A stretch of DNA of 64,000 bases from a virus (IMGVR_UViG_3300037067_007264:64001-128000); one strand, 5' to 3'; shown: positions 1 to 64,000, counted from the stretch's first letter. A program made the numbers and translations. The notes: generated from the sequence alone by a model not told the origin.

Positions 1-19
1 CACAGTTCAATAGGCTTTC

Positions 20-25
20 GGTGTA
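20..25 (+). promoter_or_regulatory. class A motif GGTGTA, 9 nt before ATG 35
   Basis: one of about 22 copies 8-13 nt upstream of start codons. Confidence 0.7.
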
Positions 26-34
26 CTAGCTTGT

Positions 35-526
35 ATGCAAGATACGAAAGAGGAGCAAAGCATAGAAGAGTATTGGGGTTTGTTCAGGGATAGCCTGCCT
101 GGAGCAGAGTCCTCAGTAGAGGCAATCTATCGTATTTTGGAGATTCTGTGTCGGCAGGTTGACGCCTTCTCAGGTTGTGATGAACGAAAAGGGAGGTATC
201 CGCAGCTAGTTACCTCCCGTACTCGGAACCTACCTAGTTGGAAGCTCACCTTGACCTACTGGAATCACACTCAGGATGAGGCCGTGATTCTAACCTCAAC
301 TGGTCAAGTGTACTCAACCGTAGTTGCAGACTTATTCAATCAGGTAACCTCAGCCCTGAAAAAAGAGACTGCAAAACGGATCGCATGGGTGGATGATACT
401 GAGAGGGAGTTGGCTGCCCTGAAGAAAAACCTTCATATCTCAGAGAAGTTCTGCAGTCTCCTCGGAACTTATGTCCCTGAACAACAGAGCCTACCCATTG
501 GGAGTATGGCTAAAGAGCTTACCTGA
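35..526 (+). CDS. hypothetical protein with N-terminal IEEYW tag
   Basis: EQSIEEYWGLFRD; class A motif upstream. Confidence 0.85.
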   Translation: MQDTKEEQSIEEYWGLFRDSLPGAESSVEAIYRILEILCRQVDAFSGCDERKGRYPQLVTSRTRNLPSWKLTLTYWNHTQDEAVILTSTGQVYSTVVADLFNQVTSALKKETAKRIAWVDDTERELAALKKNLHISEKFCSLLGTYVPEQQSLPIGSMAKELT

Positions 527-806
527 CGGCTTCGAAGAGGGTCAGTTCCCCTTCGGGGAACCCGATATGGCAGTCCTCTTCTGGGCTCCCCACGGGCTCG
601 TAGTCGTAATCTAGGTTGCCAAGCATCCAGAACCCTCCTTCAGCCCTCTGGCACCTTATCAGCGAGATGGGGCAGTTGAATCCAGGGTCGTCTGGGTTGT
701 AGAGGTGAAGATGGGCCCAAACGATGAGCCCATCTTTGAGGTCTTTCTCTTTTAGTAACCGTCCGCGCTTGTACCAAATCTTGCCAAGCTTCTCACGATT
801 TGACAT
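519..806 (-). CDS. hypothetical protein
   Basis: 95-aa ORF convergent with 35..526. Confidence 0.7.
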   Translation of the reverse strand: MSNREKLGKIWYKRGRLLKEKDLKDGLIVWAHLHLYNPDDPGFNCPISLIRCQRAEGGFWMLGNLDYDYEPVGSPEEDCHIGFPEGELTLFEAVR

Positions 807-846
807 ACTGACTACCCGGATAGCACCCTTTTAGTGTAAACTTTGG

Positions 847-875
847 TGAGGATTCGAAACCCCGAGCGTAATACT
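847..875 (+). promoter_or_regulatory. class B motif with no downstream ATG
   Basis: TGAG 847, CGTAATACT 867. Confidence 0.55.
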
Positions 876-1107
876 ACTCAATCTGAACTAGGACTTCGAG
901 AGGTAACTTCGCCTCCTTGAGAACCCAGATTGAACCTTCCGTACCGCCAACTTGTCTTTGGTCCTCAAACCAAAGACAAGTAGCTTGCTCTACTCCATTC
1001 TCAGCCACTATTTTGGAGACCACCATATCAGGACCCTCATCAGTATTGAGGTTAACTCTGTCCCCAACTTTTATGGGTACCTCTTCATCATTGTCTATGT
1101 TTGCCAT
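874..1107 (-). CDS. YodC/DUF2158-like small protein
   Basis: IKVGDRVNL..GPDMVV..ATCLWF pattern. Confidence 0.7.
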   Translation of the reverse strand: MANIDNDEEVPIKVGDRVNLNTDEGPDMVVSKIVAENGVEQATCLWFEDQRQVGGTEGSIWVLKEAKLPLEVLVQIE

Positions 1108-1118
1108 GGATTCCCATC

Positions 1119-1706
1119 CTATCTCTTGCCTGATGCTTGTTGAACAACTTGATCAAACGGGGGTAGTGCAGCGGGAGCCTCTCGAGGGGATAGGGAGGGG
1201 GCTGAATCGGAGTGTACTATTACCCCTACCTGAGCCTGTACCCCATCACTCTGGGCTGCTGGCTTCCTTACAACAGCATCTTCCCGTTGGACAGAGGAAA
1301 TCTCTGGAGTCCTCGAGAAGTACCCAGTTTCGGTACCCTTCTTTTTTCGTATCAAGGGTACCAACTGCGGGCCGGCTAAAGGAAGCGGAGTCTCTGGGGG
1401 GCTCGCCGTGCTTGCTATGCTTGCTATGCTTTGGGTTACTTCACCTTTTGTGACCCCAATATAGGCTCTGATGAATGCTTGTAGGTCGTTGTGGTTAGTC
1501 TCAGTATCCTTCGAAAGTTCGTTGAGCCTAGAGGATAAGACCTCGTATGTAGCTTTAGTGGCCGTCGTATCCGGTGGCTTGAACCAACTCGCTGCTGCAG
1601 TTAGAATGGCAGCGGTACCTAAAATGAAACCCCTAGCCGACAGAACCTGGGACAAGATCTTGAAAGCTTTGGATGTTGGGGGCTCAGAAGGATTTTCGTC
1701 GGCCAT
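1119..1706 (-). CDS. membrane-anchored hypothetical protein
   Basis: hydrophobic GFILGTAAILTAAASWF then coiled coil; GGTGTC variant motif upstream. Confidence 0.75.
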   Translation of the reverse strand: MADENPSEPPTSKAFKILSQVLSARGFILGTAAILTAAASWFKPPDTTATKATYEVLSSRLNELSKDTETNHNDLQAFIRAYIGVTKGEVTQSIASIASTASPPETPLPLAGPQLVPLIRKKKGTETGYFSRTPEISSVQREDAVVRKPAAQSDGVQAQVGVIVHSDSAPSLSPREAPAALPPFDQVVQQASGKR

Positions 1707-1741
1707 GATGTTTCATGACACCGGTAAACTGAGAAAAGTAT

Positions 1742-1770
1742 TGAGAAAAGGATCTCTTGCACGTAATACT
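1742..1770 (+). promoter_or_regulatory. class B motif
   Basis: TGAG 1742, CGTAATACT 1762, then AGGAG and ATG 1786. Confidence 0.7.
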
Positions 1771-1785
1771 GATTAGGAGTTCTAA

Positions 1786-2007
1786 ATGAGCAGTAGGCCA
1801 GGGAAATTTGAAGGAGAACCGGGTTATGTTCCGGAGTTCTGGGCTAGAGCAATGGAAGGCTTTGCGGACAATCATGAAGAAGGAGTACTCAGCTTCACTA
1901 TCACTGAAGAGGACGCTAGGAAGTACCCTGAGTTGGTTGTGGGTCACAAGTTGCTGTTGACCGAGTCCACTGACGGATTCGTATTCTCTAGGATCGTCAA
2001 ATGCTGA
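1786..2007 (+). CDS. hypothetical protein
   Basis: class B motif and SD upstream. Confidence 0.8.
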   Translation: MSSRPGKFEGEPGYVPEFWARAMEGFADNHEEGVLSFTITEEDARKYPELVVGHKLLLTESTDGFVFSRIVKC

Positions 2008-2210
2008 ATCTTAGGATAAGAACATTCAAGATATTCTTCCAACGCAGTGACAATACTAAGTTTTTTCGGGTTGTAAGGGAGATCTACTCCGAAAACGCTT
2101 GTCTCTTCGCCGAAAGGGTTGGTCTAGAAGAGGGGGCTATTCCACTATGGCCCTTCGTCGATATCAGTCCTTGGAGGCACAAAAGAGACAGAAGATCGAA
2201 AAATAGTTGA
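2001..2210 (+). CDS. hypothetical protein
   Basis: overlaps upstream stop. Confidence 0.55.
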   Translation: MLNLRIRTFKIFFQRSDNTKFFRVVREIYSENACLFAERVGLEEGAIPLWPFVDISPWRHKRDRRSKNS

Positions 2211-2260
2211 GCTTCATCTCTCTCATCCGTAATAGTGAGTGCAGTTACTAGGAACACCCA

Positions 2261-2509
2261 ATGCAATACGAGGATACAATCAAACCAGAGCCTCTAAACG
2301 AATGTGAATTTCGTTGTGGGTTTAGTATAGCTCGCATTGTATCCCCAAGTGTTTTCGACCGAATCCCCTCCAAGTCTAACTCACTCCGGATGGGTTTCAT
2401 TGCTTACCATTCGATCGCAACAGGAACCTTCTCCTCTGTTGAGGAGCTGGCCGCGGCCGACTTTGCCGAAAGTCTCAACCTAACCCCACCTACTACCAAG
2501 TCTGGATAA
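2261..2509 (+). CDS. hypothetical protein
   Basis: class B motif 2208/2228, AGGA SD. Confidence 0.7.
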   Translation: MQYEDTIKPEPLNECEFRCGFSIARIVSPSVFDRIPSKSNSLRMGFIAYHSIATGTFSSVEELAAADFAESLNLTPPTTKSG

Positions 2510-2511
2510 TC

Positions 2512-3045
2512 ATGTCTGACCCGAAGTTTGAAGTTGATGAACCTGTAAACGTAATTGGTGATGAGCAAGTGTTCCCAGGAACTGTGCTCGGTATCCAGTT
2601 CAACGTACCCGTCTGGTGGTACATTATCGGATTGGATGACCCGATTGAATCAGACTATGGACCTCAAAAAGGTCTGTTCGTTCCAGAATCCTGTTTGGAG
2701 GAGTGCCAAGAAGAGGATTCCGAACCCGTCATCATCGAGAGTGAGTGGTCAACAGTTGGGTCCTACGTTTACGTTTGCAATCAAGAGCAGGTAGACCAAG
2801 GACACCCCACGGCCATTGACGTCGAAGTACGACTTGTCCACGATGACGAGGGTAGGATCTACATTCAGACCGTTGATGAAATTGACGGAACCTCATTATG
2901 GGATGATATCCCATACTTTACCCAAAGTGATGCCCTCATTATGGCTAAAGAGGTAATCTCCGAGAGTCACGAAGCTGAACCAACGGAGAACGCGGCGGCC
3001 TACCTAGCACGTGTTATGGCTGAAGAGCAGGCTGAGTCCCACTGA
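2512..3045 (+). CDS. acidic protein, N-terminal SH3/KOW-like segment
   Basis: PKFEVDEPVNV..GTVLGI..WYII..VPESCLE. Confidence 0.75.
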   Translation: MSDPKFEVDEPVNVIGDEQVFPGTVLGIQFNVPVWWYIIGLDDPIESDYGPQKGLFVPESCLEECQEEDSEPVIIESEWSTVGSYVYVCNQEQVDQGHPTAIDVEVRLVHDDEGRIYIQTVDEIDGTSLWDDIPYFTQSDALIMAKEVISESHEAEPTENAAAYLARVMAEEQAESH

Positions 3046-3445
3046 CAGCTTCCCAGTCAATCCCGAACTCCTTACGTAACTCCTGAACTCGATGGGCTGG
3101 AAACTCCAGCCCTTGATGTGGGTAGAACTCATTGGCCTGACGATGAACCAGACACAAGAAGGTCTGCTTGGTGTAGACAAATCCAGCTAGAGCCATTTCT
3201 TCTTTAGTGGCCGAGCGGGAACCCATCCCATAGGGAACTGAACTGAAGAATAGGGCCATTGCGTACTGATCGTCCAGGTCGAGGAGGATTGCAATATGCT
3301 CTCCCCGTTCATCTTGGTGGATCACAACGTTTCCAACGAGAACCTCACCACATCCAGCGGGATCCAAATTGACAACTCGAGCTCTAAAGGGGATTGAACC
3401 CCCTCGCTTTCTATAAGCGGGTCTTCCTCGGGCCATGACAAACAC
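3014..3445 (-). CDS. hypothetical protein
   Basis: 143-aa ORF; start may be ATG 3436. Confidence 0.7.
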   Translation of the reverse strand: MFVMARGRPAYRKRGGSIPFRARVVNLDPAGCGEVLVGNVVIHQDERGEHIAILLDLDDQYAMALFFSSVPYGMGSRSATKEEMALAGFVYTKQTFLCLVHRQANEFYPHQGLEFPAHRVQELRKEFGIDWEAVSGTQPALQP

Positions 3446-3554
3446 CTTCTAAGTGATACACTTCTTACAAGTAACTTCAATAGAATTGATTCCGATTAGG
3501 TGTCCAGAAACTTTAGTGAGCTTCACGCAGGTGATTCGTAGTACTTGAGGAACC

Positions 3555-3905
3555 ATGCACGCATTGAAAATCAATAGAGATCACTGGATCGGACGACCCC
3601 CAGCTGAGGCTCAACGAGTTGAGCGGTGGACTGGGAAGCGGTGGATACCGGACGACGGACGACCAGGTCTGGCTTTCAGTGGGGTTATCTTTGACGGAAA
3701 CCCTAAATGCGAAATCCCGACCCCGATAGCTTGGACGTCAGGGTGCGAATGCCACCTGATATCTGCAAGCGGGTGCCCTTCAAGTATCGCCGCTCGGTAT
3801 ACGGCCAAGCGATTTGGCTGTAGCAACGGGGATAAAATGATTAGACTTCATCTCCGTTTAGTAGCAAAATCCCAGAAGGTGTCAAGGGGACTTCATGGAA
3901 AATAG
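3555..3905 (+). CDS. hypothetical protein
   Basis: class B motif 3517/3537, GAGG SD. Confidence 0.65.
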   Translation: MHALKINRDHWIGRPPAEAQRVERWTGKRWIPDDGRPGLAFSGVIFDGNPKCEIPTPIAWTSGCECHLISASGCPSSIAARYTAKRFGCSNGDKMIRLHLRLVAKSQKVSRGLHGK

Positions 3906-3950
3906 AACTAGGAACAATCCAGACAAGGATAATCCGTAGAGGGCTGACGC

Positions 3951-4664
3951 ATGATCATCTACTGTATCATTGCTGGTTTGGCCTTAGTTGGACTTGTTAT
4001 CGGACAGAACAAGCTTGACATCCGGAGGAGATCTGGGGCATTCATTCTAGACGATGGGGGTGAGCGGTGGGTTGTAGACTTCACCATCGGGATGATGTAC
4101 TATCGATACTTCTACAAGGTTCCACATCCGACTGATAGATACTTAGGTCTGGACTATGAGATTCGACTAACTCATCCACTAATATGGAGAGGATGCGGAG
4201 TTACAGTAGAGCCTCCAGAAACCCATCTTTGGGAGATGAGGCTCACGAAAGAATCCCACGACCTAGCTCATAGGGGTGCAGTTGATCGGCTCCTCAATCC
4301 ATCTGGGTTGTCTGAGAAGTCTCGTAACCGAGTTAGTAAAGAGATTCAAATTGACCTCCTCGAGCTCGGTCCAGAGCCCACTTGGAAACCAGTTCCACCT
4401 TGGTTGATTGGGGTCTTAGAGTCTCGCCACAAGGTGTTTCTTCGGTATCCTTTAGCTTACGAAGAAGGAATCTATCAAAACCACCCTGGTAGGGTAGAGG
4501 ACATCAAACGTTACCTCACCCGAGATGGGAGCCCCACATGTTCCAATGGCTCAAAAGGTGGTTCACAATCCAAGAGGTACCTAAAGATATACGGTACTGC
4601 GAGTTCGACTGCAGGAAGACGAGTTGCACCGAAGAGGAGAGACTCACGTGTTCTCGTCGGTTAA
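3951..4664 (+). CDS. protein with N-terminal TM/signal segment
   Basis: IIYCIIAGLALVGLVIG. Confidence 0.75.
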   Translation: MIIYCIIAGLALVGLVIGQNKLDIRRRSGAFILDDGGERWVVDFTIGMMYYRYFYKVPHPTDRYLGLDYEIRLTHPLIWRGCGVTVEPPETHLWEMRLTKESHDLAHRGAVDRLLNPSGLSEKSRNRVSKEIQIDLLELGPEPTWKPVPPWLIGVLESRHKVFLRYPLAYEEGIYQNHPGRVEDIKRYLTRDGSPTCSNGSKGGSQSKRYLKIYGTASSTAGRRVAPKRRDSRVLVG

Positions 4665-4723
4665 ACCTGGAAGAGCTGGAAGCTCAGAGTCAAAGGGGAT
4701 CCCCGGAAGATGAACACGGATAA
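4538..4723 (+). CDS. small Cys-rich protein
   Basis: CEFDCRKTSC..C; long overlap with previous ORF. Confidence 0.5.
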   Translation: MFQWLKRWFTIQEVPKDIRYCEFDCRKTSCTEEERLTCSRRLNLEELEAQSQRGSPEDEHG

Positions 4724-5009
4724 GGTAGCTCAAAGGATGACCACCACTTGTTTCCACGATGGGGCCGTCTATGTCGAATCGAATGGCCTCACCGTTTGGG
4801 TCAACGAACAAGGCAAGTGTGTTGCTAGGTTTGGCCAACACTTCAGGGAATTCCTCATGGATTCAACAACTCCCGAAGTGGTCAAACACGCAAACTCAAC
4901 CCCTACGTTGACCGACTGGAATGACTTCGTCACCGTTGTCGAGAGTTACTGCAAGGTCAAGATGGGTGCTGAACATCGCCCTCGGTACATCAGGGCTTGG
5001 TCCCCATGA
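4710..5009 (+). CDS. hypothetical protein
   Basis: coupled ORF. Confidence 0.75.
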   Translation: MNTDKVAQRMTTTCFHDGAVYVESNGLTVWVNEQGKCVARFGQHFREFLMDSTTPEVVKHANSTPTLTDWNDFVTVVESYCKVKMGAEHRPRYIRAWSP

Positions 5010-5245
5010 AGTGTCCTTATTGCCTTCAGGACCCCGATAAGCATTCCCCAGGATGTCCAAACCTGTGTACCCTAGATGATGCCCACTGGGCCATTTCAAT
5101 CTACCACCTAGGTCGTGATCGGAGTGTTATGGGACTCCCCTGTCCGGCCGATGCGTCACCCACCTACAAACTAGGATATCACTTTGGAGAGCTCCTAACC
5201 GGGAAGTCTCAAAATCTTAGTGAGGATCCTGGCCCTGGTACGTAA
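5006..5245 (+). CDS. small protein with CxxC..H..C motif
   Basis: ATGA coupling; MKCPYC..HSPGCP. Confidence 0.7.
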   Translation: MKCPYCLQDPDKHSPGCPNLCTLDDAHWAISIYHLGRDRSVMGLPCPADASPTYKLGYHFGELLTGKSQNLSEDPGPGT

Positions 5246-5249
5246 TACT
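5221..5249 (+). promoter_or_regulatory. class B motif, leaderless
   Basis: TGAG 5221, CGTAATACT 5241, ATG 5254. Confidence 0.75.
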
Positions 5250-5253
5250 AGGC

Positions 5254-5688
5254 ATGTACACAAGCCCACTTCATCAAGGTTACCTAGACGCCCTTTACGG
5301 GAAAGATCAAGACCCTGAGCAGACTTGTTCTGAATACGAAGAGGGTTACATTGTAGGCCTATGTGACAGGGATGAACTAGCCGCTGGCACGCAACCTCCG
5401 AAGTTCCTCGGCTGCTATCGGGAAGATGACTTACCCATTAAGAGAGGTCAGGAAGTGATCATCCCCAAGGGTACGATGGTCAAGGTTGTAGGGAAGCCAG
5501 CAAAGCCTGCTGGGAGGACTTACAAGATCACAGTAGCTCACGTGAATAGTGGGAACACCTTCTATGTTAAAGGGAGCGCTTTCCGGAAAGAATACATCCG
5601 TCCAACTTCACCTAAGGTTGTATGGCCTGGCACTGGTGGCTACTGGGCAGAAGCCGACCTGAACGACATACTCAAGGCCAACCCATGA
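5254..5688 (+). CDS. hypothetical protein
   Basis: ATG 13 nt after the C of CGTA. Confidence 0.8.
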   Translation: MYTSPLHQGYLDALYGKDQDPEQTCSEYEEGYIVGLCDRDELAAGTQPPKFLGCYREDDLPIKRGQEVIIPKGTMVKVVGKPAKPAGRTYKITVAHVNSGNTFYVKGSAFRKEYIRPTSPKVVWPGTGGYWAEADLNDILKANP

Positions 5689-5721
5689 CAGGGCCCGTTA
5701 TCTCCGGTGTAAGCCTAATGG

Positions 5722-6003
5722 ATGTCCATTGATCCATTCACCGGTGAATTCGAAAGTCGCCGAGAGGCAAAACTAACCATCTCAAGGGTCATTACGGACA
5801 GGGGGCCAGACGTTTGCGTGCATCTCTTATCAGCTGATGGTACTGAAGTTGCTGTACTCTCACTTTTGCATGCATCACACTTTGTATCACCTGGGGGTAC
5901 TCGAGAGGCCGTAGCAAGATGGTTGGGTGAGATGAACAACACCAAGCCACCAAAGATTCCGGTGGAACCTCCAACGAGATTTGAGCGCGAGGAAGTGATC
6001 TAG
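5722..6003 (+). CDS. hypothetical protein with C-terminal TRFER tag
   Basis: ends PPTRFEREEVI; GGTGTA 5706. Confidence 0.85.
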   Translation: MSIDPFTGEFESRREAKLTISRVITDRGPDVCVHLLSADGTEVAVLSLLHASHFVSPGGTREAVARWLGEMNNTKPPKIPVEPPTRFEREEVI

Positions 6004-6329
6004 ATCACCGGGTTTCGTTCAAAGCGGGTTGGAGCTATTACTTTCGGTTCTTCCACTGATGCACTCTCGTTGACAATAGGGTCACCCGTCCTGGGTGACC
6101 CATCTCTTTGATATTGAACATTATTGACTACTATGTAAGCTGCATCATCTGCCGCAGCTTCAACGGCGTCTTCGGTAGCAAGTTCACCTAGTACTCGTTC
6201 CTGTATTAGGGTCAAGTATACAGCCAGAGACCTCTGTGTGACGTCATAGACATCCTCAGGATCAAAACCCTCTTCCAGGAGGGTATCGACCATATCTTCG
6301 GCAATGGCTGAGATGTCTCGAGCGGGCAC
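6000..6329 (-). CDS. hypothetical protein with C-terminal TRFER tag
   Basis: ends APTRFERNPVI; AGTGTA variant upstream. Confidence 0.85.
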   Translation of the reverse strand: MPARDISAIAEDMVDTLLEEGFDPEDVYDVTQRSLAVYLTLIQERVLGELATEDAVEAAADDAAYIVVNNVQYQRDGSPRTGDPIVNESASVEEPKVIAPTRFERNPVI

Positions 6330-6338
6330 CGGGACAGG

Positions 6339-7196
6339 TTACACTAAGTTCCGTATCGGTTCAAGTCGTACCTTGAGCTTTTTTACGACCTTAGTCTGCA
6401 ATTGGCGTACCCTCTCGCGGGAGACCCCGAGTTGAGTACCTAGTTCCTTGAGGCTCACAACCTCTTCCGGATCCTTCATGAGACGATCCGTCACGATTCT
6501 AATCTCGCGTGGGGTTAGGGAGGACATAGCTTCTTTCACGGATTCTTGGTAGAGAGCTTGAAGCTCATGGTCCACCACATAATCATCCTGTCTCTGCAGG
6601 TCAGAGGACAGACTGTCTCCAATCTCCAAGTGGCTACCATCTTTGCTCCTATGGGAGTCCATCGACAAGGACAAGTCCCTCTTATCGGTAGCCTGCATGA
6701 ATTGTTGAACCTTCTTCAGAGGGAGATTCATGCTCTTTACTAATGCCTGTTCAACCTCACTTGGAGTCGTGTAAGTGTTCTGAGCTCGGACCTTCTCCTT
6801 ATGAAACTTGAAGAAGTCCTTTGATCGAAACTTCACTAAAGAGTTGGTCTCGTTTTGGTACTTGACCACATGTTTGAATAGGTAGGCTCGAATCCAATAC
6901 ACGGCAAATGTGACGAATCGGTTACCACTATCTGGATCGTAACGACTGTCAATAGCCATAAGGAGGCCAAGGTTACCCTCGCTGATCAGCTCCTCTATTG
7001 GAATTGGGTATCGCTTAAACTGAAGGGCAACCGCGGTCACATATCGTAGAGAAGCGTTAATGATCTTTGCTCGAGCTGCATAGTCTCCTTTGTCCCTCCA
7101 AGCCTTGTACAGACGAATCTCCTCTTCTCTTGAGAGTACAGGGATCGACTTCACATAGGTGATGTAGTCAGATATCGTCTTATCAATATGGAACAT
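6339..7196 (-). CDS. RNA polymerase sigma factor, RpoH/sigma32-like
   Basis: region 1.2 LSREEE; region 2 ELISEGNLGLLMAI..YDP..RFVTFAVYWIRA; region 4 LTPREIRIV..SLKELGTQLGVSRERVRQLQ. Confidence 0.95.
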   Translation of the reverse strand: MFHIDKTISDYITYVKSIPVLSREEEIRLYKAWRDKGDYAARAKIINASLRYVTAVALQFKRYPIPIEELISEGNLGLLMAIDSRYDPDSGNRFVTFAVYWIRAYLFKHVVKYQNETNSLVKFRSKDFFKFHKEKVRAQNTYTTPSEVEQALVKSMNLPLKKVQQFMQATDKRDLSLSMDSHRSKDGSHLEIGDSLSSDLQRQDDYVVDHELQALYQESVKEAMSSLTPREIRIVTDRLMKDPEEVVSLKELGTQLGVSRERVRQLQTKVVKKLKVRLEPIRNLV

Positions 7197-7249
7197 GGGT
7201 GGCTACTAACTATACCTCAATAGAAGATAAGAGGGGGACTATAAGCAGA

Positions 7250-7792
7250 CTATCGATTCCTTGTGTTGAACTCAAGGAGGTCCATCCTCGCTCTTAGTTC
7301 TTGATTATCGCTCTCGAGTCTCGCTATTCGACCCAGTAGTTCACTGAGGGTATAGGTCAGCCTCACATTATTTTCATACACGATACTCTGAAGTTGATTG
7401 AAATCATTGTTACCTGATATGTCAAGGTGGTGGATGGAATCCCAAGAACCCATACCCCCACTCGAGACAAGTAAGGGTCCACCACCAGATAGACCATTGC
7501 CGATGTTTTCTGGTGCAGGGCCGATCTGAACTCCAGTAGGTTCAACTTGAAGAGGCCTTAATGAAGAAGAATCGATGCGTATGGACCCACTATCATCCCC
7601 GTAGAATGTTGGATGTAACACCTCGGATGTAGGAGGACCAAGTATTCCAGATGGATAGTTCCTATGAGTCATCAAGTCCCATTCCTCTTCACGAAGTTTG
7701 GAAATCTTGAGAAGCTCATCCCGAAGACTGCTGATGGACGGCTTTGGTGCAGGCCTGATAGCCGCCCAGTACTCTTCTAAGTCGTCTTCCAT
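7250..7792 (-). CDS. N-terminal LEEYW-tag protein with C-terminal coiled coil
   Basis: MEDDLEEYWAAIRP; start reassigned by GGTGTA at 7805-7810. Confidence 0.8.
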   Translation of the reverse strand: MEDDLEEYWAAIRPAPKPSISSLRDELLKISKLREEEWDLMTHRNYPSGILGPPTSEVLHPTFYGDDSGSIRIDSSSLRPLQVEPTGVQIGPAPENIGNGLSGGGPLLVSSGGMGSWDSIHHLDISGNNDFNQLQSIVYENNVRLTYTLSELLGRIARLESDNQELRARMDLLEFNTRNR

Positions 7793-7804
7793 TGAGGTAT
7801 CGGT

Positions 7805-7848
7805 TACACCGAAGTTCAATGTCTTGCGTTTTTCAATGGTTCGGTGTA
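7805..7848. promoter_or_regulatory. divergent pair of class A motifs
   Basis: TACACC 7805-7810 and GGTGTA 7843-7848. Confidence 0.7.
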
Positions 7849-7859
7849 ACTGGTAGCCA

Positions 7860-8555
7860 GTGTTCAAGAAAGACGTTAGGGAGATTGATACCCTGGATGT
7901 TGACGAGAGTGGTCACCTGAAGACCGCACTCGAAGCCCTTCGATTACTAATCATTGAAAAGCTTGAGTCAGGTCAAAGAACTCGATTCGCTTCAGTGGCT
8001 AGCTTGTGTGATGTAGCTCAATCGCTAATGAGATCTGAAGCGAACCCACGAGTCCCAAAGAGTAGGAAAGTTGCCTATATGGAGGATTATGAGGGTGCTG
8101 AGGGTGAGTATACCCCAAACGTTGTTGGAGATGTCCAATTCATGGGTCAACCAGTAATGTACCCGGATCCTAGGTACCAAAAAAGGAACATGGGTATTCA
8201 GATGGATGCCCTTTCCCAAGTTAACATAGAGAATCAGCGGTCTCAATGGGCTGCAGCTGAAGCTCAAGAACTTCGAGACTTGCTATCTGTTCGTGAAGTT
8301 ATAGGGGCATCTAGTAATAAAGATCTACTCGATGCCAGAGTAGCTAAGTTATTCAAGAACATAGGAGAGAGAACTGAAAATGGTAACCTGGTACATTCCG
8401 AGCTTTCACGGGGATCTTCAACTGGAGGCTCTAAGTCCAACAGAGACATCCCTTCGAATGTACAGCCTGTCCAATGTGGAACTGAGGGTAATGGAATCCT
8501 TCAGGAAGAAGGCTCTGAGAGGCGGGATACTATTCAAGCCTTGGGCGACAGCTGA
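7860..8555 (+). CDS. hypothetical protein
   Basis: GTG 11 nt after GGTGTA; 176-nt overlap with next ORF. Confidence 0.75.
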   Translation: MFKKDVREIDTLDVDESGHLKTALEALRLLIIEKLESGQRTRFASVASLCDVAQSLMRSEANPRVPKSRKVAYMEDYEGAEGEYTPNVVGDVQFMGQPVMYPDPRYQKRNMGIQMDALSQVNIENQRSQWAAAEAQELRDLLSVREVIGASSNKDLLDARVAKLFKNIGERTENGNLVHSELSRGSSTGGSKSNRDIPSNVQPVQCGTEGNGILQEEGSERRDTIQALGDS

Positions 8556-9168
8556 TAGCTTCCCTCCCATTTCGGAGTCCATATGTAGGACGGACCAGGG
8601 AATGACAGTTCGACTCCAGGCCTCTATCACCAAGGTAGCCAAGCACATAACTTCCAGACTGAAGCCCAGTCGAAGTCAGATCTCGGTAGTGAAGCTATCC
8701 AATGGTAATCTTCAGGAGTATAGGATCGATCCAACTCCTTCTGTAGCGGTAGCCTATCGAAGACCCTCTGTGACAGAGTCCATTGAGGAGTACTGGGAGG
8801 CTATCAAGTTGCCGGCGCTTACCGTGGCAGCTACGACAGTTGCCGTACCGGATAGAGGTTGTCCCGTTCCTGAATTTGCCAAGGCTGAGATTCGAGCTAC
8901 AAGGGTTCTAGAGGCATTCTTGGACCCAGGACAGATGGAGGACTTCCGACGGACAAATCAATTCATTACCATTGGTCAGGATACCGGCCATCGATACCTA
9001 CTTACCTCACGGATGAAGGTGAATAAGGGAGCCTTGTTTGACCTGGATCTTGATCGGTCCATTTGTGTACATGATTGGGAGGTACCAGCAGCTGAAGAGC
9101 TTTTGGGTCTCCACTTGTTCCTATCACTCCCAGGTTGGGAGAGTTGGATGCTCGAACTACCGGAGTGA
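8380..9168 (+). CDS. hypothetical protein with internal IEEYW tag
   Basis: TESIEEYWEAIKLP in central linker. Confidence 0.8.
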   Translation: MVTWYIPSFHGDLQLEALSPTETSLRMYSLSNVELRVMESFRKKALRGGILFKPWATADSFPPISESICRTDQGMTVRLQASITKVAKHITSRLKPSRSQISVVKLSNGNLQEYRIDPTPSVAVAYRRPSVTESIEEYWEAIKLPALTVAATTVAVPDRGCPVPEFAKAEIRATRVLEAFLDPGQMEDFRRTNQFITIGQDTGHRYLLTSRMKVNKGALFDLDLDRSICVHDWEVPAAEELLGLHLFLSLPGWESWMLELPE

Positions 9169-9170
9169 TT

Positions 9171-9773
9171 ATGCTTCCAACATCAGTCACCATTGGGCTA
9201 CTTCTGTTAGTTACTTTTACTCTTGGCTACTTGATTGGCCATAAGAAGGGGTTGCGCGAAGGAATCAAACTTAGAGAGGCTTTCAATAAGCCCCCTCCGC
9301 CCCCACCAAAGGAGGATACAGCTACCGCTTCTTCGGTTCCCTCTCTTGAGGTATCAGACCCAGATCGAATATTCGTTGACAAGTATAGTGTTTACAGAGG
9401 GGGAGTGATCTTCCGAGGGGGTCTGGAAATAGCTATCATTGATGAATCATCCCCCTTTGAGTTTGATAAGCTTCATGGTGTGCAGGAACTAAGTAGTGAC
9501 TTTGAACACTGTCGTAGGTTGAGTCGGCTATGGTTCGAAAAGTTTGGGGTTGATGCTGGGGTAGCTCTCTGTAATAGAGCGTACTTTGTCTCAAAGTCCG
9601 GTTTATTCTGGAAAGGTGACTTCATTCTCGGCAGGTTGGGTTCTCAATTTGAATTCGAAAAACTTAGTGGAAGCCCTGAGTTTTATCTGAAACCAGGACC
9701 GGAAGACGTAGAGATCTGTGAGAAGTTGTCCCTAGCCTGGAAGGCAGAATTCTTACCACCAACTGCTGCTTAG
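9171..9773 (+). CDS. single-TM protein with two repeated subdomains
   Basis: TM IGLLLLVTFTLGYLIG; FEFDKL.G / FEFEKLSG repeat. Confidence 0.75.
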   Translation: MLPTSVTIGLLLLVTFTLGYLIGHKKGLREGIKLREAFNKPPPPPPKEDTATASSVPSLEVSDPDRIFVDKYSVYRGGVIFRGGLEIAIIDESSPFEFDKLHGVQELSSDFEHCRRLSRLWFEKFGVDAGVALCNRAYFVSKSGLFWKGDFILGRLGSQFEFEKLSGSPEFYLKPGPEDVEICEKLSLAWKAEFLPPTAA

Positions 9774-10192
9774 ATCACATCTTCTCTTTCGAACCTTGTC
9801 GGATGGGGCTCCTTGAACCACCACGCGGGATTTACACTCTTCTCTGGTTGATGCTCAACTAGAGCAGCAGCGATCTGGGTCTCCATATAGAACATCACCA
9901 CCTTGGACGGCCAAGCTGGCATTGGTTCAATAGCTCTGAGAATGTGCTCGTTACGAAGTCCAAAGTCAGTCAGTAACCTAGCCGTAGTGGGAACCACTTC
10001 AAGCCAGAATTGACTCTTACCCTCGACTTCACGACATAGAAACATGGTGTGCCATCTTCTACCGTCGTAGACATCATCTTGATGTTCTACCCAGACTCTT
10101 CTGTCCCAATCGAATAGATGCTTAGGCTTCAACGCCATGAGATCTCTTGATTGGAGCCTAGTGACTGGCATCCAGATGATATCAGATGACAT
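9770..10192 (-). CDS. hypothetical protein with C-terminal TRFER tag
   Basis: ends HPTRFEREDVI; GGTGTA 10202-10207 (minus). Confidence 0.85.
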   Translation of the reverse strand: MSSDIIWMPVTRLQSRDLMALKPKHLFDWDRRVWVEHQDDVYDGRRWHTMFLCREVEGKSQFWLEVVPTTARLLTDFGLRNEHILRAIEPMPAWPSKVVMFYMETQIAAALVEHQPEKSVNPAWWFKEPHPTRFEREDVI

Positions 10193-10235
10193 GGCTTCCA
10201 ATACACCGAGTCACGGGGTATACTAGCTTGAGCAG

Positions 10236-10547
10236 ATGCTAGAGTTCAAAGTAAATACTCCTGATTCTAAACTTTTGGAAGACCTAGTTGAGAGTGAGAA
10301 GCTCAGCGAAGAGGAGGGGGAGGCCTTTTCCCGAATGCTAAGCGACCTCAAGGCTAGGAAGTTTCAGAAGCTGACTCCACGTCAGCGTGACTGGGTCGAA
10401 GGGGTCCACAAGCGACTTGGGTTAGATCCAGGGGCAGAGAATCTGGTCAGTTCGGGTCAACTTAGGGTTACCGAGGAAGAGCGGGCTAGCCTCAAGGGGT
10501 TTCTTGGTACCCTGGGTCCAAAAAGACTAAGGCCACCAGGTCGATAA
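10236..10547 (+). CDS. hypothetical protein
   Basis: GGTATA variant upstream. Confidence 0.75.
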   Translation: MLEFKVNTPDSKLLEDLVESEKLSEEEGEAFSRMLSDLKARKFQKLTPRQRDWVEGVHKRLGLDPGAENLVSSGQLRVTEEERASLKGFLGTLGPKRLRPPGR

Positions 10548-10751
10548 TCTTTATTTCAGGGCTCTGTAATAACTCTTCTGAGGGTGGATCCTTATTTCAA
10601 TTTTTGCCATCAGATTGAAATAACGGAGGTTGGCCTGTTGTTCAACTGTGAGTAAACATGGGTATAATCGAACCCTTGTAGGTAAATGAGGGCTGCAAAC
10701 TATTTCGACAAAATAGTTGAGTTTTGCTGCTCCTATGCGTAGTACTGCATC

Positions 10752-11822
10752 ATGCAATCTTGTTATCTCGCGGGGCCAGGGACAGTCGACAGGGTTAACA
10801 TCCTACGGGAGGGTACTGATGGGGCAGAGATGAAAGTTGTTCCAGCAAATCCAGTAGTTGTAGAGCTGGTCAAAGAGCGCTATTGTTTCGTGGCCAGCAG
10901 AGACGTTCTATTTGAAGACCCTGAAGCTGCTGGTTTGGAAGCTGAACGGCTTCGAGTTGCAGATATGGAAGCCAGACGTAGACGACAGAAAGAGATTCAA
11001 CAGATGATCAACGCAATGGATAACCAAGGTACGGGTGGGGATACTCAGACACAGGCACCGAATCTCGTTCTGGTGGAAGCCCCTCAAGAGGAGGTAACTC
11101 TTGAAGTGGAAGAGCAAGAAGTCATAGACATAGAGCCGGAGCTTCCGAAATCTAGTCTTGACTTGAGTGAAGAGGACAACGGATCCAACCCCGCCAGTCC
11201 TGTGAACTTCTTGAAGAACATTCAACGGGTGATCGGGAATGAAACCCTATCATTGGAAGAGGTTCACTCAAGGTTGAAGGCTGCTAAGTTGATGCCAGCC
11301 GCTAATAACCCGATCCACTATATCAAGTTTGTCATGTCTCAGGATCGAATCTTATTTGAGCGCCCAACTCGAATGAGTGTTTGCTTGACAGCAGAGAGCC
11401 CTTACTTGGCAACCACTTGGAACCCGGCGAAGGTTTCTACTAAGAAGTCTTCCAAGTCAAAAATTGAAAGTCAAACGCAAACACTTCCACTTGGAACTGT
11501 CAAGAAGAAGCCGGTAAAGAAGCCAGTTGAGCAGAAACCGTTGAAGATCAACCCAGTCTTCTTGACTTGGTTAGGTAATCCGATCACTCAGACGGTTTCG
11601 GACAAAGCTAATTTTGATGGGGAGAAGATGCGGTTACTCGAGCAACAGAAGGGTAACTCCTGGACCTGCGAGATCTTCTTGGTTGATCTGAAGCTATCCT
11701 TCACTGGGGAATCCAAGATGCGGCACCATGCCCGACACAAGGCAGAGGTAGCTATGAAAGAATCCATCAACGAGCTCAACATTCTAGTTCATAACGCTAC
11801 TCATCTAGAAGAAGATGCCTAA
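10752..11822 (+). CDS. protein with central HARE-HTH-like winged helix
   Basis: IQRVIGNETLSLEEVHSRLKAAKLMP..NP; class B motif 10718/10738. Confidence 0.75.
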   Translation: MQSCYLAGPGTVDRVNILREGTDGAEMKVVPANPVVVELVKERYCFVASRDVLFEDPEAAGLEAERLRVADMEARRRRQKEIQQMINAMDNQGTGGDTQTQAPNLVLVEAPQEEVTLEVEEQEVIDIEPELPKSSLDLSEEDNGSNPASPVNFLKNIQRVIGNETLSLEEVHSRLKAAKLMPAANNPIHYIKFVMSQDRILFERPTRMSVCLTAESPYLATTWNPAKVSTKKSSKSKIESQTQTLPLGTVKKKPVKKPVEQKPLKINPVFLTWLGNPITQTVSDKANFDGEKMRLLEQQKGNSWTCEIFLVDLKLSFTGESKMRHHARHKAEVAMKESINELNILVHNATHLEEDA

Positions 11823-12411
11823 GTCCCGTTGGGTGGTCATCGGACCCACTCTTGTCAAGGTACTGAGCGGTAGAAAACGTAAGTTCGTTCAATGCCGTTG
11901 CAAGTGTGGGACTGTCCGATACGTTCAGGAAGTCTCCATCAACTCAAACCGCAGTAAATCCTGTGGTTGTATCTCAAGGGAGAAGAGCGCCAGTAGACCT
12001 GTACGTCATGGATACTCCAGGCGTAATCGGTCCCCAGAGTATAGAATATGGTCTTCGATGTTATCCAGGTGTCGGAATCAAAACGATGCCAACTGGCCTC
12101 GGTATGGTGGGGTTGGGATCACTGTCTGTGAGAGGTGGTACCAATTCGAGAACTTCATCAAAGACATGGGAAAAAGGCCCACCGATAAGCGACTGGGACG
12201 CAAGAATGTCACCAAGGGGTATACTAAGAAAAATACCCTCTGGGTGACAATGGAAGAGAGCGCAAATAACCGGCGCAAGTCCTGTTTGATTACCTTCAAA
12301 GGGGTTCGGATGACGGCAGCAAGGTGGGGGAGGAAGTTTGGCATTCCGTCAAGTACGATAACCAACAGGATACTCCGTGGAAAACAGGGTAAGAGAGCTT
12401 TATTTGGGTAG
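11815..12411 (+). CDS. HNH-family homing endonuclease-like protein
   Basis: CRCKCG, SCGC, EYRIWSSMLSRC, YGGVGITVCERWYQFENFIKDMG, ANNRR. Confidence 0.85.
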   Translation: MPKSRWVVIGPTLVKVLSGRKRKFVQCRCKCGTVRYVQEVSINSNRSKSCGCISREKSASRPVRHGYSRRNRSPEYRIWSSMLSRCRNQNDANWPRYGGVGITVCERWYQFENFIKDMGKRPTDKRLGRKNVTKGYTKKNTLWVTMEESANNRRKSCLITFKGVRMTAARWGRKFGIPSSTITNRILRGKQGKRALFG

Positions 12412-12441
12412 AGTCGCTATGCTGGTGTACTGACTTGGACG

Positions 12442-13266
12442 ATGCCAAAAAAAACCGTCCGAGCCTATCTCAGTGAGCGAGAGTATATGCAATTCAACAT
12501 CCTAGCAGCCAAAAGAGGTCTTAGCCGTACTCTATTGACACTAAGAGTAATCCAAGAGTACTTAGTGTCTCAAGCGCGAGTTGAGCGTTACATGGTAGAC
12601 CCCGTTGCGGTTCCTGTAGAAACTAAGACGATCAAGATCAATACTCGGCAGTATGCCAGGTTGAAGAAGCTTCAAGTTGATGTACCAGGGTGCTCATGTG
12701 AAGTTCTCGAAGTTGAAGACGTCAAGAACATAATGCTGACCTACCCACTGAGTCGCGAAGCTGACGTTCTGAAGTTCTTAGCTGACTGCCCCAAGGGCTC
12801 GAGAAAGGAGTCCAAGGTCTTTAAGAAAATGGACCCAACTGCAACTCCAGGACTGAAGGCTGCTAGGCGTAAGAAAGAGGAGAGTGAGGGAGCTACCATC
12901 CACTCTCGAATCATCATGGCAGCTGAGAAGATCCTGATGGGGAGTCCTTTGCCGTTCGAAGACTTGTACTCTCAACTCAAGGCTCTAAAAAGAATTCCCG
13001 GTGGGTTTAACCCAAAGCCAATCCTCAGGAGACTACTAAAGGAGAGCCAGTTGTTTGACCTGAGCTCCGATGACACCTACTCTATTAGAGTTGAGTGCCA
13101 AGAAGAGTCGACTCCAGAACCAGAGGACCCAACACCAAACCCGGCTTCAGAAGCGGTTATTGAAGCTCCTCCAATATCTGAAACCCGGATTGAGGTAACC
13201 CCGAGTAAACCTGAGGGTTCAATCCCAAAAGTTCCAGTCCACTTTCCAAGATGGTCAGGAAGTTGA
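12442..13266 (+). CDS. putative DNA-binding protein (RHH-like N-terminus, HARE-HTH-like domain)
   Basis: KTVRAYLSEREY..LAAKRGLSRT; AAEKILMGSPLPFEDLYSQLK; GGTGTA 12424. Confidence 0.7.
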   Translation: MPKKTVRAYLSEREYMQFNILAAKRGLSRTLLTLRVIQEYLVSQARVERYMVDPVAVPVETKTIKINTRQYARLKKLQVDVPGCSCEVLEVEDVKNIMLTYPLSREADVLKFLADCPKGSRKESKVFKKMDPTATPGLKAARRKKEESEGATIHSRIIMAAEKILMGSPLPFEDLYSQLKALKRIPGGFNPKPILRRLLKESQLFDLSSDDTYSIRVECQEESTPEPEDPTPNPASEAVIEAPPISETRIEVTPSKPEGSIPKVPVHFPRWSGS

Positions 13267-13307
13267 TAAACTTGACTCTTGCTAGGTAACATGCCTAAAA
13301 GGCAAAC

Positions 13308-13838
13308 ATGTCTAGCAGACTGAGAGCTCTTGAATCCGATATCACTACACTCAACGTTGATGTAATTGTCAATGCTGCCAACGAAGTTATGCTTGGAGGC
13401 GGCGGGGTAGACCACGCAATCCATGCTGTAGCAGGGCCAGGGCTTCTGGAAGCCTGTAAGAGGGTCGTTGAGGTAAGTCCTGGAGTCAGGTGCCCAACTG
13501 GGGAAGCTCGCATCACACCGGCCTTTAGCCTGCCTTGCAGGTATGTTATTCACACGGTTGGACCCATCTGGAAAGGTGGGTTCAACAAAGAGGCTGAGCT
13601 TCTCACTTCTTGCTACCGAGAGAGCTTGAAGCTCGCAGCTCAATTCGGAACCTCGGTTGCCTTTCCAAGCATCAGCGCCGGGGCCTATGGTTACCCAACG
13701 GATAAGGCTTGTGAGATAGCTGTACGAGAATGCAAAGCATTCCTGAAAACTGACAGAACTCTCAATGATGTGATTCTAGTTTCATACGAGTCACCGATGA
13801 TCTTCGATATCCTCACGAAGATGATCCAATACCTCTAG
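13308..13838 (+). CDS. macro domain ADP-ribose hydrolase (YmdB-like)
   Basis: DITTLNVDVIVNAAN..GGGGVDHAIH..AG; VIHTVGPIW; AFPSISAGAYGYP. Confidence 0.95.
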   Translation: MSSRLRALESDITTLNVDVIVNAANEVMLGGGGVDHAIHAVAGPGLLEACKRVVEVSPGVRCPTGEARITPAFSLPCRYVIHTVGPIWKGGFNKEAELLTSCYRESLKLAAQFGTSVAFPSISAGAYGYPTDKACEIAVRECKAFLKTDRTLNDVILVSYESPMIFDILTKMIQYL

Positions 13839-14260
13839 ATTACATCCTCACGCTCGAACCGAGTCGGTGGTAGGGGTGCATCAGGTTCCTTGTGTACACC
13901 TAAGGATTCGGCACGAAGTCTCTTCACAACTTCCTGATCGACAGTTATCCCATTTAGGACCATTGTCTCGAGAATCTCTTCCATAGTCTGAGGGTAATCT
14001 GCAATATTACCCTCAGAGCGAGGCCTAGCAAGAACTACTCTGGTAAAAGGGTTGTAAGCTGGTGATCTAAACTCTCCAATGCGATTCTGGAGGAAGACTT
14101 GAAGGTCCTGCATGAGAGAGGAGCAATTAGCATTGTTCCAAGGTCCAGGACCAAACTCACTACAAGGAAACCCCGTTACATGTACCAATTGACTTTGATC
14201 CTCGAGGCCGCCTGATTCAGAATCTGGAATTAGCCTAATCTGAACTTCGAGGTATGGCAT
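13835..14260 (-). CDS. hypothetical protein with C-terminal TRFER tag
   Basis: ends PPTRFEREDVI; start at ATG next to upstream stop. Confidence 0.8.
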   Translation of the reverse strand: MPYLEVQIRLIPDSESGGLEDQSQLVHVTGFPCSEFGPGPWNNANCSSLMQDLQVFLQNRIGEFRSPAYNPFTRVVLARPRSEGNIADYPQTMEEILETMVLNGITVDQEVVKRLRAESLGVHKEPDAPLPPTRFEREDVI

Positions 14261-14261
14261 A

Positions 14262-14753
14262 TCACAGTACCGGATCCCTCTCGAATCGAGTCGGGGGTAA
14301 GTTTTCTGATGGAGTATCTCCTTCCACACATTGTTGAAGGAAGTTACTGGCTTTCGCCACAGAAGCATCGACCCCAGCAAACCACTTTTTGCTATCTATC
14401 CCGTTCGATTTGAACTCATCCCTCATACTACTGATAGCTATAATGAGATCCCCAAGGTGGTTGACTAAACCAGAAATAATGGCGTCATCCTCTGGAAAAG
14501 ACCTCACTGATGACATTCCCAATTGAGATCGTAGCCATTGCTCGTACAGGAAACCTTGCTCGAGAGCCGCCTGACGGAAGTCTAATGAGCAAGCATAGTT
14601 CTGCCCCAGGGTTCGAGGGTTGGCGTAGTAAATAGCATCGAGAGCCTGATTTATGAGGTTGCCGCCAATGTCCACAGAGATATCTTCGGATACCCCAAAT
14701 TCCTTTAGGGTATCCTTCATGTGAACAAGTAGTGTGTCAATTGAGTGAGGCAT
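14262..14753 (-). CDS. hypothetical protein with C-terminal TRFER tag
   Basis: ends PPTRFERDPVL. Confidence 0.85.
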   Translation of the reverse strand: MPHSIDTLLVHMKDTLKEFGVSEDISVDIGGNLINQALDAIYYANPRTLGQNYACSLDFRQAALEQGFLYEQWLRSQLGMSSVRSFPEDDAIISGLVNHLGDLIIAISSMRDEFKSNGIDSKKWFAGVDASVAKASNFLQQCVEGDTPSENLPPTRFERDPVL

Positions 14754-15115
14754 TACAGAACCGGATTTCTTTCAAATCTAGTTGGTCGTGAGATACTATT
14801 CGGGAGAAAATTCATGGCAGCTTGTTCTACATGAGACCTTTCTATAATGTATTGAGCTAGATGTACATGGGCTTCTTCAACGGATTTTTCTAAGGAGGTT
14901 TCTTTTCCACTAGCTGTGAAGGAACACCCGTAAGTTCCGCAATACCACTCATAGGGTTTCGGATTGTCAATGTCAGCCAGATCCCTGAAGATAGACATGT
15001 TGTATCCTCCACGGGTCGTGTACCAATAGATCCCTGGTCGTGATGGTTCGTTGGGTCTTCGAGACACCCTGATCCCCAAGAGAATCAACTCAAGATCCTT
15101 TTCCTCAGTTGGCAT
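14753..15115 (-). CDS. hypothetical protein with C-terminal TRFER tag
   Basis: ends RPTRFERNPVL; GGTGTA 15126-15131 (minus). Confidence 0.85.
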   Translation of the reverse strand: MPTEEKDLELILLGIRVSRRPNEPSRPGIYWYTTRGGYNMSIFRDLADIDNPKPYEWYCGTYGCSFTASGKETSLEKSVEEAHVHLAQYIIERSHVEQAAMNFLPNSISRPTRFERNPVL

Positions 15116-15125
15116 AGGCTCCAGT

Positions 15126-15163
15126 TACACCAAAATAGCTTGTAAAGTCAACTCTTCGGTGTA
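15126..15163. promoter_or_regulatory. divergent class A motifs between TRFER and IESYW operons
   Basis: TACACC 15126-15131, GGTGTA 15158-15163. Confidence 0.7.
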
Positions 15164-15188
15164 CTATGCGACAGGCCAACCCTAAGCC

Positions 15189-15213
15189 GGCCAAGTGTAA
15201 GGCTTGGGTAAAG
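15189..15213 (+). repeat. 25-nt exact repeat of 27294..27318
   Basis: ggccaagtgtaaggcttgggtaaag at both sites. Confidence 0.85.
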
Positions 15214-15701
15214 TAGCTGACACCGACGATATCGAGTCATTCTGGGATGGGCTGAGGCCTCCACGGGATCCGAGTACATTCACCAATGTAGCTGTCGAGA
15301 GTGTCAACTTAGAAAACCCTGTCGATGAGGAATCAATTCCTTATGTGACTCGTTACACCGTTGATTATGGTGACAACTCTCCCCTTGAGATAGAGGAGTC
15401 TAGTGCCTCCTTCACCACTATTGCCGAGGGTAATATCATCACGGACCCACCCTACTCTTCTCACTTGAGTGGCACGGACAGATCAAACAGGAGTCTCTTT
15501 AGAGAGATCGTTTACGCAACGGAAAGACTCCGCCAGTTACTAGGGTCAGCTGGAATAACCTATAACTTCACCAGACTGATAGATGGAATTGATATTAGAG
15601 CTCAGGATCTTAGTATTGGACCTGAAGATCCACGTTTAGGTTACTACCGAGAGATGACTGTTCTCATGGCCAATTCTGAGGATACCAATGCCAGAAGATA
15701 A
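15204..15701 (+). CDS. hypothetical protein with N-terminal IESFW tag
   Basis: DTDDIESFWDGLRPP. Confidence 0.8.
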   Translation: MGKVADTDDIESFWDGLRPPRDPSTFTNVAVESVNLENPVDEESIPYVTRYTVDYGDNSPLEIEESSASFTTIAEGNIITDPPYSSHLSGTDRSNRSLFREIVYATERLRQLLGSAGITYNFTRLIDGIDIRAQDLSIGPEDPRLGYYREMTVLMANSEDTNARR

Positions 15702-17196
15702 TGAAGTTGAATCCTATTGGGACCATCGGGAAGGTATTCGGACTCCTCCGACTCAAGAGTCTCGAGACCAATGGAACCCTAGTGGGCAACAGATATTCAA
15801 CATCCTGACTCGAGTGTTTGCAGATCCTCCCGCCGAGTATATCAGCCAGACTGAGAACGCTAACCTGATCATCACCCATCTAACTCGACAGTACAGGACT
15901 ACAGGTAACTACCCTGACTATGAAACAGTGCGTAATACATTTGAGACGAGAATAGAACCTGGTTGTGTTCTACTCTTAGATCGCATTGTACATAGTAACT
16001 TGTATAGTCGTACCCTGACTAGTGGAGAGTTGTGGGAGTACATGAGGAGGATGTATTCAAGTACCCCTACTTCTCGCATCCCTGAGGTAGATAGACAGAT
16101 CAGTGACTATGTCCTTGAGTATTGCAGGGAACACCATGCCTACCCATCGATAGCTATCATGCGTGGGTACTTCATTTCGAGCATGAGAATTCAGGAACGA
16201 ATTCAGGACTTGATTGTTCGTGTAGGGGGCCTCGATGGTGATATCCCATCTCCAAGCCTACCCCAAGAAGTGACGGCGCTTCAAGAAGAGGGTGAGTCCC
16301 AGAGTCAAGTTATCCTGGATATGCGTAGATTGGCTCTGCTACTGAGCAACCTTCAAGAACTCATCGACAGAGTTGGGGACGATGACCACATTGATTCGAT
16401 CATCACCGAGGTGTTCACTTGGGTTGAAGCTCAAGGTACTGCCCACAACATGCGTACTAGTTGGTGGCAAGACACCCTTCACAACTTCGAGGTTACCTAC
16501 CATATTCGTCGAGGGAGTGTTCATCGACAAGGGACTCATGCTCACGACAGTACTGCTGCAGACCGTAGGATTCTAGCATACACTGAACAGTACATGGGGA
16601 TGGTTGGGCATCTACCGAGCCAGGACGAGACTCGAAGATACTTCACAAGCGAGAATGATGGTCATGCTATAACAAGGTTGTCAGAAATAAACAGGAACGA
16701 AGTACCCCAGCATGAGAGACGCATGGATGCTGGTACCATGTTCCTAGGCCATAACATAGCAGACCTAGAGTTACCGGAGAGACGTTCCGACGATGAGCGG
16801 GAGTATGACACTCGTATCAACCTCAGGCGGGTTGCCCTGCTGCTCAATGGGATCATTGAGACATCCGATAATATGTCAGAACCCCTCAACAGGCGGGTGC
16901 TCAGTAACTTACAGACATCTCTTGATGAGTTAGGGGGTAGAACTTTCAACCATTATGGGGATGAGGACTGGAGGAGGACAACCCTACATAACTTCCGAGT
17001 GGAGTTCCTACCCATGAGTGCTCCGGGCACGTTCCCTCGTCCAGAGGAACTTTATCCAACTGAGAGACATGCCTACCCACCACCTAGGGATCCAATGACG
17101 ACCAGACCTCAGACCAGACCTCAAGAAAGGGTTGCTGAGGACAATAGGGTAGATGGGCCTGCTGAAGATGACTCTGTATCGATAACCAATGACTGA
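15688..17196 (+). CDS. repeat-containing protein with N-terminal VESYW tag
   Basis: EDNEVESYWDH; internal repeats. Confidence 0.85.
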   Translation: MPEDNEVESYWDHREGIRTPPTQESRDQWNPSGQQIFNILTRVFADPPAEYISQTENANLIITHLTRQYRTTGNYPDYETVRNTFETRIEPGCVLLLDRIVHSNLYSRTLTSGELWEYMRRMYSSTPTSRIPEVDRQISDYVLEYCREHHAYPSIAIMRGYFISSMRIQERIQDLIVRVGGLDGDIPSPSLPQEVTALQEEGESQSQVILDMRRLALLLSNLQELIDRVGDDDHIDSIITEVFTWVEAQGTAHNMRTSWWQDTLHNFEVTYHIRRGSVHRQGTHAHDSTAADRRILAYTEQYMGMVGHLPSQDETRRYFTSENDGHAITRLSEINRNEVPQHERRMDAGTMFLGHNIADLELPERRSDDEREYDTRINLRRVALLLNGIIETSDNMSEPLNRRVLSNLQTSLDELGGRTFNHYGDEDWRRTTLHNFRVEFLPMSAPGTFPRPEELYPTERHAYPPPRDPMTTRPQTRPQERVAEDNRVDGPAEDDSVSITND

Positions 17197-17395
17197 ATCT
17201 GAAGACAGCATCGAGTCCTATTGGGAGGTAGTTCGTCCTCACTTGATAGAGAGAGCTCGTCAACGAAGGGCTGCTCTACTCAAGAATATTCTAGGGGAAC
17301 ATCCGATAAAAACCTACAAGATCATCAAGGAATGGAACACATGTGAGTCCATCAGAGAGTTAAATTTGTCAGATGGCTACTACAAGAAGTGGTGA
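17189..17395 (+). CDS. small protein with N-terminal IESYW tag
   Basis: EDSIESYWEVVRP. Confidence 0.8.
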   Translation: MTESEDSIESYWEVVRPHLIERARQRRAALLKNILGEHPIKTYKIIKEWNTCESIRELNLSDGYYKKW

Positions 17396-17436
17396 CATAG
17401 AATCATATTGGGAGGTAGTTCGTCCTCACTTGATAG
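17219..17436 (+). repeat. 31-nt direct repeat (17219..17249, 17406..17436) encoding YWEVVRPHLI
   Basis: tattgggaggtagttcgtcctcacttgatag twice. Confidence 0.9.
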
Positions 17437-17705
17437 TCGAAAGCTCCATCAACTCCATGGTATTGCTGAAGGCTTTGATGAGGGTTAGCCGAAGAGTTTT
17501 GGTGCCAACCTTTGCGGCTGACCTGAAGATCCGCGAGTATATCTCGACGGTATTCAACACCTTCGGGGTCGAGGTCAGGTTTGAAACGATCCGGGAGCAC
17601 TTCCGTGGGGTACTAACTGAGTATGACTTCGAAAAGCCATCTGAAAACTTGGAGGTGCTCAAACGTCTTGACGAGATCTCCCGCATGTGGCCGGATGTGC
17701 TTTGA
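17373..17705 (+). CDS. protein with N-terminal IESYW tag
   Basis: GDIESYWEVVRP. Confidence 0.8.
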   Translation: MATTRSGDIESYWEVVRPHLIVESSINSMVLLKALMRVSRRVLVPTFAADLKIREYISTVFNTFGVEVRFETIREHFRGVLTEYDFEKPSENLEVLKRLDEISRMWPDVL

Positions 17706-18055
17706 TGACTGATGACATCGAGTCCTACTGGGAAGGCCTACGCCCGCCGCGTAAACCAGGGAAGGATCCGCCCAAGGGCAGTGTCTGTGACCATATCGAT
17801 CCGACCAAGATCGAAGGTTACCACATTTCAGAAGATGCTCTGTACCTGCTCGAGGATCCAGTGGATGGGGCTACTGCCTCTGACTACCAGGGAGAGTCCT
17901 GCGTAGTGTTCAGACCCAGGTGGTACAAGCTGCACCGGTGGGTCTGGTGGCTGTTCATCACTGGAGGGTTACTCTCCTCATACGAGTGGACCTTTACAGT
18001 GATAGACCTGAAGGTACATAAAGCCTATCGCCGAAGGAGAGAGTGGCCTGGCTAG
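17705..18055 (+). CDS. protein with N-terminal IESYW tag
   Basis: TGATG coupling; MTDDIESYWEGLRPP. Confidence 0.8.
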   Translation: MTDDIESYWEGLRPPRKPGKDPPKGSVCDHIDPTKIEGYHISEDALYLLEDPVDGATASDYQGESCVVFRPRWYKLHRWVWWLFITGGLLSSYEWTFTVIDLKVHKAYRRRREWPG

Positions 18056-18187
18056 AGGTTTACTCCACGTATCTTGAGCCTCTCGGCTCTGAACTATTAG
18101 CCAAAATCAACATACCCTCTTGGAATCCTCTGCAATAGGCTACCGGGCCAGTTATACCTAGTTCGAGATTCGGTGTAACTACATTCT

Positions 18188-18637
18188 ATGCCAACAATCG
18201 AAGTCGGTGAGTTTGATAAGGTATTCGTGGTAAGGCGCACGGAAACTCAGTTACCAAAGGGTTTTCAACAGGTAGTTGAGGTATCTGAGGATGACTTGTT
18301 AGTTTTTGTTCAACAAGGACACCTGATGACTGATACCCCAATAGGTAAACCTGCTCGGGGTGCACCCAAGGCTCGAGTATTCATCGGGGGTGACCAGATT
18401 GGTGTCCTGAACAAGGTTCGAGTGGAAGCCGATAGTGATAACCCACTTCCAATAATGGAGTTCTCCATTATCAGCCCTTTGGTTGAAGGACTCACAGAGA
18501 GCACTAGAAATTCTGTTCAAAAGAGTCTCGACAATTTGAAGAAGTTGTTACCGTTGGCAACTATCCATGAGATGGGTTTCAAGGGCGTTGAGCTCGCCAC
18601 CCACGGAAGGGACTTGACCCTTGAGTCTGTACCCTGA
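18188..18637 (+). CDS. hypothetical protein
   Basis: GGTGTA 18172. Confidence 0.8.
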   Translation: MPTIEVGEFDKVFVVRRTETQLPKGFQQVVEVSEDDLLVFVQQGHLMTDTPIGKPARGAPKARVFIGGDQIGVLNKVRVEADSDNPLPIMEFSIISPLVEGLTESTRNSVQKSLDNLKKLLPLATIHEMGFKGVELATHGRDLTLESVP

Positions 18638-19103
18638 GGATAAGTCTGAGCCTTTCATCTCGGTGAGAGGTTTGGTCTACAAGGGCAAGGGAGAACTGCC
18701 TCCTGAGAAGGCTCTTGTTGTGATCGTATTTGGGAAGCCCAAGGTCTTGATGTATATCGGGCCTGGACTCGACTTCATTTATGAAGATGGTTACATGCAG
18801 AACCACTTCGAAGAAGATGTGGAGATTCATATCCCATCTGACGGTCTCTATATCTGGACTGGGCAGGTGGTGGAGCGTACCAGCTTCGCAGAAGACGAGG
18901 TAGAGTATTGGATTGAGGGGTCCTTCGAGCCAGCCTCAAGATCGCAGTGGGACAAGTATCTGGAAGGTACTCCACCTTGGGATACTAGCTTGTACTTAGT
19001 TGATTCACGCATTAGGGATCTACTTCTCGAGGAGTGCGAGGAGGATCACACTAAGGCCAAGCACTGGCCTCCAGATAGGTTCCACCGAGAAGAAGTGATC
19101 TGA
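18621..19103 (+). CDS. hypothetical protein with variant TRFER tag
   Basis: ends PPDRFHREEVI. Confidence 0.8.
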   Translation: MSLYPEDKSEPFISVRGLVYKGKGELPPEKALVVIVFGKPKVLMYIGPGLDFIYEDGYMQNHFEEDVEIHIPSDGLYIWTGQVVERTSFAEDEVEYWIEGSFEPASRSQWDKYLEGTPPWDTSLYLVDSRIRDLLLEECEEDHTKAKHWPPDRFHREEVI

Positions 19104-19125
19104 CACCTTCGGTGTAGTCTGTCTC

Positions 19126-19845
19126 ATGGCTGATGTTGATGTAGAATCTATGAGGGCTGCCTTCGAGGAACTCGACCGCATTCCGTTTAGTTTTAAGGGT
19201 AAGTGCACTCAGGCCCGACTCATGGACGAGAACGATCCTGATGGTGCTGTAGCGCTAACGGATGATAAGGGTGTCGCTTATGTGATGATGCCTCGAGAGG
19301 TCTACGAGGATATCCTCGAGTACAATAAGAATCGGGCTAAGGACACAGTAGAAGACAGTTTCACTCAGAATACTAAGATCAGGTCAGAAGATGACTATGA
19401 TCTGACAGTTCATCGAGCAACAAAGCAAGATGCTGAAGACATCCATGCTTTTGGGATTACTATCCCTGAGATCAAGGTCAGCTCTCAAGTAGAGTTCATG
19501 AGCAAGGAGGAGCTCGAAGTCACACTTGAGAATCCCTGGGCTGTTGTTTTCTTCGCATGTGATAAGAAAGGAACTATTCAAGGCTTCTGCTTGGGGCAGA
19601 CGGGTGACCCAGATCACTGTGACGACCCGACTCAAGCTTGCCTTGTATACCTTGCTGTGGCTGAGGAGTGGAGGGGATCAAGCCTAGCGGTCAAGTTGTA
19701 CCAGGATGTCGTGGGCGAGCTCAAGAAGCGAGGTGTGACCTACCTCTATGCTTGGGCATGCCCAACGAGTGGGGCAGCAAAGTTCTTTGCTAAACAAGGG
19801 TTAGTACCAGGAAGAACTTGTGTTTGGATGGATACTAAGCTCTAA
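19126..19845 (+). CDS. GNAT-family acetyltransferase with N-terminal extension
   Basis: VHRATKQDAEDI; LVYLAVAEEWRGSSLAVKL; AAKFFAKQG. Confidence 0.85.
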   Translation: MADVDVESMRAAFEELDRIPFSFKGKCTQARLMDENDPDGAVALTDDKGVAYVMMPREVYEDILEYNKNRAKDTVEDSFTQNTKIRSEDDYDLTVHRATKQDAEDIHAFGITIPEIKVSSQVEFMSKEELEVTLENPWAVVFFACDKKGTIQGFCLGQTGDPDHCDDPTQACLVYLAVAEEWRGSSLAVKLYQDVVGELKKRGVTYLYAWACPTSGAAKFFAKQGLVPGRTCVWMDTKL

Positions 19846-20180
19846 CCCTGATTCCAAAGTGTCGTAGCTGTTGCACAGTCCACGTCGGTACACAGGTAAG
19901 TAGCTACAGCCATCACGTCATGCACCCAGAACTTGCCTGGCTCGTTCTGGTGAAGATCTGTGACGTAGGGGCCTTCATCCTGACCGGTACCCTCCTCCAT
20001 AATTACCATTGCAATACGGGAGGTCTTACCACACTTCACACACTTGGTAGTCTCAGAGAACGGGCCCTGGTAACTGTTCTTGAGTCCCTTGGTTCCGTAG
20101 ACCACGGATACCATTGGGCTCTTGTTGGCATTGAGTATCCTTCGAACTACTCTTTGAGCCGGATCAGACGAAAGCTTCAT
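19842..20180 (-). CDS. CxxC protein with N-terminal RVVRR segment
   Basis: AQRVVRRILNA; CVKCG..CTDVDC. Confidence 0.7.
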   Translation of the reverse strand: MKLSSDPAQRVVRRILNANKSPMVSVVYGTKGLKNSYQGPFSETTKCVKCGKTSRIAMVIMEEGTGQDEGPYVTDLHQNEPGKFWVHDVMAVATYLCTDVDCATATTLWNQG

Positions 20181-20247
20181 AGAGAAGATTGGTCAAAAGA
20201 GGATTAGCTACAGGACTGTCAATTCAAGTTCAAGTCCTCTATTCGAG

Positions 20248-20499
20248 TCATATGCTGCAATTTTCCCAACCAAGACCGTCAATCAACTCTAGGGCTGCCT
20301 TTGCATCCCGAACTTGCTTCACCGTTGGAGTCTGTTCGCACCCGGCGGTCTCCGCCCAAGCATCCCTCCCAATGGCCATATCAGCAAAAGGTACGAGAGC
20401 ATCCCTAGCCGCCAACAGAGCACGCTCGGTAGTGCGAAGGGAGGTGATCCTTCTTGGATCTACTGGCTTTGGTTTTTTGGAGAACATGGGTTCTTCCAC
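20248..20499 (-). CDS. hypothetical protein
   Basis: in minus-strand operon. Confidence 0.65.
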   Translation of the reverse strand: MEEPMFSKKPKPVDPRRITSLRTTERALLAARDALVPFADMAIGRDAWAETAGCEQTPTVKQVRDAKAALELIDGLGWENCSI

Positions 20500-20687
20500 C
20501 CCTCCTGTTGCCGTATTTGCATGATCTGATTTATTGAAAGGTTGGTGCTATCCCACCCTTGTTCCTGGCAGTACTTCTGGACGAAAGCATGACGGCCTTC
20601 GATCGTAGCCTTCATATCGTCAGCATCAGCCTGAGTTCCGGTAGTGATTGCAACTCCAAGGTTTCCTGGTAGCTTCACAACTGGCAT
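20460..20687 (-). CDS. hypothetical protein
   Basis: in minus-strand operon. Confidence 0.7.
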   Translation of the reverse strand: MPVVKLPGNLGVAITTGTQADADDMKATIEGRHAFVQKYCQEQGWDSTNLSINQIMQIRQQEGWKNPCSPKNQSQ

Positions 20688-20689
20688 TT

Positions 20690-21031
20690 TTAGTTCCTCT
20701 TGTTGGTAAACGTCCCATCGTTTCCACTACCAAGGATCCCACCTCTGCTGAACTTTGCATTCCGAGGGGGTCCTTCAATATTCCCATTCTCGATGGAACC
20801 CTGAACAATGAGCTCAGCTGCCTCAATCATTGAGAGACCGGTGGCCCAAGGTGGGTTAGCATTGTCGACACACCACTCTTGAAGCTTGAACTGGTTTTCA
20901 TCACTCATGCGGCTAGCTTTGAAGTGAGGTACCCGCATGGGAAGCTTCTTACCTGTGAGGGACTCGAGAGCTTCCTTGAAATAATTGATAGGAGAGAGTC
21001 CCCTTCGCTTGCTAGTCTTTTTCTTCATCAT
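20690..21031 (-). CDS. hypothetical protein
   Basis: in minus-strand operon. Confidence 0.7.
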   Translation of the reverse strand: MMKKKTSKRRGLSPINYFKEALESLTGKKLPMRVPHFKASRMSDENQFKLQEWCVDNANPPWATGLSMIEAAELIVQGSIENGNIEGPPRNAKFSRGGILGSGNDGTFTNKRN

Positions 21032-21590
21032 CTGGCCCTTTGCCGGGGAACATCTGAAGAGCTATTCGGAGTTGCTCTTCAGTCAGATCTTGAAGGGTCA
21101 CTGCGAAGCGGGTCCCCTTACCAATCTTGTTGTAGCAGTTGATCCCACCCTTGTATCTTGGGAAGTCCTCGTGGAGTTTCTCGATGGCCTGAAAGCGAGC
21201 GGTCTCCTCTTCCTTGAGAGTCTCCCTTCGCTGAATGGCCCTCTTCACCCAATCCTGTTGTCGCTTGACTTCGACCATGAGCTCATCTTCCAAGTTTGGA
21301 AGATCTTCCTCAATGGTTGTTCCGCGATAGAGTATATCTCCATCTCGAGAAATTCGAATGGTTTCGAAGATGAACAGCAACTTCGATGGTTTGTCACCAG
21401 GTTCATTCTGCTCACGAATCTCGAGAGCCCTATACAACTCAGGGTCTTTCACCACGAGTATGTACCAGTACCAATTGATGGCTAGTTCCGATTCAGTGCC
21501 TAGTCCAGCGAGCTTGGCCTGGATCAAGAATAGGGCATCTTTCGCTCGAACAGCAACTTCTCTTGTTGAGTAGCCTTTTGGGGTATCCAT
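21012..21590 (-). CDS. hypothetical protein
   Basis: class B motif 21676/21656 upstream. Confidence 0.8.
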   Translation of the reverse strand: MDTPKGYSTREVAVRAKDALFLIQAKLAGLGTESELAINWYWYILVVKDPELYRALEIREQNEPGDKPSKLLFIFETIRISRDGDILYRGTTIEEDLPNLEDELMVEVKRQQDWVKRAIQRRETLKEEETARFQAIEKLHEDFPRYKGGINCYNKIGKGTRFAVTLQDLTEEQLRIALQMFPGKGPDDEEKD

Positions 21591-21716
21591 TAGTGAGTCC
21601 TTGGCATAGATCCATCCTATATCAGGTTTCTAACACTCTGCGCACCTGATATTACGAACGAACTCACTGATTCTCACTAGAATAATTCAGAAACTAATCA
21701 CCGGCCCTAGGTTCAA

Positions 21717-22376
21717 CTAATCTTCGAACTCGAGTCCAGCAACTTGATTGTCCTGAATATCTACTCTTATCGGCTTCTTGCAGAGGATCACATTCTTGGG
21801 AGCGACCCATACGGCAAAGGAATTGCGGAGGGTGGTTTCTAAGGCCCCAAGGCCTCCAAGAACCTCAGGAGGTAGGTCAATTCCTGGTAGCTCACTGAGG
21901 AAGCTGTACTGGGCAACCCAGGGGAGGTCAACCAAAGAGCTCCACGCACACTCGTAGATGGATTCGGCAAGGGGGGTTATCCTGCTGGACCACAGGGAGT
22001 CTAACAAGGTGTTGTTCAAGGATTTGGTAATTGAATTGAGCAGCCTGTCAGAGAGTGAAAGCCAATAGATAGGCGATAACTCTATGGAATCTCGTAGAGC
22101 GTGGGTAAAGATCTGTATCCGACCGAGGCTCTTGTAGAAGGCTCGGCACTTCTCTGGGTTGGAAAACCACTTGACCTCGTATCCGGTGATGTCACTGACG
22201 TGAATAGCCCCGTTGTTTGGTAAGTTATCAATCAGATCGTGGATAGCTTCAGTGGCAAAGTCCACGTTGGTCTCAGTAGAAGTGGCGAATCTGAAGAAGT
22301 CTTGCCTGAAAGTGGCCAAGCGGCTGGCTTGTTGAGAGGTCAAAGAGTCAAGCTTCTTGGTGAACTCGTAGTACAT
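21717..22376 (-). CDS. DUF6745-like protein
   Basis: LDSLTSQQASRLATFRQDF..VKWFSNP..NVILCKKP; GGTGTA 22388-22393 (minus). Confidence 0.65.
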   Translation of the reverse strand: MYYEFTKKLDSLTSQQASRLATFRQDFFRFATSTETNVDFATEAIHDLIDNLPNNGAIHVSDITGYEVKWFSNPEKCRAFYKSLGRIQIFTHALRDSIELSPIYWLSLSDRLLNSITKSLNNTLLDSLWSSRITPLAESIYECAWSSLVDLPWVAQYSFLSELPGIDLPPEVLGGLGALETTLRNSFAVWVAPKNVILCKKPIRVDIQDNQVAGLEFED

Positions 22377-22445
22377 TGGGAGCACCCTACACCGAGTGTG
22401 ACAGTTTTGTCACCAAAAGATTGACAATCTGGTGTACACTGCTTC

Positions 22446-22607
22446 ATGCCATTGACTGTCCGAAATCTTCTTGACCACCCAGAACGTAGGTCTGAACTAT
22501 ACCCTGAGCCGGATAATTGTGTTGAGTGTGGGCAACCGATCTCGGAGTTTGTCACTGGGCATGAGCCGATTGGCAAGAAACCCGCTCAAGAGCCAGAGGA
22601 AACGTGA
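22446..22607 (+). CDS. 53-aa CxxC protein not in the ORF track
   Basis: GGTGTA 22431; MPLTVRNLLDHP..NCVECGQP; GTGA coupling to 22604. Confidence 0.65.
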   Translation: MPLTVRNLLDHPERRSELYPEPDNCVECGQPISEFVTGHEPIGKKPAQEPEET

Positions 22608-23140
22608 TCTACCTCATCCCGCCGGTACCGACTCAAGAACCCAAGTGGCGTATTCGAGCTGAATCAACCAAGCTATCCAGTTCCTTTATCCTCCGTGATG
22701 AAGTAGCGAAGATTTTTTCTGATAATGGGGTTCCAGTCATCCCATTAGGTAAGCCCCCAAGTGGTGCCACCGAAGAAGCTTTGGTTGCTGCCATGGACGA
22801 GATAGACACTCGTCACATTAAACTGAGTAGACGGTTACTCAGCGAGCTGAGGTTCGAACTCCTAGGGGCTAGGTCTAGGATCCAATGGCCCCAAGTAATA
22901 ATAGACTGCCGCCGAGCAGCAGTAGATGTTGTAGAGGCTCAGAATCGATACGAAGAGTTGCATGAGAAGGTAATGGAGTACGCCATGGATCAGTTAGGTC
23001 TCAATGAGCTAACCTGTATCCTAGTTGAAGGCCTTCACGAGTGTATCAAGAGCCCAACCCGGCAGTGCTTGTACGATGATGAAGAGGATCCTAGCCACGA
23101 TGATTGCCTCGTGTGCGGAGAGCCTGAAGAGCGGAAATGA
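22604..23140 (+). CDS. protein with C-terminal Cys-rich segment
   Basis: HECIKSP..CLY..DDCLVCGEPEERK. Confidence 0.75.
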   Translation: MIYLIPPVPTQEPKWRIRAESTKLSSSFILRDEVAKIFSDNGVPVIPLGKPPSGATEEALVAAMDEIDTRHIKLSRRLLSELRFELLGARSRIQWPQVIIDCRRAAVDVVEAQNRYEELHEKVMEYAMDQLGLNELTCILVEGLHECIKSPTRQCLYDDEEDPSHDDCLVCGEPEERK

Positions 23141-23614
23141 TTAGAAGGCCCCTAGATCCTCAAGTGATGTGAGTTGGGCTAGGATCTTGTTCTTGTATCT
23201 CGGGTCGTAGGTGACTTCCATGGCTCCAGAAGTCCAAGGAGGAAGCTCAAAGGTATCCGCTTCCTCTATTGAATCAAACTCGCACTCGAGGGTAACTAGT
23301 CCATCCAAGGTATCGAGATAAGTGTCTATTTCAAGAGACTTATTTTGGTACCCGACGGTCATCCTAAGTTTTCTTAGTGAGTGAGTAACCTGGGGCCAGA
23401 GTGAATCAAAGACCCAAGAGGGTATCTGCGAGTTCCACTCAGGTCTCTCGATGTCCCCATCACCCTTCACAGTCATCATGAAGGTATTGTCCTGCCTGCG
23501 TAGCCTGAGCTCTGGGTCCCCTGTTAGGAGGTATCCTTGCTCAATCAATGAGGAATGACCGTGAAGTTCTCCCGGAACAAACCTCAATCTCCACTTACGT
23601 TCGATTTCTGACAT
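23141..23614 (-). CDS. CYTH-domain (triphosphate tunnel) protein
   Basis: EIERKW, IEQGYL, LRLR, TVKG, LEIDTY, LECEF, EVT.DPRYKN. Confidence 0.92.
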   Translation of the reverse strand: MSEIERKWRLRFVPGELHGHSSLIEQGYLLTGDPELRLRRQDNTFMMTVKGDGDIERPEWNSQIPSWVFDSLWPQVTHSLRKLRMTVGYQNKSLEIDTYLDTLDGLVTLECEFDSIEEADTFELPPWTSGAMEVTYDPRYKNKILAQLTSLEDLGAF

Positions 23615-23949
23615 CCCGATCTTAGTACACCGGAATGGTAGAACTCAGTCGCATTGAAGACTGATTGGTCTTCTACTTCAGGGATTGGATCATAAATAGT
23701 ATGATCCCCAGCGGACTCATACTTCTCCTCGAGCTCAGCCATGCTCATGACGATTGCAGGACCTCGAGGAACCTGAATAAGCCGGACCTTGGTTGTTTCA
23801 GCCGATCCATACATCTTGAGGCATTGAACCCAAAGTCTCGGGTAAGGTTCTCGCTCGGCTCCCTTAAGCTTCAGAAAGATCCCATGTCTGAACCAAGTAG
23901 GTGGGAAGTAGCGTGTTGAAGTGTCGACTCTCAGGTCTACTCGGATCAT
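23584..23949 (-). CDS. hypothetical protein
   Basis: 121-aa ORF in operon. Confidence 0.65.
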   Translation of the reverse strand: MIRVDLRVDTSTRYFPPTWFRHGIFLKLKGAEREPYPRLWVQCLKMYGSAETTKVRLIQVPRGPAIVMSMAELEEKYESAGDHTIYDPIPEVEDQSVFNATEFYHSGVLRSGCQKSNVSGD

Positions 23950-23988
23950 GCTCTGATCCCTATCCTCTTTTGAGCTCTTCGTCTACCC

Positions 23989-24246
23989 TCAAACTGGGAC
24001 CCGTGGGGTTATCTCACTACCAACGAAGACTTCTCGGTCTAGGAGTCGAGGTTCTTCAGACACACCCAACCCATTGGCCAACTCCTGTTCGATGGTGTTC
24101 TGATCCTCTTCGGACAAGGCTCGCCAATGAGAATCCAATCGTTCGACAAACTTGGACTCCTCTTCTTGTGAGAGGCTTCCTCCCGCTTCTGCGCGAGCCA
24201 GGTGCAACTCAATCATTTCTCGACGGTAGTTTTCCAAGTGGGACAC
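23989..24246 (-). CDS. hypothetical protein
   Basis: GTG 12 nt after GGTGTA 24259-24264 (minus). Confidence 0.7.
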   Translation of the reverse strand: MSHLENYRREMIELHLARAEAGGSLSQEEESKFVERLDSHWRALSEEDQNTIEQELANGLGVSEEPRLLDREVFVGSEITPRVPV

Positions 24247-24265
24247 TTCAGTCCTTACTACACCC

Positions 24266-24349
24266 CAAAAGGTGAAACCCACCAGGGAACTACTACTGGT
24301 GGGTTTCTCTTGCAGTCGTTTGTTTCAATCACCCAAAAAGAAAGCTTGA
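24266..24349 (-). ncRNA. candidate small RNA
   Basis: TTGACT-17-TAACTA (24384..24356); 12-bp hairpin 24274-24307 followed by CCTTTT. Confidence 0.45.
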
Positions 24350-24400
24350 GACTAATAGTTACATGGTAAGCCCTAGGGAGTCAATCCTTCAACTTGATAA

Positions 24401-24429
24401 TTGACACGATTTGGAGGATGATGTAGGAT
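24401..24429 (+). promoter_or_regulatory. sigma70-type promoter
   Basis: TTGACA-17-TAGGAT. Confidence 0.75.
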
Positions 24430-24435
24430 ATAGTT

Positions 24436-24537
24436 CTGTGTGGTGATGTCCTAGCATTTCACCACACATCTTGTGGACTGAGCTGAGCAGGTTAGACGGC
24501 CCTGGGTTTGAGCATAGCCCGGGGCCGTTCCCTTTTG
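24436..24537 (+). ncRNA. candidate small RNA (CGGCC-stem family)
   Basis: hairpin 24437-24468; stem 24495-24529 then CCCTTTT; no convincing ORF. Confidence 0.6.
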
Positions 24538-24559
24538 TCTTATGTGGTGTACTTAGAAG

Positions 24560-24757
24560 ATGGAGGCTCTTATGAGCATTATCTTTTCTTCTGAATGCAA
24601 AGCTAGTTTTGAACCTGAACCTGAGTTGGGGGAGCCAAGACGAAAAGCACGAAGGAAAGGGAGGCCTCGAAAGGGAGAAGACAAAGATCTTAAGTCTTCA
24701 ATTCGTTCGACTGCAGGAAGACTCGATGAGTTTGATGACGAGGATGAAGGCTACTAA
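24560..24757 (+). CDS. small basic/acidic protein with AT-hook-like RKGRPRK
   Basis: GGTGTA 24546. Confidence 0.65.
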   Translation: MEALMSIIFSSECKASFEPEPELGEPRRKARRKGRPRKGEDKDLKSSIRSTAGRLDEFDDEDEGY

Positions 24758-24773
24758 GTTCTCCTGAGGGTCA

Positions 24774-24801
24774 TGAAGAGTGTTCTTATGAACACTCTTC
24801 A
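24774..24801. other. perfect 12-bp hairpin with TTAT loop
   Basis: tgaagagtgttc-ttat-gaacactcttca, 6 nt before ATG 24808. Confidence 0.7.
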
Positions 24802-24807
24802 AGTACC

Positions 24808-25482
24808 ATGACTGAATTCAGAATCTACTACCCCACGGGTCTGATAGCTCAAATAGACTACTCACCCTCTCCGTTTCACTTCAACCTAATTCAGCCCTTG
24901 AGTAACCCTGGATTATTGGTCAACGGAGATCCAGGAGCCTACCCTCTTCAGAACCAGGCCCTTGATAAAGGTACCATTGAAGCTCTCATCACTCTTGGGG
25001 CTCCCGGATCCAATCGTTCAGTGGTCTTCTTGGTTGATCAATGGCCGAGTCCTACAAAGTACGTTGGTATTGCCTTGGACGATCTCAACCGTCCCTTAGC
25101 CTACTTATCAGTTGATGGTATAGGAACCATCCTTGGAGAAGGTCTTCCAAGTGGAGCTGCTAATGCCCAGGGAAGTCAACTCAAAGTTCGACTTTCGTAC
25201 GACCTGAGTAGTCCTATATTCATGGGTGCAACTGCAGTACTACAAATTGGGGATATGGAACAAGAGCTTTGGGCGGTAGAGCCTGGGGTTGCCCCGGGTC
25301 TATTCCAACCCCAGTTCTTGGTGATTGGTTACCAAGTCCTTTCAAACTACTTGACCTTCAATGGTACCATCACCTGGGCGCAAACTTGTGATAAGGTAGA
25401 CATAATTCCAGAGACTCCTGCAGAGCAAGAGGAGACTTCCACAGTTGGAATGCTTGATCAGCCCCTAGACTTCCCGATGTAA
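24808..25482 (+). CDS. beta-rich protein, possibly virion-associated
   Basis: 224-aa ORF; LamG-like look is inference only. Confidence 0.75.
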   Translation: MTEFRIYYPTGLIAQIDYSPSPFHFNLIQPLSNPGLLVNGDPGAYPLQNQALDKGTIEALITLGAPGSNRSVVFLVDQWPSPTKYVGIALDDLNRPLAYLSVDGIGTILGEGLPSGAANAQGSQLKVRLSYDLSSPIFMGATAVLQIGDMEQELWAVEPGVAPGLFQPQFLVIGYQVLSNYLTFNGTITWAQTCDKVDIIPETPAEQEETSTVGMLDQPLDFPM

Positions 25483-25501
25483 TCTTGGTGTACTTCTTCT
25501 A

Positions 25502-25783
25502 GTGCTCACCTTCGTTGTTCATTGCAAACGGTCAGCATACGATGTCTATATCGGTCGACCAGGGCCTTGGGGTAATCCATTCTCCCATCAGGAAGGCACT
25601 TTGGCCAAGTTCAAGGTAGCCGATCGGGACGAAGCAATCGACCGGTACGAGGCCTGGGTCAGATCCCAGCCCGAGTTTGTCCAACGAATCAAACGAGAAC
25701 TTAAAAGCAAGATTCTCGGGTGTTTCTGCATTCCGAACAGATGCCACGGGGAAGTTCTTGCGAGAATTGCTAACGAAGGCTAA
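25502..25783 (+). CDS. DUF4326-family protein
   Basis: VVHCK..YDVYIGRPGPWGNPF..LGCFC.P..CHGEVL. Confidence 0.9.
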   Translation: MLTFVVHCKRSAYDVYIGRPGPWGNPFSHQEGTLAKFKVADRDEAIDRYEAWVRSQPEFVQRIKRELKSKILGCFCIPNRCHGEVLARIANEG

Positions 25784-25792
25784 AGTCTCGGG

Positions 25793-26020
25793 GTGGATAT
25801 AAATGAAAACCTCAAGAAGCAACGTGAGCTTACCGCTAAACTTCTAGCTGAGCCTCTCGAAGGTGAGCCTCTCGAGTTGCTTGAGCTTGGTATTGAACTG
25901 GCTAGGTTAGTGACAACAGCAGATCAACACCTATCCGATGATGGAGACTACCCTGAAGCTTGGCTTAGTAAACCTAAACCACCAGCCCCCGATCCTTGGT
26001 GTGGGGGATCGGAGACGTAA
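25793..26020 (+). CDS. hypothetical protein
   Basis: MDINENLK..DQHLSDDGDYPEAW. Confidence 0.75.
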   Translation: MDINENLKKQRELTAKLLAEPLEGEPLELLELGIELARLVTTADQHLSDDGDYPEAWLSKPKPPAPDPWCGGSET

Positions 26021-26042
26021 TGAAAGAGACGAGTGACTGCTA

Positions 26043-26297
26043 ATGGAAGACAAAGAAGTAGAGATCTCATTAGATAGAAAAACTGAGATCATCTTTAGGA
26101 TGATGCAGAAGTGGGCACCTCGCTCGAGTGAAACGCTGGCCCAGGTGTTCCCAAATTGTGATTGGCCTGAGTCGATCCATAATTGCAACCTACAAGAGTT
26201 CCTAACCACGGTCTTCAATGATAACCCGAAGGCGATCACTGAGAGAGGCATACCTTCAGCCGAAGCCTATGTGGGGGAGGTTAGGAAACTTTTCTAG
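26043..26297 (+). CDS. hypothetical protein
   Basis: ORF in operon. Confidence 0.7.
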   Translation: MEDKEVEISLDRKTEIIFRMMQKWAPRSSETLAQVFPNCDWPESIHNCNLQEFLTTVFNDNPKAITERGIPSAEAYVGEVRKLF

Positions 26298-26700
26298 GGA
26301 ATACCCTAGGAGAACCTTAGGCTGGCTATTGACATTCCTCATAAATTATGGTGCTATACGAGATTAGTAACCACTCGGATAGCTATGGGCGCTAGGTCAA
26401 AGAACACTTATAGTGTTAGGGCAACAGTTCAGGGTCAGTTTCGAGATCGGCAGATTGGGGTCCTTGGCGGGAAACCCTAAACGAAGCTGTCTTATCTTTT
26501 GTAGAGAAGTTGAAGAAACAAGGACAGGCAGATCGAATCCTGAAGTATCCAATGGTAGCTCGCAGGGCAACTATTGAGGATCAAATAGGGCATAACCTAC
26601 CAATAGATGGTAACGGGGTTATTTACCGGCGCGATCTAAGTTTACAAGCTGGAATCTCATCCTTGCTCATAGCCCAAGGGTTGAACCTACCGGAGAATCA

Positions 26701-27381
26701 ATGAAGCACGTTCAGAAGATGCCTAAGTGGACATTCTGCGGGAAGCCCGTATCAAATATGGGTTCTGTCGTAGGTGTTGGAGAGGTAAGTCTGGAAGATC
26801 CAGACCTCTGTAAACTCTGTAAGAAGGGCATAATATCACTAGAGACTCCTAAGTCCACTAACCCCAACTTGAAGCATGTCCCTCGGACAGCTAATCGATC
26901 CTTCTGTGGTAAGCTCCTCACAAGGGTAAAGAATCCTGTGAGTAAAGAAGAGGTCAATATGGAAGATCCAGACCTTTGTGGAACCTGTCGTCGAGGCGTA
27001 GGGGCTCCGAGCTTCTTCAAGATCTTACTTGTCTGGAGGCCTGAGAGACACGAGGAGGGGCTCTCTCGAGTCATTGAGGCACCTCGAGGGGTCAACCTAT
27101 TCGCCAATGGTGTGGAGGTGGCCAGCATCATTGCCTATCGGGTACCAAGATCAGAATCAATTGAAGGACCTGAAAGCCCTCGATATGAAGGTTGGGTATG
27201 GAGTGCAGGAACTGAACCCTCTGAAAAGTTACCCTTCAAACTCCCCAGGGTCAACACTTGCAACCATCCAGTGGCAGACCTAGAGGTGGCCAAGGCCAAG
27301 TGTAAGGCTTGGGTAAAGAGGAAGCTCGAAGAAGCTCGAGAATCCTCCTCAGTTCAAAACTCTACCGTTGATGATGTCTAG
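26701..27381 (+). CDS. two H/C zinc-finger-like repeats plus domain shared with 28206 and 40274
   Basis: KHV..FCGK..EDPDLCxxC twice. Confidence 0.8.
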   Translation: MKHVQKMPKWTFCGKPVSNMGSVVGVGEVSLEDPDLCKLCKKGIISLETPKSTNPNLKHVPRTANRSFCGKLLTRVKNPVSKEEVNMEDPDLCGTCRRGVGAPSFFKILLVWRPERHEEGLSRVIEAPRGVNLFANGVEVASIIAYRVPRSESIEGPESPRYEGWVWSAGTEPSEKLPFKLPRVNTCNHPVADLEVAKAKCKAWVKRKLEEARESSSVQNSTVDDV

Positions 27382-27382
27382 C

Positions 27383-27610
27383 TTACGGGTTAGACACAGT
27401 GGGGTCAGGTTCCTCTCCGTGGCCCTCACACTTACGGCAGGCTGGTTGTTGAGGGTCCCACTCATGCGATGGGTATGGGTTGACGTAATCAGGGTCTTCT
27501 GGGTGAGGCTCTATTCCAGATCCACCACAGTGTTCGCAGTCACCAACCATGCTCAGATCCTCCCATCTTAAATAAGCGAGGTGAGGTGGGGGGTCATGAC
27601 TTCCCCCCAC
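27383..27610 (-). CDS. small DnaJ-type CxxCxGxG protein
   Basis: CEHCGGSG..CRKCEGHG. Confidence 0.65.
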   Translation of the reverse strand: MGGSHDPPPHLAYLRWEDLSMVGDCEHCGGSGIEPHPEDPDYVNPYPSHEWDPQQPACRKCEGHGEEPDPTVSNP

Positions 27611-27839
27611 CCTTACCGAACCGCCAATAAGCGGCCACCTCTACGGATTTCCAGACCGGTTCTTACCAACACCTGAACTGCCACGGGTACCTGCAGTCAA
27701 GAGCCATCGGTACTGAACTGAGACACACGGACCATCCAGCTTCCGAGTAAGCGGGTGCAGGACTGAGGGCATCTCATGACCACGACACTACCAGACGAAA
27801 ACAGACCCTGTCAAGACAGATTTGGTGTACCCTAGGCTA

Positions 27840-28172
27840 ATGACCCCTAGGACGATTGACCTTGTTGGCGGACCGGACAAATTCCAAGAAGAATTGGAAG
27901 ATCTGATCCGATTGTCAATGCCCCTTGAGAGGCGGTACCCGCTGGTACTTCAGTTCTTAGGGGACCCTTGGGATTATGAAGTCTACGTTTGGGAAGAACC
28001 CCTATGGAATGGTACCCCCAGAGGAGACATCATTCATTGTTGCTGGACCAAATGTAGGTTAGAAGTGGCCCATCGCAAGGATACTCCTCAAGATCAGGTA
28101 TACAATGGGGAGCTGGTCAAGACCTACGGGGAGCCAGCCCAGCTCAGGGTTACGTTATTCACGGAAACTTGA
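27840..28172 (+). CDS. hypothetical protein
   Basis: ATG 10 nt after GGTGTA 27824. Confidence 0.75.
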   Translation: MTPRTIDLVGGPDKFQEELEDLIRLSMPLERRYPLVLQFLGDPWDYEVYVWEEPLWNGTPRGDIIHCCWTKCRLEVAHRKDTPQDQVYNGELVKTYGEPAQLRVTLFTET

Positions 28173-28205
28173 TGAGACCTTAGTCTCTCACACGTAGTAC
28201 TGACC

Positions 28206-28517
28206 ATGGCAAAGAAGAAGTATCGCCTTACTTGGAGTAGAGAGCCAAATGAACAGGGTTTGGCCAGCGTCAGTCAAGGACCTCGAGGTGCTGTCCTCAA
28301 GGTCAATGGTGTTCGAGTTGGTCATGTATATGCTAACAGCATAGGTTTCCACGACTACAAGGGTTGGTATTGGGTAGCTCGTCACGGGGGCGCCGATGGT
28401 GACCCAACCATCCCTGAGATCCCCCTCAAGAACACCTGCAATACTCCAACCAAAGAGCTTGAAGACGCCAAGAAGGCGTGCGAAGCCTATGTTCGAGGGG
28501 TCTTAGATAAGGCCTGA
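28206..28517 (+). CDS. hypothetical protein, paralog of 26701 C-terminal domain
   Basis: class B 28173/28193; PRG..NGV.V..GW.W.A..NTCN..AK..C.A. Confidence 0.8.
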   Translation: MAKKKYRLTWSREPNEQGLASVSQGPRGAVLKVNGVRVGHVYANSIGFHDYKGWYWVARHGGADGDPTIPEIPLKNTCNTPTKELEDAKKACEAYVRGVLDKA

Positions 28518-28723
28518 CAGGATCCTCCAAAGGCATTGTCCTCCAAGAGACTATGGAAGCCTATCGAGTGATAGGCTTCCGAACAAGCCTCATAGTTGAT
28601 CCACTTCACATAGAGGTGGTTGCATTTGATACAAGTAACGGCCCCTGGACGTCCTGTCCACCGAAAGTTGCAAGAAACACACTGGTAGTGGGCGTCACGG
28701 AAGTCCACCTGCTTGTTCGGCAT
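28487..28723 (-). CDS. small zinc-ribbon protein
   Basis: CVSC..CIKC. Confidence 0.65.
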   Translation of the reverse strand: MPNKQVDFRDAHYQCVSCNFRWTGRPGAVTCIKCNHLYVKWINYEACSEAYHSIGFHSLLEDNAFGGSCQALSKTPRT

Positions 28724-28746
28724 AACTACCCGTTCTCACAAGCAGT

Positions 28747-29001
28747 TCAATCGTTCCAGGGGTGGCCGTTGGTGACCTCTTCGAGGAGCTTCGTGTAGTA
28801 AGCAATCTGAGCCTCAAGTCCTTGAATGGAGCACCCCTTGTGATGCTTGTCACCGTCTATCGAGATCTGCACGTTGGTCTTCCCGCACTCCCTACACTTC
28901 GGGTAGAACCTTCTATGAGTGAAGGCATCATCCAACCGACACTGCATCTTGCCGATTCTCTGTCGGAGGCGGTACTTGACGGGAGTGTGATTGGCCTTCA
29001 T
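28747..29001 (-). CDS. small CxxC..H..C protein
   Basis: class B variant 29034/29014. Confidence 0.75.
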   Translation of the reverse strand: MKANHTPVKYRLRQRIGKMQCRLDDAFTHRRFYPKCRECGKTNVQISIDGDKHHKGCSIQGLEAQIAYYTKLLEEVTNGHPWND

Positions 29002-29009
29002 GCACAGTA

Positions 29010-29237
29010 CTACGTTTGAGCGGGTGGGATCTCTTCAGTATCCGGGAGTTTTATTTGAAGGTCCTTGTCCGGATGGTAGAGGGAGTAGTCTACTCCAGTG
29101 GCTATCTTAATACTCCCGTTCGGTTGAGGGGTGACCTCCGAGACTCTTTCCCATCCAAAGTAAGTGCAGATACTGATACCTACCATGTCACCTACCTTGA
29201 TGTCCTTAGCCTTTACGTCGAGGGTCTTGTCGTTCAT
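29010..29237 (-). CDS. small beta-barrel-like protein
   Basis: VKAKDIKVGDMV; AAGGA SD. Confidence 0.7.
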   Translation of the reverse strand: MNDKTLDVKAKDIKVGDMVGISICTYFGWERVSEVTPQPNGSIKIATGVDYSLYHPDKDLQIKLPDTEEIPPAQT

Positions 29238-29249
29238 TGCGGTTCCTTT

Positions 29250-29392
29250 GAAGTCATAGATCTAGCTGAGGTAACTAGCCGGTAGATTCGAACTACCTAC
29301 GACTAGCCAGTCGTATTCCAGATTCGAACTGGTTGGGTGATCAAGCCCTATCCCCTATGGAAACCAGTTACCTCAGCTAGATCTATGACTTC
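29250..29392 (-). ncRNA. tRNA-like structured RNA with two T-arms
   Basis: perfect 27-bp inverted repeat enclosing five hairpins, two with TTCGAAT loops. Confidence 0.7.
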
Positions 29393-29508
29393 TTGTTAGT
29401 CTCTTTCAGGCCTTCCTTTACCTCAGCCTTGTTGTTCTGGCGGCGAGCCTTCTTGGAGCCAACCTTGGCCTCCTCGCGGGTAAACCAACGGGAGGTGGTG
29501 CCCTTCAT
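29383..29508 (-). CDS. 41-aa basic peptide not in the ORF track
   Basis: MKGTTSRWFTREEAKVGSKKARRQ..; starts 1 nt after upstream stop. Confidence 0.55.
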   Translation of the reverse strand: MKGTTSRWFTREEAKVGSKKARRQNNKAEVKEGLKETNKKS

Positions 29509-29509
29509 C

Positions 29510-30043
29510 TCAGTCTTTACTTTTGCGCGTAGTGCCACGTTTTTGGGCTTTCTTCTCGAACAACTTTGGAAAGTTCTGCTGAATTAGGTTAGCATCCCGT
29601 TCGAGATCTTCAAGGTTAGCAGAACTCCTCAGGAACGGGATGATCCCAGTATTGTCACTACTGAGGAAGTCGAACACGAAACACCCTGAGAACTCCCCGT
29701 TGTGTTGATCTCGATGTAGTCGAAGGACTGGGATTTCGTGAAGCTTTCCCTTAGAAGCTACAATCGAGAGGGTCCGTCCATCTTTTGAGATGAGAGGTTT
29801 GACCCCACGTGTGACAAGCTCACCTACAAGCTTCCCAAGGTAGACTCGAATCTTGTCTTCCATGCTAGCCACCTTGGATTCAGAGTCCAAAGCCCTTTGA
29901 ATAGCTTCCTCCAAAGATGCCTTGATTCGTTGCTTGTTGGCATCGTACTGAGAGACACCGCACTTGGAGGAGATGAAGGTTTGCATGAACCCGAAGTCCA
30001 TGAGAATTTGAGATGCCTTGGAGGCTACTTGTTTTGAGTTCAT
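29510..30043 (-). CDS. hypothetical protein
   Basis: class B 30079/30059. Confidence 0.8.
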   Translation of the reverse strand: MNSKQVASKASQILMDFGFMQTFISSKCGVSQYDANKQRIKASLEEAIQRALDSESKVASMEDKIRVYLGKLVGELVTRGVKPLISKDGRTLSIVASKGKLHEIPVLRLHRDQHNGEFSGCFVFDFLSSDNTGIIPFLRSSANLEDLERDANLIQQNFPKLFEKKAQKRGTTRKSKD

Positions 30044-30093
30044 TCTGTTTAGTACTACGTTTGAGGGGTTAGGATCTCACAACTTTTTTCAAG

Positions 30094-30300
30094 TTACCCC
30101 TCTTCGGGGGTTTCATAGGTATCCTCGAGTGCACTATCAATAGCTCGCTCCGCTTTCAGACAGGCTTCTTCGGTAGCCTCAAGTTCTTCTTCGGTCACTT
30201 GACCTAAACAAGCCAACTGGAGGGCTCGAGTTCTCTCCCGTCTCCTCTCATCCCATGCGTTACGGGCTAGGACCAATTGATGATAGGCCTCTTGATTCAT
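30094..30300 (-). CDS. small helical protein
   Basis: class B 30333/30313, leaderless. Confidence 0.75.
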   Translation of the reverse strand: MNQEAYHQLVLARNAWDERRRERTRALQLACLGQVTEEELEATEEACLKAERAIDSALEDTYETPEEG

Positions 30301-30392
30301 ACCCTATACTACGGATGAGTTCGATGAATCTCACCACATTTCAACAGGCCGACTTTACTTGTGGTAAGAATCTGGTGTAATACCACAGTCTC

Positions 30393-30941
30393 ATGATCAT
30401 TACGCGTAAAGAGGGTCACGAATACTGGGCTACGCCTGACCCTTGGGATCCGGCTCTGTACTCTGACTATGTCATTGTCAGAAACTCGACGTCCTCATTG
30501 TTCCTGGTCGACGGTGGACGTGAACTAGGACCCTCGAATCAATGTGAGGAGTGGCAGTTTACCCTACTTGGGATTACTGGGAGTGAGGTAGAGCCAGAGG
30601 TTGGAGAGCGGTTTGGTTTCACGGTTGTCCAAGAGCGAGTCTATCCCGTCTGTTGCGAGTACGGTCAGAATCTTTACTGGAGATGGCCCTCCCCGAGCAC
30701 CAGGCGGTGTTCAGGAGTTCCAGAGCCCGGATGGTACACTGGCATAGCCTGTACTTCCTACAGTGTCTGGCAGCCAACCAACGGCATCTGTCCAGGTTGT
30801 GGGGAGCCTCTTCCAGAACCTGGGATTGGGGAGCAAGTCCGAGGGCGTCAGCATCTCATCGGTCTCCTGAAGGGACACCTTCAACTGATTCCAAGGTCAA
30901 GCTACCCAACTCGATTTGATCGAATACTCAAACAACCTTAG
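30393..30941 (+). CDS. Cys-containing protein with C-terminal TRFDR tag
   Basis: ends YPTRFDRILKQP; GGTGTA 30374. Confidence 0.8.
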   Translation: MIITRKEGHEYWATPDPWDPALYSDYVIVRNSTSSLFLVDGGRELGPSNQCEEWQFTLLGITGSEVEPEVGERFGFTVVQERVYPVCCEYGQNLYWRWPSPSTRRCSGVPEPGWYTGIACTSYSVWQPTNGICPGCGEPLPEPGIGEQVRGRQHLIGLLKGHLQLIPRSSYPTRFDRILKQP

Positions 30942-30949
30942 GTACTTAG

Positions 30950-31225
30950 ATGAGAATCCCCATTCATATTGTTGGAATTAATGAGACCAAAAATATGGAA
31001 GTGACCCATACCATTGGGCATGGGGGTGCTGGCCAAGTAGTCTATCATGGATCTCGTTACTGCCTTGACTTAGAGCTTCCTGACGGAACGGTCATCACAA
31101 TCGATGTAGGCCACCAGACTCTAAATCAAATGTGCCAAATCTCAGAAGAATTCCTACTAAGGGAGAAGGCCAAGTTCAATCAACCCCCGCCGACTAGGTT
31201 CGAGCGTATTTTGATTGGTGACTAA
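30950..31225 (+). CDS. protein with C-terminal TRFER tag
   Basis: ends PPTRFERILIGD. Confidence 0.8.
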   Translation: MRIPIHIVGINETKNMEVTHTIGHGGAGQVVYHGSRYCLDLELPDGTVITIDVGHQTLNQMCQISEEFLLREKAKFNQPPPTRFERILIGD

Positions 31226-31267
31226 CCCCTGGGATACCATTGAATTCAATATGTATGCCATTTATGT

Positions 31268-31975
31268 ATGGCATCCCACAGAAAACTGAAGTTTCTCAAG
31301 TTTCGAGTTGAGGTTCGTAGCCCTGATGCGTACTATTGTATTGAAAGAGGAACCAGTATGTCAAACGGGGGCAATCTTTTATCGATTCCGAGTGACCGTG
31401 GAGTAGGGAGAGTGGTTTTGAATACCAACGTAACGGTTGGTAACTTTGTGATCCACGTTCAGACGGAAGAAGTAAAGCCAAAGAAGCTGATTGTTACCTA
31501 CGTTTTATACGAGGGTCAGGTCATTGACCGAGTAGAGCGTGGGTACACTGCTCACGAGGACAAGCCAAACCTTAGAGAGCTTATCTCAAAGGTGGCGGAG
31601 GCTCAGCACAGTAAGAAGATTAGGGAGGTCCCGGGTATTTGGGAAGGGTTCAGCAAGAACCTAAAGATATCGATCAAGCCTCCCAAGAGAACCACCTTGA
31701 GACCTGTTCCGATGCCAGTAGCCCCGAAGCTGGATGCAGCCAAGGCTTTGGAGTTGTTCGAGCTAGGGCTAACCCTGTACAAGGAAGATCCTCTGAAAGC
31801 TCAGGAGGCGTGGGAAGAAGCTGCTCACCTCGACCCCGACAATAAAGTCTACCGGGTCAACCTGAAGAAGCTGAGAGACCTGGCCCATGGGGTGTTGATC
31901 AACGACAAGAAGTCCGGTTGCTTCTCAGCATGCTTCAAGCCATCAACGACTCTCAGGTTGGTCAAGGCTGGGTAA
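31268..31975 (+). CDS. TPR-like repeat protein
   Basis: ALELFELGLTLY..AQEAWEEAAHLDPDN; N-domain NTNV..HVQTE..EAQH. Confidence 0.75.
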   Translation: MASHRKLKFLKFRVEVRSPDAYYCIERGTSMSNGGNLLSIPSDRGVGRVVLNTNVTVGNFVIHVQTEEVKPKKLIVTYVLYEGQVIDRVERGYTAHEDKPNLRELISKVAEAQHSKKIREVPGIWEGFSKNLKISIKPPKRTTLRPVPMPVAPKLDAAKALELFELGLTLYKEDPLKAQEAWEEAAHLDPDNKVYRVNLKKLRDLAHGVLINDKKSGCFSACFKPSTTLRLVKAG

Positions 31976-31977
31976 CC

Positions 31978-32247
31978 TCACCTAACGGACCCAAATTTTC
32001 GCTTCCAAGTAACGAGGGTTCCAACGTGAACCCCTAAGAATTCCGATAGCTTATTTAGGTCTGAACCGTAGGCCGCTATGTACTGGGCTACGTCCTTTTT
32101 GAGCCACTCAGGGTAATTGGGGGCACAATCACGGCACTGACTCTGTAGGGTAAAAGCGTCGGGGATTGAGGTCTCCTCTTCGTCATCCTCGTCCTCAAGA
32201 TCCTCGTCCTCTTCGTCAAGATCGTCATCATCATCCAAGTCAGCCAT
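31978..32247 (-). CDS. acidic N-terminus plus HTH protein
   Basis: LNKLSEFLGVHVGTLVTWKRKF; GGTGTA 32260-32265 (minus). Confidence 0.75.
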   Translation of the reverse strand: MADLDDDDDLDEEDEDLEDEDDEEETSIPDAFTLQSQCRDCAPNYPEWLKKDVAQYIAAYGSDLNKLSEFLGVHVGTLVTWKRKFGSVR

Positions 32248-32335
32248 GTTTCATTGGGTTACACCGACTAGGGAGCCAACCCATATATTTTGAAGAAAAA
32301 GTTGAGATCTGAAACCCTCACGCGTATTAAATAGC

Positions 32336-33280
32336 ATGGCTAACGAGATCACATTTAAGAAGCTACGGGACGGAAGCTGGGGCATTGCAGGGAAAAACCT
32401 GACAGTCGGGCAAACGGTTACTGTACAGAAGAGATCTGGTGAGACTAGTAGAGTGACCGTTAGTACTATTGTGTGGAAGGGCTCTGATGGCTCTTGCTAC
32501 GCTTCAATAGTAACAACCGGTGCTCCTAGCTCGGACACATCAAGTCAGACTACCTCCACCAAAACAACTCGCCGATCGTCTTCAGGTGTCAGCCGTCGGC
32601 GAAGTCGACGAGAGCCGAAGCATGAAGGTGTCAAGGAAGGCAAGTACTGCTCTTCTCGTGAAGGTGATGAGGGTGACACTGTTGGTCGGGTCTGCTACCT
32701 CAAGAGTCAAGGCAAGCGTATTCCAGTGGTAGTTGTGGGCTGGGAAACCGATTACTGCAAAGAAGATGGGCTTTCATTCGGACTGCCGATGGATGAAGGG
32801 TACTACACTCGGGTGTGTTACCGGGATGCCAATGAGCAAGAAGCCAAGGATCTGGAAGCAGAAGAAGGATCTAAGAAGACAGCCAAGGACAATGCGGCCC
32901 TCGTCGCCAAGCAGGCTCTTGAAGCAGCCATGAACACGGCACGTGTTCCTCTGGAGGGTCTTACCAAGAGTGATAGCCTCCTAGCACCAAAAGGTACTCG
33001 AACGCCTGTTGGTTCTTACAAGAACGGATTCGGGAACAGTGTATCAATCACCAAGATTGAACTCGAGAGTGGGTTGGTTGTTTACCACGAGATGATCTCG
33101 ATATACGATGATCAACGGGATTACATCTGGGGAACGGTGGAGGATTTGAGTGTTCTGTACGAACAGAGGCTTGCTGAGAATCCAGTGACCGTCGAAGAAG
33201 CTCGAGCATACTTAGACAAGTACTATGGATGCTACGGATCAAGTCTTTACCAATACGTTGTAGACAAGGAGCAAGGATAG
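32336..33280 (+). CDS. hypothetical protein
   Basis: class B 32303/32323, leaderless. Confidence 0.85.
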   Translation: MANEITFKKLRDGSWGIAGKNLTVGQTVTVQKRSGETSRVTVSTIVWKGSDGSCYASIVTTGAPSSDTSSQTTSTKTTRRSSSGVSRRRSRREPKHEGVKEGKYCSSREGDEGDTVGRVCYLKSQGKRIPVVVVGWETDYCKEDGLSFGLPMDEGYYTRVCYRDANEQEAKDLEAEEGSKKTAKDNAALVAKQALEAAMNTARVPLEGLTKSDSLLAPKGTRTPVGSYKNGFGNSVSITKIELESGLVVYHEMISIYDDQRDYIWGTVEDLSVLYEQRLAENPVTVEEARAYLDKYYGCYGSSLYQYVVDKEQG

Positions 33281-33288
33281 GAACCATC

Positions 33289-33663
33289 ATGAGAGAACCA
33301 AGAGTTCGCTATATTGGAGTAGGAAATCCAGGAGTCCCCTATGGACGAACTGGAGTTGTAACAGAGGGTATGGCCCCAGGGATTGTCACGGTTAAGTGGG
33401 ATCCCTGTCCTACCTGCGAACACCCAGTGAACATGTCGAGTACCGCCCTAGTCAACTTGGAAGAAGTATCTTTGATCCCTCGATGCAAGCGTCCGACTCG
33501 GCCCGGGATGTACCTAATCAAACGCAAGAATTCTTCAAAACAAGAACTTGCCAGCGTCGAGCAAGATTCAAGTACCCTCTGTGTCAGTTATAGCAGTAGT
33601 AAGGGGCCAGTTGATGAGATGGCTGCTGAGACCCTCTGGTGGGGCCCCTTAGACTGCCAGTAG
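33289..33663 (+). CDS. hypothetical protein
   Basis: AGGA SD; operon. Confidence 0.7.
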   Translation: MREPRVRYIGVGNPGVPYGRTGVVTEGMAPGIVTVKWDPCPTCEHPVNMSSTALVNLEEVSLIPRCKRPTRPGMYLIKRKNSSKQELASVEQDSSTLCVSYSSSKGPVDEMAAETLWWGPLDCQ

Positions 33664-33678
33664 AAAGTAGGCTAGCTC

Positions 33679-34023
33679 ATGTTCAAAAGCATCAAAACAT
33701 CCAAAGTGACTCAAGCCGCGATAACCTGCACGGATCTCCTCAGAAGTCTATTCAACGAGGAGATTTTCTGTGGTGACTCAGCAGTACAGACCATGGTTCG
33801 CAGTCAGCTTGAGGCCTACGATAACGCCGAGGATGATCCCAATGAGTTGAATGAAGACGACTACATAGCCAAACGGAATCGAGTTGATCAGAGGATCCGC
33901 CTCATCATCCACGAAAGCTTTGGGGTTGAAGCTTCGGGATCTACAATCGATGAGGCTCTTGACTGTCTCGAAGATCAATGCCAACAGGCCAAGATCAGAC
34001 TTCGGAAAGCAGGAACCTCATGA
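33679..34023 (+). CDS. hypothetical protein
   Basis: operon. Confidence 0.75.
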   Translation: MFKSIKTSKVTQAAITCTDLLRSLFNEEIFCGDSAVQTMVRSQLEAYDNAEDDPNELNEDDYIAKRNRVDQRIRLIIHESFGVEASGSTIDEALDCLEDQCQQAKIRLRKAGTS

Positions 34024-34238
34024 AGTTTCTCTCCCTTTGGACATGGCTGATCATCCTATCGGTCTGGAAGTATCTACCCCCGACTCATCCTTGGAAGCAA
34101 CGTAAGCAGTGCTTTACCCTCCGTGAATGGTACGAAGGGTGCACTCAGGTTAGTCACATGTTCGACCTGTGCTTCTGGGCATTCGCCGTTACATCCCCGA
34201 TGATCCTCAAGATTCTCATCAACAATCTATTTACTTGA
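34020..34238 (+). CDS. small membrane protein
   Basis: ATGA coupling; two hydrophobic segments. Confidence 0.65.
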   Translation: MKFLSLWTWLIILSVWKYLPPTHPWKQRKQCFTLREWYEGCTQVSHMFDLCFWAFAVTSPMILKILINNLFT

Positions 34239-34249
34239 ACCGAGTATCT

Positions 34250-34849
34250 ATGTCGAATCCAATGCCCTCTACTCCACTCTTTATTAAGTATTCAGGCCCT
34301 CATACTCGCGAGCGGGCGTGGTCGTACACTGATAATGCAGTCACCCAATTGAAAGAGGAAGGTTATCCTGTCCAATATCTGTCTGTGTCGATAGATCCGG
34401 CCGTTTCCTACATAGTTGACCCACGTTCTAACCTACCCAGGATGTGCTTCACGATCATTGAGACCGAACTTGGAATACTCACAGTCAGGTTTGGAGCTAT
34501 TTGGTTAGAGTCAGTAGTCAACTATCGAGACCCTGATGAGTTTGTGACGGACTCAAAAGAACACGTTCGCAAGACCGTAAATCGAATCGTAAGTGAGGTC
34601 AAAGAACGGTACCAGGCCGAGCTTGATTACCTAGCGAAGGAGGAGGAGACCAAGCATCGCCGCGATGCCATGGCAACCACCCTCTTAGCACTTGGGGAGG
34701 AGTTCCCTGAGTACAAGACCCTCTTGAGTGTGGGTACCAAAGGCACTCTCATCTTCAACTTCGAGTCCGAGACCGAAGATGCCCCCGAAATCAGAGCTAT
34801 CTTGGAGGCCCTCAGTTCGGCCCAAGTTGATCTTTCCCCGTGCGAATAA
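34250..34849 (+). CDS. hypothetical protein; C-terminus loosely like 21012..21590
   Basis: LGEEFPEYK..KGT vs LHEDFPRYK..KGT. Confidence 0.75.
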   Translation: MSNPMPSTPLFIKYSGPHTRERAWSYTDNAVTQLKEEGYPVQYLSVSIDPAVSYIVDPRSNLPRMCFTIIETELGILTVRFGAIWLESVVNYRDPDEFVTDSKEHVRKTVNRIVSEVKERYQAELDYLAKEEETKHRRDAMATTLLALGEEFPEYKTLLSVGTKGTLIFNFESETEDAPEIRAILEALSSAQVDLSPCE

Positions 34850-34886
34850 CCCCTGAGATCCGGACCTTTCACACGTAGTACTGATC

Positions 34887-35408
34887 ATGGCAACCTATCG
34901 AGACACTCTAGTCCAAGCCCTCATAGAGTGGCCAAGCTTATACCTGAATGAAGACGACGTCTTAGACCAGATGTTCTTCACGGTTGGGGGTGGGTATGAG
35001 TGGAAAAACGGCCAATTGGTTGATGTTGACCTGGAGTATCCACCAAGTCCCGGACTCGAGAAGAGACGGGCAGACCCTTGGAAAACCCGTCTTGAGAATA
35101 GAGAGTACCGAGAGTCATGCTCGAAGTACACGGGTTATGGATGTGTCTACTTCCAGATGAGATCTGGTCACATTGGAAGAAGAATGAACACTATGTTCGG
35201 GAACTGCAGTACCCTCTGCAACCTCCCGGGTAACATAAAACCTGACTGGCTCGCAGCCGCCAAGCGAGCCATTAGGTATGCCAAGTCGAACCGAATGAAG
35301 ACTACCATTGTCCAGTGGGCGTGGTTAACGTCAGTGGTTGCTCGGATCAAGGAGATAGAGTACATCCAAAAACCGGTGAAGAAGTCTCGCAGAAAGAAGG
35401 CCGCCTAA
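34887..35408 (+). CDS. hypothetical protein
   Basis: class B 34854/34874, leaderless. Confidence 0.85.
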   Translation: MATYRDTLVQALIEWPSLYLNEDDVLDQMFFTVGGGYEWKNGQLVDVDLEYPPSPGLEKRRADPWKTRLENREYRESCSKYTGYGCVYFQMRSGHIGRRMNTMFGNCSTLCNLPGNIKPDWLAAAKRAIRYAKSNRMKTTIVQWAWLTSVVARIKEIEYIQKPVKKSRRKKAA

Positions 35409-35704
35409 TGCTATTTGTGACCCAACCCTACGATCAGGAGGGGACCTGGTGCCTGGTGAACAACACCGAGAAGGCTCGGGTGTCAGAGCAGGTTGCTGTG
35501 GCCCTCTTTCACATGGGGGTTCCGATCCTGAATGACTTTCCCCATCTCAACCAGTTAGGCACTTCGTGGCCAGACGTGGACTTCTCCAAGATGACAGATT
35601 TCAGCAAGCGGAGTCAGCAGACACTCAGCCAGGATGCTCTCAGGATTGCAATAAAAGGTCTCTACATCTCGGGCAAAGCTGATAGGATACTGAGTAACCC
35701 ATGA
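35408..35704 (+). CDS. hypothetical protein
   Basis: TAATG coupling. Confidence 0.7.
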   Translation: MLFVTQPYDQEGTWCLVNNTEKARVSEQVAVALFHMGVPILNDFPHLNQLGTSWPDVDFSKMTDFSKRSQQTLSQDALRIAIKGLYISGKADRILSNP

Positions 35705-35952
35705 GCGAACGACAAGCAGAGATCAACAGTGAGATTCTATACTTCATTGCAACAGGTGAGGACACTGTTCGATCAGACATTGAGAGGACCTTCGATAACT
35801 ACACAGGTGAGGAGCTCGAGGTTGCCCTCACTGGTCTGGCCATGAATGGGTGCATTGATTGCCAGAATGGATTGTTACTGGTAACTTCCAAAGGACGGAC
35901 TCGCGTTGAGGAATACAAGAAGTCACTACCGAAAACGGTAAGGAAGTTCTAA
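35701..35952 (+). CDS. small winged-helix-like protein
   Basis: EILYFI..LEVALTGLAMNGCI..VTSKGR. Confidence 0.7.
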   Translation: MSERQAEINSEILYFIATGEDTVRSDIERTFDNYTGEELEVALTGLAMNGCIDCQNGLLLVTSKGRTRVEEYKKSLPKTVRKF

Positions 35953-35955
35953 CCT

Positions 35956-36168
35956 ATGATAGAGTTCAGGTATCTCAATCATGAGTACACTAACCCCAAG
36001 CCCCCTCGAAGCCTCAGGTGGGCATGTCCCTACTGCCGGAAGATGGGGTGGTGGGAGCCATCAGTTCATACGGGCCCCAAGCCCCTCTACGACCACAACA
36101 AGCTCGACGGAACCCGTTGTCATAAGGCAGTCGCCGCCGGTAAGCGGGAAGCTCAAAAGAACCAGTGA
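35956..36168 (+). CDS. small CxxC..H..C protein
   Basis: ACPYC..DH..RC. Confidence 0.65.
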   Translation: MIEFRYLNHEYTNPKPPRSLRWACPYCRKMGWWEPSVHTGPKPLYDHNKLDGTRCHKAVAAGKREAQKNQ

Positions 36169-36206
36169 AGGGTTCAAGGCCCAACTAAAGTTGGGCCTCA
36201 ACTCAA

Positions 36207-36614
36207 CTATCCGATCCCGAATTCCTTTCGGATCAGTGTTGGAGCATTACTTAGCATCTCACTAGCTCGGATGGTTCCGAGTCTGAGCACAAGTTGGAGG
36301 AAGTCTCGTTCTGGGGTAGGACTATCGAAGGCACTGAACTTGATAGTGGTCTTCGGAGCATCTTTCCAGGTGGTAAGTCTCAGTGGGGTAGGAGGTAAAA
36401 GTTGAGGGGCACTACCGGAAGCCGCCTTCTTCTTGTCTGTAGACCGCATATTGTAGATGAACTCGGGTGTTATCTTGACGCCCCTTGTTCTTGCAAAAGC
36501 AATGATGACCTTCACAGGTAAGTGATAAGTCTTTCGGACAAGTTCTGTTTTGAAACCCATGTCCCCAGGTCTACGGGTGAGGTGGATCTTAACCTCGATC
36601 TTCTTCGTTGTCAT
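36207..36614 (-). CDS. basic putative DNA-binding protein (paralog of 36652)
   Basis: FIYNMRS..LVLRLGTIRASEML. Confidence 0.75.
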   Translation of the reverse strand: MTTKKIEVKIHLTRRPGDMGFKTELVRKTYHLPVKVIIAFARTRGVKITPEFIYNMRSTDKKKAASGSAPQLLPPTPLRLTTWKDAPKTTIKFSAFDSPTPERDFLQLVLRLGTIRASEMLSNAPTLIRKEFGIG

Positions 36615-36651
36615 AGGGTGTCCTTAGTTGTAGGCATCAACCAATCTAGGG

Positions 36652-37053
36652 TCAGAGCCCTAGATTTTGAGTGAAAGTGGCCTCTGTTCGATCGATCAAT
36701 TCTCGAGCTTTGATAGTACCCAACTGGAGAATGAGTCTGGCCATAGCCTTTTCAGAGTGGGCATGATCACTATTCTTAGTGACTACTGCAGGCTTGGTTT
36801 CAACCTTGATGACCGCGGTAGGAGCTTCCTTGACAATAGCCGTGCTGGAGACCTTCTTCGAGGTCTTCCTCCTCATCTTTTTCTGGTCAACAGAACGGAT
36901 GTTGTAAACCAGGTTGCTCTTCAGATCAACGTTATGAGCCTTCGCATAAGCAACAAGCTCTTCAACTGAAGCATCAGGATTCTCTCGAATCAATGCTGAC
37001 ATGTACCCTCTAACTTCTGGACCAATGGATACTTGAATCTTAGTTTTCGGCAT
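36652..37053 (-). CDS. basic putative DNA-binding protein (paralog of 36207)
   Basis: LVYNIRS..LILQLGTIKARELI. Confidence 0.8.
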   Translation of the reverse strand: MPKTKIQVSIGPEVRGYMSALIRENPDASVEELVAYAKAHNVDLKSNLVYNIRSVDQKKMRRKTSKKVSSTAIVKEAPTAVIKVETKPAVVTKNSDHAHSEKAMARLILQLGTIKARELIDRTEATFTQNLGL

Positions 37054-37282
37054 TTGGTTATCTTCTCACTTAACTGATACTCAAACCATTGAGTATTACT
37101 GGTGATTCAATCAGAGTAACCATTAGAAGTCAATGAAAACTTAGATTATCGGCCACTAATCCGTTCTAAGCGGGTTAGTACTTCTCCGATGGGTACAAAA
37201 AGTCCTTCCGACCAACTAAGAAGTGGTATAGTGTCATTGTTTCTATGGTGAAAGTAACTGAATATTTGGGAAGTATTCCTGC

Positions 37283-37546
37283 TTGACTCGAATTGACGAC
37301 AACTCAGGCATCTACAAGGTGGCACCTGGCGAGAAGTTAGTTCTACGGTGTTACAAGTGCCAGGTGTCAATAGATGTTGTGAATGATCCAACAATAGAAC
37401 ACCCAGCACTCTTGGAGTTCGCTGCTACTCATCAACCTCACGGTCAGCTATTTGTTGGTACCAATGATGAGAACGGGAAGTTTCAAGCAATAGAAGGTCC
37501 AGGAGAGTTCCTAGACTTAGAGCGTGAAGATGGCCCCTCAAGTTGA
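37283..37546 (+). CDS. small CxxC..HxxH protein
   Basis: RCYKC..FAATHQPH. Confidence 0.7.
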   Translation: MTRIDDNSGIYKVAPGEKLVLRCYKCQVSIDVVNDPTIEHPALLEFAATHQPHGQLFVGTNDENGKFQAIEGPGEFLDLEREDGPSS

Positions 37547-38024
37547 CGATAGTATTGAATCCGATTGGACAATAGCAAGACCTAATCGACGCTCGGCAGA
37601 GGAGATTGCCAAGGTCGAGCAGGATGGGAGAGGTTTCGCTTGGGTTGGGATTATCTTCAGGAGAAAAGCCATAGGATCTCGTATCATGCTTCCGATCCCT
37701 GCTCCGATGCGAGTTATCATTCAAGAAACTGAGAGGGAGCAAGAGATCCAAGTCTTCCAGCTCAACTATGTACCTCATGAGACCCATGAAGTTGATGCTT
37801 TGCATCTGTATCTATCAGAAGTTGGAAATGAGCCGGTAGCTAGACTCATTCTCAACCGAAGGACAGTCAGTCCACACGAGCCCCTCTCCTTGGGATTTCG
37901 CATCACTGGGTTTGGTTACCTCAATGCATGCTGGCTCACTAAGACTTCAGATCCAATCCCAACCCTAGTACATGACAGGGACAATGAGGAACGAGAGAGC
38001 CCTGATATGGGTGGTCCTATATGA
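37524..38024 (+). CDS. protein with variant N-terminal IESDW tag
   Basis: DDSIESDWTIARP. Confidence 0.8.
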   Translation: MKMAPQVDDSIESDWTIARPNRRSAEEIAKVEQDGRGFAWVGIIFRRKAIGSRIMLPIPAPMRVIIQETEREQEIQVFQLNYVPHETHEVDALHLYLSEVGNEPVARLILNRRTVSPHEPLSLGFRITGFGYLNACWLTKTSDPIPTLVHDRDNEERESPDMGGPI

Positions 38025-38063
38025 TCAAGAACTTCTACTAAACTTGAGGTGTACTAAAGGGCA

Positions 38064-38285
38064 ATGATTTTCAACAACAAGACAGTAATTGATGAGCGGG
38101 CCAATCGGATTGTAGCAGCTCTCAAGAAGTTACCACAAGACTCCGTAGTATATACAACCATTAGTGGGTTGAGCTTGACTCCAGCAGAGGTGTCCATAGA
38201 GATAGAGGGCCGCACCTCTATCGGGTGTGCCATCCTTGATCACGCTAACCTAGAGTTGTTTTACAAAAGTGTATTCGAGAGGTAG
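38064..38285 (+). CDS. hypothetical protein
   Basis: GGTGTA 38048. Confidence 0.75.
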   Translation: MIFNNKTVIDERANRIVAALKKLPQDSVVYTTISGLSLTPAEVSIEIEGRTSIGCAILDHANLELFYKSVFER

Positions 38286-38290
38286 AGACT

Positions 38291-38479
38291 ATGCCGGATG
38301 AGAGAACATGGACTCATATTGGTGGGGACATGGAAGCCAGTTACGATGGTAAGCAATACGTTGACATTCGTCTTCGAGGGCGTGATGGTGAGCAACCGAA
38401 GCCTATCTGCTTTATGAGTAAGGGCACTCTCGAGAATGCACTTACCTTGTTCAACCCACTTCCAATCAAAGAACCATGA
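38291..38479 (+). CDS. hypothetical protein
   Basis: operon. Confidence 0.65.
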   Translation: MPDERTWTHIGGDMEASYDGKQYVDIRLRGRDGEQPKPICFMSKGTLENALTLFNPLPIKEP

Positions 38480-38817
38480 GTAATACCATCACCTTCGCAG
38501 CCTACGAGACCATTGGTTTCTCGATCCCCAATCGGAACTATGGTGGGCACGATCCTGAGACAGCTCATAGGCTCGTACGTGAGGGCAAGGGTCGGTGGGC
38601 CTTGTGCCAGGGATCAGTCCTTTCCTTCGTCCCCAATGACTACGAGCTCAAGATGTGGGAGAGCTTCCTCCAAGAAACCCCTACTGGTTTCGAAGTGACT
38701 GAGTCAGAGTATGGGTTGTCCAAAAACAGGACCGAACCCACTAGTCAGGAAGGGGACCCCGTACTATCTGCCCCCGATGTTCCGGAAGTTTCTTCTTTGG
38801 GTAGTATTCCGAAGTGA
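38476..38817 (+). CDS. hypothetical protein
   Basis: ATGA coupling. Confidence 0.7.
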   Translation: MSNTITFAAYETIGFSIPNRNYGGHDPETAHRLVREGKGRWALCQGSVLSFVPNDYELKMWESFLQETPTGFEVTESEYGLSKNRTEPTSQEGDPVLSAPDVPEVSSLGSIPK

Positions 38818-39070
38818 GTACAAGTATCTGGTAAAGTGCATCAAAACCGATCCTAGGCTCGCAACCTCCCATCAAGTGGACCTAATCGTCCGGAAAGATG
38901 GTCGAGAGTTGAGATTTGAAGCTGATTGGATCAAGGTATTGGGCAGGATGTACCCTCCAAAGGAACCTCTAGACGATGCTCATCTGCCCCCGCCGGTGGT
39001 TCTTTCTAGGACTGTCAGTGAGGGTATTGACCTTCGAAGAGTTCAAATTCAGGGTCGTCCCCGGCGGTGA
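38711..39070 (+). CDS. hypothetical protein
   Basis: operon; true start probably downstream. Confidence 0.6.
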   Translation: MGCPKTGPNPLVRKGTPYYLPPMFRKFLLWVVFRSEYKYLVKCIKTDPRLATSHQVDLIVRKDGRELRFEADWIKVLGRMYPPKEPLDDAHLPPPVVLSRTVSEGIDLRRVQIQGRPRR

Positions 39071-39377
39071 GAACCTTTGCTTCTAGCGGGTCAAACAAGG
39101 ATTCAAACTCGGCACAAGATACAAACTTGTAGTCAATCACTTGATACTTCACAAGTAATCGAACCCAACCACCAGTTGTTCGACATTGGGACAGATCAAT
39201 ACTGCCCTCAACTACGTCTGATCTAGTTTTCAGGTAAGCAAGAAAGTTACTCCTAGCCCGATCTCTTACCTCGAAAGCCGCCTCTTCACTGTCAAAGTAG
39301 GCAGATTGGGTGCAACCATCGTTTGTTTCAGGTATCGTTACCCTGACCTCCCACCTAGGTATACTTAGGGTCGCCAT
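39015..39377 (-). CDS. hypothetical protein
   Basis: ATG 10 nt after GGTGTA 39388-39393 (minus). Confidence 0.75.
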   Translation of the reverse strand: MATLSIPRWEVRVTIPETNDGCTQSAYFDSEEAAFEVRDRARSNFLAYLKTRSDVVEGSIDLSQCRTTGGWVRLLVKYQVIDYKFVSCAEFESLFDPLEAKVLTAGDDPEFELFEGQYPH

Positions 39378-39387
39378 AGGCCTAGAG

Positions 39388-39405
39388 TACACCAGTTTTG
39401 GTGTA
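39388..39405. promoter_or_regulatory. back-to-back class A motifs
   Basis: TACACC-agtttt-GGTGTA, each 10 nt from a divergent ATG. Confidence 0.75.
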
Positions 39406-39415
39406 CTGGTAAGTT

Positions 39416-39673
39416 ATGTTTATCCACATCACCGTTCTTGAGGCCGATCTCGAAGCATATAAATCTGACCCCCCAACACCAAGTGGGCTTCCCCATCGGT
39501 TCTGTGCCTGTTACAATCCGTTTTGGCTACCAGAAGTATTTGGTAAGAGATACATCATGAAGGCCTTTGGAGATAGTAGAGAAGAGGCTATTGAATCCTT
39601 GAAGAGTGAGATCACAAAGGTTATGAAGCATGAGAGACTTCTCGCTATTCGTGATGTAGAACTCGAGATATGA
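39416..39673 (+). CDS. hypothetical protein (HicB-like look)
   Basis: AFGDSREEAIESLKSEI. Confidence 0.75.
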   Translation: MFIHITVLEADLEAYKSDPPTPSGLPHRFCACYNPFWLPEVFGKRYIMKAFGDSREEAIESLKSEITKVMKHERLLAIRDVELEI

Positions 39674-39867
39674 TGATCTATCTCAGACGTCTTCTTATCT
39701 GGTTTGCTCTTGGACCTCGTGCTTACCGCGAGATGGTTAGGGACATGAAGTCCAGTGTTGGTGATCGAGGGTTCGTAGAGGTCAAGACTATTCGAGGTCA
39801 TCGAGTTCTGGTTAGTAATTGGAAGAGGACCCTCTATGAGATCGTCAGTGGAAGGGAATTCATCTGA
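39670..39867 (+). CDS. hypothetical protein
   Basis: ATGA coupling. Confidence 0.65.
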   Translation: MMIYLRRLLIWFALGPRAYREMVRDMKSSVGDRGFVEVKTIRGHRVLVSNWKRTLYEIVSGREFI

Positions 39868-40277
39868 TGCCCCCAGTTCCTGGTTGGCTCGTAGAAGGCC
39901 TAAGGGTTGTTGAGAAGGTATCTGGTCAACTTTTCGAGGTCACAAAAGTTACTCGTAACCGAGTATCGATGATCTGTCAGGACCTGAAAAGAACTAGAGA
40001 GTTCCGCTTGGACTTACTCCATGAGTACTGCTTTGCCTGCAACTACTTTGAGTGTGATGATTGTAGGAAGAATCAGGGCCCTTGTGGCGACTGTAGTCTT
40101 AGAAAAATACACTTTGATAAAGGCCCAAGGCATGACAATCGAAGGGTATGTGAGCTTCCTAAGTTCTGCAGAAGGAGGTTCCTTGGGGGTTGGGTCCCGT
40201 TGGGCCCCCCTGAAGAGGCTAAAGAATCAGAACGCCCTTTACCTCCGACCCGATTTGAGAGAGAATGGGTGATATGA
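39867..40277 (+). CDS. Cys-rich protein with C-terminal TRFER tag
   Basis: ends PPTRFEREWVI. Confidence 0.8.
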   Translation: MPPVPGWLVEGLRVVEKVSGQLFEVTKVTRNRVSMICQDLKRTREFRLDLLHEYCFACNYFECDDCRKNQGPCGDCSLRKIHFDKGPRHDNRRVCELPKFCRRRFLGGWVPLGPPEEAKESERPLPPTRFEREWVI

Positions 40278-40528
40278 TGGAACCAACTCTTGAGTGGATT
40301 CCAGCTCCAGTCAATTCAGAGAAGCTCCTCCTTGATGGGGTCGAGGTTGCTCGAGTTAACTGGTCCTACCCAAGTAAGATCCTGTGGGTTGCTCGACATC
40401 ATCGCCCCTTCCCGCTTCAGTACTCCATTCCAGATAAAGTCTCAGAATTCTATGATGACCTTGATGTTGCGAAGACTGAATGTCAAGCTTACATCATGGA
40501 TCACTGCAGAAAGTTAGTACCATGTTGA
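40274..40528 (+). CDS. hypothetical protein, related to 28206
   Basis: DGVEVARV..WVARH..DLDVAKTECQAY. Confidence 0.75.
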   Translation: MMEPTLEWIPAPVNSEKLLLDGVEVARVNWSYPSKILWVARHHRPFPLQYSIPDKVSEFYDDLDVAKTECQAYIMDHCRKLVPC

Positions 40529-40854
40529 GATCAAAAACTGGAATGATTAGGGTCAATGGTCCTGGTGAAGTACCTGAAGGCCATCACTACGCGGTTCTGA
40601 TCTATTCGAGGGATAGTATCTATGTACCCGGGGACCAACGTTCTAGAGAAGCACCTGGACATGGTTACCCTGAGCATACAGAGAACTTCGATACATTCGA
40701 GCATTGGATTACCACCGACCGTGAAGTTCTCTATGCCTTCCTTGGGGAGCTCGAAGAGGAGAGGTCTCGCCCTTACGCAAAGAAGCATCCTTACGTTTTC
40801 TTCGAAGTGGTGAAGAAGGGACAGCTTCAACTCAGGCCTGAGATTGCCCTATGA
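40522..40854 (+). CDS. hypothetical protein
   Basis: coupled; IYVPGDQRSREAPGHGYPEH. Confidence 0.75.
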   Translation: MLRSKTGMIRVNGPGEVPEGHHYAVLIYSRDSIYVPGDQRSREAPGHGYPEHTENFDTFEHWITTDREVLYAFLGELEEERSRPYAKKHPYVFFEVVKKGQLQLRPEIAL

Positions 40855-41396
40855 CCCCTCAGAAGGATAAGGCTTGGACGGACCTCACCTGGCAAGAGAT
40901 TGTCATCTATTACACAGAACATGCAAAGAGGGGAGAGAAGCAAGCTGTTCGAGAATCATTGAGGTACTCGAGTGCTGAGGCAGTCTTCCTAGCTTGGGCG
41001 ATCAGCCGCGGGTTTCCAATCCTGGTCACTCGTCTCAAGGATGCCCCTGCTATCAAAACCCCCGAAGAGATTCGTCTGGTCACTCGCATGGGCGGGTACG
41101 TTCCAGTACTCGGTGCAGGGGATGGAGTACCTCTCTCACCACTCGAGATGGCTTCCCATGACGGTCAATTTCAAATGTTCCAAGACCTCGAGCACCGCCC
41201 TGATGCGAACTATCACTTGGCTATGATCCAAGCTTGTGAGAATGGTTGCACCGATCTCGTCAAGTATATGCTCGGGAAGAAGCCCCCTGTGATTAGTGTC
41301 ACGGACCACGATTATGTATCGATACTGGACCCAGGGAATAGATGGAACCACATGGAAGTTTTAGTACTTCTCCAAGCCGCAGGAGCAGGCCGGTGA
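40851..41396 (+). CDS. ankyrin-repeat-like protein
   Basis: SPLEMASHDGQ, AMIQACENGCTDLVKYML, NHMEVLVLLQAAGA. Confidence 0.65.
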   Translation: MTPQKDKAWTDLTWQEIVIYYTEHAKRGEKQAVRESLRYSSAEAVFLAWAISRGFPILVTRLKDAPAIKTPEEIRLVTRMGGYVPVLGAGDGVPLSPLEMASHDGQFQMFQDLEHRPDANYHLAMIQACENGCTDLVKYMLGKKPPVISVTDHDYVSILDPGNRWNHMEVLVLLQAAGAGR

Positions 41397-41614
41397 AGTT
41401 GGACAAGATTAGTGACTTGATTGCTCACCTTACCAAGATTCGAAGTAGGCATGGTGATCTTGATATCCTTGTTGAGAACCATCCGGACACTGACTTCCGA
41501 CCTATCGTGAGTGTCAAGCGTCGGATAGCGGACGGGGCTACCGAGGACAAGATTGGGATGAAGGAAGGAACCCCTTACTTCCTCATCATCGCTTCGGGAG
41601 GGTCTGATGGCTAG
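41393..41614 (+). CDS. hypothetical protein
   Basis: GTGA coupling; KISDLIAHL..HGDLDI. Confidence 0.7.
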   Translation: MKLDKISDLIAHLTKIRSRHGDLDILVENHPDTDFRPIVSVKRRIADGATEDKIGMKEGTPYFLIIASGGSDG

Positions 41615-41901
41615 TGACCGTTTCGTGAACTGGAAGAAGGGTAAGAAACCATCGAAGTTCGAAATCGAAACGGTGATCCGTCAATTCTTCTAATCAAGAA
41701 CCAGACAGAAATCCAATGAAATGCTTATCCAGATTTTCTTCCCGTGGGCCGCGTCACTCATCCTAACTACGACAATTGGTTTGGTCCTAGAGCCAGATGA
41801 CTCAGAGTACTCACCGAACATCATGGAGCAACCTGAACTGGAAGAAGGGGATGGTTGCTGATTTTTGGTGAGATTAGGTTACCCTGTGCGTAATATTGAA
41901 C

Positions 41902-42183
41902 ATGGCACACTCAGTCCGGAAAGGCCCTCTCGTTCACTCTACTGGCCCCAATGATCATGAAGCCTTAGGCCGAGAACGATTCTGGGACATGTCCGAGCAA
42001 CAACGGGAAGATAACCTGGCCGCTATGGTAGCCCTGGCCAATTCAGGTGTTCTTCAAGCACCTGATAAGGAGTTCGCCCGTGGTTGGCTATCGGAGCACG
42101 AACGGTTCAAGCAAACACGAAAAACCGTGTCAATGATGGCTGTAAGTAGTACAGTGCCCCCAAAGAACCCCAGGATTCACTGA
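41902..42183 (+). CDS. hypothetical protein
   Basis: class B 41869/41889, leaderless. Confidence 0.75.
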   Translation: MAHSVRKGPLVHSTGPNDHEALGRERFWDMSEQQREDNLAAMVALANSGVLQAPDKEFARGWLSEHERFKQTRKTVSMMAVSSTVPPKNPRIH

Positions 42184-42184
42184 T

Positions 42185-42397
42185 ATGGCAATTGACCTAC
42201 CCTCAACAGCTGAATTAGACCGTTGCACCAAAGCTTGCACTGCCTTCAACTCATATGAAGAGCTCAAGGAAAAGTGTACTCGCCAGCAGGACCCTTATAT
42301 CCCTTCGCTGTCAGACAGGAAACCTGAAGCCGTGGTGGTCGGGAAGGCCCTTGAGGCCTCTGGGTGTCGAGTGTATTGGATGAGAAAAAGAAGCTAG
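42185..42397 (+). CDS. hypothetical protein
   Basis: operon. Confidence 0.7.
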   Translation: MAIDLPSTAELDRCTKACTAFNSYEELKEKCTRQQDPYIPSLSDRKPEAVVVGKALEASGCRVYWMRKRS

Positions 42398-42628
42398 GTG
42401 AGAGACGTGGCATACAGCACACCAGCTATGGCTCAGCAAGCCCAAGCAAAGGCCATGGCCACCGCTCAAAGACTAGTCAACCAAGGGTTCGCCCCTAAGA
42501 TTGAGATCAGCCAAGGCGGAGCCTACCAGGTGAAGAGTGCGGACAGTGTGAACCTGACCCTCACAATCTGGGAACCTGAAGTTGGGCGGTTGCAAACAAC
42601 TTGGACAATTCCGAGATCGGAGACCTGA
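42398..42628 (+). CDS. hypothetical protein
   Basis: operon. Confidence 0.65.
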   Translation: MRDVAYSTPAMAQQAQAKAMATAQRLVNQGFAPKIEISQGGAYQVKSADSVNLTLTIWEPEVGRLQTTWTIPRSET

Positions 42629-42885
42629 TGGCAGAGACTAAACACCCACTTCAACTACTCCTAGAGTCTGATGGACTCGAGTGTCAATCCTACTCTGGCC
42701 GTAGCATGTACAATCAAACCTGCTTGGCCGTAGTGGCCCCGCTAGGTGAGTTGATGGCCGCAGTGGCCAGTACGACAGACTTCAACTCAGAGGAGGTCTG
42801 TGAGGCTGTCAGATGTATCAGACATGATGCCTTGGGTCTCGACACCATCTACTACTTCCCTGAAGTTTCTTTCGTGGAGAATTGA
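42628..42885 (+). CDS. hypothetical protein
   Basis: TGATG coupling; SYSGRSMY..CLAV..DALGLDTIYYFP. Confidence 0.75.
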   Translation: MAETKHPLQLLLESDGLECQSYSGRSMYNQTCLAVVAPLGELMAAVASTTDFNSEEVCEAVRCIRHDALGLDTIYYFPEVSFVEN

Positions 42886-43184
42886 AGATGCTACACAACC
42901 ATGATGCAGGGATTGTGAGGGCTGCTGAAGCTGCCGTTGATGATTGGGAACGTGGTCTAAAAGCCCATGAGAACGGTGATGTTCTTGCCGTACGCAACAT
43001 CCAACGGGTTCAGGAATCCGTGAATGTCAAGCGGGCAGCCTTGAAAAATGAGCCCTTACTTGCCGGTCTCATCAGGCTAATCGACTCTTACCAAGAGCAG
43101 GAGGAGATCTCAGACGAAGAAGGGGCTAGATACAGGCGCTTCCTACTCGACCTCTTCCAAGAAGCGCAGAAAGGTAGATCATGA
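42882..43184 (+). CDS. hypothetical protein
   Basis: coupled. Confidence 0.7.
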   Translation: MKMLHNHDAGIVRAAEAAVDDWERGLKAHENGDVLAVRNIQRVQESVNVKRAALKNEPLLAGLIRLIDSYQEQEEISDEEGARYRRFLLDLFQEAQKGRS

Positions 43185-43654
43185 ACATATCAGACCTAAG
43201 CATGAGTGGAATCGGATCCGGAGACATCAAGCTTGATGAGAACATAGCTTGCCGGGTATGTTTGGCGAGTGAGATCAAGTTGTGTGATATCACGGATCTC
43301 CCAAAGAGTTTTAGTACGAAGACTGAATCCAAACCTGTGTACTTGGTGTTCACAGTGGTCTACATACCAACCCTCGAGTTGTACTTTGCCAAGTGGGACT
43401 TACGAGGAGATTATGATCCCCCTGAGCAACATCGAACTATTGTGAAGCCGTGGAGTGGCGGGTTATGGGTTACTGTACAGGCAACTGAACATCTGAAGGA
43501 GGCCATCAAGCTTTCGATAGCCAGGGTTGTATCCGGCGAGTACCACATCAATACGAAGGGGAAGCCTATTGATCCTGATGCAAGTCTCCTTCAGGACTTC
43601 AAGGATGCTGGGTGGGTAGAAAACCAATCTGAAAAGAACACCTCAGGCCAATAA
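43181..43654 (+). CDS. hypothetical protein
   Basis: ATGA coupling. Confidence 0.75.
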   Translation: MNISDLSMSGIGSGDIKLDENIACRVCLASEIKLCDITDLPKSFSTKTESKPVYLVFTVVYIPTLELYFAKWDLRGDYDPPEQHRTIVKPWSGGLWVTVQATEHLKEAIKLSIARVVSGEYHINTKGKPIDPDASLLQDFKDAGWVENQSEKNTSGQ

Positions 43655-43657
43655 AGC

Positions 43658-43686
43658 TTGACACTAAATTCCACCTGGAGTACCAT
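43658..43686 (+). promoter_or_regulatory. sigma70-type promoter
   Basis: TTGACA-17-TACCAT. Confidence 0.75.
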
Positions 43687-43691
43687 AACAA

Positions 43692-43778
43692 ACGACAGTA
43701 GACATGGTGTAGGTTAGTTGTTTAGGCATAGGTTGAGCGGCCTCCAGATTATTCTTTCTCTGGAGGTCGTTCCCTTTT
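43692..43778 (+). ncRNA. candidate small RNA (CGGCC-stem family)
   Basis: 14-bp stem 43735-43772 then CCTTTT. Confidence 0.6.
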
Positions 43779-43784
43779 GTGGCC

Positions 43785-43813
43785 TTGACTAGCGGATCAC
43801 TAAGAGTTATGCT
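43785..43813 (+). promoter_or_regulatory. sigma70-type promoter
   Basis: TTGACT-17-TATGCT. Confidence 0.7.
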
Positions 43814-43819
43814 TTGGAT

Positions 43820-44005
43820 TCGTCAGTCTTTCTAGCTCCCTCACCAGTAGGTCTGAAGTACGCGTGTTCTCATGAGCCTTCCGGGGACTTGTAAGTCTCA
43901 GTCACGGGGAAGGCCACCCTGAGAATACGGAGGAACCGTTACTGGATTCTCTGTAGATAGGTAAATGAAAGGCCTCCCGAGTGTGCACCTCGAGGAGGCC
44001 TTCCG
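43820..44005 (+). ncRNA. candidate rod-shaped structured RNA
   Basis: nested stems 43844/43945, 43863/43929, 43876/43914, 43884/43899. Confidence 0.55.
43962..44002 (-). terminator. intrinsic terminator, possibly bidirectional
   Basis: aaggcctcc..ggaggcctt hairpin; TTTCATTT on minus strand. Confidence 0.65.
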
Positions 44006-44335
44006 TTATTTGGACTTGGCCTTCTCTTCCAGATACTGACGAGGGTCATCCTCACCTGTCTCTGGATCCGACCACTCTTCCCATCCTGGAGTACCGTTAC
44101 CATCAGTATCCAATGACCATTGCTGGACACCTCCGGCATTACTGTAGTCCGGCTTGATTCGGTTCTCGTACTGAAAGAGATCGTACTGGGCGAGGATATC
44201 CATTACCCGTACTCCCATTTCGAGTGAGTCTACCGGTACAGTGAATGGTTTACCAGGTACCTGAGGTATCCACCATACCTGGAGGTCGCCTACTTTATGA
44301 TTCGGAACCTGTCGGGGCTGTTTTTTAGTTTTCAT
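44006..44335 (-). CDS. P22 gp17-like (superinfection-exclusion-related family) protein
   Basis: LQVWWIPQVPGKPF.V.V.S..YDLFQYENRIKPDYSNAGG; class B 44368/44348. Confidence 0.8.
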   Translation of the reverse strand: MKTKKQPRQVPNHKVGDLQVWWIPQVPGKPFTVPVDSLEMGVRVMDILAQYDLFQYENRIKPDYSNAGGVQQWSLDTDGNGTPGWEEWSDPETGEDDPRQYLEEKAKSK

Positions 44336-44419
44336 GCCCAATACTACGTTTCAAGAAGGGCAACCTCAACAAGAAAGATTTGAGCTTGCCCTTCTTGAAG
44401 ATTCCTTGTAGTTAGAAGA

Positions 44420-44508
44420 CACACCTTGTTAGGGAGGGCTCCCAGAGCAAGGTTGAACGGCCTCTAAGTCAGGGGTAAAATCCACGAACTTGGGGGCCGT
44501 TCTCTTTT
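44420..44508 (+). ncRNA. candidate small RNA (CGGCC-stem family)
   Basis: 15-bp stem 44455-44502 then TCTTTT. Confidence 0.55.
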
Positions 44509-44535
44509 AAGAGTGACCTCTACATCTACTTGAGG

Positions 44536-44680
44536 TAATGTAGGCCATCGTTCATTTCGTTGGTGAGCGATCTTTGCCAAAAGGATGAGCGGCCGGTCCT
44601 GGGTTTCTGCGGTTCTCGTCATTCCTATCCCCACTCCTGAAGTTGACTGTAATCTAGGGCCGGCCGTTTCGTTACATTGG
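44536..44680 (+). ncRNA. candidate structured RNA (CGGCC-stem family)
   Basis: 19-bp stem 44587-44605/44651-44669 with G-U pairs; extra hairpin atcgttcatt/ggtgagcgat. Confidence 0.5.
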
Positions 44681-44740
44681 AATAGTGGAACCCTAGGGGC
44701 AGGGTGAGCCACCCTCACTCGGAGCTGACCAGTAATTTCC

Positions 44741-44875
44741 GGCACCTGCCGGCACACACTGGCACATTGATTTTTAAGGCCCCTAACGGAATAGGTTGTC
44801 CCGTAAAATAAGCCAAAGGATTACCCACAGGCCCATCTCATGACACCCCATGACACCCCACGGCACCCCATAACA
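44741..44875. repeat. 10-nt-period iteron-like repeats
   Basis: GGCAC at 44741/44751/44761; tgacacccca x2 plus cggcacccca at 44841-44870. Confidence 0.75.
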
Positions 44876-44893
44876 GGGCTTGAAATGTCGCAC

Positions 44894-44930
44894 AAAAAGT
44901 GACAGCTTATCCCCAAAGCTGTCACTTTTT
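44894..44930. terminator. perfect 15-bp inverted repeat (terminator or cruciform)
   Basis: aaaaagtgacagctt / aagctgtcacttttt. Confidence 0.65.
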
Positions 44931-44996
44931 ACTTTGGGGCTTCATTTGTTGTAACTAATTTGCTGAGATCTGAACTACTTGCACGTAGTATTGATC

Positions 44997-45599
44997 ATGG
45001 ATGAGCTAGAACTTGATAACCTTCCCGTAGCCTCAGATGAGCTGGCTGCGAGCCTCAAAACTCTAGTAGTCGATGGATCCGATAAGATCCGGGACTACTC
45101 GACTTATGTTACCCTTCGGAAGTTTGACATCGAGTGCACGATTACCGCGGAGTGGACCTTCAACTTTGGTGATAAGGGTCGCTACTTCAATGATTCCCAA
45201 GGTAATGAGTTCATCCAGTCTACCTTGAGGGTCACCATCAGCCACCAGAGTCAGGCCTCTGATGACCTCGACCTAACTATAAGCAGGGTCAAGTTCATTC
45301 TTGCCTGCTGTGAGGCGGCAAATAAACTCAAGGCTGCCAACGAGGGTAAGAGGGTCTATCAGGTGTGGGAGACCGTTGAGGATAAGGCGAGGAAACTTCA
45401 CGAGAAGAACAAGAAAGACCTCCTGACCTCTATTCGGTCTCACCTCAACGGAATGCGAGTCAAGAACAGTCGAACCTTTTGTGATGAAAGCTTCTCGGAC
45501 GTGCTCGTACAAGGTGACTACGACATAGAGATCCTGGCCAAGAAGTACCATGTCAATGTAAGCTTCTCCAAGATAGTCACTGTTACAAGGACAGCATAG
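44997..45599 (+). CDS. hypothetical protein
   Basis: class B 44964/44984, leaderless. Confidence 0.85.
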   Translation: MDELELDNLPVASDELAASLKTLVVDGSDKIRDYSTYVTLRKFDIECTITAEWTFNFGDKGRYFNDSQGNEFIQSTLRVTISHQSQASDDLDLTISRVKFILACCEAANKLKAANEGKRVYQVWETVEDKARKLHEKNKKDLLTSIRSHLNGMRVKNSRTFCDESFSDVLVQGDYDIEILAKKYHVNVSFSKIVTVTRTA

Positions 45600-45644
45600 T
45601 CAAGTATTTTGGTGAGATCCAACTACCTGCTTCGTAATACTGAC

Positions 45645-45965
45645 ATGGATTCGCTAACTCAGATCATCATTAGGGCTCGTAGCATCAGTTCTGATGCTTG
45701 GGACTTGAATGTAGAGGCTACTCCACATGGAGATCAGGAGCCTGTCATTGAAGCTCGACGGCAATGTCTGGCCGCATATGATGATGCTCTTCAGGCTACC
45801 TCACTACGAGAAGCTCACCTCTATCTTCAGATTGCTAGGGATCTTGAGGAACAATGGAGCACTGCTTCCGAGGCCGAGACGGCCCTCGACAATCCGATGT
45901 TTGACCCTCAACCATTATCTTCCAGAAGTCGAATGGCCCAAGCTCTCGAGGTAGACTTCCTATGA
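45645..45965 (+). CDS. hypothetical protein
   Basis: class B 45613/45633. Confidence 0.8.
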   Translation: MDSLTQIIIRARSISSDAWDLNVEATPHGDQEPVIEARRQCLAAYDDALQATSLREAHLYLQIARDLEEQWSTASEAETALDNPMFDPQPLSSRSRMAQALEVDFL

Positions 45966-46345
45966 CACTGAACCCAACTACAACTCACGGAGAACAGCCC
46001 TTCACCGGCAACCAGAAGGTTATCCTGGAGAAGCGGACCCCCGGGAAACGTTTCGAGCAGGGCTCGATTCAAAGACTTGGTAAGATCATGTCAAAACCCA
46101 CAACCAAAGAACCTGAAGTCTTTGAGCTCAATCGAGAGTACTTCATAGCCTGGACCGAAGGAATCCTCCTCGACTTCAAAAGAGGTAAGGGCATTGTTCT
46201 TGATGGATCCGAGTTTGCCAAACGATGTGAGGCAGCTGAAAAGGCTATGGAAGGTGGTGCAACCATCTTCCTAACTGATGCTCACGGAAAGAGAATTACC
46301 AAGATGTTCGATGCCGGTGACGGCTACACGGAAGAGGAGTTGTAG
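45962..46345 (+). CDS. hypothetical protein
   Basis: ATGA coupling. Confidence 0.7.
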   Translation: MTLNPTTTHGEQPFTGNQKVILEKRTPGKRFEQGSIQRLGKIMSKPTTKEPEVFELNREYFIAWTEGILLDFKRGKGIVLDGSEFAKRCEAAEKAMEGGATIFLTDAHGKRITKMFDAGDGYTEEEL

Positions 46346-46352
46346 AAAACCA

Positions 46353-46685
46353 ATGACTGTCAAACTCATCAAGCATACAAGTGAATGTGACCACGAGGAT
46401 GATCCTAGTCTTCCCTTCAAGCTCTACATGACGCTAAAGCCACCGGAGTTCATGGAGTTTACATGGTTCAGCCTCTATGGCGGATCAGAGGAGATCATTG
46501 CACGAGGAGATACTCTTGAGGAAGTGACCGCCTGGATGGAGAAGAATGACCTCAAGGAGCACACCAGACTAATCCGATATTCGATACTCGATGGGGACGG
46601 AAAAGTGGTTGATTCTTGGGATCGGCATGCCAAGCCCGAGGCTAAAACTGAGATTAATCTCGAGGGTGTTGTAGAGGGGTCATGA
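46353..46685 (+). CDS. hypothetical protein
   Basis: operon. Confidence 0.75.
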   Translation: MTVKLIKHTSECDHEDDPSLPFKLYMTLKPPEFMEFTWFSLYGGSEEIIARGDTLEEVTAWMEKNDLKEHTRLIRYSILDGDGKVVDSWDRHAKPEAKTEINLEGVVEGS

Positions 46686-46990
46686 AAGATCTCTTTGCTC
46701 GCGTCTATGACGTCCTAGAGAGGCTCGCGGAAGCTCCTCGGGGTAGACGTGAGGACTTCATAGAGTACCTCACTCGAGTGGCGGAGACCGACCGCAAATG
46801 GAACTCAGTTGAGTTCAGGTTCATGGGGTCACTCGGTGAAGGTGGAAAGTTTTGGTTTGATCCAGAGTGGTTTTTCGTCAACTGTTACCCAGAGGATCGA
46901 AACAGAGATCGCATTGAAACCATCAATCAAACAAATGAGGCTCTTGTTCCTCTCTTTGAAGAATACCAGCGGAAGTGTCTGAAATCATGA
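46682..46990 (+). CDS. hypothetical protein
   Basis: ATGA coupling; EFRFMGSLGEGGKFW..CYPED. Confidence 0.8.
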   Translation: MKDLFARVYDVLERLAEAPRGRREDFIEYLTRVAETDRKWNSVEFRFMGSLGEGGKFWFDPEWFFVNCYPEDRNRDRIETINQTNEALVPLFEEYQRKCLKS

Positions 46991-47292
46991 ACAACTATCT
47001 TGGGTTCACTCTTGATAACAAGTACTTCGTCTCGAAGGTCCCCCAACCTGATGAGGAGCAGTACACCATGGTCGGCCCGTTCCAAACCTCCTTCAGAGCC
47101 CGGCTGTGGGTTGTCGAGCGAATGAACCAAGGGGATCGATTGGTGGAAAGTTGGGGTCGTGGAGGTATCTTCAAGAAGCACGGTGACCGCCTCATCCCGA
47201 TTCTGGGGGTCGAAAATGTCACTCTTGACCCCGAGAAGCACAAGCACTTCCGATGGCACACCGTCGACGATTATGTTGGGGAAGGATCCTAA
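46987..47292 (+). CDS. hypothetical protein
   Basis: ATGA coupling. Confidence 0.75.
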   Translation: MNNYLGFTLDNKYFVSKVPQPDEEQYTMVGPFQTSFRARLWVVERMNQGDRLVESWGRGGIFKKHGDRLIPILGVENVTLDPEKHKHFRWHTVDDYVGEGS

Positions 47293-47293
47293 G

Positions 47294-47545
47294 ATGACTC
47301 ATCTGACAACTTCCCTCTCTGCTTGGAAGAAGTATCGATCGGGTCTTGCCCTGGCTAGGGCTGATCAGGAATCGGTTACCAAGGCCGAACAGCATCTTGA
47401 CCGGAAGGAGGGGAACAAGATCATCCTGACCAAGCGTGGCCAGCCCTTTGCCTACGTGGTCTCCTACGGTGAGGGGTATGAGTTCGATCGAATCCCTTTA
47501 GTGGTGAGATCCAAGCCCCTCAACCGTAGTACTGAGCATGACTGA
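47294..47545 (+). CDS. Phd/YefM-like small protein (tentative)
   Basis: KIILTKRGQPFAYVVSY. Confidence 0.6.
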   Translation: MTHLTTSLSAWKKYRSGLALARADQESVTKAEQHLDRKEGNKIILTKRGQPFAYVVSYGEGYEFDRIPLVVRSKPLNRSTEHD

Positions 47546-47966
47546 CCGAGCCCACCTTGCCATCTCGAACGTGTATACGGATAAGGATCTTGAAGCCCTC
47601 ACTCCCGAACAGAAGACTCAGTGGAAGGGCTACACCTACAAGATGACCTACGAAACATGGGACGAGGAAGCCCTCGAATGTGGTGATACCGATGACAAGG
47701 GCTGGAAGGAAGAAGGCTCCGAAGCCTACGAGACTCTGGATGAGCTGCTCCGAATCGTAGCTTCTGACGCCAACTGGTCAGGGTGGTCTAGTACCAACCC
47801 AGGCCCCCGTGATTGGATCAACTCCTACGGCGAAGAAGAACCTAATGGTGAACGCACCAACAATTCACTCTGGATCGAACATGCCGACGGTCTCCCTATC
47901 ACTTTGGCCGAACAGGTCCACATCTCGAACCACCTCAAGATTCACCACCCGGAGTCAAGGATCTAA
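47538..47966 (+). CDS. hypothetical protein
   Basis: class B 47505/47525; TYETWDEEALECGDTDDKGW. Confidence 0.85.
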   Translation: MTDRAHLAISNVYTDKDLEALTPEQKTQWKGYTYKMTYETWDEEALECGDTDDKGWKEEGSEAYETLDELLRIVASDANWSGWSSTNPGPRDWINSYGEEEPNGERTNNSLWIEHADGLPITLAEQVHISNHLKIHHPESRI

Positions 47967-47967
47967 T

Positions 47968-48372
47968 ATGACCAACTTTGCCCAGGCTCACTTGAAGAAG
48001 TATTCAGTTGACACGCTGGATCCTAGAACCTTGAGGATTCTCATTAAGGGTGCTGACAAGGGCCTAGCTTGGGCCAATTACCTAGTAGCTATCGTGCCCT
48101 CGGATGACTCTCTTATGAGTGAACTTCAGGCCGAGGTCACTGAGCTGACTGAGGCTAAGGCACTAATGTCTCAAGAGCTCGAGAAGAAACTTCAAGCCTG
48201 TCAGGAAGCTTGGGGTAAGGTCATTGATGAGGAGAGGGCAGTTCGTTTTGTGACCCGTGGTGGAAGTACTACCGAAGATGAGTACCCTACTCCGGAGTCG
48301 GCCCGAGAAGCCATTGCAGAATTGAGCCAGAACTACACCTTCACATGTGTTGAATTAGTAAAAAAGGGGTGA
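47968..48372 (+). CDS. hypothetical coiled-coil protein
   Basis: operon. Confidence 0.75.
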   Translation: MTNFAQAHLKKYSVDTLDPRTLRILIKGADKGLAWANYLVAIVPSDDSLMSELQAEVTELTEAKALMSQELEKKLQACQEAWGKVIDEERAVRFVTRGGSTTEDEYPTPESAREAIAELSQNYTFTCVELVKKG

Positions 48373-48398
48373 GATCTCACCCCCTCACACGTAATACT
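48370..48398 (+). promoter_or_regulatory. class B motif, consensus copy
   Basis: TGAGATC 48370, CGTAATACT 48390, ATG 48403. Confidence 0.75.
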
Positions 48399-48402
48399 GA
48401 GC

Positions 48403-48711
48403 ATGACCACCTCGACCAACCCCACGATTACCACTGGTTGCATCGTCTACGTCCGCAAGGGTTGCAATTCGTGGCCCAACATCTCGAAGGGTACCACCCT
48501 CCAGGTATTGGAGATCACTCCGATGGGGTCTGACCACAGTCATCAGGTTCGGGTACTTTTCAAGTCCCTGAATGGTAGCCGACGGGGTTCAACGTTCGCT
48601 ATGTACGCCCGTCACATCAATCGCCTGTCGGACCCCTTCACCCGTCTCAACCAGGGTGACCCAACCACGAACATCGAAATCGAGTTCCTAACAGCTCCGG
48701 TTACCCAATAG
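48403..48711 (+). CDS. hypothetical protein
   Basis: leaderless class B. Confidence 0.8.
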   Translation: MTTSTNPTITTGCIVYVRKGCNSWPNISKGTTLQVLEITPMGSDHSHQVRVLFKSLNGSRRGSTFAMYARHINRLSDPFTRLNQGDPTTNIEIEFLTAPVTQ

Positions 48712-48718
48712 GACCCCC

Positions 48719-49105
48719 ATGTCTGAAGTGTTCAAGTGTCGAGTTATCAAGCCGAGTGCTACCCCTTGGGTTGAAGTACAAGCTGATACTATCGAGGATG
48801 CTGCTAGTAAGTTCTACTCAAAACTACCTACCAGTCAGTCAGCGGTGAAGTGGCGGCTCGAGGATGGTTCCTATGCTCACTTCGTTCTGTACGAGGTTGA
48901 GAATGCTGAGTCTTTGGATCAATTCATAGGCCGTTGGTTCACAAAAGGAATCACGCGCAAAGGTGGGTTCAAGTCAGGTCCTCAAACCCTCAAACAGCTT
49001 GCCGAGATCTTGGGTTGGACAAAAGACCCCAATGATCTGCTTACCAAGTGGGAAGGTGAGGAAGAGGAGTGGTATGATTCTTCTGGTAAGGCGGTGTCAG
49101 CGTGA
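48719..49105 (+). CDS. hypothetical protein
   Basis: operon. Confidence 0.75.
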   Translation: MSEVFKCRVIKPSATPWVEVQADTIEDAASKFYSKLPTSQSAVKWRLEDGSYAHFVLYEVENAESLDQFIGRWFTKGITRKGGFKSGPQTLKQLAEILGWTKDPNDLLTKWEGEEEEWYDSSGKAVSA

Positions 49106-49770
49106 ACCTCCGCCAGCTACGACTCGAGGAGGCCTCCTTCTCTCACTTCGTCGGTAAGTCAGAGGTTGCTGTTGCAGCTTACTGGAATGGCGAGAAGGGG
49201 TTTGAAAACCGGTACACCAGTAGTGAGGAGGCCTTCGCGAGTGAGGAAGCCTTCACCTCCAGTGAGCTCTACCAAGAGCTGAAGACCAAAGCATTCCAAG
49301 ACCTCCAAAGGACTCTGGAACATCGATTCAAGGTAGTGGCCCCACTCATCCGAGGGACGGAGGGGGTCAACCAGGCGATCGAAAACCTGAATGAGCTCCC
49401 TAGTCTATGGAGCTCCGCAAGACACCTGCTGACGTGCCTCAAGCGATGTAAGAACGGGTCAAAGATGTGGGAGGTCTACGACAGAAGACACATAGACATC
49501 TCCAACCGAGCATCGGAGATGTCCTCTCAGATTCGGATAACTCTGATGGAGATCAAGCGCACCCTGGATAAGAACAACAGTGAGCCGACACCGGAACCTG
49601 AGCTGAAGTCCCGGTGGAAGGATATGGATCGAGTCTGGGAACTCGTCGACATCACCATCATGGCTGAAGAGCCCTACTACCACTTGAAGCTGGTATCAGG
49701 CTGGTATTCGATGCCAACGCGGGTTGTCGATAGTATGTGGTTTCGGGGTAAGAAAGTTGAGACCCAATGA
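49102..49770 (+). CDS. hypothetical protein
   Basis: GTGA coupling. Confidence 0.75.
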   Translation: MNLRQLRLEEASFSHFVGKSEVAVAAYWNGEKGFENRYTSSEEAFASEEAFTSSELYQELKTKAFQDLQRTLEHRFKVVAPLIRGTEGVNQAIENLNELPSLWSSARHLLTCLKRCKNGSKMWEVYDRRHIDISNRASEMSSQIRITLMEIKRTLDKNNSEPTPEPELKSRWKDMDRVWELVDITIMAEEPYYHLKLVSGWYSMPTRVVDSMWFRGKKVETQ

Positions 49771-50096
49771 ATACTTGTAGTACCGATGTTGAGAATTGTC
49801 TTCCAGGACATAATTGGATATGCTTCTCGTTTGAAGTGAAGGGCTATGACTCTCGTCCAATCAAGAACCCTCCCCTCGGCCCTTGGTGGGAAGACGGACA
49901 TGGATTGGGTTTCGTTTCAGTAATGGCCTACATTCCATTAGGTAGCTCCACTCCCGAAGAAACTGAGGCTGTGCTTAAGGACTATTGGCCGAAAGCGACC
50001 GTGATCGACAGTAAGGTGCAAGATGGTATCAGGTTTACCAGCCTTTACCCATGCCCTAAGTGGTGGAAAGGTGACGGTTCGTTGAGTTCCTGCTGA
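49767..50096 (+). CDS. hypothetical protein
   Basis: ATGA coupling; DSRPI..PPLGPWWEDG..LKDYWP..PKWW. Confidence 0.75.
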   Translation: MNTCSTDVENCLPGHNWICFSFEVKGYDSRPIKNPPLGPWWEDGHGLGFVSVMAYIPLGSSTPEETEAVLKDYWPKATVIDSKVQDGIRFTSLYPCPKWWKGDGSLSSC

Positions 50097-50274
50097 GTTT
50101 GAAAATTATTCTTTGAGAAGATGTTGAGATCCAAGACCGTCATCCGTATTACTAAGCATGACGGGCTGGAAAGACAGCTGGGAATCGAGGCTCTCCCTTG
50201 ATGGAATGACCGGTACCGAAGCGGTCACAAACACCTACCTAGCTTAATGAGCTTACTGTCCGGATGGAGTTACT

Positions 50275-50688
50275 ATGAACCAAGTTGAATATGAAGCACT
50301 TCCTGATGTAGCTCCTCCAGAGAATGCAGAACGACTACTTCAGACAGCTCGTTTTGAGCGTGACCGAGAGACCTCCTCCTACAAGTCCTTCTCTGGAACT
50401 GATGTGGCCGAAGCTCCTATCCACGGTATGTTGGCCGACACCTACGCCTGTATAGCTCTGGGTAAAGACATTGAAGCCACTCTAACCCTCTTCGAAGCCA
50501 AGTGGCGTGTCTACGCAAAGGAACAACAGGCACGAGTGGCTGCTGCTCCTAAACTCAAGCATGGACCTTCATCCGGTGCCTCAGTCATTCACCACAGATG
50601 GGTGAGTGAAGAGTTGTGGGAGACCCACGCTCGCCACGTCAGAGCTATGCTACAAATGACACCTAACACTGAAACAAAACCATCATGA
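50275..50688 (+). CDS. hypothetical protein
   Basis: GGAG SD. Confidence 0.8.
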   Translation: MNQVEYEALPDVAPPENAERLLQTARFERDRETSSYKSFSGTDVAEAPIHGMLADTYACIALGKDIEATLTLFEAKWRVYAKEQQARVAAAPKLKHGPSSGASVIHHRWVSEELWETHARHVRAMLQMTPNTETKPS

Positions 50689-50924
50689 TTAGATTCCGAT
50701 CTAGGTTTAGCATGTTCGTCATCTTAGGTATTGCTGCCCTTGTGGTACTAGTAATCACAGAGCTTACTTTACTTAACCAGGGAGCACTAGCCAAAAACAA
50801 ACTCGAGTGTGGGCACGCTTGTTGGCCTTATGTCGTAGTAGCCAGTGTTGATCCCTCGTGTTCCTGCGCTAACGGATCCTTACTTTGGAGAAAGGACATC
50901 CGCTCAAAACGGGTGGCTAATTGA
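50685..50924 (+). CDS. small membrane protein with Cys-rich tail
   Basis: TM segment; CGHAC..CSC. Confidence 0.7.
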   Translation: MIRFRSRFSMFVILGIAALVVLVITELTLLNQGALAKNKLECGHACWPYVVVASVDPSCSCANGSLLWRKDIRSKRVAN

Positions 50925-50927
50925 ACC

Positions 50928-51308
50928 ATGGCAATGACTATCGACTACACCCTACCGCTGTTTGACTTAGTTCAGAACTACTTCCTGAATGTGACCATCA
51001 TAGCGGCTAGGGAATGTTTCGAACCCCTACTGAACGACTACAAGCTCGAATCGAGCTCACAGTCCAATGATACCTTAGTCACAATTTCAGGAACGTATAC
51101 TGAAGAACCCCTTCACATAACACTGAGCATAAAGCAGAGTAATAAGCGCAACTACTACTGTGTTGGGGTGGTAGCCACCTGGGACAATAAACCCAACCAT
51201 GCCCCGTTCGACATGACCTTTCAGTGTTCCATAGTAGACCACCCAATCAAGTACTTCGATAAAATTCGAACCACCCTTGTTAAAGCACTCCTGACCAAGG
51301 AAACCTAA
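50928..51308 (+). CDS. hypothetical protein
   Basis: operon. Confidence 0.75.
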   Translation: MAMTIDYTLPLFDLVQNYFLNVTIIAARECFEPLLNDYKLESSSQSNDTLVTISGTYTEEPLHITLSIKQSNKRNYYCVGVVATWDNKPNHAPFDMTFQCSIVDHPIKYFDKIRTTLVKALLTKET

Positions 51309-51760
51309 TGCCTCTATCCGACTGGAAAGTAGGGATGCCAGCCATCTACACGGACACTTACACCAACGATCCCAAAGGGAGAGTGATACGGACAACTATC
51401 ACCAAGATTGGTCGATTGTATGTGACCATCAACGGTGGCAAGCAATTTGACGTAACCAACACACCGGGTGTGGAACACAATGCTTACTCCACGTCAGCCC
51501 TTCTCTACACTATCGAACAGTACGAGGAAGAAGCCTATCGGGAAGAGGTTCGCAAAGCTATCCTTGATCAGTTTGATTGGAGGGGTCGCTGCCGAGCCGA
51601 ACTAAACATCACCATCCGGATAGGGGATGTACTCGGTATCGAGAAGCCCAAGCATCTTCAGAAGTTGATCCCGACCATTGAAGAGCTTCGTACCTCTGTG
51701 GAGCAACTCGGTAGAGACATGGAACTCGATCGGAAACGGGACAGAGAAGGTAGAGTATGA
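51308..51760 (+). CDS. phage beta-barrel-type protein
   Basis: WKVG..TITKIGRLYVTI..FD. Confidence 0.75.
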   Translation: MPLSDWKVGMPAIYTDTYTNDPKGRVIRTTITKIGRLYVTINGGKQFDVTNTPGVEHNAYSTSALLYTIEQYEEEAYREEVRKAILDQFDWRGRCRAELNITIRIGDVLGIEKPKHLQKLIPTIEELRTSVEQLGRDMELDRKRDREGRV

Positions 51761-52725
51761 TGATCAATGTCCAACCCGAAGCGGGGGACCAACTGGAGAT
51801 TGAACAACCTGTGGTAGCAGACATGAGCGGTATGTCTGCTGAGAAGGTATGGAGCTTCCTGGAGGACTCTGGCTTCATCTACCCGCAGAAGCGTCAGATG
51901 GTTGACCAAGACTCTGCAAAGGCAACCCTAGCCAAGCTGATGCACAAGAACAACGTGTTCAAGGGCTTGGTAGTAACTCGTGGGTCATCAATCTATGCAC
52001 ACCTATCCGCCGTGCGAGTCTATGACAAGGTTTGGATGGTCCAACACATGGCTAGTCGACCTTACCGAAAGGAGAAGGTCTCTCATGCACTGATGCTGAA
52101 CCTAGCCATGCTAGAGTACTTCGAGCAGAGTTCTGATATCGAATGGATACGGGCAACCTATAGGCATGAGAACAAACGTGTGTCTCGTCTGTATGAAGCT
52201 CTTGCAGCTCAGGTGTCACGCCCAGGGTTGTCAATAACTCAGTACTATAACTGCATGCGGCTATCAGGTCACACCTTCGAGGTTCCAGTCTCCGCCTACC
52301 TTGAAGTGAAGGCCTTACCCAACGATGGTCTATCTGGGTTTGAGTGCTTCAGAGGTCTACCCAGGGATTACGAGGAAGCTGGTCTTGAACGTCGTCAGGA
52401 GTTTCTTGGGGTTTACCACTTAGGTATATTGGTTGGGTACTCAGTGTTGGAGGTTTCATCTCCTGGTCTAAATCTGAGTGAACTCACCAATGCATTTCGA
52501 GTGTTCATGTTCATAGAGGATCCTGAGGCACTATCCTACTTGATTCAAGTGTCAACCAACTACTACAAGTCACTTGGTAGACATCACGTGATAGCCCTTG
52601 TTGAAGATGATCTAGCCTCAAGTTTCGAAACACTGGGTTTCGAACGATTCAAACGGTACACCTTCTGGACATGGCATCAGTCTCTCTGCAGACAATTCTA
52701 TGACTTCATAAGGAATTGGCATTGA
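51757..52725 (+). CDS. tandem GNAT-like fold protein (tentative)
   Basis: IYAHLSAVRVY..WMVQHMA; SSPGLNLSELTN; FETLGF. Confidence 0.7.
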   Translation: MMINVQPEAGDQLEIEQPVVADMSGMSAEKVWSFLEDSGFIYPQKRQMVDQDSAKATLAKLMHKNNVFKGLVVTRGSSIYAHLSAVRVYDKVWMVQHMASRPYRKEKVSHALMLNLAMLEYFEQSSDIEWIRATYRHENKRVSRLYEALAAQVSRPGLSITQYYNCMRLSGHTFEVPVSAYLEVKALPNDGLSGFECFRGLPRDYEEAGLERRQEFLGVYHLGILVGYSVLEVSSPGLNLSELTNAFRVFMFIEDPEALSYLIQVSTNYYKSLGRHHVIALVEDDLASSFETLGFERFKRYTFWTWHQSLCRQFYDFIRNWH

Positions 52726-52798
52726 TCAAGTTTACCATCATTCGGCTGACCCTTATTATGAAGAGTGGGGCCACAGAAATGGTGTATGATACCTGAGT

Positions 52799-53461
52799 AT
52801 GGCCGAACCAGAAGCATTCGTCTTCCCGCACCCAGCAGAACTCACCTCAGGGGAACCAAACCTCCTAGTACCACCAGAAATGGTTCTTATCCTGTATAAC
52901 AGGCAAGGGGTGCGAGGGGAAAGCAGCACTTACGTCAACGGTTTGGTTCGTACTTGGTTTTCTTTTGAAGCTAAAAGCCGGGGATGGGCCTCTACTACTT
53001 GGTTGGGAACTAGCGACTGTGAGTACCCTGGACCTGGATGTTGGCTCAGTATTCTAACTAAGCCTGAGTTGCCCCCAAGCCCAGAGGAACGTAGGAACTG
53101 TACCGTTACGTCGACCCAACCTCCAGAGCACCCGAGTGTAGAATTCATATCCGAACACTTGACCTCGGGAATCGAACCACCCTACCAGACTGAGTACAAA
53201 CGAGATCTGAGTCACGGTGATGCGCAAGCAGAGCTCAACGCTCAAGAGGATGACCACACCTTTGCATTCCTTGGGTACGATGAGATGATCACCAACTTGA
53301 CCCACCTCGTTGAGATCCTTGGGTGGAAGTTGGAGCCCCTTGGTGAAAAGGAGGCTCATGTCCTATCGAACAGAGCTGGTCACAAGATACTGCTCGTTCA
53401 ACGCTTCAACCACCCCCTGTTACTCGAGAAGGTCAAAGACTCGGTGAAGCCAGATGCCTGA
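52799..53461 (+). CDS. hypothetical protein
   Basis: GGTGTA 52781. Confidence 0.75.
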   Translation: MAEPEAFVFPHPAELTSGEPNLLVPPEMVLILYNRQGVRGESSTYVNGLVRTWFSFEAKSRGWASTTWLGTSDCEYPGPGCWLSILTKPELPPSPEERRNCTVTSTQPPEHPSVEFISEHLTSGIEPPYQTEYKRDLSHGDAQAELNAQEDDHTFAFLGYDEMITNLTHLVEILGWKLEPLGEKEAHVLSNRAGHKILLVQRFNHPLLLEKVKDSVKPDA

Positions 53462-53780
53462 AGACCCACCGAAGAAGCAGTTTATTGTCAGAACCAAGCG
53501 CTGCCAGAAGCTGGTGGTGGACCCCGTGACAATTCAGGTTCACGGTAAGTTGTTTTGCACTGCCAGCTTGGATGGGTTGGCTTCAAAAGAACTCGATGAG
53601 TTCATGACGGTCTTTGAGAAGCTTGTTGGGATACCCTGTATTGTCACCAACTACCCCATGGACATCAAGCTGTTGGAGATCATTGAAGCACCTGATACAC
53701 CAGAAGAACCTGAGCCTCGAACTCGCTTTGAACGAATCAATGAAGACGAGTCATCGACTGACAGGGAAGACGACGCGTAA
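53454..53780 (+). CDS. protein with near-C-terminal TRFER tag
   Basis: EPRTRFERINEDE. Confidence 0.8.
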   Translation: MPEDPPKKQFIVRTKRCQKLVVDPVTIQVHGKLFCTASLDGLASKELDEFMTVFEKLVGIPCIVTNYPMDIKLLEIIEAPDTPEEPEPRTRFERINEDESSTDREDDA

Positions 53781-53904
53781 CAAGCCTGAGTTGCCCACAA
53801 AAGAATCAGAGTCTACTGAATAGGCTACAAGTTTAGGGTAAACCAAGTTAGTTCTTGAGTTGAGCTACCTAGTGTCAACTTTCTATCTGTAACTCATAAC
53901 TTGG

Positions 53905-55425
53905 GTGACAACAGAGCGTTTCAGTAACCAGGCTTCAACCACACTGTCTACCCTTGTAGGTGCTGGGGACCTCACCCTTTCAGTTCAGGGTACGGCTCAT
54001 TTTCCGACTCAGCCTGAGTTCCGGATCCGAATCGGACAAGAACTCATGTTGGTTACTGGAGTCTCTGGAGTTACTTGGACAGTAACTCGAGGGATTGAGG
54101 GAACCTCAGCTTTACCCCATGCGGCCGGGACGGCCGTAGTGGCCGTCCTCACTGCCGGTGCCCTTGATGAACTTCGAGCCGAGATCGAAGCTGAGGACAG
54201 AACAGCCTCTGGGATTCGAACAGCTTCAACTGTAGTGGCCGTCTCATCAGCAACGGCTCCTTTGGTGGGTCAGGTACTTACTGCCACGAGCGGGACTGCT
54301 GCTGATTGGGAGACTCTTATAGGGGACACGATAACGGCTCCTAGGATTCCACTCAATGGGTCGACAACCTCGAATGTTGACCTTACGACCAACAACTGGA
54401 CCTCCGTGATGCCGGTGACTTTCAACAATATAGGGTTGGAACTATCATCGGTCTACATTACTACTGTCACCTTCACATGTACTATCTGGAAAACAAGTTC
54501 TCTGTCCGTGTGTGGTAAGTTCCGTTTGGTAGCAGACTTGACAATACGGACTAACCAATTAGGGCAAGTCCTATGCTCATTTCCTGCTAGTGCCCAAGGT
54601 AATAGTGCACCATTGTTAGAGACTCCTCTAGAAGGGGCTGAGTTAGATCTGATTCAATCCACCAATGGGGTTACGCTGCGAGCAATACGTCCAGCTGGCG
54701 TTGCTTGCACGGTTAGTGCTGAGTGGGCTACAAACTCATTTGATCGATTAGGGGTTGCTCCAGACTATCCTCAAGTAGGGGAGTGGGGGACTGGAGATAT
54801 CTGGATTGCCGATGATGCAGTATTGTCTGGATCGAATGTGACTTCGATAGCAGGTCGAGAGTCTGGGTTGGTGATGACACCCTCGGGTGGGACCTTTACA
54901 TCTGAGGTTGATCCTCTTACGGGTACACGTGTATTGGTGGGTGATACTTCTGCTGTTCTTACAGCGACTAACCCTACACTATTGGCTGGGTTTGATGGTG
55001 TTAGGACTCCTAACATCGTCTTTGTTCAGTTTACCTCTCGTCATACTAGGGTTAGCAACTGGATAATAGAGGTTACTGATTCCAGTACCAACTCGCGAGT
55101 GATACAGATCAATTGGTCATTCGGGGACTTCTATGGGGTCTACCGAGTTTCACAGCCCAGTTACATCGTGGATTCCTTCACGAATCCAGTTGACACTAGA
55201 GTTACAGTAGTGGCTTGTTTGCACACGGACGGCAAGTTGTACATTGTCAGCCCAGCTGGCACATCACCTGGGTTAGCGGATACTACAACTCCAGGCCTAA
55301 CTGGAATTGATCGGGTGAAAGTAGGTAATAGCGGGGACAAACTGAGGCGATGGGGTCTTCGATTATCGGATAACCCGCTAGCTGACTCAATTGACATTTA
55401 TCAAGAACTGGTGTTGATGCCATGA
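53905..55425 (+). CDS. putative tail fibre/virion structural protein
   Basis: N-terminal ASTTL..FP..RIRIGQELMLVT..TVTRG.EGT.A..H.AG module; T/S/G-rich. Confidence 0.75.
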   Translation: MTTERFSNQASTTLSTLVGAGDLTLSVQGTAHFPTQPEFRIRIGQELMLVTGVSGVTWTVTRGIEGTSALPHAAGTAVVAVLTAGALDELRAEIEAEDRTASGIRTASTVVAVSSATAPLVGQVLTATSGTAADWETLIGDTITAPRIPLNGSTTSNVDLTTNNWTSVMPVTFNNIGLELSSVYITTVTFTCTIWKTSSLSVCGKFRLVADLTIRTNQLGQVLCSFPASAQGNSAPLLETPLEGAELDLIQSTNGVTLRAIRPAGVACTVSAEWATNSFDRLGVAPDYPQVGEWGTGDIWIADDAVLSGSNVTSIAGRESGLVMTPSGGTFTSEVDPLTGTRVLVGDTSAVLTATNPTLLAGFDGVRTPNIVFVQFTSRHTRVSNWIIEVTDSSTNSRVIQINWSFGDFYGVYRVSQPSYIVDSFTNPVDTRVTVVACLHTDGKLYIVSPAGTSPGLADTTTPGLTGIDRVKVGNSGDKLRRWGLRLSDNPLADSIDIYQELVLMP

Positions 55426-57581
55426 TCCCAGGCTACGATCCGTTATCAGTTCAAGAGCTACAACTACCTTGGCCTGGAGTAGTTCCATACCCTGTCATTC
55501 CAGAGCCTGGATATCCTGATCAGATCGATGATAGTGTTCGAAAGGTTCTTACCGCTGAGGACATACGTGCAAGGCGAAGAATGGCTGTCAGCTATTTAGC
55601 GCAGATGCCTAAAGGGGTGCCGGCAATCCATCGTGGTGTAGCTAGTCCGTTGGCAACCTGCCCAAATCTACTTCGATGCGATGGGTTATCAAGTCGAGTA
55701 GGTATGGTTACTAAAGCTGGGCTCGCTATCTCTGTGTCCTTGTATGCGGTGCACTACATCCCTGACGCGAATAGACGGAATCGTTGTGTGTTGTTCTGTG
55801 AGGGTCATGGGTGGACCAATGATGATGATGAGTCATCATTCCCACTAAACAATGGCACTGGCATATGGCGGACTGTCACATCACTGATAGCCGATGGCTT
55901 CGATGTGATTTCTTATTACATGCCTGGATACTGGACAGATCCAGTGACTGGAGTTCAGAATCAGGGTGCTATTGAGCCGGACTGGGTTGACCCACCTATT
56001 CCGCGTAACACGGGTCCGGCATCACATGACTGGCTGTTTGATAACCACGATCCACAGCTGGCTACCGGTAGTACATGGCGTGCATTCTTGACAATGCCAA
56101 TTTTGTGTCTCAACTACGCTGAGACATTAGGCTTCGATGATTTGAATGCCGTTGGTTTATCGGGTGGTGGGTGGACTACCACCTTGATTTCCGCCATCGA
56201 TACCAGGATTAGTAGGAGTTATGCAGTTGCAGGATCTACCCCGCTGTATGCATGGCCACACCCGGCTAATGGTGATCAAGAGCAAAGGTCAGCTAAGTTT
56301 TTCTCATATTGTGGTTACTTAGATCTCTACTTCATGGCCACAAGTGATGGGAGACATGCTGAGCAAATCTGGAATCGTAATGAAGGAGTGGTTGCTGGTC
56401 AGCCTCTATTCGATACTATCCCAAGCAATTGGCCTCGTAGTGGCGGAAAAGTCTACGATGAGTATGTAGAGGACTTCTCTAGTGAAATCAGTACCGCTGC
56501 AGCCAGCGTTACAGGCGGTACATTCGTAGTGCGTGTAGATCCGACCGCTCCTAATCATAATGTGCCTTGGACAGCTGTGCGACACATAATTAGTGATTTG
56601 AAGGGGGAATCAAAAACGTTCAAGGCTCTGGTAGCCTGTCTTGGTTCAAACGCAGTGACCCCTCTCACTTGGGCAAACGGTACATGGACTGCTGGATCTC
56701 CAGTGGCGGTTGGTGCTGGACCTCGTGGGGTAGTCATTAGTTACGATGGGTATAGGGCTTTGGTTACGAACTATGGGGCTAGCCCGGCTACTGTGAGCCC
56801 TCTCACGTGGTCAAATGGATTGTGGTCAGTTGGTACGGCTATCACCGTCAATACTGGTCCATGGGGGGCAGCAATGCCACCATCTGGGCTGTTCGCTCTT
56901 ATCCCAAATTATGCAACGAACACAGTGACTCCGTTATCTTGGGCTAACGGTACATGGACAGCAGGTACTCCAATTGCAGTTGGTACTGGGCCATCCATTG
57001 TGTCTGCAGTAGCAACTGATCTCACTGGATGGACGCGGGCACTTGTAGCCAGTATTGGTACGGGTGTGAATGCTGTAACGCCCGTGTCCTATAATAATGG
57101 TGTATGGTCAGCAGGGTCTCCGGTTGCGGTTGGTACTCAACCGTGGGGTGTAGCAATCAGCTCAGATGCAAAGCGTGCCTTGGTATGTAATTATGGGTCT
57201 AATAATGTGACCCCACTGTCTTGGAATGGGACTGTTTGGGTAGCTGGATCTGTAATAGCTGTTGGTACCCAACCGCGTGGTTGTGCTATGGCCCCAAATG
57301 GGCTGAGGGCGTTGGTGGCTAACTATGGTTCAGCATCAGTGACCCCATTCTCTTGGGCGAATGGAACTTGGACAGCAGGTACTCCAATTGCAGTCGGTGT
57401 AAATCCCATCGGGGTTGCCATTAGCTCAGATGGACTTCTAGCATTAGTCACCAACTATGCTGCAGGTTCCGGCACGACAGTAACCCCTCTTACTTGGGCT
57501 AACGGTGTGTGGACTGCTGGGGCTCCTATCACAGTTGGCACTGGTCCATTCAGTGTCTCAATTGCTCAGGCTTCTGGGTGA
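55422..57581 (+). CDS. alpha/beta-hydrolase fused to 7-blade YVTN-like beta-propeller
   Basis: EGHG, GLSGGG; seven repeats of about 45 aa from 56625. Confidence 0.85.
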   Translation: MIPGYDPLSVQELQLPWPGVVPYPVIPEPGYPDQIDDSVRKVLTAEDIRARRRMAVSYLAQMPKGVPAIHRGVASPLATCPNLLRCDGLSSRVGMVTKAGLAISVSLYAVHYIPDANRRNRCVLFCEGHGWTNDDDESSFPLNNGTGIWRTVTSLIADGFDVISYYMPGYWTDPVTGVQNQGAIEPDWVDPPIPRNTGPASHDWLFDNHDPQLATGSTWRAFLTMPILCLNYAETLGFDDLNAVGLSGGGWTTTLISAIDTRISRSYAVAGSTPLYAWPHPANGDQEQRSAKFFSYCGYLDLYFMATSDGRHAEQIWNRNEGVVAGQPLFDTIPSNWPRSGGKVYDEYVEDFSSEISTAAASVTGGTFVVRVDPTAPNHNVPWTAVRHIISDLKGESKTFKALVACLGSNAVTPLTWANGTWTAGSPVAVGAGPRGVVISYDGYRALVTNYGASPATVSPLTWSNGLWSVGTAITVNTGPWGAAMPPSGLFALIPNYATNTVTPLSWANGTWTAGTPIAVGTGPSIVSAVATDLTGWTRALVASIGTGVNAVTPVSYNNGVWSAGSPVAVGTQPWGVAISSDAKRALVCNYGSNNVTPLSWNGTVWVAGSVIAVGTQPRGCAMAPNGLRALVANYGSASVTPFSWANGTWTAGTPIAVGVNPIGVAISSDGLLALVTNYAAGSGTTVTPLTWANGVWTAGAPITVGTGPFSVSIAQASG

Positions 57582-57600
57582 GTATAAGAAAAGAGACGAG

Positions 57601-57879
57601 TCACCGACTAACGGGGAAGACCACACGTAGGTAGTTCTTCATTCCGGGCTGAGTCACCTTAGTGCCAGGGAAAGCCTCTTGAAAGGCCTCTGAGTAAGGC
57701 CCAAGGTCATCCTTCACGTCAGTCCCGATATCGACTACATTGGCCCGGTTTTGAATAACCTTCGCGTGGAAGGGGACATTCTTCTTTAGCCAAGTATTGA
57801 TGGCTCGAACATCGATCCCCCACATGTTGGAGGCCGACATGCGTTCCACAACTCGAGCAATGATATGCAGGTCATCCAT
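57601..57879 (-). CDS. protein with N-terminal IIARVVER segment
   Basis: MDDLHIIARVVERMSAS. Confidence 0.75.
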   Translation of the reverse strand: MDDLHIIARVVERMSASNMWGIDVRAINTWLKKNVPFHAKVIQNRANVVDIGTDVKDDLGPYSEAFQEAFPGTKVTQPGMKNYLRVVFPVSR

Positions 57880-57885
57880 AGAACC

Positions 57886-58533
57886 TCAGTGGTAGCGGTA
57901 GCTGACCTTCAGATCACTCCAAACCTCACGCAACTCGCGGATATCCATCTTCATAACCTTGGATAGGTTGTCCTTCAAGTAAGCATAGAAGATGGCTGCA
58001 CTCTGCTTGTTGTTTGACCAGTAGCCGGTGTCCTGGGCAAAGCCGGGCTTATTAGGATCACCTTCGACCCTACCAAACCAAAATCGATGTAGGACATTGA
58101 ACTCGACGGGGCTCGCTGTTATCTCGTCACCTGCTAGGGTCTTGAACTTGATCTCAGAACCTGCTGGAGCAACTTCAATGGCCTTGATATTCTGCTCGTG
58201 AGTGACTACTGAGTGATCGGGTTCGGTCTCCTTGGCATCGGCCGCAACCTTCTTGACATCAGCCCAAGTGTCACACTTGGCCAATTGGGCTATCATGGTC
58301 TCGAACCATTTCTCAGTGTCACCCTTGTAGTAGTTGTCGTTCAGGACGATTGTAATCTCCGGCACTGACTTTCCGCGCTTACCGGCTAGGGTCAGATCTC
58401 GGATTTGCAAGTGATTTGAACTTCGATATACGTGGAAGGTATTATCCTTGCCAGTGTAGAACCCCCTTCCGACTGGCACTCCAGCTGCTTGTACCCTCCT
58501 GGCCACTCGGCTGATGATTATCAGATCGTTCAT
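57886..58533 (-). CDS. protein with N-terminal IISRVARR segment
   Basis: MNDLIIISRVARRVQAA. Confidence 0.8.
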   Translation of the reverse strand: MNDLIIISRVARRVQAAGVPVGRGFYTGKDNTFHVYRSSNHLQIRDLTLAGKRGKSVPEITIVLNDNYYKGDTEKWFETMIAQLAKCDTWADVKKVAADAKETEPDHSVVTHEQNIKAIEVAPAGSEIKFKTLAGDEITASPVEFNVLHRFWFGRVEGDPNKPGFAQDTGYWSNNKQSAAIFYAYLKDNLSKVMKMDIRELREVWSDLKVSYRYH

Positions 58534-58612
58534 ACTCAGTGTACTTTGATAGAAGGTTTAGGTATATGGTGTACCTAAACTTAACCCACATTTACGTGGA
58601 TGACCAGACCCA

Positions 58613-59170
58613 ATGCCCCCTGAACCCGATGATATAGAAGAGTACTGGGGTGTAGCCCGCCCCGAGCGGTTGGTTACACCCCAGTCAGTACCCTCTGAGT
58701 CAATGACTGTTGAGGAGGTTCTAAAGACCATCAAGAAGTTCAACAAGGAAGTTCTTTGCATGGGCCTTGCCGTTATGGTGAACCATGGAGATGTAAGCTC
58801 ACCTACAATTGTTGCTGAATCTGCCAAAGAGCTTGAACGCTTGACGAAGAATACCTTGGTTCAATTGACCCTACTAGCTGGGGTTCCTGTAAGTATACTA
58901 AAACAGTGCAATGACTCGAGGACAAATGTCAGATCTAGGAACCTCGATGACCCGAGAGCTTCCAACAACCTCTTCATGCCTGACAGGACTGAGGAGCCTC
59001 AGAGTATGCGCATCCTCCCTCAGGGGCAAGTAAGGTCAGCAATGGGTCGTATCCTACAACCTCAATCCCGTTGTTCTAATTGTGGAGTACTTACTAACTC
59101 AAATCAACGGTTGTGTGACCCGTGTAGGGTTCACCGAGCTCAGGCCAGAAGGCGCAGGTCAGGTTACTAA
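58613..59170 (+). CDS. N-terminal IEEYW-tag protein with C-terminal zinc ribbon
   Basis: PDDIEEYWGVARP; CSNC..CDPC; GGTGTA 58568. Confidence 0.8.
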   Translation: MPPEPDDIEEYWGVARPERLVTPQSVPSESMTVEEVLKTIKKFNKEVLCMGLAVMVNHGDVSSPTIVAESAKELERLTKNTLVQLTLLAGVPVSILKQCNDSRTNVRSRNLDDPRASNNLFMPDRTEEPQSMRILPQGQVRSAMGRILQPQSRCSNCGVLTNSNQRLCDPCRVHRAQARRRRSGY

Positions 59171-59171
59171 G

Positions 59172-59387
59172 ATGACCAAGTGTAGTCAATGTTCAAGCGG
59201 ACGAATACGACTCACCGGGGTTCAAGGTGAGTTGAACGGTCGAGACCAGAATCGAATGGGAAAGCACCTGCTCCCTTATAAATTACAGTATAAGTGCATA
59301 AGTTGTGGGCACCTCGGGTGGACTCGTGACCCAAGGTTGGTCCCTGACCAGAGTTCTAAAGTTGCTATTGCTGGTACCCCAGATTAA
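59172..59387 (+). CDS. small zinc-ribbon protein
   Basis: CSQC..CISCGH. Confidence 0.7.
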   Translation: MTKCSQCSSGRIRLTGVQGELNGRDQNRMGKHLLPYKLQYKCISCGHLGWTRDPRLVPDQSSKVAIAGTPD

Positions 59388-59402
59388 TGCAATTGTACCT
59401 GG

Positions 59403-59852
59403 ATGATCCTAGAAACTAGAACCAAGGCTACTGTAGAAGAGGGTATTAAGCTTCGAGAGGAGCTCGAGGGGAGGTTGTTTGTTTCTTACACCCCCGGAAA
59501 CGGCACCGTCTACCACCTATTACTCACCAAACTCAACGGTTTTTGTGAGTTAGTCACCGATCTAATTGGGATCGGACCCAAGTGTTGGCTGGTGACTCTG
59601 CTGAATCAGGAGCCCCGCCCATCGGCCCTTATTTCGGACAATGGCCAACTATTGCATTGGAGCTATGTGGGAGAGAAGCTGAATCTAAGGACACCCGACG
59701 CCGTAGTCGTGGCCGAGTTGATCGGGCACCTCACCGGGAGGCCCTACATCACTGGTGAAGAGGTGATGAGTGATATTGAGGAGGAGATGGTGTCCTCTGA
59801 GGTATTACCTAAATTGAGTGAAGATGATGAGGTTGCAGAGGTTGTCCCGTAA
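59403..59852 (+). CDS. hypothetical protein
   Basis: YTPGNGTVY..WSYVGEKL. Confidence 0.75.
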   Translation: MILETRTKATVEEGIKLREELEGRLFVSYTPGNGTVYHLLLTKLNGFCELVTDLIGIGPKCWLVTLLNQEPRPSALISDNGQLLHWSYVGEKLNLRTPDAVVVAELIGHLTGRPYITGEEVMSDIEEEMVSSEVLPKLSEDDEVAEVVP

Positions 59853-59860
59853 TACTGAGC

Positions 59861-60112
59861 ATGACCCAGACAAGCAAAATTAATCCTGCCCAAGCTAGAG
59901 CCGAAGTTCACGCCGATGTAGCCAGCCAGCTTCTATTGGAAGCCTCGCAGGCCAAAGGGTTCCGTCGTCAAGTCTTGGTTGCAAGGGCTAAGATCCACTT
60001 ATCCGCTCTACAGGACTGGATAACCCCAGAGGCCCCTCCAGAGGCTCATGTAGCCCTTCGAGAATTGAACAGTGTTTTGGCCCAGTTCGAGATGGAAGCC
60101 AAGCCTAACTGA
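59861..60112 (+). CDS. small helical protein
   Basis: class B 59828/59848, leaderless. Confidence 0.8.
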   Translation: MTQTSKINPAQARAEVHADVASQLLLEASQAKGFRRQVLVARAKIHLSALQDWITPEAPPEAHVALRELNSVLAQFEMEAKPN

Positions 60113-60142
60113 TCCGATTGGGTTTCGGTGTATTGGGCCTCA

Positions 60143-60484
60143 ATGCCTATCCATAACCCGAATACCAGTCTTCCAAACCTCCTTGAGCAGCTGAACCTTC
60201 CGCACGGCTTCGACGAACTCATCTTCGTCAATGGCAAGCCCTACGCGGGTGAGATAGCCATGAACTGCTACAAGGGCTGTGGATGGGAGTCAGGAAGAAC
60301 GGCCTCAGTCATCCTCAGCCCGCCCGTGGACCCCACCTCAGAAGTCATCCTCATCGATCTGAGGTACATGCGGCTACGCCGGTGTCAGCTCCTAGTCCCG
60401 AGAGATCGTATCGATGCCGCACTAGCTCAGAAGCACAATAGGCAGGAGTGGGAAGCCATTGATCTACCGGAAGACAGACGGTAA
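60143..60484 (+). CDS. hypothetical protein
   Basis: ATG 10 nt after GGTGTA 60127. Confidence 0.75.
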   Translation: MPIHNPNTSLPNLLEQLNLPHGFDELIFVNGKPYAGEIAMNCYKGCGWESGRTASVILSPPVDPTSEVILIDLRYMRLRRCQLLVPRDRIDAALAQKHNRQEWEAIDLPEDRR

Positions 60485-60690
60485 TGAGGACTTCTAGCAA
60501 GATCATAGGGCTGATCAATCTGGCCTACGGGGGTGGGGATCATTGCAACAAGCATGTTTTGTGGGAACTAGAAGAAGATGGGCTAGCAACGAAAGATTGT
60601 CGGCCAGATCAGAAGCTGACTGATAAGGGGGTGACCGTTCTCTCTGAGTTGCTCAACACCTATGATGAGCAAGTGGAACCAAAGCAATGA
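60484..60690 (+). CDS. small winged-helix-like protein
   Basis: LWELEEDGL..LTDKG. Confidence 0.65.
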   Translation: MRTSSKIIGLINLAYGGGDHCNKHVLWELEEDGLATKDCRPDQKLTDKGVTVLSELLNTYDEQVEPKQ

Positions 60691-61139
60691 TCCAACGAAA
60701 CCAGTGCAAGAACCGTCAGCTCTATCGGATCCGCTCGCGCAACCTAATCTTTGGGGTATTCCACGAGGAGAATGGTGGGTTCTTTGGACTCAGGAAAAAG
60801 TTCAATTACACCTATGTCTTCGAGGAGTATCACTGGGGTAACGGCCCACCGTACGGTACGGTGAAGCCCATTGAAGAGATGCCGGAGACCCTGCCGGAGA
60901 GCATTGCTCTGGCGGCAGACCTGGGGTCAATATGCTCTGAGTGCAAAGTACCTTGTGCCTACATCAAGTTTCCAGATGGGGAGCGGGAGAAGACCTATGA
61001 GGACGGACATAAGATGATGATCTCCGGAGAGTGGGAGCACCTCGAGTCTACAGATTGTCCCCAGGTGTCACCCATGAGTAAGAGCAACTCGGCCCTCGAG
61101 CGATGGCTGAAGCGGATGGAAGAGAAATACAAGTCATGA
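60687..61139 (+). CDS. hypothetical protein
   Basis: ATGA coupling. Confidence 0.75.
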   Translation: MIQRNQCKNRQLYRIRSRNLIFGVFHEENGGFFGLRKKFNYTYVFEEYHWGNGPPYGTVKPIEEMPETLPESIALAADLGSICSECKVPCAYIKFPDGEREKTYEDGHKMMISGEWEHLESTDCPQVSPMSKSNSALERWLKRMEEKYKS

Positions 61140-61441
61140 ACCCCAAGCAGGTTGCATGCATTCGGGCCTGCATTCAGGCCGAAGACCCGGTAGGGCTATT
61201 TCAATTGCAGAAGGCCTTTGACGAGTTGATAGCCGAGGCGGAACGGTATAGAGTACGGCCGATCGCTGAGTTGAAGGGGACCAAACCCGACCGAAATGTC
61301 TTCGTCTGGTCTCCCTACTCAGGCAGATCAATCCAACTATTCAGTGGTAATGTCCTTTGGAATGAAGCCAATGCCACCCACTTTTGTGAAGTACCTAACC
61401 CCTCTCAACAAGAACTTGGTTATGATAAGTTGAAGATATGA
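61136..61441 (+). CDS. hypothetical protein
   Basis: ATGA coupling. Confidence 0.7.
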   Translation: MNPKQVACIRACIQAEDPVGLFQLQKAFDELIAEAERYRVRPIAELKGTKPDRNVFVWSPYSGRSIQLFSGNVLWNEANATHFCEVPNPSQQELGYDKLKI

Positions 61442-61647
61442 CTGATCGACACTCAGGTTACCTTGTAACCCTAGATAAGGACATTCGTTCAGACGATGCA
61501 GAGAGTACTTTGAATGCTCTTCGGATGGTTCGAGGTGTTATCTCGGTTGAGCCCGTTATCTCTAACATCGAAGTGCATATCGCCGAGGATAGGGCCAAGA
61601 GAGAGCTGTTGAGTAAGATCTACGAGTTTCTGGTGACTCTCAAATGA
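61438..61647 (+). CDS. small ferredoxin/ACT-like fold protein
   Basis: LVTLDKDIRSDDA..ALRMVRGVISVEP. Confidence 0.7.
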   Translation: MTDRHSGYLVTLDKDIRSDDAESTLNALRMVRGVISVEPVISNIEVHIAEDRAKRELLSKIYEFLVTLK

Positions 61648-62081
61648 AGCCATCCAAGATCCACATCCGAGTTGTCCACGCTGAGCTAGAAAGAGCTGAC
61701 GAGGATAGTGCTTATCGGTCTGTATGCCCTGTATGTAAGACCGGGCTACTGCTGATTCACAGGGACAAGGAGACCTTCAAACTAGTCAGATCCGATATCT
61801 GCATTCAGTGCGGGCAAGGGTTCTACTACACGGACAATATGATCAACGGGGAAGAGTTCACTGAGAAGGTTCCTTACCCTCTCTTTGAGATCGTAGGGCC
61901 TCCCTGTCCGGCGCCTGGGTGCAAGGGAGTCTTGACTCCAACCATGTCACTGAAGACCAGGGTGTGGTTTAGCAAGTGTCACGTCTGCAATGGAGAGTTC
62001 AGTAGAGCTCCACTTGGTAGTAAGAGAAAGTGGATCCGTCATCGAAACCTCGATGTCATTAAGGGCGGGAAGGACGATTGA
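61644..62081 (+). CDS. double zinc-ribbon protein
   Basis: CPVC, CIQC, CPAPGC, CHVC. Confidence 0.75.
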   Translation: MKPSKIHIRVVHAELERADEDSAYRSVCPVCKTGLLLIHRDKETFKLVRSDICIQCGQGFYYTDNMINGEEFTEKVPYPLFEIVGPPCPAPGCKGVLTPTMSLKTRVWFSKCHVCNGEFSRAPLGSKRKWIRHRNLDVIKGGKDD

Positions 62082-62612
62082 TTGCCCCCGAACCTTCGAT
62101 TTTGGATGCTCAGTGATCTATCACCAAGCCCTGAGGGGGCTACTTTCACCCGCGAGTCCCCGGAACATGAGGTATTATGGATCAACCGTAACTTGACGGT
62201 GTCCACGACTCACGAGATGGGTGTTAACCACCGTGTTCGGCTACCTCGTTTGACCTTTGAGGGTGGGAGGTTCTTGATACTCGAACAAGTCCAACGTCTG
62301 ATGGCTAACCTAGCCACGTTTTCGAACAACCCAGGAGCTCAGGACGGCACCCTCTATGGGGTGCAACATGCCCTGCCTACCTATGTTGAGCACCCGACAA
62401 CCGGGCAAGTTATCCTGACTTGGATTCTCTCACTGGGCTACTCGCTTATGAACCTCACCCCTCAATTCAACGGTTCAGAAATGACCCTTCCCGTAGGGGC
62501 TCTGATGGGCTACTTGAGACACCTGATTGACAACATGCCGGCAAATAGGTTGTCTGAGCCCTACAACGGGCCACGACCCACCCGCTTCGAACGGATACTC
62601 GAGGAAGATTGA
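62082..62612 (+). CDS. protein with C-terminal TRFER tag
   Basis: ends RPTRFERILEED. Confidence 0.8.
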   Translation: MPPNLRFWMLSDLSPSPEGATFTRESPEHEVLWINRNLTVSTTHEMGVNHRVRLPRLTFEGGRFLILEQVQRLMANLATFSNNPGAQDGTLYGVQHALPTYVEHPTTGQVILTWILSLGYSLMNLTPQFNGSEMTLPVGALMGYLRHLIDNMPANRLSEPYNGPRPTRFERILEED

Positions 62613-62671
62613 GTATTCTGAGCAATGGGCTTGCTTGACCTGACTGATGAGAGTATTCTGTAATCTCCTAA

Positions 62672-63448
62672 ATGCTAATAAAAACCACATCAGCTTGTTC
62701 CGGTGGTTGTTCCCATTGCATGGAGGATGCAACTCCATCTGGTGAGCACATGGACATGGACACGTTCATGCGAGCACTCGACTTTACTGAGAGGGCAGAG
62801 TGTGAGGTTATCAAGGCTGGGATGCCGGTGATGCTAATGCTCTCAGGAGGAGAGTGTACAGACAACCCTCTCATCGTTGAGATGGCCTCCCAGGTAGTCA
62901 AGAGAGGATGGATCCTCTCTATTCTAACTCACGGTCTTTGGCTTGATAACAAGGAACTCAGAGATGAACTTCTTCGAGATGATTGGAAGAATGTTCTCAT
63001 TCAAGTTACCAATGATGATCGGTACTACCCTCGCAAGCCTCCAAAGTTAGAGCATCCGAGGGTGGTTTATGTGAATAAGCTCCTTGTTTTATCGACCCTT
63101 GGTCGAGCTGCAAAACCCACGTTTGATCCTAAGGGGTTAACTCCTCGATCGGCTCCAAGCAGCTTCAACTTCAGATCTCTCACTCGTTCGTACAAGTCCA
63201 TGCCTATGGCAATCAAACTCTTGAGGGCTCGAGGTTGTATTGGGCTGGCTGGGTTCTGTACCCCCTCGGTGACTCATGAGGGTGTGGTTGTTGCTGGTGA
63301 AAGCCGATTCTGCTACCCAATAGGAACCGTCGACAGTTCGAATGAGGAATTGACAGCAGCTGTTCTCTCAATGGGATCCTGCAACCGATGCGGACAAGAA
63401 TCTAACTTGGATTCAAGGCACAAGCAAGCGATAGGGGTTCCAGAGTGA
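62672..63448 (+). CDS. radical SAM protein
   Basis: CSGGCSHC, SGGECT, LTHG; C-terminal C..C..CNRC. Confidence 0.9.
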   Translation: MLIKTTSACSGGCSHCMEDATPSGEHMDMDTFMRALDFTERAECEVIKAGMPVMLMLSGGECTDNPLIVEMASQVVKRGWILSILTHGLWLDNKELRDELLRDDWKNVLIQVTNDDRYYPRKPPKLEHPRVVYVNKLLVLSTLGRAAKPTFDPKGLTPRSAPSSFNFRSLTRSYKSMPMAIKLLRARGCIGLAGFCTPSVTHEGVVVAGESRFCYPIGTVDSSNEELTAAVLSMGSCNRCGQESNLDSRHKQAIGVPE

Positions 63449-63819
63449 CCTCTGACAATGACATCGAATCCTATTGGATGGATGTCCGTCCTGTTCGCTT
63501 ACCGCAGGCAGAGCCAGAGGTACCGGAATCACCTAAAGAACCATGGCACCCCTACCCATTCAACTCACTTCGTATCCTTCTGAATGCAGCTGGGAGTCAT
63601 GGTTGTAACTGCCGCAGGGGTTTCACCAGTTTAGAGGGAGATCTAGGATTCAGGTGTGCATGTGGGATGGTATTCCGAATCGGAATAGCTAATGCAAGAA
63701 GAACCGCAGGGGGCTTACTTAGTTACATGCATACTACTGAGTCCAGAACGAGAACCGCGCTGAGACTCACCTATGACCCTAGACAGATTCTAATTGAACT
63801 CGAGAACTTGAGAGAGTGA
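63445..63819 (+). CDS. N-terminal IESYW-tag protein with CxC..CxC
   Basis: DNDIESYWMDVRP. Confidence 0.8.
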   Translation: MTSDNDIESYWMDVRPVRLPQAEPEVPESPKEPWHPYPFNSLRILLNAAGSHGCNCRRGFTSLEGDLGFRCACGMVFRIGIANARRTAGGLLSYMHTTESRTRTALRLTYDPRQILIELENLRE

Positions 63820-63820
63820 T

Positions 63821-64000
63821 ATGCTCAAAGTAAACATACTTGCTGGGTTAGTCTGTGCTGTGCTTCTTGGTGGGGTAGCACTCTATCTGAGCTACAGGTC
63901 AAACAATCCAACACCGAATAATATCGTCTTTATGAAGTACCCTGGGGCCAACCTCTGCTTTGCTACTGTGGGTTGGAGCACTAGTATGCAGACGATGGCC
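63821..64000 (+). CDS. partial membrane protein (runs off window)
   Basis: MLKVNILAGLVCAVLLGGVALYL. Confidence 0.65.
   Translation, partial: MLKVNILAGLVCAVLLGGVALYLSYRSNNPTPNNIVFMKYPGANLCFATVGWSTSMQTMA

Follow-up and report, generated by a model that had tools for sequence, protein, structure and literature searches.

Divergent operons encoding terminally tagged proteins

At positions 13835 to 18055 of the window (the whole 64,000-nt stretch of viral DNA analyzed here), two sets of genes point away from each other: the products of three on the minus strand terminate in PTRFERxxV[IL], and those of five on the plus strand carry an N-terminal DDIE(S/E)YWxxhRP, with tag onset 4 to 10 residues past Met (Table 1). 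An earlier sequence-only reading had described back-to-back TRFER and IESYW operons at this position, and this arrangement was borne out, including the two GGTGTA motifs lying between the operons. The window comes from a huge-phage genome fragment 145 kb long; a complete relative measures 512,571 bp. Tags and promoters were counted in four related genomes (G0, G1, G2, and G3).

The tag of the first minus-strand gene was retained in the G1 and G3 orthologues. The first plus-strand gene starts with TTG here and with ATG in G1, and the product of the second matched no Pfam or PHROG family. The divergent GGTGTA pair was conserved in G1 and, as the plus-strand copy, in G3; the plus-strand motif was kept at 43 to 46 nt from the start codon in both, and a GGCC..GGCC leader was conserved alongside it in two relatives. 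The N-tag operon was the single leadered class A unit (see below) examined. Next to the C-tag operon is a Macro-domain gene (13308-13838), and the tagged gene at 18621..19103 is followed by one for a GNAT acetyltransferase (19126-19845). Taken as a whole, the locus is a divergent operon pair, both halves coding for tagged proteins, and it lies in the half of this huge phage genome (∼0.5 Mb) that holds small accessory genes.

Throughout the window, 12 C-tagged and 11 N-tagged genes were found, among them a convergent pair with overlapping stop codons (5722..6003 and 6000..6329).

Table 1. Tagged genes, promoter-like motifs, and associated features of the 64,000-nt window
Feature	Coordinates	Strand	Remarks
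N-tagged gene (QSIEEYW)	35..526	+	Class A-led
C-tagged gene (PPTRFEREEVI)	5722..6003	+	Class A at 5706
C-tagged gene (APTRFERNPVI)	6000..6329	-	AGTGTA variant ahead
Phage sigma-70-family factor	6339..7196	-	Regions 2, 3, and 4; N-tagged gene on one side, C-tagged gene on the other
N-tagged gene (MEDDLEEYWAAIRP)	7250..7792	-	Class A-led; first in sigma-factor unit
N-tagged gene (ESIEEYWEAIKLP)	8770..9168	+	N-tagged provided GTG start 8770 is used; otherwise motif internal to ORF 8380-9168
C-tagged gene (HPTRFEREDVI)	9770..10192	-	Class A motif 10202-10207
C-tagged gene 3, minus operon	13835..14260	-	141 aa, C-terminal PPTRFEREDVI; start set at ATG 14260, immediately past upstream gene's stop
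C-tagged gene 2, minus operon	14262..14753	-	163 aa, C-terminal PPTRFERDPVL
C-tagged gene 1, minus operon	14753..15115	-	120 aa, C-terminal RPTRFERNPVL
Class A promoter-like motif GGTGTA	15126..15131	-	First base 16 nt before ATG 15115, canonical distance
Class A motif GGTGTA of N-tag operon	15158..15163	+	46 nt before TTG 15204, non-canonical
Conserved leader with GGCC..GCCGGCC	15164..15203	+	From promoter motif to first N-tag gene
N-tagged gene 1, plus operon	15204..15701	+	165 aa, TTG start, tag DDIESFWDGLRPP (DDIESFW)
N-tagged gene 2, plus operon	15688..17196	+	502 aa, tag NEVESYW
N-tagged gene 3, plus operon	17189..17395	+	68 aa, tag DSIESYWEVVRP (DSIESYW)
N-tagged gene 4, plus operon	17373..17705	+	110 aa, tag GDIESYWEVVRP (GDIESYW)
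N-tagged gene 5, plus operon	17705..18055	+	116 aa, tag DDIESYWEGLRPP (DDIESYW)
Class A motif	18172..18177	+	16 nt before ATG 18188; heads next unit
C-tagged gene (PPDRFHREEVI variant)	18621..19103	+	Member of tag swap family
Two adjacent genes, second tag subtype (YPTRFDRILKQP, PPTRFERILIGD)	30393..31225	+	Class A at 30374
N-tagged gene (DSIESDW)	37530..38024	+	Upstream only GGTATA variant, 37225
C-tagged gene (PPTRFEREWVI)	39867..40277	+	Run below class A motif 39400
Class B example CGTAGTA	44984..44990	+	13 nt before ATG 44997; TGAGAT ∼17 nt upstream
C-tagged gene, second subtype, long acidic tail (PRTRFERINEDE...)	53454..53780	+	Below class A motif 52781
N-tagged gene (DDIEEYWGVARP)	58613..59170	+	GGTGTA 45 nt upstream
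C-tagged gene, second subtype (RPTRFERILEED)	62106..62612	+	Run below class A motif 60127
N-tagged gene (NDIESYWMDVRP)	63445..63819	+	Same run as 62106..62612

The tags are terminal, mutually exclusive, and borne by unrelated proteins

The C-tag has the core P-T-R-F-E-R and two subtypes, the first continuing as x-x-V-[ILV]-COOH and the second as [IV]-L with an acidic tail; the N-tag consensus is [DE]-[DS]-[IVL]-E-[SE]-[YF]-W-x-x-h-R-P. In the four genomes, 159 C-motifs fell within the last 24 residues versus 29 elsewhere, a ∼35-fold higher terminal density. Exactly four residues followed RFER in 71 C-tags, 60 of which ended in V[ILV], and 56 of 57 N-tags began 3 to 10 residues past Met. R, F, and R were invariant among 69 aligned C-tags; in an alignment of 56 N-tags, W was invariant and E nearly so. 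Within the C-tag, synonymous choice was free: both CGN and AGR codons served for Arg, TTY codons for Phe, and GAR codons for Glu. Because synonymous codons vary inside the tag and its position is terminal, both tags are selected as peptides, and they are strictly terminal. Orthologues in G1, G2, and G3 retained them with conservative substitutions, at body identities of 30 to 80%.

No protein carried both tags. Such mutual exclusivity had been proposed for the window, where it was reproduced, and it extended to all ∼216 tagged proteins, ∼6 of which would be expected to carry both under independence. The tags were unequally frequent (159 C-tags versus 57 N-tags), and neighboring tagged genes were enriched 3- to 5-fold for the same type but not for mixed types.

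About 1 gene in 6 (about 10 to 17% of a mobile element's genes) encodes a tagged protein. The carriers are small and otherwise mutually unrelated: after tag trimming, only 3 similar pairs remained among 41 tagged G0 proteins, and a search for Pfam domains found none in 43 tagged proteins. The 105-aa core of the 18621..19103 product, C-tagged there, recurs in paralogues and relatives either N-tagged (L065:2645-3136) or untagged. With one domain family bearing either, the tags are interchangeable. In an AlphaFold2 model of this family, the core had pLDDT values of 75 to 92 and the tagged tail values below 60. Tad2-like domains were found with and without a tagged extension, and two tagged proteins contained pieces resembling a putative G1 head protein and the PHROG 2522 "major head protein."

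Tags are depleted from one of two promoter classes

Two promoter-like classes had been recognized in the window, and their conservation in all four genomes indicated that both are real and clade-wide. Class A consists of GGTGTA located 14 to 19 nt upstream of the start codon, without a -35 element. The motif occurred ≤40 nt upstream of 46 of 260 genes versus 2.8 expected (16-fold); 42 of these sites lay 14 to 19 nt from the start, the commonest distance from the first base being 16 nt. The sigma-factor unit and ordinary metabolic genes (e.g., dNMP kinase) are likewise headed by class A, which is therefore a general phage promoter rather than a tag-specific one. Class B has the consensus TTGAGA-17-TA(G/A)TAC (TAGGAT in G2), located 13 nt before ATG, a placement from which transcription would begin at the ATG and be leaderless. 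The example before 44997 is predicted to be a sigma-70-type promoter with its expected start site at the A of ATG; further examples precede 45645 and 47538.

Within the window, all 12 C-tagged genes followed a class A motif (one an AGTGTA variant) or lay in a same-strand run below one, as did 9 to 10 of the 11 N-tagged genes, and no tagged gene was directly led by class B. These counts agree with the sequence-only reading, which had given at least 9 of 11 for the IESYW genes and had concluded that the tagged operons are co-regulated under one promoter class. The comparison of tag presence with promoter class that it had suggested showed that tags are not evenly spread. At the gene level, tags were found in 24/111 class A versus 0/56 class B genes in G0 and in 28/285 versus 0/68 in G1. 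For transcription units, which were inferred from same-strand runs, the G0 values were 18/56 versus 0/19 (p = 0.004); the pooled values from all four genomes were 66/272 versus 5/84, making tagged units ∼4 times commoner in class A (p = 1.3e-4), and pooled p-values are optimistic because orthologous units of related genomes are not independent.

Co-regulation was only partly supported, however. The depletion of tags from class B units stood, but specificity for class A did not: units without a recognized promoter were tagged nearly as frequently as class A units (32/227), and at the gene level the tagged fraction without a recognized promoter was close to that of class A in both G0 (18% versus 22%) and G1 (9.2% versus 9.8%). 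Nor was exclusion from class B absolute. In G2 and G3, tagged genes lie downstream in five class B runs, and the link to promoter class is thus a tendency rather than a rule. The association is also partly regional, as tags and both promoter classes lie in the small-gene half (0 to 240 kb) of the complete relative, whose 240- to 460-kb block of long, mostly structural-looking genes is tag-free.

Tags occur in unrelated mobile elements

Both tags were also present in L087, an unrelated phage contig with terminase and portal genes, none of whose proteins matched the huge-phage clade. Its tagged genes share a strand with the terminase, portal, and minor head genes and directly precede them. In addition, C-tags, and no N-tags, were found in an 8-Mb bacterial MAG, where they were confined to small integrase/VapE-primase islands; the ∼12 kb examined held integrase, primase, and sigma-like genes and no capsid genes. 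The class A motif was not conserved in L087 or the MAG islands, and tags and class A promoter are therefore separable. Across huge phages, L087, and MAG islands, no enzyme family was seen to accompany the tags. Likewise, no reader was found within the phages, in line with the earlier suggestion that the receptors probably lie outside the window. Because three unrelated kinds of mobile element bear the tags yet share no candidate reader, a host-encoded reader is probable.

A proposed docking-tag system and its alternatives

To judge from these features, the tags look like an undescribed protein-addressing system. The reading we prefer, held with about as much doubt as belief, is a docking-tag system with a likely host reader and expression mainly from the class A phage promoter. 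Of its elements, we infer docking (from architecture alone, because no reader was found), the host reader, the timing, and the form of polymerase at each promoter. The tags would be short linear docking peptides at the free protein end, on flexible Pro/Glu/Lys-rich linkers, one of the two sufficing per carrier, and both may deliver their carriers to one common, probably host-encoded reader. From the free end toward the body, both tags run acidic/aliphatic, aromatic, Arg, Pro, and one groove could therefore bind both in opposite backbone directions. The cargo would be apparent host-takeover or anti-defense accessory proteins, including one tagged family with a Tad2-like domain. Tagged genes would be transcribed mainly from class A, as a phage-specific type, and be largely absent from class B units, which may represent immediate-early promoters of the host holoenzyme. 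The tagged set would then be made in a phage-controlled phase, possibly directed by the phage sigma factor encoded amid tagged genes.

The T4 capsid-targeting sequence is an N-terminal loading tag, and encapsulin cargo peptides load proteins likewise. By analogy with the latter, which have the same layout of body, flexible linker, and terminal peptide, the tags might bind the procapsid interior, scaffold, or portal, and accessory or anti-defense proteins would be packed and injected with the DNA. Such virion loading, with which the Tad2-like domain within the cargo, the two head-protein-like pieces, and the position of the L087 genes are consistent, is nevertheless unlikely: the structural-looking block of the complete relative lacks tags, which lie instead among small accessory genes having promoters in common with nucleotide-metabolism genes; the MAG islands showed no capsid genes in the stretch examined; an (L/I)xE cleavage motif in T4 register is missing from both tags; and ∼60 to 80 distinct cargo proteins per genome would be many.

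ClpXP substrates have separate N-terminal and C-terminal motif classes, and adaptors dock via short C-terminal peptides. The parallel suggests that a host AAA+ protease or adaptor might read the tags as degrons, rendering takeover proteins short-lived or tethering host targets to the protease. The first C-tag subtype requires a free C-terminus with an aliphatic end, the phages have no ClpP of their own, compatible with a host machine, and spread across unrelated elements fits a host reader. Even so, we consider degrons improbable, as the tags bear no likeness to known ones (ssrA-type LAA, MuA-type RRKKAI), and a free aliphatic end is not general, given the variable acidic tails of the second C-tag subtype.

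The invariant residues of both tags, together with the Macro-domain and GNAT genes near the C-tag operon and the next tagged gene, would also fit a phage or host enzyme that modifies the conserved Arg, Thr, or Trp or trims the tags, which would then be handles and not addresses. This seems quite improbable given that no enzyme family travels with the tags in the three kinds of element; moreover, phages often carry Macro and GNAT genes, whose adjacency here is a single instance. The sequence-only reading had also allowed for mutual binding of the tags; the acidic-aromatic N-tag would then pair with the basic-aromatic C-tag to form heteromers of N-tagged and C-tagged proteins. Charge complementarity, the back-to-back operons with a promoter type in common, and co-occurrence in L087 favor this pairing, but it has very little probability in view of the domain family bearing either tag (pointing to equivalent, not complementary, roles), the C-only MAG islands, the unequal counts, and the enrichment of same-type and not mixed-type neighbors. 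We give equally little credence to the tags being remnants of gene-family expansion or recombination "handles," with the promoter association a regional by-product: same-type arrays and the clustering of tags and both promoter classes in the small-gene half agree with this, but carrier bodies are unrelated, free synonymous sites argue against a DNA-level handle, tags are conserved in diverged orthologues and in unrelated elements, and strict terminal position in a fixed register is unlike remnants.

Comparison with known systems

In peroxisomal targeting, PTS1, a C-terminal SKL, is read by Pex5, and PTS2, an N-terminal nonapeptide, by Pex7. The proposed docking tags are similar in that two short signals, one per terminus, serve as alternatives on unrelated proteins (for PTS, with one destination), and homologous cargo may bear either. 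PTS1 and PTS2 are eukaryotic, however, their two readers are known, and there is no sequence similarity, making the analogy one of logic only. T4 capsid-targeting and encapsulin peptides are like the tags in that unrelated proteins, belonging to a virus or a shell resembling one, have in common a short peptide at one terminus, joined by a flexible linker; anti-defense proteins are possible as cargo. Unlike the T4 sequence and the encapsulin LxIGSLK-type motif, to which they have no similarity, the tags lack a protease-site register; in the complete relative, tagged genes are not linked with the head module, and tags also occur in apparently capsid-less integrated elements.

Bacterial hub-docking peptides include the beta-clamp motif QL[SD]LF, the SspB C-terminal ClpX-binding peptide, and the N- and C-terminal classes of ClpX. 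Like the tags, these are short motifs carried on linkers at one or the other terminus of numerous unrelated clients, and there a single host hub reads them; the phage tags differ in consensus, and their carriers are ∼10 to 17% of mobile-element genes and not housekeeping clients.

Among promoters, gp55 reads the T4 late promoter TATAAATA, which has no -35 element, and Actinobacteria and Deinococcus have leaderless sigma-70 promoters. Class A resembles the former as one short element without a -35, but differs in its sequence, GGTGTA at -16 to -11 from ATG, for which we know of no matching described promoter. Class B resembles the latter, with a canonical -35/17/-10 arrangement and a predicted start at the A of ATG.

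Two mutually exclusive terminal peptides in a huge-phage clade

The window covers bases 64001 to 128000 of a 145,487-bp viral contig (CheckV completeness, 28%), the fragment here termed G0. Relatives were recovered from IMG/VR with a back-translated pattern for PTRFEREDVI, the consensus of a C-terminal peptide. They included a complete genome with terminal repeats (G001, here G1; 512,571 bp) and two further relatives, a 228-kb fragment (G002) and a 71-kb fragment (G003); the remaining viral matches all belonged to the same clade. A DNA search of a phage collection with window positions 13000 to 19500 matched nothing.

The C-terminal peptide (C-tag; PTRFERxxV[IL] in a first subtype, PTRFER-[IV]L plus an acidic tail in a second) and an N-terminal peptide (N-tag; DDIE(S/E)YWxxhRP) were carried by 31 and 13 of 262 genes in G0, 59 and 23 of 735 in G1, 49 and 14 of 393 in G2, and 20 and 7 of 141 in G3, respectively. 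No protein in these four genomes carried both tags, compared with ∼6 expected under independence, which upheld the mutual exclusivity that a sequence-only reading of the window had proposed. The C-terminal motif lay within the last 24 residues in 159 cases and anywhere else in 29. In 71 C-tags, exactly four residues followed RFER, with a V[ILV] end in 60; in the other 88, [IV]L came next and led into a tail that was short and mostly acidic. N-tags started 3 to 10 residues past Met in 56 of 57 cases. Alignment of 69 C-tags showed R, F, and R to be invariant; among 56 aligned N-tags, W was invariant and E nearly so. On the body side, both tags were bordered by Pro/Glu/Lys-rich stretches. Within the C-tag, Arg was encoded by all six of its codons, and Phe, Glu, Thr, and Pro by every synonymous codon; because synonymous positions vary, a DNA-level motif was ruled out, and the tags are peptides rather than DNA signals. 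Genes with the same type of tag were adjacent 3 to 5 times more often than in shuffles, and mixed-type neighbors were not enriched. Taking a short linear docking motif as 5 to 12 conserved residues in a disordered region that recur on unrelated proteins and are conserved in orthologues, we found conserved residues in a disordered region, unrelated carriers, and orthologues that keep their tags. The tags are well supported as modular terminal peptides that exclude each other. We found this system described nowhere: no paper found mentions the tag motif, and broader literature searching gave nothing relevant.

A divergent operon pair and its surroundings

Between positions 13835 and 18055, three consecutive minus-strand genes encode the C-terminal ends PPTRFEREDVI, PPTRFERDPVL, and RPTRFERNPVL, and five consecutive plus-strand genes encode DDIESFW, NEVESYW, DSIESYW, GDIESYW, and DDIESYW at 4 to 10 residues past Met, with xx-h-R-P mostly next. 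Two copies of GGTGTA lie between the operons (Table). In relatives, the unusual spacing of the plus-strand copy (43 to 46 nt) is preserved, as is a GGCC..GCCGGCC leader, and the first gene below this copy begins with ATG in its G1 orthologue. The locus was as the sequence-only reading had described it; we reproduced the accompanying statistics, the window-wide count of 12 C-tagged and 11 N-tagged genes, and all of the motif positions it had listed. Elsewhere, at 5990 to 6010, the stop codons of two convergent C-tagged genes overlap, and their tag-coding stretches form an imperfect inverted repeat. A terminator hairpin at these genes (5950 to 6055) was rejected, as the fold was no better than shuffles (z = −1.0).

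The window also encodes a tail-fibre-like protein, and upstream of it lie genes for a dNMP kinase, a NUDIX hydrolase, a nicotinamide phosphoribosyltransferase, and a PurZ-like adenylosuccinate synthetase. The last three cluster on the examined stretch L061 and may point to 2-aminoadenine DNA and to an NAD-salvage (anti-defence) module. ARAGORN found no tRNA or tmRNA genes in the window (1 to 64000), and none was called at 29250 to 29392. In G1, the terminal repeats (1 to 200 and 512074 to 512569; stretches L021 and L046) are built of 42-nt tandem units (…GGATCTGGAACTCAGGGTAATCAAGGAGCTCAAGG…), which may be collagen-like Gly-X-Y coding repeats. In stretch L065, at ∼138 to 140 kb of its genome, ESWWGLK recurs in the six-frame translation, marking a long repeat array.

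Table. Positions of features near tagged genes and in the upstream cluster (L061, L072, and L087 are further DNA stretches examined)
Feature	Position	Strand	Remark
Sigma-70-family factor	window 6339-7196	-	G0; beside tagged genes
Sigma/sigma-like gene	G3 10490-11338		beside tagged genes
Sigma/sigma-like gene	L072:606-1340		beside tagged genes
Sigma/sigma-like gene	L087:4855-5850		beside tagged genes
Macro-domain protein	window 13308-13838	+	flanks tagged operons
GGTGTA between operons	window 15126-15131	-	16 nt before ATG 15115; conserved in G1
GGTGTA between operons	window 15158-15163	+	46 nt before TTG 15204; conserved in G1 and G3
GNAT acetyltransferase	window 19126-19845	+	flanks tagged operons
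NUDIX hydrolase	L061:9289-10113	+	adjoins the next two
Nicotinamide phosphoribosyltransferase	L061:10123-11511	+	
PurZ-like adenylosuccinate synthetase	L061:12880-14256	+	PHROG 1211

Two classes of promoter-like motif

K-mer enrichment in the 40 nt upstream of 260 predicted genes yielded GGTGTA (46 found versus 2.8 expected) and, as a second motif, CGTA(A/G)TA. At 42 G0 sites, the first base of GGTGTA (class A) lay 14 to 19 nt (mode, 16) before the start codon. It was preceded by a weak T-run, with no conserved −35 region or column farther upstream, and was conserved in G1 to G3. Class A thus has the form of a single-element promoter, i.e., a short element at a fixed distance with no −35. A Shine-Dalgarno variant was rejected on reasoning from the sequence, since GGTGTA ends 10 nt before ATG, too far for a GGUGA-type sequence to pair with the 16S rRNA 3′ end. 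Class A also heads the dNMP kinase gene and the sigma-factor unit and is therefore a general phage promoter. There is one sigma-70-family gene in G0, and there are at least three in G1.

The class B consensus, built from 17 G0 sites and ∼24 G2 sites, is TTGAGA, 17 nt, and TA(G/A)TAC in G0, G1, and G3; in G2 the −10 element is TAGGAT at the same distance. It has the sigma-70-type layout of a TTGACA-like −35, a ∼17-bp spacer, and a −10 of TAnnnT form (for example at 44984 to 47531 in the window and elsewhere). CGTARTA begins 13 nt before ATG at 12 of 19 sites in G0, 17 of 27 in G1, and nearly all in G2. Transcription from sigma-70 promoters starts 6 to 8 nt after the −10 hexamer. Because the fixed spacing places the expected start on the A of ATG, class B would give rise to leaderless mRNAs, for ∼20 genes in the G0 fragment. 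Both classes were conserved in all four genomes, with class A and class B leading 50 and 19 genes in G0, 94 and 27 in G1, 54 and about 34 in G2, and 23 and 7 in G3.

Tags are depleted from class B units

The sequence-only reading had placed both tags under one promoter class and had seen no tag on any gene directly led by class B. Genes were placed in units according to the motif that heads their same-strand run. At the gene level, tags were present on 24 of 111 class A genes versus 0 of 56 class B genes in G0 (P = 3e-5) and on 28 of 285 versus 0 of 68 in G1 (P = 0.004); the counts in G3 were 9 of 47 versus 4 of 26 (not significant). This count missed the class B −10 variant peculiar to G2, which was included when whole units were counted. 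One or more tagged genes occurred in 66 of 272 class A units, 5 of 84 class B units, and 32 of 227 unassigned units (A versus B, P = 1.3e-4 pooled and P = 0.004 in G0 alone). Depletion from class B therefore stood, but specificity for class A did not, given the unassigned units, and the rule is not absolute. Genes led directly by class B hardly ever carried a tag (0/19 in G0, 0/27 in G1, about 1/34 in G2, and 0/7 in G3). In the complete relative, the tags occupy, along with the class B sites and the majority of class A sites, the region from 0 to 240 kb, which holds small genes on both strands, while a block of long minus-strand genes at 240 to 460 kb is almost free of tags and of both promoter classes. 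Since tags and promoter sites share the small-gene half, the association is partly regional. The promoter preference is a real but partial bias.

Unrelated carriers and a domain family that bears either tag

After trimming of the tags, only 3 similar pairs remained among 41 tagged G0 proteins, and none of 43 matched a Pfam family. Among the 100 largest tagged proteins of G1 to G3, the few Pfam matches included Tad2-like (Thoeris anti-defence 2) domains, which occur as stand-alone small proteins and also with a tagged extension. Tags on orthologues in other genomes were retained with conservative changes, e.g., TRFQR, TRLER, and DDFEDYW. One of the three similar pairs in G0, the C-tagged protein at 18621 to 19103 and an N-tagged protein (L065:2645-3136), shares a 105-residue core with 34% identity. 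Of the six members of this core family, three have a C-terminal extension with the C-tag, one has an N-terminal extension with the N-tag, one is untagged, and one has an unrelated C-terminal extension. AlphaFold2 predicted the core confidently (pLDDT 75 to 92), with values below 60 for the 30-residue tagged tail; Foldseek found no fold match for the core in the PDB at E ≤ 0.001. Two other C-tagged proteins (L062:11838-12863 and L062:13978-14733, both minus strand) contain segments 36 to 55% identical to a 289-aa protein from the G1 structural block (403571 to 404440; stretch L041). Both match PHROG 2522, “major head protein,” with the pieces permuted (residues 239 to 289 before 85 to 137).

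The tags occur on three kinds of mobile element

The PTRFEREDVI pattern also matched one 8-Mb bacterial metagenome-assembled genome (MAG), “uncultured delta proteobacterium,” in which C-tagged small genes are confined to three islands. One island encodes a VapE-like primase and a divergent sigma-like gene (40% identical to a G1 protein) with an integrase nearby, and another adjoins a phage integrase. A metagenome scan recovered mostly clade fragments and one further contig, L087. It encodes a large terminase, a portal, and a minor head protein, none of its proteins matched the clade, and just upstream lie tagged genes, one each with a second-subtype C-tag, an N-tag, and a first-subtype C-tag. 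Hence an unrelated phage bears the two tags together, and the class A motif is not carried along with them. An exhaustive search of 1.84 billion representative proteins with a profile of 69 aligned C-tails gave 9 matches at E ≤ 0.001. All were C-terminal, none was on an annotated carrier, and the clade and the single MAG island accounted for every one; the C-tag is therefore narrow in distribution. Searching for homologues of the tail region by word matching yielded two close relatives only.

Sigma or sigma-like genes stand beside tagged genes in the three kinds of element (Table). In G0 and G3, a sigma gene is flanked by tagged genes; in one MAG island, a sigma-like gene adjoins the tagged operon; and in L087, the neighbor has only a borderline helix-turn-helix resembling sigma region 4. 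The proteins show no similarity to one another, and we treat this linkage as a lead from which no claim is drawn. A loosened motif also produced a false positive, a “tagged sigma” in G1.

DISCUSSION

The tags have the architecture expected of a short linear docking motif. They sit at a free end in a fixed register, a flexible linker joins them to unrelated bodies, and either end is sufficient. No ClpP, TPR_12, or DnaN N-domain was found in G0 to G3 as a candidate reader, i.e., a protein that binds the tags. The three kinds of element have the tags in common but not a candidate reader, so the reader is probably host encoded. From free end to body, both tags run acidic/aliphatic, aromatic, Arg, Pro. 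Given this shared order, one groove could take both, binding them in opposite directions, much as SH3 domains bind two ligand classes in opposite directions. We tentatively suggest, as a possibility that we ourselves consider rather doubtful, an undescribed addressing code of mobile elements in one bacterial lineage. Two alternative terminal peptides would bind one host hub in opposite backbone directions and serve huge phages, smaller phages, and integrated elements, plugging dozens of fast-evolving takeover and anti-defence proteins into one host machine; huge phages would switch the whole set on by a phage-specific promoter type.

If one reader handles 10 to 17% of the proteins of a half-megabase phage, identifying it would open a large block of viral “dark matter” to functional study and would also expose a host hub exploited by several unrelated mobile elements. 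The tags could be used as portable address labels for proteins. For a huge-phage clade without a cultured member, the promoters supply a testable regulatory map, with one class that is sigma-70-like and apparently leaderless and another that is a bare GGTGTA element.

Among other readings, the tags might load proteins into the virion, for which the T4 and encapsulin systems discussed below are precedents. They could also serve as degrons or protease tethers, or be acted on by a modifying enzyme; the GNAT and Macro-domain proteins beside the tagged operons are possible protein-modification enzymes. Least likely is that the tags bind each other, which is opposed by the tag swap within one family, by MAG islands with C-tags only, and by the unequal numbers of C- and N-tags; complex prediction of N-tag with C-tag segments (score, 0.02), run without controls, gave no evidence either way.

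Compared with known systems, the tags differ in consensus from the beta-clamp-binding motif (QL[SD]LF or QLxLxL), and a phage DnaN N-domain was not found. Encapsulin cargo-loading peptides are C-terminal motifs of the LxIGSLK type, with the cargo gene beside the shell gene; PTRFEREDVI differs from these, and no shell gene adjoins the tagged arrays. The T4 capsid-targeting sequence is an N-terminal peptide cut by the prohead protease at (L/I)-x-E. The N-tag has I and E adjacent (D-I-E-S) with no I-x-E register, and the C-tag sits at the opposite protein end. Moreover, T4-type carriers are virion components whose genes are encoded or expressed with those of the head, whereas in the complete relative the tags, apart from three stragglers, keep to 0 to 240 kb, and the block of long genes from 300 to 500 kb has none. 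With regard to expression, class A resembles T4 late promoters in that both consist of a single short element with no −35.
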